Shown here: positions 1-64,000 of the stretch, one piece after another
Layout: every line of letters begins with the position of its first letter
Numbering within the stretch: the stretch's first letter is position 1
Assembly (NCBI RefSeq): GCF_037042905.1
Contig: NC_087245.1
Location: forward strand, 19,718,001 to 19,782,000
Reading direction: 5' to 3'
DNA length: 64,000 nucleotides
Source of the DNA: Lytechinus pictus
Lineage: Eukaryota
Notes under the pieces: model-generated
Told to the model about the DNA's origin: nothing
What the model saw: the letters and a program-made list of their open reading frames with translations, nothing else
Database searches by the model: none
Translations under genes and position numbers: made by a program

Positions 1-331
1 AATTCTATATCTAGACATCCAGTGCATCCCAGGCCTGATCCAAGTTTAGCTTGAGGTATATACACCGTACTCATCAGTGTTAGCATTCCATCCAGTAGGC
101 AGACGTAGTTGGTATGCTAATTGAGTTGGGGTGTTATACAGAATATCAAGTAGCCAACAAAATCTTGGTCTATGGCTGTATATCATGGAATGTAATAAAA
201 ACTATCAAATCAAAATTGTACTATACATTGATATCAATAGGCAAAATGAAATAAATCAGCAAAATTCAACAATAAGTAAAGGTCAGCTTCAATAACTTTC
301 ATGCTGTCAATCAAATATTTAAAGCAATTAA

Positions 332-962
332 AGGGGAATGAAACTTTTGGAACAGATGGGCTTGTGTGGAAACAGAAAAATCAAAGAAAGTTTGAGAAAA
401 ATCAGACAAATTAGACAAACTTTTGTTGATCTGTTTCTTTGATTTTTCTGTTTTTGCTCAAGCTATCTTGATTATCATTATGAAATTATGAAATTGTTAT
501 GAGCATTTGAATATTGCAATCATTAATGCTATGCCTATTGGCAATGCGATAAAGATGTGTGATGTCACATATGAACAACTTTCCCTTTGATGGACTATGA
601 AATACCCCAAAAATGTTTCTTTTTGCGCTTTCTTAAATGGTAATACAAATTCATAATGTATTCTTTGAAAATCTGTTTTACATACCCTTCTATAGAAAGA
701 ATACATGATCTACTGATAGATGTGATAAAAGAGGAATTTTAAGTGAAACATATATATAAAAGTAATAGGAAAGTTGTTCACATGTAATATTACACATCTT
801 TGATGCATTGCCAATGGGAGGATCTACTTTACAAAAATGATCTAAATTTCAAATGCTCATAACTTTACTATTTATTCAAATTTCTCAAACTTTTGTTGAT
901 CTGTTTCTTTGATTTTTCTGTTTTTTGCTCAAGCTATCTTGTTTCAAAGTTTTCATTTTCCT
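332..962. mobile_element. Non-autonomous DNA transposon (Kolobok-like MITE)
   Basis: TTAA at 328-331, then AGGGGAATGAAAC...; the other end ...TTTCATTTTCCT is followed by TTAG. Long imperfect inverted arms (aacagaaaaatcaaagaaa / tttctttgatttttctgttt). Family assignment rests on termini only. Confidence 0.55.
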
Positions 963-1681
963 TTAGGTAAATAACATTTAAGGCTTTCTGCTTTATTACC
1001 TTCACAGACAATCAAAACTTCTCATTTACTAGTTCAAATATGAGTTTCATACAGTGAAATAATATAATGTTCCTCATTTCAATATTTCTTTTGTTTCTTT
1101 TTACTTGATGCAACCTGGGACAATTCAACTCCACTAATTCTCATAGATCATTATAGAACCCTTATGCTATAACAGTACCAGTTTAAAAACATGTCTTTTG
1201 TTTCAAGTTCTATTTTGATAAACATCCTCTGAAGAGGTATTTGTGTCAAATTAAAGTCAAAGGTTCATCAGTTAAACTGAACGGTGAGAATTGAATGTGA
1301 AGCTACTTATTTCTAAAACATTACTACAGAAATTAAAACAAGATTCGTGTTTATAAAATACAAAGTGTTTAACTTTTAATCCAGATAAAATTATACCCGT
1401 AAAAGGCTGTGATCAGCAGGTAACTCCTCAAAGGAGTTTTTCATTGGCTGAATGAACAGATTGTAAATGTATTGTAGTTTTGTAGGGATCAAAGCCGTCC
1501 CCCTTTTTTCTAAAAAAATATAATAAAAATACAATGGATTACATCTTGCCTACAGTTGAAATTACAACACACATTTTGATGTGAGCAGGTACAAGACATG
1601 GAATTGAAAATACTGCAATCATGCATTTAATTAGGAATGCAAGATTTCATTAATCACATTTATTTCTTATGATTATAATAC

Positions 1682-1739
1682 CTGGTAGCTTCATTCCAAG
1701 ACATTGTGATGTAGATCTGGACCAGCCGAACATGGCCAT
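1682..1739 (-). CDS. Possible alternative coding exon of the unidentified minus-strand gene (MAMFGWSRSTSQCLGMKLP-G)
   Basis: Open frame from an ATG at 1739 ends at a phase-1 donor (CAG|gtatt), the same phase as the 4663 donor. No recognisable homology. Confidence 0.25.
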
Positions 1740-4662
1740 TTCTCCTGTCCTATTCCCCTCAGGGAGGGATGCTGATAGCTGATAGATTTCTTAATTACTC
1801 CAATTCAGTTTAACGTTGTATTCATGGATTACATTGGATTACATTGACGGCAAATTGAGGTTTCTCCTATGCTTTCCCATCCTCAATGAAACGTTATTAA
1901 TTGATAGACGGAATATGGATCTGTGGTTTCAAAATATTTTATATCCACCTGAAGTTCCTATAGATCAAAGTTGCCATCTTTAATAGATTAATTGTGAAAA
2001 TATAAAAACAGGAAATTTAAATTTAAAAAAGAGAGGAATGGACAATTCAAGGGGAAAACTACGATCAGTAGATCCAACTGCATGTAATCAGGTGGTAAGG
2101 TATGTAAAAGCAATTATTTATGCCATTAATTTGTCACCAGCAGACCAACTCAGCAATGAATTGATTAGGACATCATCTCAAGGCGATGTCATCCATTAAA
2201 AAGTTATCATTTATCTTCTCTGGAATCCTCATAGAAGACTGGATCTAAAATGGACAGACACACCATGCGAAACCAAACCCATCAGCGTGAGATATCCCAC
2301 AGCCGCAATTACTTCAGAACGGGACAGATCTTGATTTCATCCAAGTCCAGAGTTCCTGGATAAAACAACAGGCACTGGTGCTAATCAACTGCTCATTTAA
2401 CCCCAGGGGGTCAAGTACAGAGGAGAAACAGTCACAAAGGTGGCAGCCGGACACCCATATCCAAGGACAAAACACACACTTTATTCCCAGAACGCCTGTC
2501 TTCCTATGACAGCAGGAGCTCCAAGAAACCAAGCACCAACAACTGCAATCAAAATGGAACTACAAGAAGATAGCACTGAAATGGAGACACAGTCTTGGAT
2601 AACAGCAGGCGGTCCAGACGATGATGATGATGATGAGCCCGTGGAGATGCTTCCTTGTGTAAGGTGATAAGATGCGGATGGATGATACGGGATGAGAGAC
2701 AGGGGGATGCAGACATGACAAGTATCATGTACATGTACAGTTCATGTAAACTATGTATAGTCTTACATCCAGTTCGTTTACATCTTCAGTTGATAGGAAA
2801 GGTCCAATCTCATTCCATCATTCCATCAAATATACAGACACTAATACTCATTTGGTATCCTTATATTTCTTTGCTCTCTCTCTTTCTTTCTCTTTGTAAT
2901 ATATATCGACCTCTCCATATTTGTTTCCTCCTCTCGACCTTGCATCCATCCTGTCTGTCAGTCTTAACACCCATCATACACCAACTCCAAAATATTCATT
3001 AGCATTGTCTGCATAATCAATTTAGCACTTCAACTTTCTGAACTCTGAAATAAATTCAAGCAATTTATTTCCTTATAATCATCTTTCATCGTTAGTATGT
3101 TTTTATTCTGCTATCCCTTATGACCTTATCTGGGAAGAGCAAAATAAAATAGCAATAATAAAAACAACAATATAACAATTATGAAAATAATGACGATGAT
3201 AATCAAGCTACTAGAAATATTTCTTGTGTACCTGGTCACTGGTACATATAATATGTTGTGAAATACGTGGGATATGTTTTGCAAGAGTAGAATGAGTAGA
3301 TAAGCAGAGTGAAAATAAATAACAGAAACTCTTTAAGCCTTGTTCATATGTAATAGCTCAGCAACATGTACTAGGTACATAAGTTCTGGTTCATTTTCTT
3401 TAAACAAAGAAAGTAAGGGTAATGGATAATGGTAAGATCTAAATTAAAGTTAGGTTCCACCAAATAATAAATTCACATATCAGCTCTTGTAAAATTTGTA
3501 GAAAGTTCATGACATTTCACTATTCAGTTGTTATACAACCAATTCTCCAAAGATGTTAGCAAAATATCAATAAATTATAATGGTCCACATCTTCCTGTAG
3601 CCAGTAGACAATATCATATTTCCTAATCAGGGACCTAAACATTTGTTTTTGATGCATCAATGTCTTGAGCATTAATACTGTATTAAAAAGATGCTGAGTT
3701 TTATTGTGCCATGTACGAACAAGGTTAAAGAGTTTTGTTTTCCTATGCATTATCTAATCATGATAGTCTTGTAAAGCACATCCCTGATATTTCACTTAGA
3801 ACATATAACTAAGAGATAGGACTATATATGTGTCTACTCTAGCATGGCTTTAGGTTTGTAGATTAGCACATTATAAGCACAAATACATTTCTGGCTATGG
3901 ACTTTATAAAAGGATGTTTCAAAAAAGTTATACAAAATTGTCTTTGATAATAAAAATTTGGTTACTCAATGTACCATGCTTGATGCAATTAAAATCAGCT
4001 AAAGTCTCCATTCAAACACGCTTGTTTTGAGTCATGTTTGCATACTTGCAAGGATCCACAACATGCCTAGTTTATAGGCCTGGACACGAACGCTTCTAAA
4101 TCTTGGAGAGTAGGAGATTACAAACAACTCCAAGAGTTAATGAATGACAGAGTTCACCTGATAACAACCACACCTAAACAAAATAATGCTCAAGAGTATG
4201 TGTAAAACTGGCTCTATGCAAATCAGCGAAGTAAATATAACATAAAATGAGCTTCCTTTTCATTTCTGCAATTCATATTTGAAAATTTAAATGACATTTA
4301 ATTTTTGTTACACTATTCAGTACATGGTAGTTGGTACAGAGAACCCATCCCTTGTGCAAAAATATTAATTGCAGGAGACAAATTAATTTTACATTCTTTG
4401 AAGAAAACATGAAAACGTTCAAATTTCATATAGTTTGGGTTTTTTACAGTAAAGGTGAGCTAATCATATCATACACTACTGATAATCCACTGTTTCATAT
4501 TCAATAACCTAGATCACTGTTGCATAAAAAATTGAAATGCATACATGTACCTTCAAAATTCAACTCGAATGATTTTGGAGCTTAACTTCATACGTTAGAT
4601 GACCTCAAACAGCAAGCGCTCCATTAAACAAATCTACACTTTACAATTTATCTTTAACTTAC

Positions 4663-4816
4663 CTTTAGTTAGGAATGACATGCTACTTCCAGGAGACAAT
4701 GAGCTAGCAAGAGTCAGAGAGTAGTCCAATGTGCCCGCCGATCCATTGGATGAAATGCCTGACATGGCACTGACGCTGGACAAGTAGCGGTCTCCACGAG
4801 ACCGGCGACTCGCCAT
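4663..4816 (-). CDS. First coding exon of an unidentified gene (MASRRSRGDRYLSSVSAMSGISSNGSAGTLDYSLTLASSLSPGSSMSFLTK)
   Basis: Strong acceptor tttctttctctacccttccag| (exon starts 4824), Kozak-like aacaagATGG, donor AAG|gtaagt after 4663 (phase 1). GC/CpG-rich relative to flanks. The gene presumably continues left of the window. Confidence 0.75.
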
Positions 4817-6629
4817 CTTGTTCTCTGGAAGGGTAGAGAAAGAAATGACAACCTAATGTAATATATTTTTAATGAAGCCAATTGCGAGACATTAATGATT
4901 CATCACTACCTTCAAATCTAATTGATTAAAGAAGCATGTTCACACACACAACAAAAGTTTTTACAGTGCATAAAGTCAGCATATTTAGAACATTGGGTGA
5001 AAATTTTCTACATTTTCCATTCAAATCATTCTTCTTTTTCTTTTCTAACAACTGCATATAAAGTTTCTTCTAAGATCAGATCTACTTTTAGACTCACACT
5101 TTTCAAGGTGTGAGAAATAAATATTTAGTAAAAGTTCTCTTAATGCTAAAAATGTATTTTACTTAAAATGTAAGGAAGACCAAAGAGTGTATTGATTCTC
5201 ACCTTTAATTGCAAGTATAAAATATGGCTATTACGTGTATGTACACTCAAATTGATTGGTACAGTATGAACACATCCACTACGGAAGCATGCATGGTACA
5301 TTCTTAGTGAATGAAGATAAATAATATGACAATCTTTCTTGTTTTCTTATCAGAATGTAGACAAGGTATTTGACAATTGGATTAACAAAATACCAGGATC
5401 AAATTTACAAATTAATCTGTCCTTCTACTGTGGGTTGGGCATAATGTCTAGGTCATTGGAAACTCAAGATGATTCTATGCTGGGCCTGGACTTCTGGGGC
5501 ATCTGGACAATGGTGTAATAACAGCTTCAATATCATGTACAATGTTAGATTATAGAATGTGTGTAGAAAATATAAGTGTACCTCACAATGACAAGACAAA
5601 TATCAGTCAATGTTTCTAATAATTTTATAAATGAGGTAAAAGAAAGAAAAATGCTGTGTTTTGGGGAGCAAAAAAAACCAATTCATTTTGATTTCCTACA
5701 TTATTTTCTTCTACATCCAACTGAATGTCCACTTGCAATCTTCTTTGTGACTTACAAAAAAAATAATTGTTCTCTTATTTCAAATAAATTGTGGTATACA
5801 TCTTCTCTTCCTCCTCCCCATCCCTCTTCACCTCCTCCTTCTTATTCTTCTCTTTCTACTTCTCCTTCTCCTACTCCTAAGGTCATATATATACCCACAT
5901 TGACTTTATTTCAAAATGTGCACAATTGTGAAATGTAAAGTAAAGTACGTTTTGTTAGCCTGGATGTGTCTATCAACGACGTTTTGCTGAATCAACTATT
6001 CAGATTTTGTTTAAATGCCTAACAATTTGGTATACACACTAATTTTAGAAAGGAAGTGGATAAGATGAACTGTATTACACTGTTAAACTAGTCAAATTAA
6101 AAGATAAAGGTAGCAGATAAGACTAACAAAATGAAAAGAGGGATGGGATCAAGACTCACGACTCAAGAGGTAATATTGAACACCAAGTTTGCCACTCCCC
6201 CCCCCCCCCAAAAAAAAAAAGGAGATAATAGTTGTAAAATTCATGTGTCTGATCAAGTTTCTAAAGAGCTGTTTTTTCTCTTGGTAAATGCTCTCACATT
6301 AGGATTCACAGTTCTATCAGCCATTCTTTCATTTCCAATTGACTCAACGCATGAGTGCCCTAGTTCAAAACACCATTGATCACCCTCAGCCAAACAAGCT
6401 TGATCTATATTATCAACACATCACTGCAAACTCTTGTAAGATAAAAATATATATATATATTTAGCCAGGACTAGACAGTAGCTCTAGACACATATATCAT
6501 GTTTATTGAAATATTTGTTTAATAAGCAAATCAATTACTTTGAACAAGCCATTCCAAAATAAGTAAATACAGATACCTAAGCCCGAACTCTGTCTTCGGG
6601 TGGGTTAAGCGGGTCCAGGCAGTACCTAC

Positions 6630-7000
6630 CTGTTGACTCAAAACTCTCAGCAGCTAGCGGGATACTTCTTCCAGATCATCTTTTCCGTCTTAACAGAGTC
6701 TCCTTTTATCCAATATTACAGTGAATGTGTCCTTGGTTCCTGCAGAATGTTCAAAATCAACTGGAACTTGTTGAAACTAAAATTATCCTTAGAAAAGTTG
6801 TGCCACTGATTACCACTTGATTCGTGTTCAATGCAATTGAAGCTCTGTCGCGACGTCCGAAATAAAGACTCGATCGATCGCACACCAAAGTACAACTCCT
6901 GCTGTGTGTGTATATTCTTGTGTACGCGATGTGTGTTCAAAAGACTGCTGTTTGTTTTGTGCTGAGAGGTGACTTGATGCTGCTGAACACATGTACATGG
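6630..7000 (-). other. Non-coding first exon (5' UTR) of the same gene; start approximate
   Basis: Donor CAG|gtaggt at 6630/6629 inside a CpG-rich island, upstream of the 4824 acceptor. Confidence 0.55.
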
Positions 7001-7019
7001 AGAGCTGTCAAAAGTTTTG

Positions 7020-7130
7020 GTGGAGTAATAGAGGGGCGTGGTTCCCGTGGTTCGTGGTATCGGAATTGGCGCGCCGCATGGTAATGGCTTCAATTGAGGT
7101 CGAATGACCGCCGTGATTTTGAAAATTGAT
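7020..7130 (-). promoter_or_regulatory. CpG-rich promoter with Sp/KLF-like and E2F-like motifs
   Basis: GGGGCGTGG at 7033-7041 and TTGGCGCGC at 7066-7074, directly upstream of the putative first exon. Confidence 0.45.
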
Positions 7131-7615
7131 TTTTTCTTTTAAATGTCCAATCTTTCCTCCCACAATCCTCTATCCCTGTAATATTATCATCATTATATTT
7201 TGCCTTTGCCGCATATAACTATTTTTGTAATATTGAACATTATTCTGTTTCTCATATACCGGGCTCATATAATGAATGATTTCATTAGATATTTGACGGT
7301 GCATTTTATCTCTCACTCTGTAAGTATTGGACACAGACTGAAGAACTTTGTATTTGAAAATAAAGTCGAACTATGAATTATTTTAAGAAAAAAATATTGC
7401 CTGATTTTCACAATATTTACATAATTGGCATAGTGAATCTCCTTCAGCATTGAGCAACTATTGTTCCTAAAGAAAATTACATGGCTATATAAACAACTTT
7501 GGCCCATGCACTCACTTCGCTTCTTTGTAAAGAGTATATTGAGAACGTCAGCATCCTCTTGTTTAGTTCTACTTCATTGACCAGAAGATTTTTGTAAGTG
7601 AAAAATAGTATTTAA

Positions 7616-8166
7616 AGGACAAGTCCACCCAAACAAAAAGTTGATAGAAAAATCCAACAAGAATAACGCTGAAAATTTCATCAAAATCGGATGTAAAATA
7701 AGAAAGTTATTACATTTTCAAGTTTCGCTTAATTTCACAAAACAGTTATATGCACATTTTGTTCGGTATGCAAATGAGGAGACTGATGACATTATCCACT
7801 CACTATTTCTTTTGTATTTTATTATATGAAATATTCTAATTTTCTTCTCATTGTCAAGTAAAACAATGGTTAATTGTTCCCTGAACATGTGGAACTAACA
7901 TTGCTTAATGTTATATGGTTTGGTCGAGTTGGTCCTTATTGTCATATCTGTAAAAAATGCAATATTTTATCATTCAAACAATAAAGAAATAGTGAGTGAG
8001 GGACATCATCGACTGTCCCATTTGCATGTCACTGAGTTGTACATATCACTATTTTGTGAAAAATAAGTGAAACTTAAAAATGTCATAACTTTCTTATTTT
8101 ACATTCGATTTTGATAACATTTTCAGCGTTATGCTATTTTGATTTTTCTCTATTTATTCTTGACCT
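7616..8166. mobile_element. Kolobok-like MITE
   Basis: TTAA|AGGACAAGTC... start and ...TTGACCT end. Inverted arms (aacgctgaaaatttcatcaaaatcggatgtaaaataagaaagttat / ataactttcttattttacattcgattttgataacattttcagcgtt). A related partial copy lies near 25460-25600. Confidence 0.55.
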
Positions 8167-8364
8167 TAAAGAAATAAGATTTATTACAATCATATTATTA
8201 TTATTATATTATCATAACAATTTCATTTATAGTGATTGTCCCAGTCATAAAATTTGGATCTTCTGTACTCAAGGTGTGAACTTTTTCCATTCCCTGTGAG
8301 CATTCTAGCAAGATTTTCAAAAAGGCAAATCTAGATATATTTTCTCATCAGAGTACAACCACAT

Positions 8365-8562
8365 GGAGAGGGCGATAGCTCTGTCGGTATATAGAGCGGG
8401 GGTCTTCGGATTCCGGTGACCTGGGTTCGATTCCCACTTGATGTGCTAGTGCCCTTTGGTAATATCCTCATTACCAGGTCCCTCGGAGAGGACCTTAAGC
8501 CGTCGGTCCTCTGGTTGCTTGCTTACAAGCATCCATGCTTTCTTAGCAATCAGGTAAAAAAA
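8365..8562 (+). mobile_element. tRNA-derived SINE (family A)
   Basis: A-box-like GATAGCTCTGTCGGT, B box GGGTTCGATTCCC, A-rich end. Closely similar inverted copy at 22376-22576. Confidence 0.85.
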
Positions 8563-9712
8563 ATCATTACCGTTCACAATACATAAAATAATATAATTAT
8601 TACTAATCCATATAAAATCATACCTTAAAATGCAAGAGTGATAAACGTTTGTGTCCATGCTGTCATCGTCGCATTACTAGCATTTTTTTTTTGTTAATGG
8701 CAGGGGCTTATCGATATCATTATGCACATTTCGAGAATTAACATTATAATCGTTCCATTCAATATAAGCACTGTCTCATATTATTATTTAATGTAAAATC
8801 GGACATTTTGATAAGGTGAGAAAGGTAAAAATAAATGCAACTAAATATGGTTTGACTCCTCGTCTATTTTTGCAGAATGAGACCACTTATCAATAACTAC
8901 AATACTTCAGCAAACACATGATCTTCAAAGTTTAATCATTATTCGTGAAGGTTGTAGGTTATAATATCTGAGACTGACACAAAAAATATGCACGCACACA
9001 CACCCATGCATAACAGAAAGAAAGACATGAAGAGCAGAAAAGAAACTTGATAAAAGAAAAAGTTGAAATAAAAGATGAAATAAGGAGAGAAGATAAAGGA
9101 CACATCAAAAAGAGAGAGAAGGGATAAAAAAATAATACAAAAATATAAAAGATAAGAAGGTAGAAAGAAAGCTTTATTAGCATGATTGGCGGACAAACTC
9201 TATTATTTTGTCTTAAGACTTTCCAACAAAGTCTACTACACTACGAACAAATATAAGAATAGAGAGAGGCAGAGGCGGATCCAGAATTTCAGGAAGGGAT
9301 GGAGTTGAAGTTCCATTTTTGACAAGCAAGCAAAAACTTTCTTGTTTACCCCAAAATAACAGCAACATTGAGCACCATTTTACCCCCTATCCCAATATAC
9401 GCAGCATAGGCCTACATGTCGCGTTGTCACAATGAGACTGAAAAGACCTAACCCAATGGCGCCATCTCCGGCTACTGGCACGGAAAGAAGGAAGAATATT
9501 AAACAGAAGAAGAAGAGCGATACTAGTACATCAAATTGTTCGTCTTGTATACTGAACAAATAAGTGTGCATACCCGCGACCTTTCGTTAAAAAAGTTATG
9601 ACTGGAAAGGTCAAAGGGTCAACAAACTTTAATTTGAAGGCATAAATACACTAAAAGTGTTGAGAAAAATGATTTTTTTTTTCTTTTCATAGTCTATGCA
9701 TTTTTATATTTA

Positions 9713-9960
9713 CACTGCAAGAATTCCGGTGTTGATTTAACACCAGCCCGGAATCTATTATTATGTCCACACCAGAGAAGTATTGAAACAACACCAGTTT
9801 GGAATCAAACCAATGCAGTTTTAATACTAATTGGTGTTGTATAAACACCTTTCTGGTGTTAGACCAAAACGAAACTGGTGTTGAGTGTTTAACACTTCTC
9901 TGGTGTGGACATGTATAGATTCCGGGCTGGTGTTAAATCAACACCGGAGTTTTTGCAGTG
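9713..9960. mobile_element. CMC/EnSpm-like MITE
   Basis: CACTGCAA...TTGCAGTG termini, long near-perfect TIRs (ccggtgttgatttaacaccagcccggaatctat), 2-bp TA TSD. Confidence 0.8.
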
Positions 9961-11821
9961 TAGGAATGCCTTATTTAATTGATAAACGGGTAAGAAAAGT
10001 CTAATTTCGGTCATGATATCATTACGGGATCAAAAATAAACACAAATTTTGTGAATTCTTTTCAATTATTTTTATTTCTCATGCACTCGTTTGTGTCTAA
10101 CTTGATATGTCCAGGCAGAATTAGTCTTAATAAAAACTTAACACTTTGATTTCTTCTCTTCACTTTCATGCATTTGGCGACTGGTGAAATGGCTGCCAAA
10201 ATTGACCCAAAATCCTTTTAAAACACTTAATACCCACTATAAAATCATAATAAATGAGCATATCGAAAACTTGTATGCAGTGTACCGGACATGTAAAGAC
10301 ATAGCAGACGACGTTTGCAGACCTCGCGATCACCGTATGACTAGCGGTGCGGAATGTTCCATTGCGGCTTTATGGGGGAAATAGCATTACAGAGGGATAA
10401 AATGTATACACAGATAATGTTTCAGCGTTGATTCGCAATATTTTGAGTCAATTTTCATGAATTATCGTTGTTTGAACATTTAAACATTATAAAATGAAAG
10501 AAATAAGCAAAACTTAATTTTCAGACTTAGCTATGCAGTGGTAAGCTAGGATGCACCCCTCGTATACATAATGGACCCGTCACGAGTGTAGGTTTGCTCT
10601 TCGGACATCACTATCACAAAGAAAATCTCCTCTGATTTGATGATAAAAGTGCCCTATTTCCTTATTAACCAATCTCCATGGTTCTTTCATGAGTATCTGC
10701 CTTACAATGTGCCCTTTATTGTAATCTGGGCGGAAATTCATGATACCACCACCCACCGATGTGACGACATATATAATCCACCCGGGTACTATAAAAATGT
10801 CCCCCAAACCCATTATCCCAATACATATTCCTGACTATGGATGGTTTTGAGTGATTTCAATGTAATAAAGTGCCATATTTCCCACCAATTGAATGTAAAA
10901 AAAAATATGGTCATCTGATAGAAGAAGTTGTTACCATTCATTTCAGGGGGGCGGAAATTCTATCTGAATCAACGCTTGTCCTTGATACACATTTGTTTGT
11001 GAAAAAAGGGTATAATGCAAGGGAATTCTGCGTGTTATAAGGGTGCGCGCGCGCAGCGAGGACCTTCTGTCCGCTAGTTTTCCATATGGAAGAAATGAAC
11101 ATACTCATCAATAAATTGCATAGGTGAAATAATCACCTATACATAACGAGTCTTATAAGCTTTGGCGCGGTTTAACGAAGTGACCGCCTTTGATATAAGT
11201 TGGTTTTTTTATTGTCACATTTTAAGTTTCAGTGTAAGTCTCTGAGTTTCCTTGATTTTGCCACGGAGTGATCGCTTTATTTAATTTCTTTCTTTAATTT
11301 CTTTATTTTGAATTTGAAAAGGAAACTTCTACGGTATACAATAAAAAATATAATTCAGGTAACGGTCATAAATTAAAACACTTGTCAAATCTGTCATTAT
11401 AAATATTTTCAAGTAACGCATTCTGATAAAGAATAGGGAAGGTTTCAGACTGGCTAACAAGTTGTACATGTACATGCTCCTCTTGTGGACAATGGTAACA
11501 ACCTCTTTTAACATATTTCTTCTAAATTTGATTTATCAAATTTTAAAGCTAGTTTGAAACCAAGTAATGTTGTATCATGTTATATTGCTACTTTTTTTTT
11601 TCGAGCAGATCGAATTAAATGTACGCTGATGACTTCTAGTATGCTGATCAGGATGCTGATGCAGATGACTACGAGATTCTCAATTAATTATTACGTGGCG
11701 TAACTACAGGGGGGGGGGGGCGGCACGTGAAGATCGAGGTTTTGGCTGGTGTATTTTTGGTAGGGGTAGCGAAATTTAGCAGGGAAACGGTAATACCCCT
11801 GATAGCAGAAACTGGTAAAAA

Positions 11822-12390
11822 TGACGTCATAATTACGTCAGTTTAACGACGAGTGTCACGTCATTTTGACGTCATAACATGACGTCTTATTGACGGGATC
11901 TTGCACCCGCGAATAACGTCATTATGACGTCGTATATTGACGTCATTATGACGTCTCCAAGAGTGACTACGACGTCTTAATGACGTCTTGGCAACATTTT
12001 TACAACGTTTTCCTGACCAGTATCAAGGGTCAGATTGACGTCGTGTATTGACGTGATTATGACGTCTTTGAGAGTCAACAACGACGTCTTAATGACATCC
12101 GTGCAACGTGTTCCTGACCGGTTTTAGACGTCATATTGATGTAATTATGACGTCTTTAAAAGTCATCTACGACGTCTTAATGACAACTTTGCGACATATT
12201 CCTGACCAGTTTCAGACGTCATATTGATGTAATTATGACGTCTTTATAAGTCAACTACGACGTCTGAATGACGACTTTGCAACATATTGCTGACTAGTAA
12301 TAGACGTCATATTGACGTCGCATATTGAAATGAATATGACGTCTTTTGGAGTCAACTATGATATCTTAACGTATTCTGACGTGATAATGA
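11822..12390. repeat. Left subterminal tandem array (~88-bp unit) rich in GACGTC/TGACGTCA
   Basis: The motif gacgtcatattga recurs at 12127, 12215 and 12303. Confidence 0.85.
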
Positions 12391-13165
12391 CCTAAACATT
12401 AAATTCTACATGCAATGTACATACACACATCACTTCAAAGACCTTGTCATTGAGGATTATCTATATTTGGTGAATACTGAGGTGGTCTGACAATGTCCAG
12501 CATTCCCAGTAACAATATAATGATCCTCCATGCCAAGGCCTTGCATAACTTGTCTCGGTCTCAAGAACATGACCCCCCCCCCCCCGAAAAAGAATATATA
12601 CAAAAATGGAAAACGAAATCAAATACATGTACGCATTTCAATTACGAAATCGTGGCAAATATTCTATTAATAAATAAAAGTTGCATAACATATTACCAGC
12701 AAAAAACTCTAAATAGATTGAAAAAAAAAACACTTTTCTATGAAAATGCAGTATTAGGGTCAAAGGAATGAAATTACAATGTTTGTTATACCAATACATA
12801 CAATTGTACATGTATAAATACACATTAATACATAACAGAGGCATAATGATCTCCAAGAATAAAGCTTTTTCGTTGAAATTGTAATTAAATATACCTTCAA
12901 CTTTAGACAACTATGTAATGTAGGTAAAAATATACTGTATGTAAAAAAAAAATACCCGAGTTGGAATAGTTTCAGGATTTATGGAAGCTCGCATTTGGGT
13001 GAAAGAATCATACATGTACATTAATTCTTATGAAATGTTTGGGTTGTATTACACTATCACTTAGGGCCAGGGGTAAAAGACAGTAGTTGCAGCAAACAAT
13101 TATTTCTTCGGAAAGTCTTTTAAATTAAGGTTAATTGTCAAAATATTGTACATAATCTAGATCTG

Positions 13166-13310
13166 GGACCCGTTGCAGAAAGAGTTGCAATCAATCGCAA
13201 CTCTAAAAATCATGCGCAACTTGATTTTCAACCAATCAACAGCGCGCATTTGGGACTTGCGATTGATTTTTTGACTTGCGTTTAAGCGCAACTCTTTCTG
13301 CAACGGACCC
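13166..13310. mobile_element. PIF/Harbinger-like MITE 1
   Basis: TIRs ggacccgttgcagaaagagttgc / gcaactctttctgcaacggaccc; CTG TSD. Confidence 0.8.
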
Positions 13311-13313
13311 CTG

Positions 13314-13582
13314 GGCCCTGTCTTACAAAGAGTTACGATTGATCCGATCAATCATAACTCTATGGAAATCCATCAGTGTCATAATTTTTTTCTACGAAAA
13401 ATTTGCACAATGTCCTTTGTATGCAAAGAGAAACGCAGCGAATTTTTGAGAAAACAATGAATGCATGAACATACATCATAGCTAGAAAATATTTTGAACA
13501 AACATGCTTAATAGATGTTAACGTTGCTGACCGTCCATAGTTGCGATTGATCGGATCAATCATAACTCTTAAAGACGGGGCC
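13314..13582. mobile_element. PIF/Harbinger-like MITE 2
   Basis: TIRs ggccctgtcttacaaagagttacgattgatccgatcaatc / gattgatcggatcaatcataactcttaaagacggggcc; CTG TSD. Confidence 0.8.
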
Positions 13583-14682
13583 CTGGTAAATTAATGTAAA
13601 CTTGTATCTTTGTAAAATCATGAATTTTTATCTTAAAATCAATAATTCTGATGATCACTAACACAGAAAAGCATATGTGGGACAGGACAGTGTAATATGA
13701 TTGATTTGAAAAATACCCGACATTTGATAGAATTACATGCTTATTTTGCTCATTTCTCAGCAATTACACATTTTCTTCCCGAGCTTTTTGGCACACATCT
13801 TTTATATATACATACACTTTGCTGGTAATTCTGTTGGATTCTGTTCGAACTCATTTTAAGATAGTTACTACTAGAGGTGCGCTATTAACTTAAGGCAACT
13901 ATGTAATGTAGGAAAAAATATACTGTATGTAAAAAAAAAAATACCTGAGTTGCAAAGTTTTCAGGATTTATGGAAGCTTGCATTTGGGTGAAAGAATCAT
14001 GCATCAATAAGTCTGATGAAAATAGTTTGTGGAACTGTTGTATTACACTATCACTTAGAAGGAAAAGACAGTAGTTGCAGCAAACAATTATTTCTTGAGA
14101 AAATCTATAAAATCAAAGTTAATTGTCAATATATTGTACATAATCTACATCTGGTACATTAATGTAAACTTGTATCTTTGTAAAATCATGAATTTTAACT
14201 TAAAATCGATAATTCTGATGATCGCTGTAAACACAGAAAAGCATATGTGGGACAGTGTATTATAATCGATTCGAAAAATACCTGACATTTGATAGAATTA
14301 CATGCTTATTTTGCTCATTTCTCAGCAATTACGCATTTTCTTCCCTACATGTAGCTACGTAGGCTTTTTATGTGAGCTGAGAGATTTCATACCAGATTTC
14401 CTTTGCTTGATAAAGTTCTTATGATAGTCTGTGTATCAGCATAGCATGTGTTCAGTGTTTTGAACCCACTGGAGATTGTGCATCATATCTTTATGTATGG
14501 AAGTCATTTTGCGTCTGCGGTCTCCATGGTTTTTTCAGGATCTATGTGTTGACTAGACCAGTCCCATATTGATATTTTCGTGCTGTGTCACTTTGGAAGG
14601 CCGTCTCTAATTGGTTGACTGGTGAGTTGGCAGATGCACAGCCCATCCCACTTTTCAATTATATCATTACGTAATCTCTAAC

Positions 14683-15305
14683 ATGTCTAAGATATCCACC
14701 AGATCAAGAGGCCGCTTGCACTCGGCTAACGCATGTACACAATCCTCTGCTTCATCATTAACTGGATCTAAACAAAGCCCAGCATATCTAGATCATATTG
14801 ATACAGTCGTTCAAAGAGCGGTGGCCGTGGCAATGGAACGCGAGAGACAAAAACTCAATGATGACATGGATAAGCGCGAAAATAAATTGCGTGAAATTCT
14901 TGATGAAAAGCTCACTAGTCTACACGTTCTTGAAATATCTATCGATACTAAATTGAAGCAACTCCGTGATTTTGAAAAATCGGTTTCTGATAACATGACT
15001 AACACCATAATGCTTTGTCAAATAGGCTTGACCACATCGAGCAGTACTCCTGTCGCAATAATATCCGTATCCGTATGAGATTGTTCGAAATGTAGCAAAG
15101 CAGATTGGTATCGATCTTACTCCATGTGACATTGATCGATCCCATCATCTTTGCCGACCAACTAGCAGTCATGATGTTCAACCCAAAGGATCATACCCCG
15201 GCGTGGCCCTGTAATGCCAACTTAGCAGCTCCACCAATCAATGTGAAATTCACTTCATACAGGCCGAAACAAACGATGATGAAAAATAGAGGAAAATGAA
15301 AATGC
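14683..15305 (+). pseudogene. Frameshifted LINE ORF1 (coiled coil plus RRM-like region, CR1/L2-type); no ORF2 follows
   Basis: Coiled coil (ERERQKLNDDMDKRENKLREILDEKL). Across frameshifts it continues DHIEQYSCRNNIRI, IVRNVAKQIGIDLTPCDIDRSHHL, PPINVKFTSYRPKQTMMKNRGK, matching the EQYSRRNNIRI...DIDRSHRL...PIIVKF pattern of LINE ORF1p. Confidence 0.75.
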
Positions 15306-16468
15306 TCAGGAACAGATGACTGGGTGCAGGCAGGCAAGGCAGTTCAGGTGGGATGAAAATTTATTGGCAGGACACCTTCCGTTTCAAATTACAGCATCTG
15401 CAAAAATAACAGAAGAGGAGAAACATAAAAACTTTTTCTACATAAACTACTTATTAATCTTCATTAAAAACTAGATGGTTTCAATATTAATTTCCAATTT
15501 ATTTTAAATGATTAAAAAACGATGTGGGGTTTGTTACATATTTTATACTTCAAATATTAACATGTTAAGTCAAGTCGGGGGGGGGGGGGGGCATGATGCC
15601 CTCAAGACCTTTAACCATCTCTGTATAAGGAAGGAAATTTTAGAATCAATTTATTTGACACATAAAACATATTATTTTTTTATAATTACAATTTTAATTC
15701 ATGCCTTTTTTATGTGTTTTAAATGGTTATGGGGTAACCAGGACCGAGAATTCGAACTTCGAGGCTGAAATACAGCCATTCCCTATGCCTGATTTGGCTT
15801 AAATTCAGGTCAAGGATCAATTAAATATATATTTTGCAAAAAAAATCTTTACAAATTTTGAGGTGGAATTAGTTTTCTGGCATCGCGAGATCGACCAATG
15901 CAAAATTTTATTAGCGCCAATTTACCATCTAAACTTGTCATTGAAATTAGAACATCCAAACCGATCTAGTACCAGTACTAGCACAATGAATCAATCAGCT
16001 ATGCATGTGCACCAATTCTGTATTTCTTGCATACGTACGTCACTCGAGTTAAAGTTCATGTCATTGCGTTATATAGCGTGGGAATTGTAAGAAAGTGATC
16101 CTTCAAAATTTTTACCTTCCAACAATTAACATTTTTAAAGCCTTTGTATGCATTTAGAGTACAAAAGCTTACAAATTGGACAAATTAAATGTTTGCCCCA
16201 AAATTATTGTGGGAAGGGTGGATTTTCTAGGGAAATCCATCTTAGTGTACAAAGTTCTACAGGCAACAGAGACTTGTCTAGGCTCCGTGAATGAAAATAC
16301 AATGAAAAAATATCACAGAGTCCTCGAAGTACAGTCAGGACCATTAACAGATTATAAGGTGCCCCGAGTTTGTGCACACCCAAATCTGCGTGATTCTGAT
16401 AATAGAGATTCCCAATGATCCCCCCCCCGAAAAAAAGGCTTTACATCTGAAATAGCCTTCTAACTTAC

Positions 16469-16652
16469 CTACTGCCCGATGCCTCCTATCATGTAGGGCA
16501 GCAACGAAGGATCTCCACTCCTGGCATCCAGCGATTCTGGGCCTTCTTCTGGAAACTCCCCCAGGCCAGGTCATATTCACTGACTTCATCTCCTCCTCAA
16601 CTCCTCATGTGTGACACCGAGACAGGTGGTTTTGTGTCTCCCTCTCTTTCTC
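16469..16652 (-). pseudogene. RTE-like LINE C-terminal fragment bounded by splice sites
   Basis: Translates EEEMKSVNMTW...EWRSFVAALHDRRH, resembling RTE ORF C-termini. Acceptor tttgacatttcag| at 16652 and donor TAG|gtaagt at 16469. Confidence 0.55.
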
Positions 16653-16751
16653 CTGAAATGTCAAACAGATCTATTCATTAAAAATCTTACTCAAAATGGT
16701 GCTTTTGGTAGAAAAATAATGAATATAGGGCATTTCGTGTGACGGCCTTAA

Positions 16752-17533
16752 CCCTTATTAAACTGGGGGGGGGGGGGTCAATTTGACCCCCCCCCCTCAA
16801 CAAATTTCATCACTACGCTGTCGCGCAAAAAATTTTGATCGCGCCGCTCACTGACTTTTTACTTTCAAGTCTCGCGCAAATTTTGAGACCAAATTTGTGA
16901 CGCCCGGGTACGCGGTTACGACATTACGCAACATTATGTAAGTGCATGTCAGACCCAAAATTGCTCATAAACATGATTTCATGTACAAATCCAATGCAAA
17001 TTGTGTATTTAGCCAAAATTCATAAATTTATCATTATTTCTACTTTTACTGATTAAACTTAATTAATTTTGCCTTGTTTATGATTAGAATTAAGTCTAGA
17101 ACGATTTCCATCGAAAATACAATAAAAAACAAAATGTAAAAAAACAAAGAAATACATGATTTAAAATTAAAAAAAATACATAAGAAATCGGTCTTGGTAC
17201 CAGATTTTTTTTCATTCACAATTGTTAGGAATGCTATAAAGAATATTTTCACCCAAAAAATAGCATTCTAGGAGCTTTATTTAGTGAATCAGAGCAAAAA
17301 GTATGATCTCATGAATAAATTAGCATACCGGTAATTAATTCATATATAAAATAAAAAATATGAATTCAGTGAAATTTACCAATGCAACTACGTAGATTAC
17401 GTCATTCTCTACCATCATGCAAATTTTCGTTGTGATCGTGCAATCCACGGCCGAGATCTTATAAGGGGGGGGGGGCAATAATACCCCCCCCCCCAGGAAT
17501 AACAAGAATCAAAATACCCCGGTAGATTTAGGA
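16752..17533. mobile_element. piggyBac-like non-autonomous element
   Basis: TTAA|CCCTTATTAAACTGGGG ... CCCCGGTAGATTTAGGA|TTAA, with poly-G/poly-C subterminal runs at both ends. Confidence 0.6.
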
Positions 17534-18105
17534 TTAAAAAAATTGTCAGTACGGTATATCATCGAGGATCTACATACTAATAGTACCGTACATGTAGATC
17601 TGGTACAGTTACATAAACTGAACTTTGTGAAATCTTGAAATCTACACTGAAAAATGTTCAAACTGAAGATCACCAACACAGATAAGAGCACGTGGGACAG
17701 TTATTATTGCTCTGATTAATGTCGGCCCGACGCTTGCCTTGGCTCGAGTTGACCCGAATCCTGTGCTTTTTTTGCTTATTTCGCAGCAATTACAAAATTT
17801 CTTCCAGAATCCTTTGGCACATACGGTATATTATTTATAAATATAGACAGACACTTTGGTGGTCATTTCATTGGATTCTGTACGAACTCATTTTGATATC
17901 GTTACCACAACTGGCATTTACCTTAAAAGTGTGCACTGTGTCTGTGCAGACTTGGGCCCTGAGCCCACCAGCGCAGCCTGTCCTATTCAGCATGCCGGCG
18001 CTCGGGGCAGCCACCCCGGCCGGGCAGTGTCAGTGCACGAAATCTAAAGCCAAAGGCAAGCCGCGCTCCGAAAAGAAAATCTTAGAAGATGGTTATCTAA
18101 CTTAC

Positions 18106-18330
18106 TGTTTGGTCTCCTGCGAATGCCTTCGAAGTCGTTATCCGAATCTTAATCGTGTTCTTAAAGTAGTAGAACTATTATTAACGGCCATCTTCGTAGC
18201 ACTTAATTCTCGATCCAAAATTAGGCTGCAACATTTAACGGCGAAAAACGGGAGCATTCCTTTTTCAAATTAAATGGTTGCGACTGCGCGCGCCAGTTGC
18301 ATGCAGTGCAGCGCGCATGCGCAGGCTCGG
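18106..18330 (-). promoter_or_regulatory. CpG-rich promoter and first exon inside the CMC element
   Basis: NRF1-type palindrome GCGCATGCGC at 18313-18322, YY1-type AAGATGGCC (rc 18186-18194), donor ACA|gtaagt at 18106/18105. Confidence 0.5.
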
Positions 18331-18719
18331 ATCATGAATTTTTTATAGGGGGTGAGCCCGGGGGGCGTGCATGGGGGGGGGGGGGGGGTGAGCTAACTAG
18401 ATAGGGGGTTTGCATGACACCGGGGCATGACACCACTTGCGAAAAAAAAAGTTTTAAAATAGATACAAACTTCTTTGACATATAAAGCTTCCTCTTGTTT
18501 GGTTTGGTTGGCAACCAGTTAAGAAATGATTATTTTTGCCACTGCTTTTGAAACTTTTTTCTTTGAAGAATTATATACTTTACCTAAAATAAAAAAAATT
18601 TTAGTTTTACTTTTCCTTTTATAAGTAGAAATAGCCTTGCTAACATGGCAAGGTTGAAAAAATGGCAAAATAGTATGTGGCTTTGAAATTAAACTTGTAA
18701 ATTTCCTCGTCGTTGATTG

Positions 18720-19090
18720 GTAAAATTTGATGTCATAATCACGTCGTAATGTGGTCATATGAAAACGCAAATTTCTTTGTCGTTGTTTGGTAAATAAATG
18801 ATGTCATAATCACGTCATAATGTGGTCATATAAAAATGCAAATTCATTTGTTGCAGATTGGTCGATAAATGACGTCGTAATCACGTCATAATCTGGTCAT
18901 ATAAGCGAGCAAATTTACTTGTCGTAAATTGGTCAGTAAATGACGTCGAAATCACGTCATAATCTGGTCAAATAAAAATGCAAATGAAAGTTGCCATTCT
19001 AAGTCGTCAAAATGACGTCGTAAGAACGTCATAAATACGACGACATGACGAGTATTACCACTTTACGATCAGTTAATGACGTCATTACGA
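18720..19090. repeat. Right subterminal tandem array (71-bp unit)
   Basis: ga(t/c)gtc...atcacgtc recurs at 18729, 18800, 18871 and 18942. Confidence 0.85.
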
Positions 19091-19398
19091 CCGTGTCTGC
19101 TATCAGGGACAATGTCATCGGACTATGTATTTTTATTGATGTACAAAATACAAGTATCATACCTTTTTTCTTACTTTTCCCAAACATTTCTAAAATAATA
19201 TTCAAAATTCATTCTTGGAGTCTTCATTAACCATACTATTGAACAAACGAAAAAAAAATCAACTAATCAACTCTACAATCTACCAAAAATTCCTCCTCGG
19301 CGCGGCCTAAAATCTGCCTTCAGAGTTATCAATAGACATTGATAACTCTGGCTGCCTTGTGTTGCTGCCCTCTCTACGTTTGTACCGGTACGTACTAT

Positions 19399-20844
19399 CA
19401 GGGTTGCCAACTGGCCTTTTTTCCGGCCAGATTCCCGAAATCTGGCCGTAAAAAAAGTAGCTTGGCCGTGAAAAAAAAAATTTCACGGCCAAAGAAATTT
19501 GGCCGTATTCTGGCCGTAAAACAGAAATCTTGGCCGTGAGTTTTCATTTCTGGCCTTTTTCATAATCAGATAGAAAATTTGATCAGAAAATCACTTTAAA
19601 TAGGTCTATGTATACCATAGAGATGTAGTTAGTATACATCTCTATGATGTATATACAAATGCAGTCAGGTCTTTCTGTGGGTCTACGGCATATACATAGA
19701 GATAGCGTAATTAGTATACATCTCTAGCTATGGGCATACACTAACTTATTAGTGCATACATGCATTGCATGTCTGTCTACGCATGACCGCAATCACAGCA
19801 TGCGTTCTCAAAACGCGCGATTAGTTGCGTGTGGTGGAGGGGATTCTTATTTTTATTTGGCAACCAGTCACCAACATCATATTTTCGCCATCATATATAT
19901 TATATTATTAACGTTTGTTTTCTTTAAAAAAAGTAATTGAATAAAGTAAAATTCAAATATTTAGTTCTTTTTCCTTTTTATTTTTTCTTTTTCTTTTCTA
20001 CGTCTTTTTTTCTCTCTTCTTTTTTTTATAGGATATCTACTAGGATTTAAAATCGAGTAGGAGTGTCTCACAATTTAAAATCAGGGCTTTTACTAAAAAT
20101 ATGTGATAAAAATATGCCTACTAGTATGCAAGTAGGATGACAGAGAAAGAAATGAGGAAAATCACAGCTCCAACAGGGGCGGGTCCAGCTTATCTGAAGG
20201 CTGTACATGTTTGGTTAGTCATGACCATATAAAGATGTAATCGCAAAATAAACAGTGTTTGGCTATATAATGTGATTAAAAGTAATCAAAAGCAGCACAA
20301 CCTTTACATATTACGTTTTCTATTTTTTTTCTGTTTTCTTCTTTCTCAATACTTCCTCAACTATTTTTTTTTCTCTCTCTCTCTTGTAATTTTTTTGTCG
20401 TGAGTTTGAAAATCCCCCATGAAGCTTGGCATATGATTATTGGCAAAACAAAACAAAACAAAAAAGCTCAATCTTTTAAATGCTCCTCCAATATAGCTGC
20501 ATGGGTAGTAACTGATGAACTAGATCGAAATGCATGGTGCTTTCATCGGCCGTTTTCCTCGAGTCGATAGTCACCAATGTACGTACTGACTTTGCGAACT
20601 ATTCTCCGCTCCAGCACCCGTTCCGCACGGTTTACATGAGATCTAACTTTTTTTAAAGAATGCAGGCTCTATTAGGGAAGCACATAGCATCATTAATTGA
20701 GTATAGGGGTATGTCTAATTTTTTTCCTAAAGTAGATAAAATTTGGCCGTGAAATTTGGCCGTGAAAAAAAATTGTTTGGCCGAATTTGGCCGCAAAATC
20801 TGTTGAGTTTGGCCGTGAAGACTAGCGACGATCTGGCAACTATA
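19399..20844. mobile_element. hAT-like non-autonomous element abutting the LAS1L start
   Basis: CAGGGTTGCCAAC left terminus, degenerate ...CTGGCAACTATA right terminus, TTGGCCGT subterminal repeats at both ends. No clean TSD. Confidence 0.55.
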
Positions 20845-20910
20845 GCTATATATTGCATATTGGAGCAAAACACATGCGCGTCTGCAAAGAGGAGAAAATT
20901 AACCACAAAA

Positions 20911-21041
20911 ATGCCTAAGAAATACACTTTCATACCATGGAGAACTAAAGATGAGTTTGAAAGGATTTATCACAAACTATTTCAAGGAGATCCTGGAGAG
21001 AAAAAGACAGCTATTGATAGGATATCTTCATGGAATTCTAG
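20911..21041 (+). CDS. LAS1L: LAS1L exon 1
   Basis: MPKKYTFIPWRTKDEFERIYHKLF...IDRISSWNSR; donor AG|gtaaac. Confidence 0.9.
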
Positions 21042-24000
21042 GTAAACAACCTGTAGTGGTAAACTTGTTGAGACGAAGTCGAAGCCGACCGAGAGCTATA
21101 CAGTACCGTATACCGGTACTACAATGACGTGCTCTCAGACTCGGGGAACTCCCCGGGTTCTAACGTGGAGTCGACCGTGCAAAACGAGGGAGACACGGGT
21201 AGCCTGGAGGCTTCTACTACTGAGTAAAAAATCATTTACTAACGTATGCTTACTCTCAACGAAGCCTGGAATTGCTTCCCATACATCTGCACGTACCGCC
21301 GGCGGTACCGGCCCAAAAACCCGAAACTTTTGCCCCCGAGAATGGAGATTTCTACTTCTAAAAAAGATCTAACAAAGTTGGCCCTAAAAGTAAAAAATAA
21401 TGTACATGGCCATGGTTTCATGGGATAAAACTTCATTTCCGCCATTTCTACGCTATCGATTTTATATTTAAACAAGAATTCATCGAAAAAATTAGAAAAA
21501 TATTATGAAAAGACGGAAGAGACTTGCCCGATGTTTACGCCGTCATCTTGTTTCCTATTCATTCCTATTTCCTTCTAAAAGATCTAGCCCTAAAATTTTT
21601 AGGGCTAGATCTTTTAGAAGGAAAGTAGAAATATCGGGGGCGAAAGTTTCTGGTTTTTGGCCGGTACGTGCAGATGTATGGGAAACAATTCCAGGCTTCG
21701 TTGAGAGTAAGCATACGTTAGTAAATGACTTTTACTCTCTAGAAGACTCCAGGCTACGGGACTGGGGTGGATTGGGTCTCACTAGTAATCTTAATAAAAT
21801 GTGGAAACAGAAATTATGCACTTACCACGATGATTATATGGATGAAGGTCTATCGTGACACAAATCAGTGACAAGTGACATCGAGGCACAGACTGGAACC
21901 TCAAAAAACAAAATATAGCCTCGGTCTCGATCGGCCATTTTCATGATTTTGTTTTGAATTTTGAAAGGAGAGGTAACACGAAAGAACTTTTCGGGTTTTT
22001 TTTAGGTTCCAGTCTGTGCTTCCTCAAGTTGGTGCCAAAGGTGCTTGTCTTGTGCTCATGCAATCCAATTTATTATGCCAATGAATTTTGTGAGCTCGTC
22101 ACTCCATCTCAATTTTTGACTACCCCGATTTTGTGATCCTAGCCATGGTCTCCATTCTGTGATGCGTTTGGTCCACCTATTATCATGTGATCTTGCAAGG
22201 TGGCCAGCCCATCTTCCATTTCATTTATTTAATTGCTTTGATTATGTCTATTACTCTAGTCTGGCTCCTAATCCATTGTATGGTTTTCCTGTCACGTTTT
22301 GATATCCGTAGCATTATACGTTCCATACTGTGTTGAGTGGTTTTTAATTTCTGTTCCATTTTCTTTGTTACCGAGGTTGTTTTACCTGACTGCTAAGAAA
22401 GCACGAATGCCTGTGAGCAAGCAACCAGTGGACCAACGGCTTAAGGTCCTCTCCGAGGGACCTGGTAATGAGGATAAATGCCTTACCAAAGGGCACTAGC
22501 GCACCACTTGGGAATCGAACCCGGGTCACCGGAATCCGAAACCCCCGCTCTACCGACTGAGCTATCGCGCCTCCCCTAATAGACCATGTTTCAGAACCAT
22601 AGGTCATTGCCGGTATAACGAATTGATTAAAGACTTTTCTCTTAAGGCAAATTGGCATATTGCTCTTCATAATGTCATTGAAATTCCGCAAAGCAATCCA
22701 TCCAGCTCTTGTCCTCATTTTAACTTCTTCCAGTTGTTCATGATCCATTCTGACATGTTGCCCAAGGTAGATATAATGATAATGATCTACTCTCTCGATT
22801 TCAGAATTGTCCATTATGATTCTTTGCTCTGTAGCAAATTTGTTGAACATTACTTTTGTTTTTTTCATGTTGATGTATTATTTGTATTATTGTTGTTTTA
22901 TTGCACTGTGATAGTTATATTCTCAACTTACATTCGCAATATGATTGACTGAATGAAGGTCAACATTGATACCTTGTGTGAAAGCTGCATTATAACACAG
23001 TTGCACCTTGATGTCAGTTTGAAAGTAAAAACCTTCTGTTTCTCTTTCTTTCCTTTTCAATTAATATGTCTTCAGGTACAAGAAGTTACCAGTAGCCATA
23101 ATATGTACAAAAAACCTTGTAGAACTCCAACTTGGAATGCCTGCACAGCAAAATGGAAACACAAGCACATTTATAATGGCATGCACACTTGCCATTACTA
23201 GGTAGGCATTGCAAGATTTCATTTTTTCTTACATCAGAGTGTGGTTCACATATTTTTTTATGAATGTTTCTTTGGTCTTTTGATACTGATATCAAATATG
23301 TTTAGAATAAATTGAATGCATAACTTTATGTCAAAGTACAATCTTTATAAAATGCCCATAGTCCAATTTTAGATTTTGTGTAATGCAAACAATTAAAATT
23401 ACCTTGACACATTACAGAATGTTTTTTTTTAATTGAAGGTTTGTCAATCTGATGACTGAGGAAAAGCAGAAATTTGGAAGAGGTATGCCTGTTCATGAGG
23501 TTGCCATGACAGTAAGTTTTTATGCTTTAATTGGTTTAGATAATGTTTAACAGCTCCTATTCACACAAATTCAGAATATATGAAGCATATTTTTTTAGCA
23601 TATGCTCCCTGTTTGTTTTTCAGTATTGGTCCTAATATTTTTTAAGACTTTTTGCCCACAAAACTTTAGTAATTGATTGTTTTCCATGTATGAAGCAAAC
23701 TAAAATATGTGGAAATAATTCTGGACAATTTGGGCTTTGTCAGCTAAAAATAACATTTACAAAATTAGATATGATTACCAAATAATGAATTTAACTGATT
23801 TATGAAACAATAATTATTTTACTTACATGTACATCACTAGATTGGCCTTCCAAAGTGGATTGTTGATATTCGTCATCAAGGAACTCATGGACACATGCCT
23901 AAACATGCCATCCTAGAGAGTGCTCTTAGGTTCAGTCTAGATTGGTTGAAGGAAACCTTCTGGGAGGCACAGATCAAGGAGATGTGTGCAGATAGGATCG

Positions 24001-27000
24001 TTCAAGAAGGAGACTTTGACTTACAGACTATAGGTAAGTACTATGCTTAATATTTATGCATGTATTTAATTTTGCAGATAAAGGACAATTTTCAAATTCT
24101 CTCATACCTATACTAAATGAAAAACATGTGGCAATAACATTTTGATTCACGAAGCAAGCTAAATCACATAATATGCGGGGATCCATGAAACGCTTGGGCT
24201 GCTTTCAGTTTCTACTTTTTTAAAACCATAGAATTTTGGTTTTAAAAAGATATCAGATTGAGATTAGAGTTGTGCCCTAAAATGCTAGAAAATATAGGTT
24301 TTGGGATGCAATTTTTAAGAACCTTTTTCATTGTGATATCACTTCAGTTATTTTAAAACCATCAGTTCCAATAATTTGATGGTTTGGACATTCATTGAGT
24401 AATCTCAAGTTGACTTGTACAGAAAATGTTGGTACCTAAGAGTTAAGACATAGATTTTTAAAATCTTTCCTTTTATTATTTTAACATTGCTTTATATCAT
24501 TTTAAATTCTTTATTTTCAATCTTGCAGAAAAGCTCAAAGGAATCTTGAGTGACTACATGGATTGCATGGGGAGTTCAAGCATTGTAAGTAGAAGGCAGA
24601 TGGACATGTTCATTATGCATTGTGTAGAATTTCTAAAGATATGTTAGTTTCAATAATCTTTATATGAGGTCAATTTTACACAAGCAGAGCTTTAAATATT
24701 TAATTAACTCTCTAAAATAGTATCGGGTACTAAATATTTAATTAACTCTCTAAAATAGTATCGGGTACCTGAAAAATCATATAGTTAGGCTGCACAATTA
24801 ATTTCTTGCTCTACAACAAAAATTCTTTCTGGTTATGCAAATCCATGGTTGGAAGGTGCAATAGAGATGCAGGTGGCATACATAATAACTGATTTCTTAT
24901 ACCTTAGGTGTGCGAACTGTGGACAAGGTCTGGTCTAGTCAACTTTGCTGATGAATAGCTCCTTTTCATAGCTAAAGTCATTGTTTCATGAATAGTTTTA
25001 TTGCATAATTTATTGTAAACAATGCATCAGATTCTTATGCTGTCTATTCCAAGTAGGTATTGCCAATTGATCTCAAATTTACATACTCTTAGTTAACAGA
25101 ATACATATTCTTTCAATGACTGACATTATGGCACAAGGTATCATTACCATGAAAATAAAAATAAATCATTGCTTTTATTTACAGAGGAAGAATGATGTGG
25201 AGATGCTTTTGATAATCGATGCTATATTTATTGTGTTATTTTTATGTAGCTTGTAAATGGTCGTCCACATCACAGGGAAAGAGAGGTCTTGCAGAAACTG
25301 AACAAGCCACTGAGGAATCATCCTTCCAAGTAAGAATGCTGCTAAATGTGTTGTCCCTGATTAAAATAAGTATGTCATCAGGGACATACTACTTGAAAAA
25401 ATTCCTTTAAGTGGTAGATAACTGAATGAATCAATGTTGCATATCTCAGGTCAATTATAAGGTCAGCCCCCCCCCCAAAAAAAAAAAAGGAAGTTGATTT
25501 GAATGAATAAAGAAAACTCAAATGAGCATAATGCTGAGCATTTCAGTAAAATCAAAAGTGAAATTAAAAACAAAAGTTATGACATTTTAAATTTGAGTTT
25601 ATATTTCACAAAACATTTATTTGCAGCAAATAGCATAGATGGTCAATCATTTGTTGCATCCTCCTCCGTCATTTCACACTCCCTCTCTCCCCTTCTCATT
25701 CATGGTTTCATTGATGGCCATCTGGAATTCAACGGCCTTTCTCAGAATGTTATCAACATCCATGAACACATGTCTATACTAAGGTGCTCCATGATTGTTA
25801 AGTGATAATGTTATTATTTTTTCAATTAAATCAGGAAATACCTTGCCTATCTTCTCACCCAAGATGGATACTTGGTTCCAACTCCTGAACAAGAAAGAGC
25901 TCTTGGCATCAGCGATGGTAAGAATAGGGGTTTAGGATTTTTTTGTTTTTTTGTTGTTGTTGTAAACTCTCAATCTCACTCATGATGTATATTGCAGTGA
26001 CAATCATTTGACTACATTTTAGGGTCACAATGTCAAAGGTCACAGAGATCATTAGAAAAATTTTAATTTTATGTTGGATATATTTCTGATCTGACAATAG
26101 TGGAGGCATAGATTTTGACTGCACAGCCAATAATTCATCTAATTCATTAACTGCTCCTGCGGCTTGACACGTATCTACACTCTAATGATAAGTTATTACT
26201 AGTATTGTCATACTAGAAATGTAATTTTTTGGAATGCTTCTCATATAACATCAACCCTGAAACAGATTTGAAATGCATGTTTCTAATGAAAAAAAAGATT
26301 GTTTATTTTATTTTATAACCACATCATTCTTTTTTCATGTTTTACATGTGTCATTTCATATTGATACTTTAGAATCACTGTTATAGTAGCAATTTTTCTG
26401 CATGTTTTAAGTAAGAAAAATTGAATGTGGAAAAAACAATTGAAGTTATTTGAAAATTGAATTGAACTCTTGGTTATAATTTGATTTTTCCATGGAAGGA
26501 GTGACTTCCCCGCAGGATGACAACCTCCCTGGATCTCTTGTGGCATTGTGGAAACCACTCCTTGACTTCACCGTGTCCTGTGGTCTAGAGCATCTTATCA
26601 TGGAATCCATCATCAACCTGCTCTCCCGCTTCACCTCCGGGAATCCAGTAGAAGCCAAGTCGGGACCAATCGTGAGATACCTCCTCGGTTGGGCCAAACA
26701 CCTCATCAAGAGAAACGGCATTACTCAAAGATCAGGTAGGGAAGTATTTCATTTATCTTGGTGATTTGCAATTTGCTCTCAGCCAATCAGATGCATTGAT
26801 TTCAGTAGCTTATCACAGTTTTCAATCCAATCATTGACAAGTTGCATCATGAACGGGGGGGGGGGGGGTGTTTCTAAGTATGACTTGGAGTCGCACTAAT
26901 ATGCCTAGTTGCGTGCGGTATAAAAGACATCACCACATTGGTCAGATCATGGCAAATGGACGCTCACTACTGAGTATTGATTAATAAAATTGCACGTTGC

Positions 27001-28611
27001 ATATCGTGTATGCGTCGGCATTTGAGTGCGATTTAAGTCATACTTAAATCTTTGTGAAACACCCCCCTGGTTTCCTGACTAAGGATTGAAACCTTTGACT
27101 GTAACATCCATGTTTAACCTTGAGCATTGTTACCATGGAAGTTACCATAGCGAGTCAAGCCCCTGATATTACATGTCAGACTTCATATGGAGAAAGGAGA
27201 CTGAGCAACATCACATATTTGTCCCGTAATACCATAATGCATAGCTTGCATTGACTGATCATACATTGATTGTACATTGTAAGAACTGGTATAATAAAAG
27301 GTTCAATGGTTTTTCTCTTCAGAGTCTACCACTAGAGAGAGCCCTCCCCAGAAGAAACATAAACGGGATGCATCCGAGTGGAGCAAGACGTTGAAGAAAT
27401 GCATAGAAAAACCAAACAAGCATTCCATGGAACTCTTGCCGAGGTCAGTATTATCATTGTGTTAACCTTTTTTTAAACTGTTAACATTATTCCATGCCAT
27501 TAAGTAACTATATAATGAGTACTGCATGCTGGCTTGTAATTACATTGTCTTTTATCATTAAATCAGCATAAAGGCATTTTTGTTAATGTAGGCATTAATA
27601 GTATTCAAATAAAAACCAATTCAAATGTAGAAATTAATACCTGGAGCACAGTCCACTTTTATAAAACTAGTTATTAAATTACACAGGCTAGAATTCTATG
27701 ACAAGTTTGTCTTCAATCAAATTTGTGAAATGCTAGGGGCAGTTCCAAAAAAAAAAAAAACAGCCTGAAGTAATTATTATTATTTAAAATATATGCATTA
27801 TCTTTTTTGTCTTTATTATTAGCCTTCTAGAGTGTCAGGATCCTCGTCTTGAGAAATCTGCAGAGGAAAAATTGATAAAGCTTGCTGAGACCATAGTCCA
27901 CGGACCAAATGGAATGTCTCTTTCAACTAATGGCCTGCCCTCTCTCAATGACATGGAGGCAATGATTGACTCCAAGACCAGACAGAAACGCAAGGGGAAT
28001 CCAATGTTAGGTATTCTCTCTGACGGGAAGAAAGGTGCTCAGAATAGGACAGTCGTAGATTCAGCACAGCCGTGGCATCTCAGCGATGGTATGTTGTGAC
28101 ATTAAAACGACCAAAAATAAAACAGGAAGTTAGGTCTAATATTGCACAAAAAGTAACTCCCCATAAATCAGAATTGTGTTAATTTTGAATTTTAGCAAAA
28201 TAATAAATAAATAATTTCGCTTCTGTATATGAATAACTTGGTAGAGAAGTTTGTACACATCTTGACGAACTAATGTACAAAAATAACATTAATCATCAGG
28301 TATGTATGATTGAGCACTCATTAAATACAAAATTGTGAATTTTCCCAGGAGGCATTTTTATGTTGTATTGAGACTGAATTTTAGCATTACTTAATAACGA
28401 TATTGAAATGACGTTTTTCGTTGAATGGATCTTTAACACACAGGATATATTTACTGCTGTTTTTATTTTACTAACATCTACTACTGTTTCATCATTTACA
28501 GACCTTGTTGATTGGAGCCACACCCCTCTTGGTGTGTTACCTTGGCAACCAGATGATCCAGACTTCTTCCAGCTTGGGACTCTGGCATCAAAGCAGTCTT
28601 CTGATTCTTAG
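20911..28611 (+). CDS. LAS1L: Ribosomal biogenesis protein LAS1L (HEPN nuclease, pre-rRNA ITS2 processing); 11 exons, 491 aa
   Basis: Exons 20911-21041, 23076-23201, 23439-23511, 23841-24033, 24529-24584, 25250-25329, 25835-25917, 26499-26735, 27323-27443, 27823-28088, 28502-28611. All introns GT-AG with consistent phases; 1476 nt. Las1 motifs: IPW...ISSWNSR..LPVAIICT, AITRFVN, GLPKWIVDIRHQGTH (HEPN RxxxxH), DGYLVPT, WSHTPLGVLP. Confidence 0.93.
21200..21756. mobile_element. Academ-like MITE in LAS1L intron 1
   Basis: TAGCCTGGAG...CTCCAGGCTA termini, inverted arms longer than 100 bp, 4-bp TSD CGGG. Confidence 0.75.
21883..22024. mobile_element. Small MITE
   Basis: gcacagactggaacct...aaaaa / ttttt...aggttccagtctgtgc inverted ends. 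Confidence 0.55.
22025..22870 (-). pseudogene. RTE-clade LINE 3' fragment (post-RT region), interrupted by a SINE
   Basis: KKTKVM...IERVDHYHYIYLGQ...RAGW...LKRKVFNQFVIPAMTYGSETWS. After the SINE it resumes ...MERIML...DRKTIQWIRSQT...RWTKRITEWRP, with stops and frameshifts. Confidence 0.85.
22376..22576 (-). mobile_element. tRNA-derived SINE (family A)
   Basis: Reverse complement of the 8365-8562 element; intact A box (TAGCTCAGTCGG) and B box (GGTTCGATTCCC). Confidence 0.85.
23076..23201 (+). CDS. LAS1L: LAS1L exon 2
   Basis: YKKLPVAIICTKNLVELQL...MACTLAITR; ttcag| and |gtaggc. Confidence 0.9.
   Translation, partial: VQEVTSSHNMYKKPCRTPTWNACTAKWKHKHIYNGMHTCHY
23439..23511 (+). CDS. LAS1L: LAS1L exon 3
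   Basis: FVNLMTEEKQKFGRGMPVHEVAMT; gaag| and |gtaagt. Confidence 0.9.
23841..24033 (+). CDS. LAS1L: LAS1L exon 4 (HEPN catalytic motif)
   Basis: IGLPKWIVDIRHQGTHGHMP...LDWLKETFWEAQ; |gtaagt. Confidence 0.93.
24529..24584 (+). CDS. LAS1L: LAS1L exon 5
   Basis: EKLKGILSDYMDCMGSSSI; tcttgcag| and |gtaagt; phase-consistent. Confidence 0.8.
25250..25329 (+). CDS. LAS1L: LAS1L exon 6
   Basis: LVNGRPHHREREVLQKLNKPLRNHPSK; phase-consistent. Confidence 0.8.
25835..25917 (+). CDS. LAS1L: LAS1L exon 7
   Basis: KYLAYLLTQDGYLVPTPEQERALGISD. Confidence 0.88.
26499..26735 (+). CDS. LAS1L: LAS1L exon 8
   Basis: ...LPGSLVALWKPLLDF...YLLGWAKHLI; donor CAG|gtaggg. Confidence 0.85.
27323..27443 (+). CDS. 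LAS1L: LAS1L exon 9
   Basis: ESTTRESPPQKKHKRDASEWSKTLKKCIEKPNKHSMELLP. Confidence 0.85.
27823..28088 (+). CDS. LAS1L: LAS1L exon 10
   Basis: LLECQDPRLEKSAEEKLIKLAE...QPWHLSD; |gtatgt. Confidence 0.85.
28502..28611 (+). CDS. LAS1L: LAS1L exon 11 (terminal)
   Basis: DLVDWSHTPLGVLPWQPDDPDFFQLGTLASKQSSDS*. Confidence 0.82.
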
Positions 28612-31600
28612 ATATTAGATAAGCAGTACTTGCCAAAATACTATTTAAGAGTATTTAAAGAATATTTAGATATGCATTCAAGAGAACCTGTGCATTCATT
28701 GGTGCATTTCGCACAAATTTTTAGAAGCCAGTTAAAACGGAGATGAGAAAGTTATATGATTGATTGTAGGAGTATAATCATTTATATTTGTAAAAATTTG
28801 TTAACAAAATTGTCAAATGTCCTTTGATTTCTCATAAGTTGAACCACCATTGTGTATGTTTAACACAGTGCACCATGGATCGATGTCAGAGGTTGTAAGT
28901 TGAAGCTTATGTTCCTGTGGCCTGCAGTCTTAACTGCAAATCTGATATAAAAGAATTAGAAGCCAATCAATAGAATCCTCAAGAGAGTATGGACCATCTT
29001 TTTAAAATGTTTTTCCATGGATTGGAAATATACTTCATATGTTCCTCTGCAGTTCTAGAAAGTATGTGGATTTGAAATGGAATTTTAATGAATGATGAGT
29101 GATTTTGCTTTCATTCATTTCTAGATTTCCAGTCTTTGGGATGATTAAAATTTTTAAAGACATTTTATACAATGATTTTGAAAAAAAAAAATTTGCATAA
29201 TTTTTCCAACATGAGTGCAATAATACATGTAACTGAAATAGGAATTATGGACTACAGATTGAATACTTTCTCCACCTTAAGTATACATTTATGTACTGTG
29301 CTCTTGTTTCAATGAAATTTGCATGTATTTTGAGAGAGTAATGGTGATTTTTGCAAGTTTAAATGTAGAATATCCTTAAATGGTCACATGAAAAGAAAAG
29401 GGGATTCTGACCACATAAAGACAATCCCTGTAATGAATACAAGATTTACAGTGCATATGTTACACTTGATACAAGCTACGGATATCAGTTTTGTTGACTT
29501 GACACCAGACGACATGGCGAGCATGGGAATCGAATACTTGTAAGAGCATAGACATAGCATTTAACACTTATTTTATAGTATCTGAGTAGTACTTTTGCTC
29601 AGCTGGTTTTTCTTTTATTTGTGAGAGTTCTGATTTGATTTGTCCTAGCCTTCATCAAAGAGATATAATGGTGTTTGTGCAACTTGATGCTCTCGCAGAC
29701 ATGATGCGGCAAAGCTCAGCATCATTTGGTGTACAAAGTGAATGAAATATTTTGTAGTCAAACCAGTCAGATGATAGCGATGAAATAAGTTTGTCATTGG
29801 ATTGTCCACACTACTTATTCCCTGTTCAAGTCTTTTAACTATCATCATTGAGGTTTTATGCAATATCATATCATTCTGGCATATAAAGTAGCATCACACG
29901 GCACAACTCAAAATACATGTAGGGAACAAGATTTGCTTTACTGAAAAGTTAGTGGACTTTAACACTGCCTTATACTGTGTGAGTCTGAAATAACTGTGAC
30001 CCCTATAAAAAAAAATGCAAATTTGATGAGAAAACAGTCATGAAAACAATTATTGTATACATTCTGAAAGAATGTCATCTGCCAAATAATTTATCATTGT
30101 ATGTGGTATATTGTTAATTTTATGCTCTGATAATCCACTGTTATCCTTTACTGTGACGTATCAATTTGGGCATGACTTTGAGTACTCATTTTTTTTTCAA
30201 ATTTCGCTCGGTTGAAATATCATCTATCCCTTTCAAGAGATCATTAGCATGGAAAAATCACCATCTTGCATGTCTCTCTGATCATCGTAGAGATGCTAAT
30301 GAATATTCATGTTACTTGTAAAATTAACATAGTGCGCATGTGCAATGAACAAAAGTTCGTAGGAAAAGAAATTTCGCCGGTTGGATAGGGTTAAAAAGAG
30401 ATTATTTTCTGTCAACATTGTCTTATGATAGATATGAAATCCTGGCAAGTTGATAATGCAGTATTTCTTTATCAGAGAATGGTGTTATTTTACACTAAAT
30501 TTTACCAATAATACACATGAGTGAGGGCATTAGTATACAAGTAATGAATGTTAATGAGTGCAATGGACAGAATATTTTGGTGAATGGATGAAGTATTCTG
30601 CCCATTGCACGAATGAGAAAAAAATCATTGTTTTATATGACACCTAAAAATAGATCCTCATCAAAAGTGCATTCAGTGCAAGCACGGTCAGTTGATTGTG
30701 CATACATACAACATGCGCACTGCAATGGACAAAATCACATGGATTCAAAATTGCACGGATGATGACGTCATTGTAAAATGAGCTGAATGATCGATATCAA
30801 ACAACCAATCAAATGACAAGGATCTATCTAGGTGTCATACATAATGAGAATTTTACACAATGTAACTTTGGAACAGTTCTAACATGCCTGATGCATAGCC
30901 ATAATGATATGCATTATTTGTTTTATAAGATAGTGATGTGGATCCTCTTTATTTTGGTAAACCATCCTTATTTCAAAACCAAACCGATCATTTTACTTTA
31001 TTCATGACCACTCATCACTGGTCATATAGTAAATCATGTTATACATTCTGGCAAATAAATACCACTTGGTGCATGTGTATCGAACAAACTGATGATTCTT
31101 TGATTTTCATTATGAGTATGATATGTCTATATGCAGTTATATGTGAATGATGTGCATTTGATTAGGACTGTTTTGGGCTGCTGATGTGCTTTCGCACTGC
31201 CCAATGAAACAAAGCAGTGTTCAATGAAAAAGAGCAGTGTTCGATAACCTGCTTGGTCGGCTGTGGACATGCTTGTGGAGTTTTGCTTTATTTTGCTGGA
31301 CACAACCGACCCAAAAGCACACAAGCACCCTGTTATTGTAGTAATTCTGGTCACTTAATACAATCGGGGCCCTAAAATACAAAGGTTCACCATAAATAAT
31401 TAAATATTAAAGACCAAACCTTTGCTGTATGTGCATCTTCTTCAAAACAGTAACGTGGTGCTTATTAGAATTGTTTTTTCATACCTGTAATTAATTTCAA
31501 ACCTTCATATTACATGTCCCAGGACCCTGTAACACAAAGCTTAACAATTGATCATATAACAAAGTTTGTTGTTTGATTGCATTGACCACATTGTACAATC

Positions 31601-34600
31601 AATTGTGAACATTAATAGCATTATCCTTCACTAACGTTTGTGTAACAGGACTGATTTTTTGAATAACTATACAAAAAAGAATTAATGACAATAACACTCC
31701 TTAGTAATTGAACATCAATGTGCAAACCTTACAAATGGTTGGCTGAGTAACAAAGCAGGACAGAGATATGTTCTAAATGATTTTCTGATCTGCACATCTA
31801 CCAACTCAAATGATGGGGATGATTTTAAGTGAGTTGATTTCTGGGATAGAGTATAATAATCTGCTATAAAGAATAGCTTGGCAAATACCCTTCATATTGA
31901 ATATGACTATTATCTAAAGAGTTTTGGCTGAACATTGATGACACATTAATGTGTTGTTCCATTTTCACAAGGCTAGAAAAGAAACCCATGTGATACAACT
32001 TAGTATTCATGTATTAAATAAAATAGGTGGTTAATGAACGAATCTCGCCTAATTTTGCAATCAATGAAATATGCAATATGATCTTTTGACCCCTAGATGA
32101 CCTTTGATCTTCTCATCCTTATGAACACATGTGGTATTACCTACATTGTAAGGATCATTTGTACAAAGTGTAAACACAATTGATGAAGAAATAAAGAAAT
32201 GAAAGCAAGTTGAACAAAAAATTCAAAAAAAAAAGGATAGACATGACCTTTATCACTTGACCTTTGACCCCATCATCCTCATGGACACATGTGGTATTAC
32301 CCAAGGATCATATGTACCAAGTGTGAACATAGTTGATGCAGAAATAAAGAAATGAGAGCAAAAGGTTTGATGCTGAGTTGATCTTAGATCACAACTACAG
32401 TAACGCTGTCATAAATGCCACTGAGTCTCCTGTCTACCACTTCAAGGCCAAAGACTTAAACCATTACTTAAGCTAACCGTTCCACCAGGCGCCCTTGCAG
32501 AAAGATGTTGGGTGATGATCAAACACATCTTGACAATCAACCAACGAAATGCGCTCAATTTTTTTTTTTTTTTGGGGGGGGTTTCTTATTTTATCGCAGC
32601 TTTCTGCAATGTAATGCCTTGCAATGATCAAAGCCCCCCCTAAAAAAAACCCAGTTTGCAATCAGTTGAATGGATACTTGTCAGTCTTAATAACAAAATG
32701 CACATGTAACGATGATCTTCATTGAACCTGCACTGTAGTGCAGAATTTGGCCAGTTCTTTTATATCGTTACTCTTTATTATTACTAGTATCCATGCATTG
32801 CAAGCTGCCAAATATGGCATTATCACACAAGCTCCAAACATCCACCTCGAGAAACGTTCTATTCAGGTGGTGGGCAGATGGGGTAAAATGCACTCTTGGG
32901 TTAGCAGCTGTATGGAGATCATGCACTGGATGAGAGTACTGCATAATAAATTGTCCAGAGTCTGGACATTACGAGTTTGTGAATGATAGCTAATTTGAGC
33001 CCCCATTGTCACGTTCTCAAAGAATCCTTTCTCGTCAGTGCTACTTCCACAAAATCTCCTCAAGTTCACACAGGAGTCCATTAACCATTGTCAGTTAGTG
33101 CAACTCTTCATGACACTAATCACATATCACATTTCCATGAAATAGTATTAAAAAATTTGCAGGGTGTCCCACATTATTCTCATTTGAATAATGGGTATTA
33201 TGATCTAGATGTAGGGTTTTAGAGGCACAGATATTTTATGACATCTTGCGAGGTTGTTTCAAAGAGACAAAATATTAAAACTGATTTTTAACGTGCATGC
33301 CTATGAAAACCATCCAATATTTTCCACATTGGATGAAATGAATATTTTGCCCTGCCCACAATATTATCATTGGTTAATAAATGATTGTGCGCATGAAGCT
33401 ATCGTTAAGTCACAATGAAATTGCATTGCATATTAGTTGCCAGGAGGTGTGGTAAAGGAGCGAGATTGCGTCAATTTCTTAAATTCAAATGCGCATCTCT
33501 ACAGAGATTTCTTTAAAAAAAAAAGAATACTCAGTCGCCATGCTCATGATTTACAGGATTGACATAAAATGGTGAGTAAAAACTTTTTTTTTGCTTTATT
33601 GATTTATGTTTAGCTTTGTGGGGGTATCTAAATAATAATATTGGATGACCAATTTTTGTGGGATGCGTAGAAATATTGTTACTTGCTGAAGAACAATATT
33701 TCTACACATCCCACTCAAGGCCATCCAATATTCCCTAAATAAATGTCAGAGTTGCACAACCTGTAACTCTCAATTTGATACTCTTCTCTCTCCCTCCTTA
33801 TTTCTTCTTTTGGAACGACTTCCTTATGTCCCCTCCACTAATTAAAAAAGAAAAATACTTCTCTAAAACCCCCTTCTTTCGTTCTCTTTTTCTTCTTTTT
33901 TTCCCTTCTTACTACTGGTTTGAACTTGGATTCGAACCTCTCGCTGCAGAACGAAGCATATCCAGTCTGTCGCTTACTCACTGAGCTAGCAGGAATTGTT
34001 GAAAGCCATGGGTTTCATAACGGTTATCTTCTTCTTTCCTTGGTTGGCAACCAGTCAGGATTGACTTTTTTTGCCGATCAATATCAACCGATATTACGAC
34101 TAGTCTACTCTCCAAGAGTATTGGGTATTTATTTTTCTGACTAAGTAAACCGATGCCATTGTCAATTACACACTCAAGATTTTGAAGGAATAAAGCCATA
34201 TTTTGGTATGTATCCAACTTTTCCTTCCTAAATCTTAGATAATTCTTCATAAACCGTCTCCATATTTTTTTTTCAATTTTAGTGGAGGGGACATATGGAA
34301 GTCTTGCCCTTCTGTTTCTTTTTTTTTTCACGACTTGAGAAATCACTGAGGAAGATAACCCCTTTACCCTGTAGCACTGTCCCTGTACAATACTCGTGCA
34401 TGTAGAATCATACATTTTGTTTCACAGATTTACAAAGATATATGAAAATGTCAACTCACCAGCAGTGCTGTTCCTCACATTTAAAAGGATACCAAAACTG
34501 ATAAAATTCACACACATGTCACACACAGAAAGGATCCTTTTCCCTGCTTTGAAGGTCCAAGTGAAATAAGCTGACAAAAACCGTTGATAAATAAAACTTG

Positions 34601-37600
34601 AAAAGTCCAGCCAAAACCTTCCTCTTTCAAAGTGGCTGGGTGTATTCTTACGTGTTCAATATGAAGCCTGTTTACTTAATAATTCAAATGTATGGATGTT
34701 TCTTTCCTTGGGAAGCTATTATCAAGGTATTCCTATAAACCTGTTAGTAATAAATGAATGTTGCCGCCTCAGTATCAATACACAGAATTCAGTGTGCATA
34801 CATTATAGCTGCTATGCTTGGCAAGCTTTCAAGTTGCTCTCAACATCTTTTTTTAAATAGTATGCATGGAATTTAAATGTTAGTTAACATGTATTAAAAG
34901 GGAGCATAGTCAAGCTTCATGTTGCACATTACACTAATTTAACTCGAACAAAAGCCTCCCCCTGGTAGAATACAAGACATGCATTCAAGTAGGACAGTTT
35001 CCTTGTTGCTATGTCTGGCAAGCTTTCAGGTTGTCAAGGACCTTTGTGTTTAAAAACTATGCATTAATATTGGATGTTGGTAAAGAGGTACAGTGTATTT
35101 CAAACTAAAATACCAAAAAAAAAACACCTGTACACAAGTAGTCTCATTTCGCATCTCCTATTCATAATCATGCATCTTTCTGTAGGCCACCTGATAACAC
35201 AAATGACTTGTTCTCTATACATCCACCTCATGGCATGCAGAAGTTTCGAACCAAGTAGTGTCATCTGTATCTACCAAGAAAAAAAGAAAATATGATAGAC
35301 ATACTTTTTTCTTCAGAAAAGTGAAAAAGTTAATTTACCTGCTTATTCAAGATATCATCAGACCCAGTATTTCATACACACTTCCTTGAGAACATATTTA
35401 AGATCATCAAGTCATTTAAAAAAAATGGAATTTACATTACAGAATATGAGGAAGATACTTGCATGTGATGTCACAAAGAAACACAATAAGTTAAGTCTGT
35501 TTTCTGATAGATATGGTCAAAACCTTAAAAACTTTTTAATTTTCTGTTTTTATCGAAATAAACTCGATGTCAGGGTAGACTTCTCCTTTAATTACCTTGT
35601 TAGTTGACAAAAATATATGTTATTCCTATCAAAAAGTGGCGAAGGTCCATATAGAAAAAGTGGGTACAATCTTCCTAACTAAACTCCTCAAAAAAAAGTT
35701 CTGCAACTCAATTTTGAGGGACGATATATTTTTGTTACCGAGGTATAAAAGATAAAACTGGTATCACTGAAAAGCTTAATTATTCCTTTTTACAATGATA
35801 TGTCATCTGCTGTTATTATGTAATCATGGAATGTGCAGTTACCCTGAATATAGGGAAAAGTCAGAAGTGAAATGTTGCAAAATGCATTTTTTTCTAACCA
35901 GTCTCCATTTCTATAGAATTTTGACCATGTAGGAGGATGACAGTGAGAGTTTTCCAAGTGTCAGTGGTGAATAAAATTCAGTAACAATGAAACTAACATC
36001 TCATCTTTTTGTTTTAATTCATCATCCTTAAACTTTTTGAAATGACAAGGTTAAACATTATTCCAAACGCATTCAATCCATTGCACAATTGAGAATACAC
36101 AATGTGTGGATTTTCAGGCATCAATGCATCAACATCATTCAAACTCGGTCCATCCACAAAACAATTGGAAATTCACTCTTGGAGAGAACAAATTTTGCAA
36201 CATTTCATTTTTGACATTGCTGCATATTATCATGTCTGCGCATTCCATAACATTAGCATTACAAATGACACATAATTGTAAAGAGGAATATTCATGCATT
36301 CCAATGATACCACTTTTACATATGATGATGGCACACTAAAAAATTCAATACCTCTCAAACTGGAGTAGCAGAACTTTTTTTGAGGGGTATATTATTAACA
36401 TGAAGAATGAAACAATGGACACTCACAAAACCATATTTGGGAATAGTTCACTTTTGCACAATGCAGTATTCTCAAGTCACAATGGTCTAGGAATGATAGG
36501 AACAAACACTTCATGTATAACTTAAAGACACTGAATAAAAGATGAGAATCAATCTTGTTTTCGAATTACTATATAAAATGTTTAATCAAGTATACAAGTA
36601 GGATATTTACATAATGTACAAGCAATTATACATGAAAACAAAAGTTGAGTGAAAGCTTAATTGTAAAAGTTGAGTAGACAAATAGTATAAGCGATATGAT
36701 AATTATATTAATTTCATGATTAGCTTGAATATCATTTTATTAATAAAATGTAGCTCATTGATTTTCAATGATACCACAATATTACCCTTCCCCTAACAAA
36801 AAAAAGGAATTTTTGGTACCATGTCAACCAAACTTTCGAACTGGTTTGTCCACGTACAAAGTTTATGGGAATGGCAAAATCAGTAGAGAGCTGATAAAAC
36901 TGCAGTTTCTTAGCATGAGAATATCTAATGCAAAATATGTTACAGAGAATTGAATTTAATCATCTAAACCTGTAATGAGACTGTTTAATCATATTCTGAT
37001 ATTCTGTTAAGTGAATGGAAGAGGGAAGTTCGTCATGAAATTATATCATATCATAAATATCGTCAAAGGCTGTTCGGTTTAGCCACTATATACCAGAAAG
37101 CTATAACACAAAGATTGTAACCTAAAAGTTTTATCCCCATTCCATGCTTGAGAAGAATTTTTCTTAACAAAAAATGAAAAACAAAACTCTTACTTTCAAT
37201 GGTAAACTTTACTCACACAATGTGCATTCGTGTAGAAATGTAACTGAAATTTATTGATGTTTCTTTTTTAGAACTTTAACTCATCTATAACAAATAATAA
37301 ACATGTGAAGTAGAGCTTAATTCTTCCTCTTTCATTGTGCAAATGACATAATCACATTTCCTGCAAAGTGAGTACAAAAATTTAAAGAACAATAATATTG
37401 CAGATGGTAGCTGAATTTTAAATAGAGATTCATATTCTTGAATGACACCTCAATAAAGATAGTTCACTCTGTATTAACAAAGCTCCAATGTTTCATTGCA
37501 TGGTTGCCTGCTGCAAGAATAGGCAGGTTTAATATCATTTTTACTAACCATTCCAATTTGTTGATTAATCCATGCCCCAAGTCTTTTGTTGATGATATTT

Positions 37601-37886
37601 GATGCTTATGATGCCAGCCATTACAAGAATTGAGACAGTAATTTCACTCAACTGAAACATACATTGTAAAAGTTTAGTACCATTACTATCTGTATTTCAC
37701 CATTTCTTTCAACATGACCCACACTACACAAAATGCTGCAAAAAGGTATCGTTCTGCATCACTGAGCTCTCGAGTACAGTCTTCATATTTGGAGGCAGAA
37801 TGGGAATTGCTTCCTTGCTCGTTGGAGTGGAGTCATCCGTTATCGGAACTACTGCTATTAGGGTTTGCAGGTTGCAGGTGAAGACT

Positions 37887-37906
37887 TCAGAATTCCATTT
37901 GCTGAT
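37887..37906 (-). CDS. PRIM1: PRIM1 terminal exon
   Basis: DQQMEF*; acceptor gtacag|. Confidence 0.8.
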
Positions 37907-40900
37907 CTGTACATTTGATTATAAAAAAAATATACACTTTTTTTTGTCAACAAGAGACTGAAAATCTAGCATTGCACTTACATGAAGTTATAAGAGGAAA
38001 TTTACCTTGTAATGTTTATTTCTCCATTCTTTCATCAAATAAACATTAAAATGTACAAGCAGAAGTGCCAAAAACACAAAAGCACAAATTAGAAACTTAA
38101 CAAGTACAACCGAGAATTGTAGCATGTGCCTGTCATCAAGGTCCATGGCTCAAACTCTGGTCAAATCTTTTGAACTGGACATTAAAGGATGTATTTGGAG
38201 GTCATAAAGATCATATAAAACCACAATTATACACTCAAAATAACAGGGGAAAAGTTTTTCAAAATTCAAGGCATATAAGTACCCAACACACAGACATCTG
38301 AAACATGAGGAGTCTGAATAATTAGGCTCCTAAAACCCAAAATAGAGTATTAGTAAAGTAAATCGTAAATTAGAATTGATGCATTTCTGTTTTAAGCATC
38401 TATGGTATTTATAAATGATCTGCTGAGGAATTCTTGCAGTTGCGTCTTAAAAAAAAAAAAAAAAAGTATACTCACCACTTTGTTCCTGTAACTTTCCTTT
38501 CCATGTCTTCTCCATGGATACAACAAACTTCTCAAAGACTTCAACATTCTTTAGGAGGCTTGTTTTCTTGTAGTCTGCAATAAATCATGAATCAAATATA
38601 AAAACACACAAACTGGAAATTGAAGATAAATCATGCAAATGAAGAAGATGCAACTTAAAGAAGAGAGTCAATACCCTAATATGTAGTTCAGTCTGTTTTA
38701 TTGTGTTCAGTTTAATTTAATTATTAGATTTGTAAAAAATGAAAAATAAACTGAATGTCTTTATTTGAACAAGAATGTAAAAAGTTTATAATCATGGAAA
38801 ATTTAGGTTTTTTAAGTCTCACTTGATAACTTAAATATTGTACTATCATGGTTTTGAAAATTCAATTAATTTACACAGCTTAACATAATTAATTTACATA
38901 GCAACACGAAAAAGTTACACTTTAAACACTTTCATCTCAAAATTTTATTCAGTCTGCTAAAACCCTCATAGGATGGTATGTTAAAAATGGTGATATGACC
39001 GGCAACACAAATAGATAAACTTTTTTCTTGGGGGAGGGAGGACACTGACTGATAGCATACCTTTCATTCTTATCTTTGTTGGAGGCTGATTCTCATCATT
39101 CTCCGTTGATTGATTCGTTGGTTGATTCTTACGATCATACTCATCAATTTCAAGGCAAAGTCGGCTGAAAAAAAGGGCACATATTAACATGAATTAGAGT
39201 AAAGTGCAATCCTATTCAGACGTTGAGCAACAAATGTCAGCAAAATTTTTCATTTTGTTCAGACATGGTGAGACAAATATCTCATTTAAGTCAATAAAAT
39301 GCATTATCTGCTTAAATTCTTTAAACAATGAAATACAATTGCAATAAAAAGAACATGACATCATATACGACGTTGCTGCTCGTGTGGACTGATGCAATGA
39401 TACATGTTCAACACTGGCATGAGTTTTTCTGTGCAACTTCGAATTCAAAATTTTGCACTAAATTCATTTTAGAATTTGATTTATTTGCGGGACTTGTTCA
39501 CCTTGCAAAAAAATATTGTTTGCTTTTCCATTTTTGACATCTCATACGCCTTTGACATTGCACATAATAATGTTGTTGAAGTTTGCCCAACCATGTCTGA
39601 ATGAATCTCAATAAATATAAGACCTGGGAAGATTAGCTTCTTGTTAAATTGTGAAAGAAACAAGGGAAATGATCATTATGAACTTAGTAAAATAACTTTT
39701 TCAATTATTTACGGACCACTATAGAGGTTCAAGCTAAAATAAATGTTAATCTTCTTCCATTTAACTCTGCATAAGTACAAAGTTTGAACTAAATATAGTG
39801 AAAACAAAAATTTTATTACAATTTCAATTCACAGAGGAGGGTATAGACCTTACTAACACAAACAAATCTTGTGATGAATAAATCACTTTAAACATAGACA
39901 ATATAAATATAAATACCACAACAGTGCTAGGAGATATTCATTATGAATCGATTCAACCTTCAAGCCACACATCTTATATACCTGATATCTGGGACTGCCA
40001 TTGGGTCAAAACGGTCAAGCTCAGTAATATCCATGGGAATGCAGACACGCCCTGTTTTAGGATGGACACAGAAGGGACTCTTCAGGAGATGGTTGACCCC
40101 TTTACTCACGTTGACGTCCAGTCTAGGGTAGCAGTACTGAAAGGCTATCTCAGCTACCAACTGACCGCAACGCTTGGCCCGACCCTGAGAAAACATAAAT
40201 TCATATATTTATTAATATCACAAGAGTGGCATCAGAAGCAAACAATGTGCTAACAAAATATAAAATGAAACTTAACATACATATACTACGGAACAGAAAC
40301 ATTTTCAGAACATATCTGGAATGATAAAAACAAATACTTCATTACAGGCTGGTCTTTTTCATGGCACTGTTCATTTAGAATTTCAATGAAAGGGGCTATA
40401 ATCAACAGAAAGTAAATAAAACCACAAATAAAAATAATAAACAATCCAATGCTATTCATTTACAAACTGAAATGAACCTTGCAGGTGCATGTAGATTTTA
40501 ACAGTTAACCTCATTCGACCTTTAATCAATTAGACTGCGGTGTTTGTAAGGAATTGGTCATCCATGTTCAGTTATAAATAGGTTTACAAATAGTTTGTAT
40601 GTTACCGATGTCAACAAATTTGTTAATTTGAACTTTCAGCTAGTGTATGACCTGTGACCTTCAAATAAACTTGAAATGGCCGTAAGACATCTACCACTAG
40701 AATTTTGTTGCAAACATGCAAATGATTGGAAAATTTCATGAACTTTTCAATAGTACACTGTTAAGAATCTTCTCATCTTCCTAATCATTAGTAGCTAAAC
40801 AAAATCAGAAAAGACAAACATGTCATTATTAACAGACTACTATGTGATGAACCTGAAAATAGTTTTTAAGGACACAAATCTGACACTGTAACTTACCACC

Positions 40901-43900
40901 GATACCTCTCTGCTGACTCGCTCTCTAAGCAGCTTCCACCTCTCCAAAGAGTTTGACCCTTTGGCCATGTCATTCTCTAGATGACCTCTGAGAGGTACAC
41001 AGGTCAAAGGTCAAGGAATAATACTCAACATCCCATGTAATAAGAATAATGCTTATAATATGCAACATCTATAGAACACTGAATGATATGGTAGTTATTA
41101 GTGCTGCAAACTATTCATTCATTCATTCAATCAATCAACAACTCTCTACTTGTGTTTACATATAAATCGGCCTGAAATATGAATACTAAGCATAGAAGTG
41201 AGGACGAAAAGTCTTGTTAAGCCTGACTCATCATTTTGTGTTAATCAAGGATATTTTCATCAGGAACGAGGGCAAGTACTTTCTTCCATGATTCTTTGTC
41301 ACCGAGGATGTCCTGTCTGTTAAGAGCGTAATCCTCAAAATAGCTAACTATCACCTGTTTAGCTCTCCTGAGAATAAACAAAGACAAATAAAGTGATAAA
41401 AGAAACAAACTCCAATCGAATTGTTGGATCGGTATACTGTTTATGTGATGAAATAATCTCCATCATTACCTTCGTCCTCAATAATCGGCAACATCACAGC
41501 AAAATAATTCATGGTATTTTATGACTGGGCAGATATGAATATGCTTAATGTCAACATCATTATCATCATCATCATCCTCCTCATCATCTTCATCGCCATC
41601 ATCATCATCATCATCAGTATCACGTGTGGAGGAGCCATGGTGTAGTGGTTCTGACTCTCGCCTTGTAAACAGAGGGTCGTGTGTTCGAATCCCACCGCGG
41701 TCTAGCGTCCTTTGGCAAGGCGTTAATCCACATTTTGCCACTCTCGACCCAGGTGCTAAATGGGTACCTGATAGGATGCGAAAGCATGTTTGAATTTACC
41801 AGCGCCATTATGTGGCTGCAATGAATGCAAGGAATGCTCCCCAAGGAGTGGAAATTGTGCACTTTTTGTGCAGGATTGAAATGAATCCAATGACCGGGGT
41901 AATAATATGCTGTAAAGCGCTTTGACCCATTATGGGAAAAGCTAGCTATTATTAATATTATATAATCATCATCTCCATCATCACCATTACCATCATAGTC
42001 GTCGTCATCATCATCATCATCATAGAATCATCACAACTGTCACCATCATCACTACCTATCAATTTGTTCTAAAATTATTGAAACCAAATGGCCAGAATTT
42101 ACAAAGGTGATTTCAATCGTACCATGGTACAAAACCATGGACTATGCAGATATTAAGGTCTAACCCGCACCCTGCCGGTATGCCCCCGATCGCGTGTTGC
42201 GGGCCGGGCCGAGTTCATTCTCAAACCCGCAGACCGTCATACGAAAAAAAGGGAGAAGTAACGACGCATAATAAAAACATTAACAATGAAAATTGAGTTA
42301 GGATTATGTGCTTCTTACGTGGCGGATTCTTTTAGAGACGAAGATATTTCCTTTTAAAAAATGCCGGCGTATTTTTGTCTTGTGAACAGTGAACAGGACT
42401 GAGACAGTTCGACATAATACATCAAGTTGCTCTTTCAAAGGAGCGCCAGTGCAGCGCAGTCAGAGAAAGGAATGTTTTACGACTGGGAGAGGGGGAGAGA
42501 GAGAGAGAGAGGGGAGGGGATGTGTTCGGAAAATGTAAACAGAAGCCAGAATACATTGCGTAATCATGTCTGGCAAGGAGCGAGTGATAGGCCACGTGGC
42601 AGAGAGTAGGGCGTGTTGAGCCTGTTTCCACGGCAACGCTCGCTGTTTGAGCTCGAGGGATTTGCGGTGCACGGCAGTGAGACAGTTCTTTGCTTATTGG
42701 ATTACCAAATTAGGTCATGACCTGATAGAGCGTGCCGTCAGGTCAGAGTGTTAGCTGCCCTTTTTTTAAGACATGCTAAGCTGGTCTAGTCTAGTGGCTA
42801 ACTAACCCTCCTTTTCGTTATTTCATACATTTTCTGATGAAAACTGAAGCCCCCGCACCCTGAATGCCCAGGTGGGTGTTTCATAAAGCTGTTCTTAAGT
42901 TAAGAGCGACTGGTGATCCTTACATATGGCGAATGGTATATTCATTAGCGATGGTTTTGCGCGTAAGAAAGGATCACCAGTCGTTCTTAAAGTCGCTCTT
43001 AACTTACGAACAGCTTTATGAAACGGCCCCCAGATCTCTTAATTTTTCCGGTGTACAATTGATTGAAAGTCTTTAAGATTTCAGAAGATGTAAAATTGGA
43101 TTACAATGGATTGCAAGTTTCTTGCAAATACGGTACCTCTCTCTTGACCGATTGATCGAGAGAGATAAAAAATAAAAATAAATAAAAGCATAGCTAAGCT
43201 AGCCAAGCACTAGTAACACGAGCTGTTTACGTAAGTTCATGGGCGCCCTCGTGCACGTTTGTATTAGTTTACAAAGAATTGGAAGAAATACAAAAACAGA
43301 AGAAAATAACATGGAGATATACAAGAAAAAATTGACTGTATCATTATCCTGGTATTTCTTTCAATTTTGATTACTTTATAGACGAGGTCCCATAGAATTG
43401 AATATTGTAATTATGATTGTTGTGAGTTGCCGTGTCGACCGACCTGGACTGAAAAACAACATTGCCGATCTTTGCTGGGCAGCCTGGGCTAGCTAGCGCG
43501 CGCTGAGCTGCGGCTCCAATCAGAGGAGTTAATTGCGTAATGCTTTCAATTTCGAGATCAGAGCGGACCCATTTCGTGGTACAAAGTCACCCCAAAAAAC
43601 ATTTTCTCTCCGGAATAAAAGGCGAATTTGCAAATTGTAAGTTTGTAAGCTCTAGGCTAGGTTAGTAGTTGGCATATATTTTCCTGATTTGAGCCTGTAT
43701 AAGTGTAGGGATTGCAGAAATAATATTTTTCATTTTTCAAAGATAAATTGACTTGCGGGTTAAAACCCGACGGGTCAGCGGGTACCGCTTGCAAATTATT
43801 GGATTATACGGGACTGTACGGTTCGGGTTTTCACTTGCGGGTTACAACATTAGCAGATATTATGTATGTAACTAGGCTTATTTCAACAAGTACCAAGAAA

Positions 43901-46900
43901 AGTTCAATTATAAAAGCACACTTTTGAAAAGGGCCCTAAATTAATGCTTGAATGAAGTCTGATAATAGAAGAAATCTACTTAGTCCACTGTTTTGTAACA
44001 TGGTACAACTGAAACCACCTTTGTGAATATGAGACTAGAAACTCACTCTACAGATGGATGTAGCTGCTCTGGAAGACTGACTTTCTTCACCTGATTTTCT
44101 CCTCCCTGAACAAATAAACAGAAAATCAACTTTGTCCATAACTCAGCTCTAAATCTCCAATATTCTAATTTACAAATTGTCATTATCAAGCTGTTTCTAA
44201 TCTAACTTCAAAGATCTTATACTCTGAATTGTTACCCTTTTAACCGTCAATACATTGAGCGGATGTGAGCTTCTAATTCAAATGATGGCCCTTATAATGC
44301 ATCACATATTTAACCTACAAAACCATATAAAATCTGTATTATTCCAAATGAAGAATAAGTAAAAAAAGAAATGAACATTACTGTGGAGATAAATAGTTAC
44401 AATACAAACATGATGGGCATCACATGAGTATCGACAGTTCTCGCTTAGAGAATAGTGATATATTATCACATGAAAAAAAAAAATGTGGTGTCATGGCTGG
44501 TCTGCATAATAAATTCCTCACAGAATTCATACTAAAATAATTGGAACCCTCCTACAGTCAGAATATTCATATACTATATAAAGCAATTAGATACTTATAA
44601 TATCAACATTACCATATGCAAATTTATTCTCTATTTATAGGTAGCTAATGATTACCTTGACAATGCTGAGATACTCTGCGATTGCTGACCGTGCATTCTG
44701 AGATAGTTTTCTAGCAGCCTCATCGCACACCCAACAATGAACACCACGTCGCCCTGAGTAGACCCACAAACGATGCTCAAAACCAAAGTCATCTGCACAA
44801 ATGATCAATTCAAAAGTTTTTGCTTGAATTTATCAGCTCATAATGTTATATTGTTGAATTATTCAAGGGCACAGCCATATTTCATCTGTTTGTAAATTTT
44901 ATTAATTTAGTCATTTGTCAAATTCTTCAGTGTAGCACAATTTCTTGTCCAACCGTAGACAAATAAAATAGTCAATTAAGAATTAAAAACAGTTTGGATA
45001 TGTACACAATCAAGTCAAATTACTTTTTTTTTCTTTTACTTTATTATTTATAATTATATTGCAATGAATCAATTGAAATGATAATTGCTGATGGATCCTT
45101 GTTACATTTGTTTCGCCAAATTAACTGTTGCCAGTATCAGTTGTATACTTTTAATTCATGTTTCTTTTAATATTCTTATACTGACCTGGATGGAGGTAAA
45201 GGGGTGAGGGAAGGAAGACCTGTGGGTCGTGGTAATTTAGTTAACCTTTTCCAAACCCAGGCAGCCCCTTTATCTCTATTCCAGGTCCTTTGTATTATGT
45301 CACGTATTTTATGTAATTTGTATTGTACTATAATTCATGTATTTTGAAATGCCGAATAAATAATAATAATAATAAATTGTAATCACTCCACCGGTCTGTC
45401 GGAGTTATAGTGCAATCTTGGGGTGAGAAATGGTAGTAAACACATACAGCATCATAATAGGCCGATATATTAAAGCAAGAATTTTGACAAGTACTGCATG
45501 GTACTCTTATGTCCAAAGTCCCACTTGGTTGATGATATTACATGGAACTTAAGAAATTTAGTTCTTAAACTGATAAAATGTATTTCATCAGTTCATCGAT
45601 CTACCAGTCTGCAGAAAATGGCACTGGTGACTGGCAACATCAGTCGGTTCAACCCGGCCCTAGTTTCTTAATGCTCGATGCTTGTTCCAAGAATTTGGGA
45701 TTTATTTCACTCAAAATATTAATGTTAGCTGTCATATTCTTGTGAAATATACATCCACATTGTATTTCAAAATATCTATAGAGGTCATACCATAGAGGGC
45801 ACTGTCCACAATCTTTATTGCAATCGTCATCAGGGGCCAACATTTGGAGCATATATCTGCACCTCTGTAATGAGTAGACAATAATATTGAAATAAAGATA
45901 AAACAGTTGTAAAAGTTATTATATTCTTTGATACATATCAAATCTTCTCATCAAGCAACTAAAAGATAAATACCGGTATCTCCTACGTGCTTATGCCATT
46001 ATGCCTCTGCAAATTTTCGTATACATCTGTATGTCAAATGATCATTGTAAACTTTTGACCTGAACATAGCAAAATAATCACTTATAGTGTTGCAAACTTG
46101 TTGTAATCATTTCACGATACTCTTTCCTCTTTTCCTATCATTTTATACCAACAACATTCATATAAATTCTTATAGAGAACTAGGATGCAAAAAGGGGAGC
46201 CGCCCACGAAACTAAAAGAAGGAATTTATTTACCGCCATTTTTGTAGAAATAATCTATTCTGTGGTGCACTAGAATTATCATCCCTGGTTTACCTCGAGC
46301 TGCCACTTCCAGGGTCAGTGCCAGATACCCATTCACGTCATCACGGTTGAGTGCAACACAATGTAAATAACAACACACCATGGTTGGGATTTGAATCCAC
46401 AACCCTCTGTCTGAAAGTCACAACCACCAGACCACAACAAGCCTATGGGAGATAAATCAAAATATGCCCCTTATTTCAGGAGCAATCACTATACATTTTA
46501 TTTCACTTACTGGCAACAACTCCTGACATCATCATAATCCGTCATATCAATATCAAAGACAAGCTCTTTCTCCTGGGCTTGAAATGCAGCCGCCTTTAAC
46601 GTCCGATGATCTTTGGGCTAAAAAGTTCAGAAATGAAGGATATAAAGAGAGTATAATTCAAGGAATTAAAAAGAGGTCTCATCTGCAATCTTACCCCCCC
46701 CCTTATCAAATCTATTTTCCTGCCAATCCTGTCATGAAATAATCAGATGAATTGTTTTCCCTCAACACAATTATAGAATTCATAAACTGGTAGGTTGTGA
46801 AAAATGTTAGTGGTACAGTGGATTTGAAATAAAAAAGCAAGTCGAACATTGTGAAATAATGAGAACTAGTTGATAATCGAGTATGCTGAAAATCACCAAA

Positions 46901-47419
46901 CAAATGATCTTCAATTACAGCTGAATATGCTGACATGTATGTTTCCACTAAATGTATTTCTGGTGGTTAAAAGTTGCAGTAAAATTTTTATCATTCCACA
47001 ATCAAAATGATTTGCATATTTCTTTATATTATTTATTCAATATCATGCATTTACATTTGTTTAATGCCACTGAACTTCTGTAGTTTTGTATTAAATTCAA
47101 TAAAAATCCCATGGAAGCACATTGTATGATACATGCACATTGAGATAATGGTATTCAAAATACTAGATTTATCTTCTATATCTTGATTAATTTTCACCAC
47201 CACAAACATCTTTCTTTGTGAAAAGGTTAAACAGGTTTTAAAATGGCCCTACGTAAAATACCTTGTGCGTGAATACAGCGCCGATATCAATCTTGTATGG
47301 ACATCTTTTCTGTATCTCTTTCTCCAATTCATTCTGGTCACTGAACGATTGGTAGCGGATGTAGATGTCGTTCTCAAGAGTGAAGGAAAACTCACGATTC
47401 AAAAAGTAGCTCTTTGGAA
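37887..47419 (-). CDS. PRIM1: DNA primase small (catalytic) subunit; exons 2-12, first coding exon not located
   Basis: Exons 47419-47262, 46617-46511, 45864-45791, 44792-44656, 44105-44047, 41367-41255, 40994-40897, 40184-39982, 39164-39061, 38574-38476, 37906-37887. Open and phase-consistent (about 390 aa). Motifs [87 protein letters not shown]. Confidence 0.96.
38476..38574 (-). CDS. PRIM1: PRIM1 exon 11
   Basis: [33 protein letters not shown]. Confidence 0.92.
39061..39164 (-). CDS. PRIM1: PRIM1 exon 10
   Basis: [34 protein letters not shown]. Confidence 0.9.
39982..40184 (-). CDS. PRIM1: PRIM1 exon 9
   Basis: [39 protein letters not shown]...FDPMAVPDI. Confidence 0.96.
40897..40994 (-). 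CDS. PRIM1: PRIM1 exon 8
   Basis: [33 protein letters not shown]; preceded by an AC acceptor. Confidence 0.9.
40995..41254 (-). other. U12-type (minor spliceosome) AT-AC intron, 260 nt
   Basis: 5' splice site |ATATCCTT, branch point TTCCTTGAC (rc 41010-41018), 3' end ...GTGTAC|. Splicing keeps the PRIM1 frame (VPDET-LRG). Confidence 0.92.
41255..41367 (-). CDS. PRIM1: PRIM1 exon 7
   Basis: [37 protein letters not shown]. Confidence 0.93.
41628..41945 (+). mobile_element. tRNA-derived SINE (family B, Deu/Nin-like core)
   Basis: A box TGGTGTAGTGG, B box GTTCGAATCCC, core gacccaggtgctaaatgggtacc, tail tgtaaagcgctttga. Sits in (CAT)n microsatellite. A degenerate minus-strand relative lies at about 46240-46440. 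Confidence 0.8.
42154..43852. mobile_element. hAT-like non-autonomous element in a PRIM1 intron
   Basis: 8-bp TSD GCAGATAT (42146-53, 43853-60). TIRs TAAGGTCTAACCCGCA / TGCGGGTTACAACATTA with ACCCG subterminal repeats. Confidence 0.8.
42872..43030. mobile_element. PIF/Harbinger-like MITE nested in the hAT element
   Basis: Near-perfect TIRs gtttcataaagctgttcttaagttaagagcgac / gtcgctcttaacttacgaacagctttatgaaac; CAG TSD. Confidence 0.8.
44047..44105 (-). CDS. PRIM1: PRIM1 exon 6
   Basis: [20 protein letters not shown]. Confidence 0.92.
44656..44792 (-). CDS. PRIM1: PRIM1 exon 5
   Basis: [45 protein letters not shown]. Confidence 0.96.
45791..45864 (-). CDS. PRIM1: PRIM1 exon 4
   Basis: [24 protein letters not shown]. 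Confidence 0.95.
46511..46617 (-). CDS. PRIM1: PRIM1 exon 3 (catalytic DxD)
   Basis: [35 protein letters not shown]. Confidence 0.96.
47262..47419 (-). CDS. PRIM1: PRIM1 exon 2
   Basis: [26 protein letters not shown]...[13 protein letters not shown]; phase-1 acceptor catacag|. Confidence 0.95.
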
Positions 47420-47768
47420 CTGTATGGACAAATTGCATTAAGATTTAGGTTGAAACATTGAAAATGCAAAAGAGGAGGGAAATAATGCAATTGTCAATGG
47501 TCCGATCAGCTTAACAAACAAAGCATTGCATGGTTTAAATTGTCTGGCTGGCAATGGGCCAAACAATTGGACATAATAAATTTGTGTTTGCTAACTAATC
47601 TTATTTTTTCTTTTTAGCTGCATGTTCAACGATTCTTTCCAATATTATGCTCGTTCGTATCAAGTTCTATCGATGCGCCGTCGATGTTCGTCGACGGCTC
47701 TAACATTATACAGTAAACCTCGCGGACGGTAACTTGAGAACTAGTAGTCGACGATCACCCACAATCTG

Positions 47769-48208
47769 TAGAGGCGCACGGCCCAGATGGGAGACTCTCT
47801 CCAATATGGAAGACAATCTCCCATGTTGGAGACTTGCTTTGCAAAAGGACAAAAGAAACAACACCAACAAAAGCATGATTTTTTCCACCCAAAATTTTGT
47901 CTCACTGAGGTCAGAAGCCCATTTGTTTTGTGTGTGAATGACAACAAAAATCCTTATCAAAACAAAAGTAGACGGTGAATTTTTAAAGTAGACGTTGAAA
48001 AGGGGTAATTTTTCATGAGGAATCTGCTTATCACATTTTTATTTGCCGCCAAGGTAATCCTTTTGCAGCAAATGTAAACAAAGGAAGTTGGTCTCCCAAA
48101 CTGGAGACTGTCTCTGAAATTGGATACCCAAATTCTTTACGAAAGTCTCTGATATTGGAGTAATCTCCCACATGGGAGACAGTCTCCCATATTAGCCTTG
48201 CGCCTCTA
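47769..48208. mobile_element. Academ-like MITE
   Basis: TAGAGGCGCA...TGCGCCTCTA termini, GGAGAC/GTCTCC subterminal motifs, 3-bp TSD CTG. Confidence 0.7.
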
Positions 48209-49467
48209 CTGACCACCCATGGGTGCATCTCTGCCGCCGTGTACAGGAAAATTGAGGCACGGCGCATTCAACAATTCAACAAACTCCTGCAAATCTAATA
48301 AGAGGATTTACAGAATGAAATCCTCCTACGAAACTTACCAAACGATGTGAAGTCAATTCCTCCTAATATGGTGATTATCCCTCAAAAAGCATCATTTAAG
48401 CGTTAATTTTTCTTCTCATTGACCACAAAATACAAAGCAACCTTGCGAGTTGTCAAATTTTTCGTCTAATGAGCGAAAGAGGGCGCGCGATTTATCTTCG
48501 TATCAAAGACACTACAAGGGAAAGACTAGACACAAAAACTATCTTACACGTAAATCGATGCAAAGCGTTACGCGAAGTTGGCAAAGTGTCTGAGCTTTTT
48601 ACTGTAAAGACTTTGGTGGAACGTTAATTGACAAACGAACGGTAGCACTTGCGAGGCTTTGTTCAAGGTACGTAGAATTTTCTATATTTTTTGTTTAATT
48701 TGTCATCGCTTTGAATATTTTCCAAAACGTATTATCGTCAGCAAAAATAATAAAAAAGTATGTTTTTTAAGTTATTGCATTTATTGGTGTCTCTATTATA
48801 TCAAACAATCATTGGAATTGCGCATACCATGAATAAAAAATCTATTTAAAAAATACCGTCAAGCTGAATTAAGGTTGTGAATTGTATTAGCGCCACCAAC
48901 GACCTTCCTTTTATTTCCGTCAAAGAGACATGCAAAGCAACTTTCCAGGCCGAGGTAAGCAATTTTGCTCTTTTTTTGCATGCTTTTTCCATGAATAAAA
49001 TTTGTAAAATTGAAAATGGAACGCTTTTCACCAGAAAAAGCCCTGGTGAGTAGCGGAATGAGTTTCGGCTAACATTATTCGCGTTATGAAGCGATGTTAA
49101 CCGGCAACTCTAAAATCCATACTGTAAACACGTACGTGGTGACGGTGGTGCGAGGTTCATATAAGTACATACTATAAACCTCGCAATACGTGTGAGTGTC
49201 TACTGACATTAGTCAACACACCCCACCAGTTCAACATTCGATCGAAGGAGCGGATGAGATTGAAATTCGGCAAATCAGGCCCATATTTCCATCAGAAAAT
49301 ATATCAATTGTTAATGCAAAACTGTTATATGATATTTTAAGCATTTTCTGTCATTTTAGAGATAAATAAGGTAAAACTAAAAATTAAACTATCAAGTAGG
49401 CCCCTAAACTAAAAAAGTAAAACTAAAAAGTTGGATTTTTTCGCCTTGTCTTTGCAATCTTGTTCTA

Positions 49468-51360
49468 TGGGCATAATCGTGATATAGTCCCCAAATCCAA
49501 AAATGGGGATTATTAGAATCACACCTACCAGAACGCATGAAAATCACTTCCTTTCTCCAGAACACAGTCCCCAACTCTCTCACAGCTCGAGAACTTGCGA
49601 AATGATAACACACACAAATGAAACACACACTTGGATTCTCTCCCTATTATATACTTGTGATACAGTCCCCACTCTACGGGAAATCAAGTTCACTTTGCAC
49701 GCAGTGGGGATAGCTCCAACAGTATATATACTCGTGATACCGTCCCCTCACAACATAAAATCGTGCTCGTTCGACAAGGGGATGGGGACAGTTTCCCAGT
49801 GCAACGTGACAAGGAGGACTCATTCAAAACCTTCGGGAATTATTATTATTATTGTCATTATCATATTATATTATCATTATTATCATTTTATCATTATATT
49901 ATTATTGTTATTTAATCATAATTATAATTATTATTGTTATTATCATTATTAATATTATTGTTATTTAATCATAATTATCATTATTATTATTGCTATTATC
50001 ATTATTATTATTATTATTAATATCATTATTATTTTTACTATCATCATCATATATCATTATTTTTTTATTATTTTTGTTGTTATTATTATTATTATAATGA
50101 TAATGATAATATCATAAATTATTATATTATCATTATTATTATTATTCTTTATCATTGAAAATGTGCCCCTTCCATCCATTCTGTTCCTTGTATTTCATTT
50201 AATTCCTTCAAATGAAATCACTGTAGACTCATAATAACGTTTGGGTATTAATTATTATCATAATTATTATCATCATTGGCATCATTTTCATTTTTGTTGT
50301 CGTTATTATTGAAAGAGTCACCCCAAAACATTAAAGTAATCAATACAAATATGTGACGGAAATGAAAATAAAGTAATGATAACAACAATAGTATAATGAT
50401 GGTGATGATGATAATAAAGATTAATAACAATAATGATGTTGATAATAATTATGATAAAGGTTAATATAATGTTAATAATAGAGAATAATAACAATAATAA
50501 TAATTATTGTAAAATAATCAATAAAAGATAAATAATGTTAACAAAAAATAAGGATAACAATATTAGGTAAATAATAAATAAATACCATAAAAAATAATGA
50601 CAATAATGATGATAATAATTACGATAATACCCAAAAGTTATGAATGAGTCTATACAGTGATTTAATTTGAAGGAATTAAATGAAATACAAGGAACGGACT
50701 GGATTGAAGGGGCACATTTCCAATGATAAAGAATAATAATGATAATAATAATATAATAATTTATTATACTATTATCACTGTTATGATGATAATAATAACA
50801 ACAACAATAAAGAATAATATTTATTATGATGATAGTAATAATAATAAAATAAATAATAATAATGATAATTATGATTAAATAACAATAATAATAATTATGA
50901 TAAAATAATAATAATGATAAAATGATAATATAATATGATGATGACAATAATAATAATAATAATTCCCGAAGGTTTTGAATGAGTCTTCCTTGTCACGTTG
51001 CACTGGGAAACTGTCCCCATCCCCTTGTCGAACGAGCACGATTTTATGTTGTGAGGGGACGGTATCACGAGTATATACTGTTGGAGCTATCCCCACTGCG
51101 TGCAAAGTGAACTGTGTATCCCATAGCGCGGGGACTGTATCACGAGTATACTATACTGTTGAAACTGTCCCCACCGCCGTGAAAATCAAACTTGTTTTCC
51201 CGCAGAGTGGGGACTGTATCACGAGTATATAATAGGGAGAGAACCAAAGTGTAAGTGTGTTTCATTTGTGTGTGTTATCATTTCGCAAGTTCTCGAGCTG
51301 TGCGAATCTAATAATCCCCATTTTTGGATTTGGGGACGGCCAAATTCGCTATTGTGCCCA
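49468..51360. mobile_element. Foldback-type element; ~750-bp inverted arms containing (ATT)n/(AAT)n low-complexity DNA
   Basis: gtccccaaatccaaaaatggggattattag (49487) is mirrored at about 51307-51337. Arms stay colinear inward to about 50250 and 50620. Confidence 0.8.
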
Positions 51361-51770
51361 AGCGCCATTAAAACTGCTCAGCCCAGTGAAAATTCTTATC
51401 GCTAGACGTGCGTAAGAGCATGTGCGACCGGTGTCACACATGACCGCACAATAACAAAGCTCAGTCAGCGGGATATCGGCGTTCAGTGAAGTGGCGTGTT
51501 AATGGGTATTTCAGCTGTGCGAGAGAGGGGCGGGGATTAGGGATTGGGGGGGGGTGAAGGGGCACTAAAATATATGAAATCGGCGGGTTTTCAATAAAAT
51601 ACTATGTGCATCGTATTTTCGTTTTCTTTTTGTGTTTTCTGTATGATACATGGTTGGTAGATTTATTCCTCATTCATTCATTCCATCCAATTTATTCATC
51701 ATACTGTGCATTTCATTTCATATTATATTATATTACGTAACACTGTTTTACTAACCTTATTTTTTCTGTC

Positions 51771-51832
51771 CATGATGGGGATCGAACTCGAACCTTCTGA
51801 TCTGCAGTCCAGCATCGTAGTCAGCATGCCAC
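51771..51832 (-). pseudogene. Degenerate tRNA-like sequence (Cys-GCA-like loop) or SINE head
   Basis: rc: gtggcatgctgactacgatgctggactGCAgatcagaaggttcgagttcgatccccatcatgg. B box present, acceptor stem poor. Confidence 0.4.
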
Positions 51833-52669
51833 ATGAGATGAGCTGACAGCCGAAACTGGTTTAGCGCTCAAGTCGTACGGAGGTTTCCCCGGCGGCAGTT
51901 ATAGCAGGCCAGGGAATCAACGATCAGTGATTTAATTCATTAGAAAATATATATATTGGTACCAATAATTCCAAACAGGATTTTGTTATTTTTTTCACTT
52001 CGTTTATATTATCGCTATGTATTTTAACACGATGTGCGTTTACTATTGAGTATATTGAGTCACCTGAAATAACACCCGGAACATTTCTCTGTTTAGGCAA
52101 CAGGGGGCCTAAACATGGAACAAAAAACTCACGCAACTAGTTTGCACTTGATGTTCGTAGTCGGCGTGTAGGCCTAAAACTTTATTTTAACATATATATA
52201 GCTTCCTTTTTTTCATTCTAAACTCCCAAGTTATCCCCTCTACAGCAAACCTCATGTCGATATCGGTCCGCCAATATACGATCTTCTCGGATATTTTCAA
52301 ATAAATGTGGCATTTTGGTAGGCACGGCAAAATTGAAAAAAAAAGTATGCACAAGAAATTGTAAATAATTTCATATACTCACTTTTGCGTTATCCTTCTT
52401 GGTTATATATAAATGCCCCGTTATATTGAATTTTAACCTCCTTCACTCCTTCCGCCAAAATATTCCAAGTCAACAAATTTCCTCATTTTTTTTTCGCCCG
52501 GCAAGCTCATCAATCATCTCTCTCAAACCTTTCTTTCTTCACTCTAATCCTCTCAAACCATCCTCACTCTAATCCTCTGCGAAAAGTTGCGCCCTCCATG
52601 TCAATCGTGCCCCACTGACATCAAGATGTGTCTTGCCGCATCTCGCACATAATGCATAAACTTTTATGC

Positions 52670-55600
52670 ATGATTTTATATATTCATGAACTTTCACTTC
52701 ATGCTGTATTTTTATGTTGTTTCCCAATTTTCCTCCTTCGCAATATTGCTTTATTCCGTAATTGTTAAACTCTATATAGGGCATTTTATTATGTCCAACA
52801 TTTTTGCGTATCTTTTCTACTCTTCCATCGTCACCCTATCATAAATGGATTTTGTCAATGTTAGCTTATTTTTATTTTCCTCAAGAAAGAGCAAGACGAA
52901 CTTTTAATGGTACAGATGTATATTTCAAAGGTGATTAGCTGCAAATATACGGAATAATGGAAAAACATATGTTAAAACGCAATTTGAATTTTTTGATGGG
53001 CAAATTGATTAAGGTGCTAGTATAGTGACAAACTTCACTAAATACGGGATAAAGCTTATAGAGAAAACTTGGTGAGCATAGGGACGAATCAACCGAGATT
53101 CTAATAATTACTATTGACCGGAGGGCGGGAAAAGTGGTGTTCTGGGTTTGAAATGTCTGGCTGGGCGGGGGGTAGAGCGAAGGAAAAGTATATAAGGCAA
53201 CAAAAATGGGAGGCATATTCGGGTGTTAGTATAAAATCTTCAACAAAATACGTAAAAACCGATATAGTAAAGTTGAAACGCAATAATATATATATTTTTT
53301 TTTGGGGGGGGGGCATAATTATTTAGGTGCTAATAAAGAGTGACAATTAAGCTTCACCAAAATACGGAATAAAGTAATAAAGAAAAGTTTGTGGGCATAA
53401 AGTACTAAGTGATGATCGAGCCAAGATTCTTAATTCTCTATTGCTTTAGTCCGTATCAATTTGATGCAGTATAGAGTGACTGCATAAAAAATATACAGAA
53501 TAAAGCAATACAGAAATGTTGGCATATTAAGGTGCTGGTATAAAGTGACAAACTTATCAAAATACGGAATAAAGCGATATAGAAAATTTTGAACACAATT
53601 TAATTTTCTGTGGGTATATTAAGGTACTAGTATAGAGTGACAAACTTCATAAATATACGGAATAAAGAAATATAGAAAAGTTGGTGGGCATATTAAGTTG
53701 CTAGTATACAGGCCCAAATTTCTTGAAATATGGAATAAAGCAAGAGAGAAATGTTCTCATTTAATTGATTCCTCAAAAATGGAATATGTTATTTTTATAC
53801 AATTGTTTTACTAGTGATGATTCTGATTTTAATGTTATTGATATCGAATTCATTCACTATTTGTATAGAACCTTAGTTGCACTTTTATCTTTTTGTATAT
53901 ATTGTTATTTCATTTTAACAGGACCATGTTTAAAAACAGTGAATCTGAGCTTGTTATCCTGTATAAAGATATTTAAATAAATAAATAAATTTGTTATGTT
54001 TGTTTATAGTCTTCATTCTTTATGGTGTATATTGCTTTATTACGTGTCTCTGTGTCTTTTTTTTTCTTTTTTTTCATCTGTTCATGATTTTATTTATTCA
54101 TGAACTTTCACTTTATGCTGTATTTTTATGTTGTTTCTCAATTTTCCTCCTTCGCGTTATTGCTTTATTCCGTAATTGTTAAACTCTATATAGGGCATTT
54201 TATTATGTCCAACATTTTTGCGTATCTTTTCTACTCTTCCATCGTCACCCTATCATAAATGGATTTTGTCAATGTTAGCTTATTTTTATTTTCCTCAAGA
54301 AAGAGCAAGACGGACTTTTAATGGTTCAGATGTATATTCGAAAGGTGATTAGCTACAAATACGGATTAAAGGAAAAACATATGTTAAAACGCAATTTGAT
54401 TTTTTTGATGGGCAAATTGATTAAGGTGCTAGTATAGTGACAAACTTCACTAAATACGGGATAAAGCTTATAGAGAAAACTTGGTGAGCATAGGGACGAA
54501 TCAACCGAGATTCTAATAATTACTATTGACCGGAGGGCGGGAAAAGTGGTGTTCTGGGTTTGAAATGTATGGCTGGGCGGGGGGTAGAGCGAAGGAAAAG
54601 TATATAAGGCAACAAAAATGGGAGGCATATTCGGGTGTTAGTATAAAATCTTCAACAAAATACGTAAAAACCGATATAGTAAAGTTGAAACGCAATAATA
54701 TATATTTTTTTTTTGGGGGGGGGGGCATAATTATTTAGGTGCTAATAAAGAGTGACAATTAAGCTTCACCAAAATACGGAATAAAGTAATAAAGAAAAGT
54801 TTGTGGGCATAAAGTACTAAGTGATGATCGAGCCAAGATTCTTAATTCTCTATTGCTTTAGTCCGTATCAATTTGATGCAGTATAGAGTGACTGCATAAA
54901 AAATATACAGAATAAAGCAATACAGAAATGTTGGCATATTAAGGTGCTGGTATAAAGTGACAAACTTATCAAAATAGGGAATAAAGCGATATAGAAAATT
55001 TTGAACACAATTTAATTTTCTGTGGGTATATTAAGGTGCTAGTATAGAGTGACAAACTTCATAAATATACGGAATAAAGCAATATAGAAAAGTTGGTGGG
55101 CATATTAAGTTGCTAGTATACAGGCCCAAATTTCTTGAAATATGGAATAAAGCAAGAGAGAAATGTTCTCATTTAATTGATTCCTCAAAAATTGAATATG
55201 TTATTTTTATACAATTGTTTTACTTGTGATGATTCTGATTTTAATGTTATTGATATCGAATTCATTCACTATTTGTATAGAACCTAAGTTACACTTTTAT
55301 CTTTTTGTATATATTGTTATTTCATTTTAACAGGACCATGTTTAAAAACAGTGAATCTCAGCTTGTTATCCTGTATAAAGATATTTAAATAAATAAATAC
55401 ATTTGTTATGTTTGTTTATAGTCTTCATTCTTTATGGTGTATATTGCTTTATTACGTGTCTCTGTGTCTTTTTTTTTTTTTTTCATCTGTTCATGATTTT
55501 ATTTATTCATGAACTTTCACTTTATGCTGTATTTTTATGTTGTTTCTCAATTTTCCTCCTTCGCGTTATTGCTTTATTCCGTAATTGTTAAACTCTATAT

Positions 55601-56500
55601 AGGGCATTTTATTATGTCCAACATTTTTGCGTATCTTTTCTACTCTTCCATCGTCACCCTATCATAAATGGATTTTGTCAATGTTAGCTTATTTTTATTT
55701 TCCTCAAGAAAGAGCAAGACGGACTTTTAATGGTACAGATGTATATTCCAAAGGTGATTAGCTACAAATACGGATTAAAGGAAAAACATATGTTAAAACG
55801 CAATTTGATTTTTTTGATGGGCAAATTGATTAAGGTGCTAGTATAGTGACAAACTTCACTAAATACGGGATAAAGCTTATAGAGAAAACTTGGTGAGCAT
55901 AGGGACGAATCAACCGAGATTCTAATAATTACTATTGACCGGAGGGCGGGAAAAGTGGTGTTCTGGGTTTGAAATGTCTGGCTGGGCGGGGGGTAGAGCG
56001 AAGGAAAAGTATATAAGGCAACAAAAATGGGAGGCATATTCGGGTGTTAGTATAAAATCTTCAACAAAATACGTAAAAACCGATATAGTAAAGTTGAAAC
56101 GCAATAATATTTTTTTTTTGGGGGGGGGGCATAATTATTTAGGTGCTAATAAAGAGTGACAATTAAGCTTCACCAAAATACGGAATAAAGTAATAAAGAA
56201 AAGTTTGTGGGCATAAAGTACTAAGTGATGACCGAGCCAAGATTCTTAATTCTCTATTGCTTTAGTCCGTATTAATTTGATGCAGTATAGAGTGACTGCA
56301 TACAAAATATACAGAATAAAGCAATACAGAAATGTTGGCATATTAAGGTGCTGGTATAAAGTGACAAACTTATCAAAATACAGAATAAAGCGATATAGAA
56401 AATTTAGAACACAATTTAATATTCTGTGGGTATATTAACGTGCTAGTATAGAGTGACAAACTTCATAAATATATGGAATAAAGCAATATAGAAAAGTCGT
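52670..56500. repeat. ~1.41-kb tandem macro-repeat, about 2.7 copies
   Basis: Equivalent positions at 53101, 54513 and 55922 (periods 1412 and 1409). Each unit contains diverged 74-bp monomers. Confidence 0.92.
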
Positions 56501-59500
56501 TGGGCATATTAAGGTGCTAGTATAGAGTGACAAGCTTCATGAAAATACGGAATAAAGCAATATTGAAGAGTTGTTGGGCATATTAAGGTGCTAGTATAGA
56601 GTGATGAACAAGCCAATATTCTAATAATTCGTGTTGGCCCGGAGGGCGAGAAAGGGGGTTTTCTTTTGGGGGTATATAAGCAGCGGACAGGGGGATTGAA
56701 ATGTCTGAGGGGGGATAGAGCGAAAAAAGAAAAGTAGGAAAACATATTTTAATCAAAACTCTTTTGGGCGTATTAAGGTGCTAGTATAGAGTGACAAATT
56801 TCATGAAAATACGGAATAAAGCAATATATAAAAGTTGTTGGGCATATTAAGGTGCTAGTATAGAGTGACAAGCTTCATGAAAATACGGAATAAAGCAATA
56901 TTGAAAAGTTGTTGGGCATATTAAGGTGCTAGTATAGAGTGAAGAACAAGCCAAGATTCTAATAATTCGTGTTGGCCCGGAGGGCGAGAAAAGGGGTTTT
57001 CTTTTGGGGGTATATAAGCAGCGGACAGGGGGATTGAAATGTCTGAGGGGGGATAGAGCGAAAGAGAAAAGTAGGAAATGCAAATTTTATTCAAAATTCT
57101 TTTGGGCATATTAAGGTGCTAGTATAGAGTGACAAGCTTCATGAAAATACGGAATAAAGCAATATTGAAGAGTTGTTGGGCATATTAAGGTGCTAGTATA
57201 GAGTGATGAACAAGCCAAGATTCTAATAATTCGTGTTGGCCCGGAGGGCGAGAAAAGGGGTTTTCTTTTGGGGGTATATAAGCAGCGGACAGGGGGATTG
57301 AAATGTCTGAGGGGGGATAGAGCGAAAGAGAAAAGTAGAAAATGCAAATTTTATTCAAAATTCTTTTGGGCATATTAAGGTGCTAGTATAGAGTGACAAG
57401 CTTCATGAAAATACGGAATAAAGCAATATTGAAGAGTTGTTGGGCATATTAAGGTGCTAGTATAGAGTGATGAACAAGCCAAGATTCTAATAATTCGTGT
57501 TGGCCCGGAGGGCGAGAAAAGGGGTTTTCTTTTGGGGGTATATAAGCTGCGGACAGGGGGATTGAAATGTCTGAGGGGGGATAGAGCGAAAATAGAAAAG
57601 TAGGAAAGCATATTTTAATCAAAATTCTTTTGGGCATATTAAGGTGCTAGTATAGAGTGACAAATTTCATGAAAATACGGAAAAAAGCAATATATAAAAG
57701 TTGTTGGGCATATTAAAGTGCTAGTATAGAGTGACAAGCTTCATGAAAATACGGAATAAAGCAATATTGAAGAGTTGTTGGGCATATTAAGGTGCTAGTA
57801 TAGAGTGATGAACAAGCCAAGATTCTAATAATTCGTGTTGGCCCGGAGGGCGAGAAAAGGGGTTTTCTTTTGGGGGTATATAAGCAGCGGACAGGGGGAT
57901 TGAAATGTCTGAGGGGGGATAGAGCGAAAATAGAAAAGTAGGAAAGCATATTTTAATCAAAACTCTTTTGGGCATATTAAGGTGCTAGTATAGAGTGACA
58001 AATTTCATGAAAATACGGAATAAAGCAATATATAAAAGTTGTTGGGCATATTAAGGTGCTAGTATAGAGTGACAAGCTTCATGAAAATACGGAATAAAGC
58101 AATATTGAAGAGTTGTTGGGCATATTAAGGTGCTAGTATAGAGTGATGAACAAGCCAAGATTCTAATAATTCGTGTTGGCCCGGAGGGCGAGAAAAGGGG
58201 TTTTCTTTTGGGGGTATATAAGCAGCGGACAGGGGGACTGAAATGTCTGAGGGGGGATAGAGCGAAAATAGAAAAGTAGGAAAGCATATTTTAATCAAAA
58301 CTCTTTTGGGCATATTAAGGTGCTAGTATAGAGTGACAAATTTCATGAAAATACGGAATAAAGCAATATATAAAAGTTGTTGGGCATATTAAGGTGCTAG
58401 TATAGAGTGACAAGCTTCATGAAAATACGGAATAAAGCAATATTGAAAAGTTGTTGGGCATATTAAGGTGCTAGTATAGAGTGATGAACAAGCCAAGATT
58501 CTAATAATTCGTGTTGGCCCGGAGGGCGAGAAAAGGGGTTTTCTTTTGGGGGTATATAAGCAGCGGACAGGGGGATTGAAATGTCTGAGGGGGGATAGAG
58601 CGAAAATAGAAAAGTAGGAAAGCATATTTTAATCAAAACTCTTTTGGGCATATTAAGGTGCTAGTATAGAGTGACAAATTTCATGAAAATACGGAATAAA
58701 GCAATATATAAAAGTTGTTGGGCATATTAAGGTGCTAGTATAGAGTGACAAGCTTCATGAAAATACGGAATAAAGCAATATTGAAAAGTTGTTGGGCATA
58801 TTAAGGTGCTAGTATAGAGTGATGAACAAGCCAAGATTCTAATAATTCGTGTTGGCCCGGAGGGCGAGAAAAGGGGTTTTCTTTTGGGGGTATATAAGCA
58901 GCGGACAGGGGGATTGAAATGTCTGAGGGGGGATAGAGCGAAAGAGAAAAGTAGGAAAAGCAAATTTTATTCAAAATTCTTTTGGGCATATTAAGGTGCT
59001 AGTATAGAGTGACAAGCTTCATGAAAATACGGAATAAAGCAATATTGAAGAGTTGTTGGGCATATTAAGGTGCTAGTATAGAGTGATGAACAAGCCAAGA
59101 TTCTAATAATTCGTGTTGGCCCGGAGGGCGAGAAAAGGGGTTTTCTTTTGGGGGTATATAAGCAGCGGACAGGGGGATTGAAATGTCTGAGGGGGGATAG
59201 AGCGAAAAGAGAAAAGTAGGAAAAGCAAATTTTATTCAAAATTCTTTTGGGCATATTAAGGTGCTAGTATAGAGTGACAAGCTTCATGAAAATACGGAAT
59301 AAAGCAATATTGAAAAGTTGTTGGGCATATTAAGGTGCTAGTATAGAGTGATGAACAAGCCAAGATTCTAATAATTCGTGTTGGCCCGGAGGGCGAGAAA
59401 AGGGGTTTTCTTTTGGGGGTATATAAGCAGCGGACAGGGGGATTGAAATGTCTGAGGGGGGATAGAGCGAAAATAGAAAAGTAGGAAAGCATATTTTAAT

Positions 59501-61130
59501 CAAAATTCTTTTGGGCATATTAAGGTGCTAGTATAGAGTGACAAATTTCATGAAAATACGGAAAAAAGCAATATATAAAAGTTGTTGGGCATATTAAAGT
59601 GCTAGTATAGAGTGACAAGCTTCATGAAAATACGGAATAAAGCAATATTGAAGAGTTGTTGGGCATATTAAGGTGCTAGTATAGAGTGATGAACAAGCCA
59701 AGATTCTAATAATTCGTGTTGGCCCGGAGGGCGAGAAAAGGGGTTTTCTTTTGGGGGTATATAAGCAGCGGACAGGGGGATTGAAATGTCTGAGGGGGGA
59801 TAGAGCGAAAATAGAAAAGTAGGAAAGCATATTTTAATCAAAACTCTTTTGGGCATATTAAGGTGCTAGTATAGAGTGACAAATTTCATGAAAATACGGA
59901 ATAAAGCAATATATAAAAGTTGTTGGGCATATTAAGGTGCTAGTATAGAGTGACAAGCTTCATGAAAATACGGAATAAAGCAATATTGAAGAGTTGTTGG
60001 GCATATTAAGGTGCTAGTATAGAGTGATGAACAAGCCAAGATTCTAATAATTCGTGTTGGCCCGGAGGGCGAGAAAAGGGGTTTTCTTTTGGGGGTATAT
60101 AAGCAGCGGACAGGGGGATTGAAATGTCTGAGGGGGGATAGAGCGAAAATAGAAAAGTAGGAAAGCATATTTTAATCAAAACTCTTTTGGGCATATTAAG
60201 GTGCTAGTATAGAGTGACAAATTTCATGAAAATACGGAATAAAGCAATATATAAAAGTTGTTGGGCATATTAAGGTGCTAGTATAGAGTGACAAGCTTCA
60301 TGAAAATACGGAATAAAGCAATATTGAAAAGTTGTTGGGCATATTAAGGTGCTAGTATAGAGTGAAGAACAAGCCAAGATTCTAATAATTCGTGTTGGCC
60401 CGGAGGGCGAGAAAAGGGGTTTTCTTTTGGGGGTATATAAGCAGCGGACAGGGGGATTGAAATGTCTGAGGGGGGATAGAGTGAAAGAGAAAAGTAGGAA
60501 AAGCAAATTTTATTCAAAATTCTTTTGGGCATATTAAGGTGCTAGTATAGAGTGACAAGCTTCATGAAAATATGGAATAAAGCAATATTGAAGAGTTGTT
60601 GGGCATATTAAGGTGCTAGTATAGAGTGATGAACAAGCCAAGATTCTAATAATTCGTGTTGGCCCGGAGGGCGAGAAAAGGGGTTTTCTTTTGGGGGTAT
60701 ATAAGCAGCGGACAGGGGGATTGAAATGTCTGAGGGGGGATAGAGCGAAAAGAGAAAAGTAGGAAAAGCAAATTTTATTCAAAATTCTTTTGGGCATATT
60801 AAGGTGCTAGTATAGAGTGACAAGCTTCATGAAAATACGGAATAAAGCAATATTGAAAAGTTGTTGGGCATATTAAGGTGCTAGTATAGAGTGATGAACA
60901 AGCCAAGATTCTAATAATTCGTGTTGGCCCGGAGGGCGAGAAAAGGGGTTTTCTTTTGGGGGTATATAAGCAGCGGACAGGGGGATTGAAATGTCTGAGG
61001 GGGGATAGAGCGAAAAGAGAAAAGTAGGAAAAGCAAATTTTATTCAAAATTCTTTTGGGCATATTAAGGTGCTAGTATAGAGGGACAAATTTCCAGAAAA
61101 TACGGATTTAAGCAATATAGAAAAGTTGTT
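56430..61130. repeat. Satellite array: 74-bp monomers plus a 190-bp unit in 264/265- and 338-bp higher-order repeats (15 HORs)
   Basis: Shared core GGGCATATTAAGGTGCTAGTATAGAGTGA. HOR starts at 56509, 56847, 57111, 57375, 57713, 58051, 58389, 58727, 58991, 59256, 59594, 59932, 60270, 60534, 60799. Confidence 0.95.
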
Positions 61131-61344
61131 GAAGTTCATGAAATACGCAATAAAAACGAATGTCGACCTTTAGAAATAGCACCGAAATACTTCACATCCC
61201 CGATCCCCTTAAGTAAAGAGACCCTCGTTAGGATTCGAACCACGAACGCTTATATGACTACGTCTACGTATTATGCACTGCGCCACGCTCACCTATTCAC
61301 TCGCGGATGTGAAATTAAGATATACTGCGTAAAGCTTTACCAAC

Positions 61345-61465
61345 AAAAAAAAATCCGGGACGGGCGCAAAACGCACACATATGAACACACACAGTGCTTC
61401 GCTTCGCGAAGCACTGTACACGTGTGTTCATATGTGTGCGTTTTGCGCCCGTCCCGGATTTTTTA
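61345..61465. repeat. ~120-bp near-perfect palindrome
   Basis: aaaaaatccgggacgggcgcaaaacgcacacatatgaacac...gtgttcatatgtgtgcgttttgcgcccgtcccggatttttt. Confidence 0.9.
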
Positions 61466-63046
61466 CTTAGATGAGCGGTATTAATGGCGGCTGGGCATAT
61501 TTGCTAATATTAGGGTGTCTGAAGCCACACTGAAAAGTGTCAGCATAAAACAGGCTGATTTAGGGGAAAATATGGCACATTTTTTGGGGGAAGTTCAGGC
61601 TACTAGAAAAATGTGATCTGAATTGATTATTAACTTGTGTTTGGCATGTATGGAAAGAGAAAATTCAGGGGCTTCTTTTGACAGTAAGGACAAGTTTATA
61701 TGATCATTTTAAATAAGGATTTAGAGATAAATTGCAAACCATTATTTTTGTGTGTGTTGAGATTGCCATTTCTCCATGCATTTTCTATGGGAAAATGAAA
61801 TTTCTGTTTTGCACAATTTTTTTCACTTTGTCGCAATTTTTCATTGTGATCTGGTTTCCAAATCTTTATAAAAATCATACCATCAGATAGAGCATAAAAA
61901 ATCCTATTGGACTCTTTATGGACAAGTTTTTGGCATTAATAATAAATTTATAACAGCTCTCGGAAGCTAAAAATTTGGATTTGTGTGTGTCCATTTCTTA
62001 ACTACACAGTCTATGGCCACTCTAGGCGACACCCCAATACTTACCCGTGCTAATAAACTGGGACTCCACTCACGCGCGTTTGGGCCTCCCTAGCTTAGAA
62101 CTAAGCACTAATATCACCTTAAAAACTAAATCTACAAGGTATGTATAATCTATTTACAAATTTAATAATGTTTAATCGGTACTCACCGGTTCTTTTGTTG
62201 CATTTTCAGACCATTTCTCACAATTCTTCGTAAATATTTGCGGCAAATTTTGTCGCCATAGACAGCTTAGCATCCATCTTTATTGATAAATGGAGCGCCC
62301 TTTACGATAGTTGTTAATGCCGCGGAGAAATCGTTAGGCATTTTGGCCTGTGTTCAAGGCGTTCTTTCTGTTTTATTTTTTATATTGAAGATTGTGCATT
62401 TGTTGAATAGCGCCGTCTACGTCAGGTATGAGATCGAGTGTATAAATACAGTATCGCCCAAAATAAAGTTGACACCCTTAACGCACGTAACGCCGCACCG
62501 GCCCGTATTGCGTTTATTTTTTCATTAACGTTCACGCGCGTTATTGCCAGCGCGGAAGGATATCAAAAAAAAAGGAGGGGAGCTCGTAGACGTACGTCTC
62601 ATTATTGCGATAATCGAACGCGATATTAACGCAATAAACATGAAGATTGTCATAATGAGATGAATCGGCGCGCCGATGTTTTGCTAAAACCTAAATATCT
62701 TGAAAATTAATACCACCCTCATGGGGATCGAAATACAGAAAATCCAAGGGTATCGATTTGGGTTGATTAACGGTGCGCTAGTCGAACACACTCGAGCCGT
62801 TTCGGAGGAGGTGACTGTGTTTGGCCATACCTCGGAGATGCCGGCGCAATTGTCTCGTGCCGTCATGAGAAAGCTCGATCTGTTCTGATTTGGAGTTCAG
62901 TTGTTTTCCCCACGATTCATTAATATACTCGCTTTAACTTGTGTCACTTTCAAAGAATTCACAATTGTCTTATCTTGTTTCATTTTATTTAAATGCGTGT
63001 AGTTTGTGCAAGCGAGACCAACCCAAGGATACAAGCAGGTGCGGCT

Positions 63047-63183
63047 CCTACCTCAAGTGATCGTGCAGGCTCCACTCCATTTCAGTACCGCTACATCGCT
63101 CCACCTACCCGAATAGTCGAGTAGTGTAGCGATATCTAGTGAATTGGAGTAGTGGAGCCTGCATGAACATCATTTGAGGTAGG
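63047..63183. mobile_element. Short hairpin MITE
   Basis: cctacctcaa...tgcaggctccact / agtggagcctgca...ttgaggtagg inverted arms. Confidence 0.55.
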
Positions 63184-63185
63184 AT

Positions 63186-63521
63186 CACTAGCGTACCCAC
63201 GGGGGGGGGAGAGCAGTCTGCCCCCCCCCCCCTGACGAGTCACAACTAATGCAAAAAACGTAAACATGCCCCCCCCTGACGAGCTTGAAAAAACTTTTTT
63301 GCCCCCCCCCCCGACGAGCTTGAAGACTTTTTTTTATTTTTTCCGTAATGAAATCTTTTATATGTGATTGAATACCTTTTTTTTTTTGCTTAATTGTCTA
63401 ATTTTTTTTTTCGGAACAAAATCTTTTTAAATGTGATTGAAGACCTTTTTTTGCTTGTCAAATTTATTGGCGGACGATTTTGCCCCCCCCCCCCCCGTGG
63501 AAAATCCTAGGTACGCCACTG
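63186..63521. mobile_element. hAT-like MITE
   Basis: CACTAGCGTACC...GGTACGCCACTG termini, 8-bp TSD GGTAGGAT (63178-85, 63522-29), poly-G/C runs. Confidence 0.75.
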
Positions 63522-64000
63522 GGTAGGATCCAGGATTTTTAAGGGGGGGGGGGGCACATTTCCCCGAAAAAAAAGTTTCAACCTAAAGTAATGACATTTC
63601 GTCCAAGAGCAAAAAAATAAAAATAAAAATAAAATAAAGGTTTTCAACCCCGAATAATTAAATTTAGTCTATGAAAAGTTTTGACAAGCAGAAATTAATA
63701 AAAAAAATAAAGCACTTTCAAAAGAGGCCACACTTTTGTTTTCACTGCATTTTTACTTTGCAAATTTTAATTGTGCTAAGTGGGGGGAGGGCCGTCTGTG
63801 CCCACCCTCCCCCCTGGATCTGCCAGTGGATACAAGATAATATATACGCGGGTGTTGTACCCTTGTGTTGTGATGTAATGTTATGATGTTATGTGATGTT
63901 AAGAGAGATTGGCAGAGCGAGAGGGAGACTTGCATAAAAAAATCAGATATTTTTTCACATAGAGTAATAGCCTTGAGTAAAAAATAAGAATAAGAAGAGA

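Follow-up and report, generated by a model that had tools for sequence, protein, structure and literature searches.

A 7.3-kb element in a 64,000-nucleotide stretch of Lytechinus pictus DNA (NC_087245.1, positions 19,718,001 to 19,782,000; hereafter the window) is best read as a deleted, transposase-less, CACTA/TRC-like cut-and-paste transposon that kept a promoter. The element family makes non-coding RNA from an internal start in one of two RNA samples. On balance we think it probable that the family, which likely expanded to tens of copies in the recent past, likely retains its ancestral gene's promoter and in some samples makes from it non-coding RNA, likely mostly unspliced. An initial annotation had described the same interval as a mobile, self-promoted, spliced three-exon cassette of captured LINE pieces, antisense to a LINE ORF1.

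Structure and classification of the element

The element and its repeats were mapped as follows.

11797..19108, unstranded: whole non-autonomous DNA transposon, 7,312 bp, with CCC...GGG ends and AC repeats at 11795-11796 and 19109-19110
11797..11830, plus strand: left terminal inverted repeat (TIR), 34 nt, 85% match with the right arm
19076..19108, minus strand: right TIR, at the 5' end relative to the transcript, with a 73% relative in metagenome contig L001
11916..12315, unstranded: left subterminal array, 88-bp unit repeated 3.1 times, GACGTC palindrome abundant
18699..18985, unstranded: right subterminal array, 71-bp unit repeated 4.1 times, untranscribed (RNA depth 0.13 and 0.41 in bin 18542-19208)
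12899..14345, unstranded: internally duplicated repeat block containing two small inverted-repeat elements (13165-13311 and 13310-13586)
16763..17908, unstranded: high-copy repeats in proposed intron 1, MITE-like at 16763-17496 and, at 17592-17908, resembling 13583-14345

Both TIRs contain a CCC core, and the AC on either side forms a 2-bp target-site duplication (TSD), a match of a length that chance would give about 1 time in 16. In DNA run X5, read depth steps within one bin (667 nt) of each element end. No transposase family was recognised among 67 translated frames or the element's own frames; the element is therefore not an autonomous member, and its superfamily is read from its ends. 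Nine of the first 11 letters of its TIR equal those of the Tribolium TIR printed in PMC1636069 (cited from excerpts), with two mismatches. The Repbase rule for non-autonomous elements asks for equal TSD length and at most one mismatch over positions 1-11 against a known member (PMC4455052, in excerpt), so that the element exceeds it by one mismatch when set against the Tribolium TIR, the only close member compared. Because two mismatches are more than Repbase allows, we call the element 'CACTA/TRC-like'. The CMCT clade has mostly CA..TG termini and TSDs of 2-5 bp (excerpts of PMC12730594); the TSD of the element lies within that range and its termini are CC..GG.

A metagenome scan for the element ends gave four matches, of which one, L001, is a true right-end relative. 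Contig L002 carries a different TIR-like end, where its similarity stops, and the two further matches are GC-rich chance hits. None of ten pattern matches from a viral scan was alike beyond the pattern, and Rfam gave 0 matches in window positions 1-22000.

Copy number

In run X5, five low-repeat bins of the interior had depths of 4.2-15.8 and ten flank bins averaged 0.08, making the interior about 100-fold deeper; the flank mean covers non-repeat bins, including a LAS1L exon, and excludes bins 5202-6535 (depth 54 and 25.6, unexplained). The seven interior contigs listed from this run total 2,627 letters with 12 differences (99.5% identity), and a single X5 contig (14877-15589) spans the ORF1 end and the last proposed acceptor. 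From this identity and depth, in one DNA run, we conclude that the family is probably young and was likely amplified recently to tens of near-identical copies, which bears out the earlier description of the element as mobile. At 99.5% identity the copies are too alike for a comparison of their splice sites to be informative. The label of X5 is organism B, not A, and holes in its coverage prove nothing. The high-copy repeats at 16763..17908 reached depths of 170,000-361,000 in run X11. Eight organism-A contig runs (0.44-0.52 of words) and the small-share organism-C rows other than X11 were left out of the evidence.

Transcription from within the element

We used two stranded RNA runs, X23 and X24, with strand calibrated on LAS1L exon 1. 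Reads were mapped at 88% likeness over 20 kb, and high-copy repeats swamped the tables of joints and loose ends. The reads may come from any near-identical copy, so that the signal is one of the family.

11800..18300, minus strand: approximate span of the family RNA in run X23

Minus-strand depth across the interior was 13-20 in X23 versus 0-1.7, placing the RNA in one of the two runs. Through the low-repeat bins from 16540 to 11205, X23 depth fell in the order 20.2, 16, 13.1, 3.85 and 1.28, and in X24 element RNA was 0 in 14540-15206. The upstream end bin (18542-19208) was silent in X23, at 0.13, and transcription therefore starts inside the element, as the term self-promoted had implied. Bin 17875-18541 had a minus-strand depth of 26.3 in X23 versus 14.2 in X24, with 26.3 versus 27.1 on the opposite strand, and upstream of it there was no minus-strand excess in X23. 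Read-through from the LAS1L promoter was considered and rejected, with a minus-strand depth of at most 0.93 across 18542-21190.

The longest ATG-started frame in the joined exons encodes 70 aa, in agreement with the earlier statement that no substantial ORF crosses them. The RNA is longer than 200 nt, transcribed and free of a substantial ORF, as for a lncRNA, in one of two runs and at the level of the family.

Proposed splicing and the 3' end

The proposed spliced transcript consists of the following pieces.

18106..18330, minus strand: proposed exon 1, with a moderate donor and a 17-codon ATG frame inside
16469..16652, minus strand: proposed exon 2, sense to the RNA, likely a 5'-truncated retro-insertion with RTE-like motifs
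15315..15397, minus strand: 83 nt after the last acceptor, outside ORF1, containing AATAAA (15365-15360)

All four splice sites of the initial annotation (donor 18106, acceptor 16652, donor 16469 and acceptor 15397) are present as sequence signals. Scored with rough custom matrices on the minus strand, the donor ACA|GTAAGT after 18106 ranked 86 of 3,185 GT, acceptor 16652 ranked 110 of 3,220 AG, the donor after 16469 ranked 6 and acceptor 15397 ranked 11. With thresholds set afterwards at the observed scores, 1 of 200 shuffles gave a comparable chain; relaxing them by 1.5 bits gave 19 of 200, and by 3 bits 110 of 200. As a sequence pattern, the chain appears only modestly beyond chance.

These signals bear on a reading to which we give perhaps one chance in several, namely that the transposon carries a stable, spliced three-exon non-coding RNA that would act against the LINE family as antisense RNA or as a piRNA precursor. 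Its promoter-like motifs and its transcription are real, the chain is rare among shuffles at the observed scores, and its possible target is expressed, with plus-strand reads of diverged LINE copies in both runs (5-12 at 14557-14576). Against this, the chain recurs in nearly a tenth of shuffles after the smaller relaxation, and none of the proposed junctions was among the 15 of 892 joints listed; a junction supported by up to about 55 reads might lie among the rest. The sense LINE reads, 5-7 in X23 and 12 in X24, are too few to demonstrate silencing.

Read depth also leans against a spliced form. Depth in 'intron 2' equals that in 'exon 3', and if the RNA were fully spliced, with a long last exon, depths of 3.8 and 1.4 would be expected where the bins show 16 and 20.2. 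A short spliced RNA ending near 15340, at a depth of about 185, would also reproduce these two bin means; we disfavour it because its roughly 130 junction reads should outrank the displayed joints, which have 55-82. The AATAAA claimed after the last acceptor is indeed present at 15365-15360, but it is probably not the main 3' end: reads pass it, with a depth of 16 beside 15253 and a mean of 13.1 in 14540-15206. Total RNA contains nascent introns, and intron coverage is compatible with a spliced mature form. We conclude that the element RNA is likely mostly unspliced and that the three-exon cassette, with its junctions absent among the joints listed and its second intron deeply covered, is so far without support.

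Exon 2 itself suggests how such signals could arise. It is flanked by a 7-bp repeat, ATTTCAG (16659-16653 and 16453-16447), whose upstream copy holds the acceptor AG, and the donor lies in the 3' tail of the insert; insertion site and tail would explain both signals. Because of this repeat of its own, exon 2 is likely a nested retro-insertion, and 'captured' is probably the wrong word for it. Its RTE label, which we take from motif likeness together with the flanking repeat, is unconfirmed by databases: single-frame peptide and database searches for homology to an RTE ORF2 C-terminus gave nothing useful. Proteins P0005 and P0006, returned by the exon 2 peptide searches, look spurious. A literature search for an RTE tail serving as splice donor turned up no relevant case.

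Candidate promoter region

Upstream of the exon 1 donor lies a candidate promoter.

18186..18330, minus strand: CpG-rich promoter candidate and likely RNA start region, with an NRF1-type palindrome at 18312-18323 and a YY1-type motif at 18194-18186

The stretch holds the motifs that had been claimed for it. The NRF1-type palindrome is perfect, the sole one in the 64 kb and absent from all 100 shuffles. The YY1-type motif is not rare, its pattern matching six times within the window. CpG counts are 13-15 per 200 nt at 17950-18349 versus a window mean of 4.2.

NRF1- and YY1-type motifs with CpG richness are typical of housekeeping promoters, which lends some appeal to the idea that promoter and exon 1 came from the 5' part of a host gene by capture, as in Pack-TIRs, and are not the transposon's own. 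Multicopy Pack-TIRs favour GC-rich regions, and many are transcribed (PMC8277862, in excerpt). Such a capture seems unlikely to us: no parent locus is known for it, the identifiable interior pieces are transposon-derived, and the exon-1 frames are without a protein match. The promoter stretch also lies just inside the subterminal array, the spot where a native promoter would be expected by analogy with maize En/Spm, which has its promoter near one end together with subterminal repeats. A native promoter is what we infer. The alternative raised by the initial annotation, that the RNA may be the decayed transcription unit of a lost transposase gene, seems to fit best.

Antisense overlap with a LINE ORF1

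Downstream of the last proposed acceptor, the RNA runs into a LINE fragment.

14683..15314, plus strand: relic of a LINE ORF1-like gene, antisense to the RNA, with a frameshift and a truncated 3' end, covering residues 1-220 of about 278

The relic aligns with an intact ORF1-like protein, P0001, at 76% over 106 aa and 47% over 112 aa (E 5e-59), and P0001 resembles the Baculo_FP_2nd and Transposase_22 clusters at 0.92-0.93. The homology is ORF1-like, with a coiled coil followed by a conserved ORF1 region, as in an L1 RBD-like ORF1; the relic had no Pfam match at the curated cut-off. On the minus strand in X23, reads match the element's own letters at 14557 (0 of 13 differ) and at 14576 (0 of 17), which supports an RNA antisense to ORF1; plus-strand reads at 14557-14576 derive from the diverged LINE copies. 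The ORF1 relic is antisense and the RTE-like piece sense to the RNA.

A bolder proposal, to which we assign a low probability, is a portable silencing cassette. In it, a young DNA-transposon family would spread, in tens of copies, its own tissue-specific promoter joined to antisense LINE sequence (5' UTR and ORF1, about 0.8 kb) and so supply piRNA precursors against another parasite, its exon having been made in one step by retro-insertion, with the target-site repeat as acceptor and the tail as donor. The hallmarks of piRNA precursors are PIWI-bound RNAs of 24-31 nt with 1U bias and phasing or ping-pong. A literature search for transposons with captured antisense or piRNA function listed no case of the kind, a result that does not prove absence.

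Host genes and other sources of the signal

Very improbable in our view is that the exons form an alternative 5' UTR of the downstream minus-strand host gene (exons at about 7000-6630 and 4824-4663). That gene is on the same strand, has strong splice sites at 6629, 4824 and 4662, and its exons are expressed, with most joints outside the 15 of 892 listed. However, X24 expresses the host exons (2.31 and 5.55) with the element RNA at 0 in 14540-15206, X23 depth drops to 1.28 and 0.4 beyond the left end, and 6635-6998 is 97% identical in organism C, with a promoter-like stretch of its own. A homologue search with host exon 4816-4664 found none.

Hardly to be credited either is that X5 is a different species sharing the element by recent horizontal transfer, or that the RNA is read-through from a copy in a host intron: X5 does bear a different organism label, and the RNA reads, found in only one of two runs, are unassignable to a copy, but X5 also holds the genome's other repeats, including one outside the element (10493-11013, 98.8% identity), and a 49-kb contig, as a mixed sample poor in host DNA would, and read-through should have reached the upstream end, which is silent.

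Proposed origin and significance

We propose that a LINE, several MITEs and a short RTE-like retroelement piece inserted into an ancestral copy, that the coding core was then deleted, and that the whole element was afterwards copied by transposase in trans. Deletion of the coding core would explain why only the 5' end of the LINE survives. The native promoter would be the NRF1/CpG stretch that borders the right subterminal array on its inner side. The retro-insertion may have hit a site immediately behind an acceptor-like AG already there and supplied a donor-like tail, making 'exon 2' a by-product, and the antisense overlap with the LINE would be incidental, with no selected function.

In the likely case, then, the element is an unremarkable if well-formed animal CACTA-like transposon, non-autonomous and transcribed, and it warns that RNA of a whole family of this sort can be annotated as a lncRNA of one locus. 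A LAS1L-like gene has this mobile, sample-specific promoter 1.8 kb upstream of it, and for another gene the distance is about 5 kb. Were the element to yield piRNAs against the LINE family that is expressed, it would offer a tractable model for a piRNA source that is dispersed and spreads itself, with a bearing on the origin of new piRNA clusters.

Comparison with known systems

Autonomous animal CACTA/TRC elements carry a Transposase_21 ORF (excerpts of PMC1636069), which the present element does not. The closest parallel is SmTRC1 of Schistosoma mansoni, which in the same excerpts has a CCC core, a 2-bp flanking repeat and multiple copies (the last likely here), and whose truncated copies are reported to be transcribed without a transposase ORF, so that both systems offer internally deleted, transcribed copies. 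They differ in that no transposase or helper ORF remains here and the interior is LINE and MITE debris, and in that splicing, described as alternative for animal TRC transcripts, is demonstrated for SmTRC1, whereas the present element is known as transcribed only.

Maize En/Spm likewise has subterminal repeat arrays at both ends; the present element differs in its CCC, not CACTA, ends, its 2-bp repeat and its want of TnpA/TnpD coding sequence. En/Spm and its non-autonomous derivatives share with it a single transcription unit from near one end (background section of PMC1636069).

Animal Pack-TIRs (PMC8277862) and plant Pack-CACTA elements (PMC13317346), both cited from excerpts, are TIR elements with a transcribed foreign interior and are multi-copy, as the present element probably is, and plant Pack-CACTA cases can feed small-RNA silencing. 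Here, by contrast, whatever can be identified in the interior derives from transposons, one piece at least carries an insertion repeat of its own, and a host parent locus is not known. Finally, the expanding transposon torimochi serves as a young piRNA cluster (PMC9946225, in excerpt). Like the present element, which is probably multi-copy too, it is mobile, multi-copy, transcribed in a cell-type-specific manner and able to hold other elements; torimochi is an intact LTR element of the gypsy type whose piRNAs have been demonstrated, whereas ours is a DNA transposon known from DNA and RNA reads.

Copies of the element

The 7,312-bp element at 11797..19108 is a real, transcribed, non-autonomous transposon family, and probably a young one. 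Depths were taken from one read alignment of four runs over positions 1200-21190 of the window. In X5, a presumed DNA run labelled organism B, depth was 4.2-15.8 in five low-repeat interior bins compared with a mean of 0.08 in ten flank bins, after leaving out high-copy repeats, a bin that spans the left end (0.24) and a pair of bins in 5202-6535 (depths 54 and 25.6). These last two bins nonetheless look single-copy in X11, a run labelled organism C, and their X5 depth possibly reflects low-complexity matches. With a per-copy X5 depth of ~0.1-0.3, estimated from flanks and repeats, the family would comprise some tens of copies, a rough figure in which coverage gaps do not count as proof. Seven of the eight X5 pieces listed fall within the element, with 12 differences and one 10-letter gap in 2,627 letters. 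One of them runs from a LINE ORF1-like relic through the proposed acceptor (15397) into intron 2, and this arrangement is therefore common to copies. In X11, flank pieces were 91-97% identical at a depth of ~40, while the element ends and the ORF1 relic were ~89-90% identical, as would be expected of older paralogues.

Element ends and interior pieces

The window is animal DNA of ~36% GC. The element's terminal inverted repeats start at 11797 and 19108 (34 nt, 85% match), with AC outside each end as a 2-bp flanking repeat and subterminal tandem arrays of 88-bp and 71-bp units. Animal CACTA-related elements, as excerpted from PMC1636069, have a CCC core and 2-bp duplications, and the Tribolium repeat in that excerpt shares 9 of its first 11 letters with the repeat here. 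Since the Repbase rule, as quoted from PMC4455052, tolerates at most one mismatch, and CMCT elements end in CA..TG in most cases (PMC12730594, in excerpt), we call the element CACTA/TRC-like. Its frames matched no transposase or helper family (67 of 79 stop-to-stop frames plus six more were scanned; the six left out lie at or across its two ends).

A metagenome contig, L001, carries a relative of the right end (73%). Its positions 881-1380 hold a MITE 70% similar to one in proposed intron 1 (16822-17320), in another place and orientation, so that its insertion was probably independent. A second contig, L002, of 28% GC, has another CCC-ended, GACGTC-rich terminus at position 2005 (minus strand), which may be a CACTA-like end from another animal.

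The ORF1 relic (14683-15314, plus strand) aligns to residues 1-220 of four intact proteins of 274-279 aa, at 76% over 106 aa before a frameshift. The best of the four resembles the Baculo_FP_2nd and L1 RBD-like (Transposase_22) clusters; Pfam gave no curated match. Because LINE insertions are mostly 5'-truncated, a relic kept only as its 5' part suggests deletion after insertion. A 7-bp direct repeat brackets proposed exon 2 (16652-16469, minus strand); its upstream copy carries the acceptor AG and its downstream copy begins 15 nt past the exon's end. The exon is laid out like a short retro-insertion flanked by its target-site duplication, with the donor lying in its tail. It is at most RTE-like by resemblance, and its single open frame, when searched, yielded no match in support of that label.

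Candidate promoter and transcription

The promoter and splice motifs of the initial annotation were all found in place. The NRF1-type palindrome occurs once in the window and in 0 of 100 shuffles; the YY1-type motif and AATAAA (98 on the minus strand) are common. Across the joined exons the longest ATG frame is 70 aa, in keeping with the claim of no substantial ORF.

RNA came from two rRNA-depleted runs of one study, X23 and X24, with ~6 in 100 reads used and strand set by LAS1L exon 1 (8.67 and 8.57 versus 0.27 and 0).

Minus-strand RNA depth, X23 / X24
18542-19208, minus strand: 0.13 / 0.41
15874-16540, minus strand: 20.2 / 1.7
15207-15873, minus strand: 16 / 1.38
14540-15206, minus strand: 13.1 / 0
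11872-12538, minus strand: 3.85 / 0
11205-11871, minus strand: 1.28 / 0

As the upstream end is silent in X23, the RNA starts within the element, as the proposal of a self-promoted transcript had held. In the repeat-rich bin with the candidate promoter, X23 exceeds X24 on the minus strand alone (26.3 vs 14.2), and a start near 18200-18300 fits at bin-level resolution. All of these reads are family-level, coming from any near-identical copy rather than assignably from this one, and close to the left end a more diverged copy accounts for 4-5 of 11-12. At 14557-14576 the element's own letters are matched by minus-strand reads of X23, and diverged LINE copies are the source of those on the plus strand (5-7 in X23, 12 in X24); the suggested antisense RNA therefore exists, opposite a LINE family that is expressed. 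X23 also has a plus-strand depth of 4.35 in 15874-16540. Repeat transcription is common and stage-dependent in sea-urchin embryos, as excerpted from PMC8615465.

Splicing

By rough matrices made for this analysis, two splice sites of the proposed chain are strong (ranks 6 and 11 of ~3,200) and two are middling (86 and 110). At the observed scores, and with these relaxed by 1.5 and 3 bits, the whole chain occurred in 1, 19 and 110 of 200 shuffles and in 2, 41 and 153 of 298 other real stretches. Were the RNA spliced and its last exon long, the two intron-2 bins should have depths of 3.8 and 1.4; 16 and 20.2 were observed. A short spliced RNA ending at AATAAA (15365-15360), at a depth of ~185, fits both means but implies ~130 junction reads. 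The proposed junctions (18106>16652 and 16469>15397) are absent from the 15 of 892 joints listed, though X23 joints of 55-82 reads are among them, an argument that presumes listing by read support. We therefore lean towards a mostly unspliced RNA; a spliced minority is possible, since only 15 of 892 joints were seen and total RNA carries nascent introns, with which intron depth is compatible.

Neighbouring genes

The right end lies 1.8 kb upstream of the start codon of a LAS1L-like gene (20911-28100, plus strand, start 20911; Pfam Las1, E 1.7e-5). Downstream of the element RNA on the minus strand, exon-like stretches of a host gene (4824-4663 and ~7000-6630) are expressed in both X23 and X24, the latter without element RNA; organism C has 97% identity over 6635-6998. 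The host gene is probably driven from a promoter of its own, near 7000-7100, which makes the element exons unlikely as its main 5' UTR. Its layout (4663-4824, 6630-7100) is a likely first exon with a promoter-like stretch, then an ATG exon with a serine-rich N-terminus, for which no homologue was found.

Elsewhere, 39900-40200 (minus strand) presumably holds an exon resembling the DNA primase small subunit PRIM1, and the window's strongest CpG-rich stretch (62300-62900) may be that gene's promoter. At 52900-61130, three 1.41-kb repeats run into a 338/264-bp tandem array of related subunits with strong strand skew, suggestive of a satellite that is expanding from a larger repeat. Two SINE-like copies (8365-8562 and 22377-22576) resemble each other at 87%; transcription of the first is heavy (X23 depth ~4,600 at 8462), and the second splits a retrotransposon relic (22000-22880). 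A 1.7-kb inverted-repeat element at 49578-51305 has arms full of (ATT)n-like sequence.

Proposed origin and known systems

The simplest account would be that a CACTA/TRC-like element suffered an internal deletion, retained its promoter, accumulated nested insertions and multiplied in trans. Readings as a spliced cassette or a piRNA source remain hypothetical. Truncated SmTRC1 copies are likewise reported, in the excerpt of PMC1636069, to be transcribed. Pack-TIRs (PMC8277862) and Pack-CACTA (PMC13317346), as excerpted, offer models for a capture reading of the element, and torimochi (PMC9946225, also in excerpt) for a piRNA reading.
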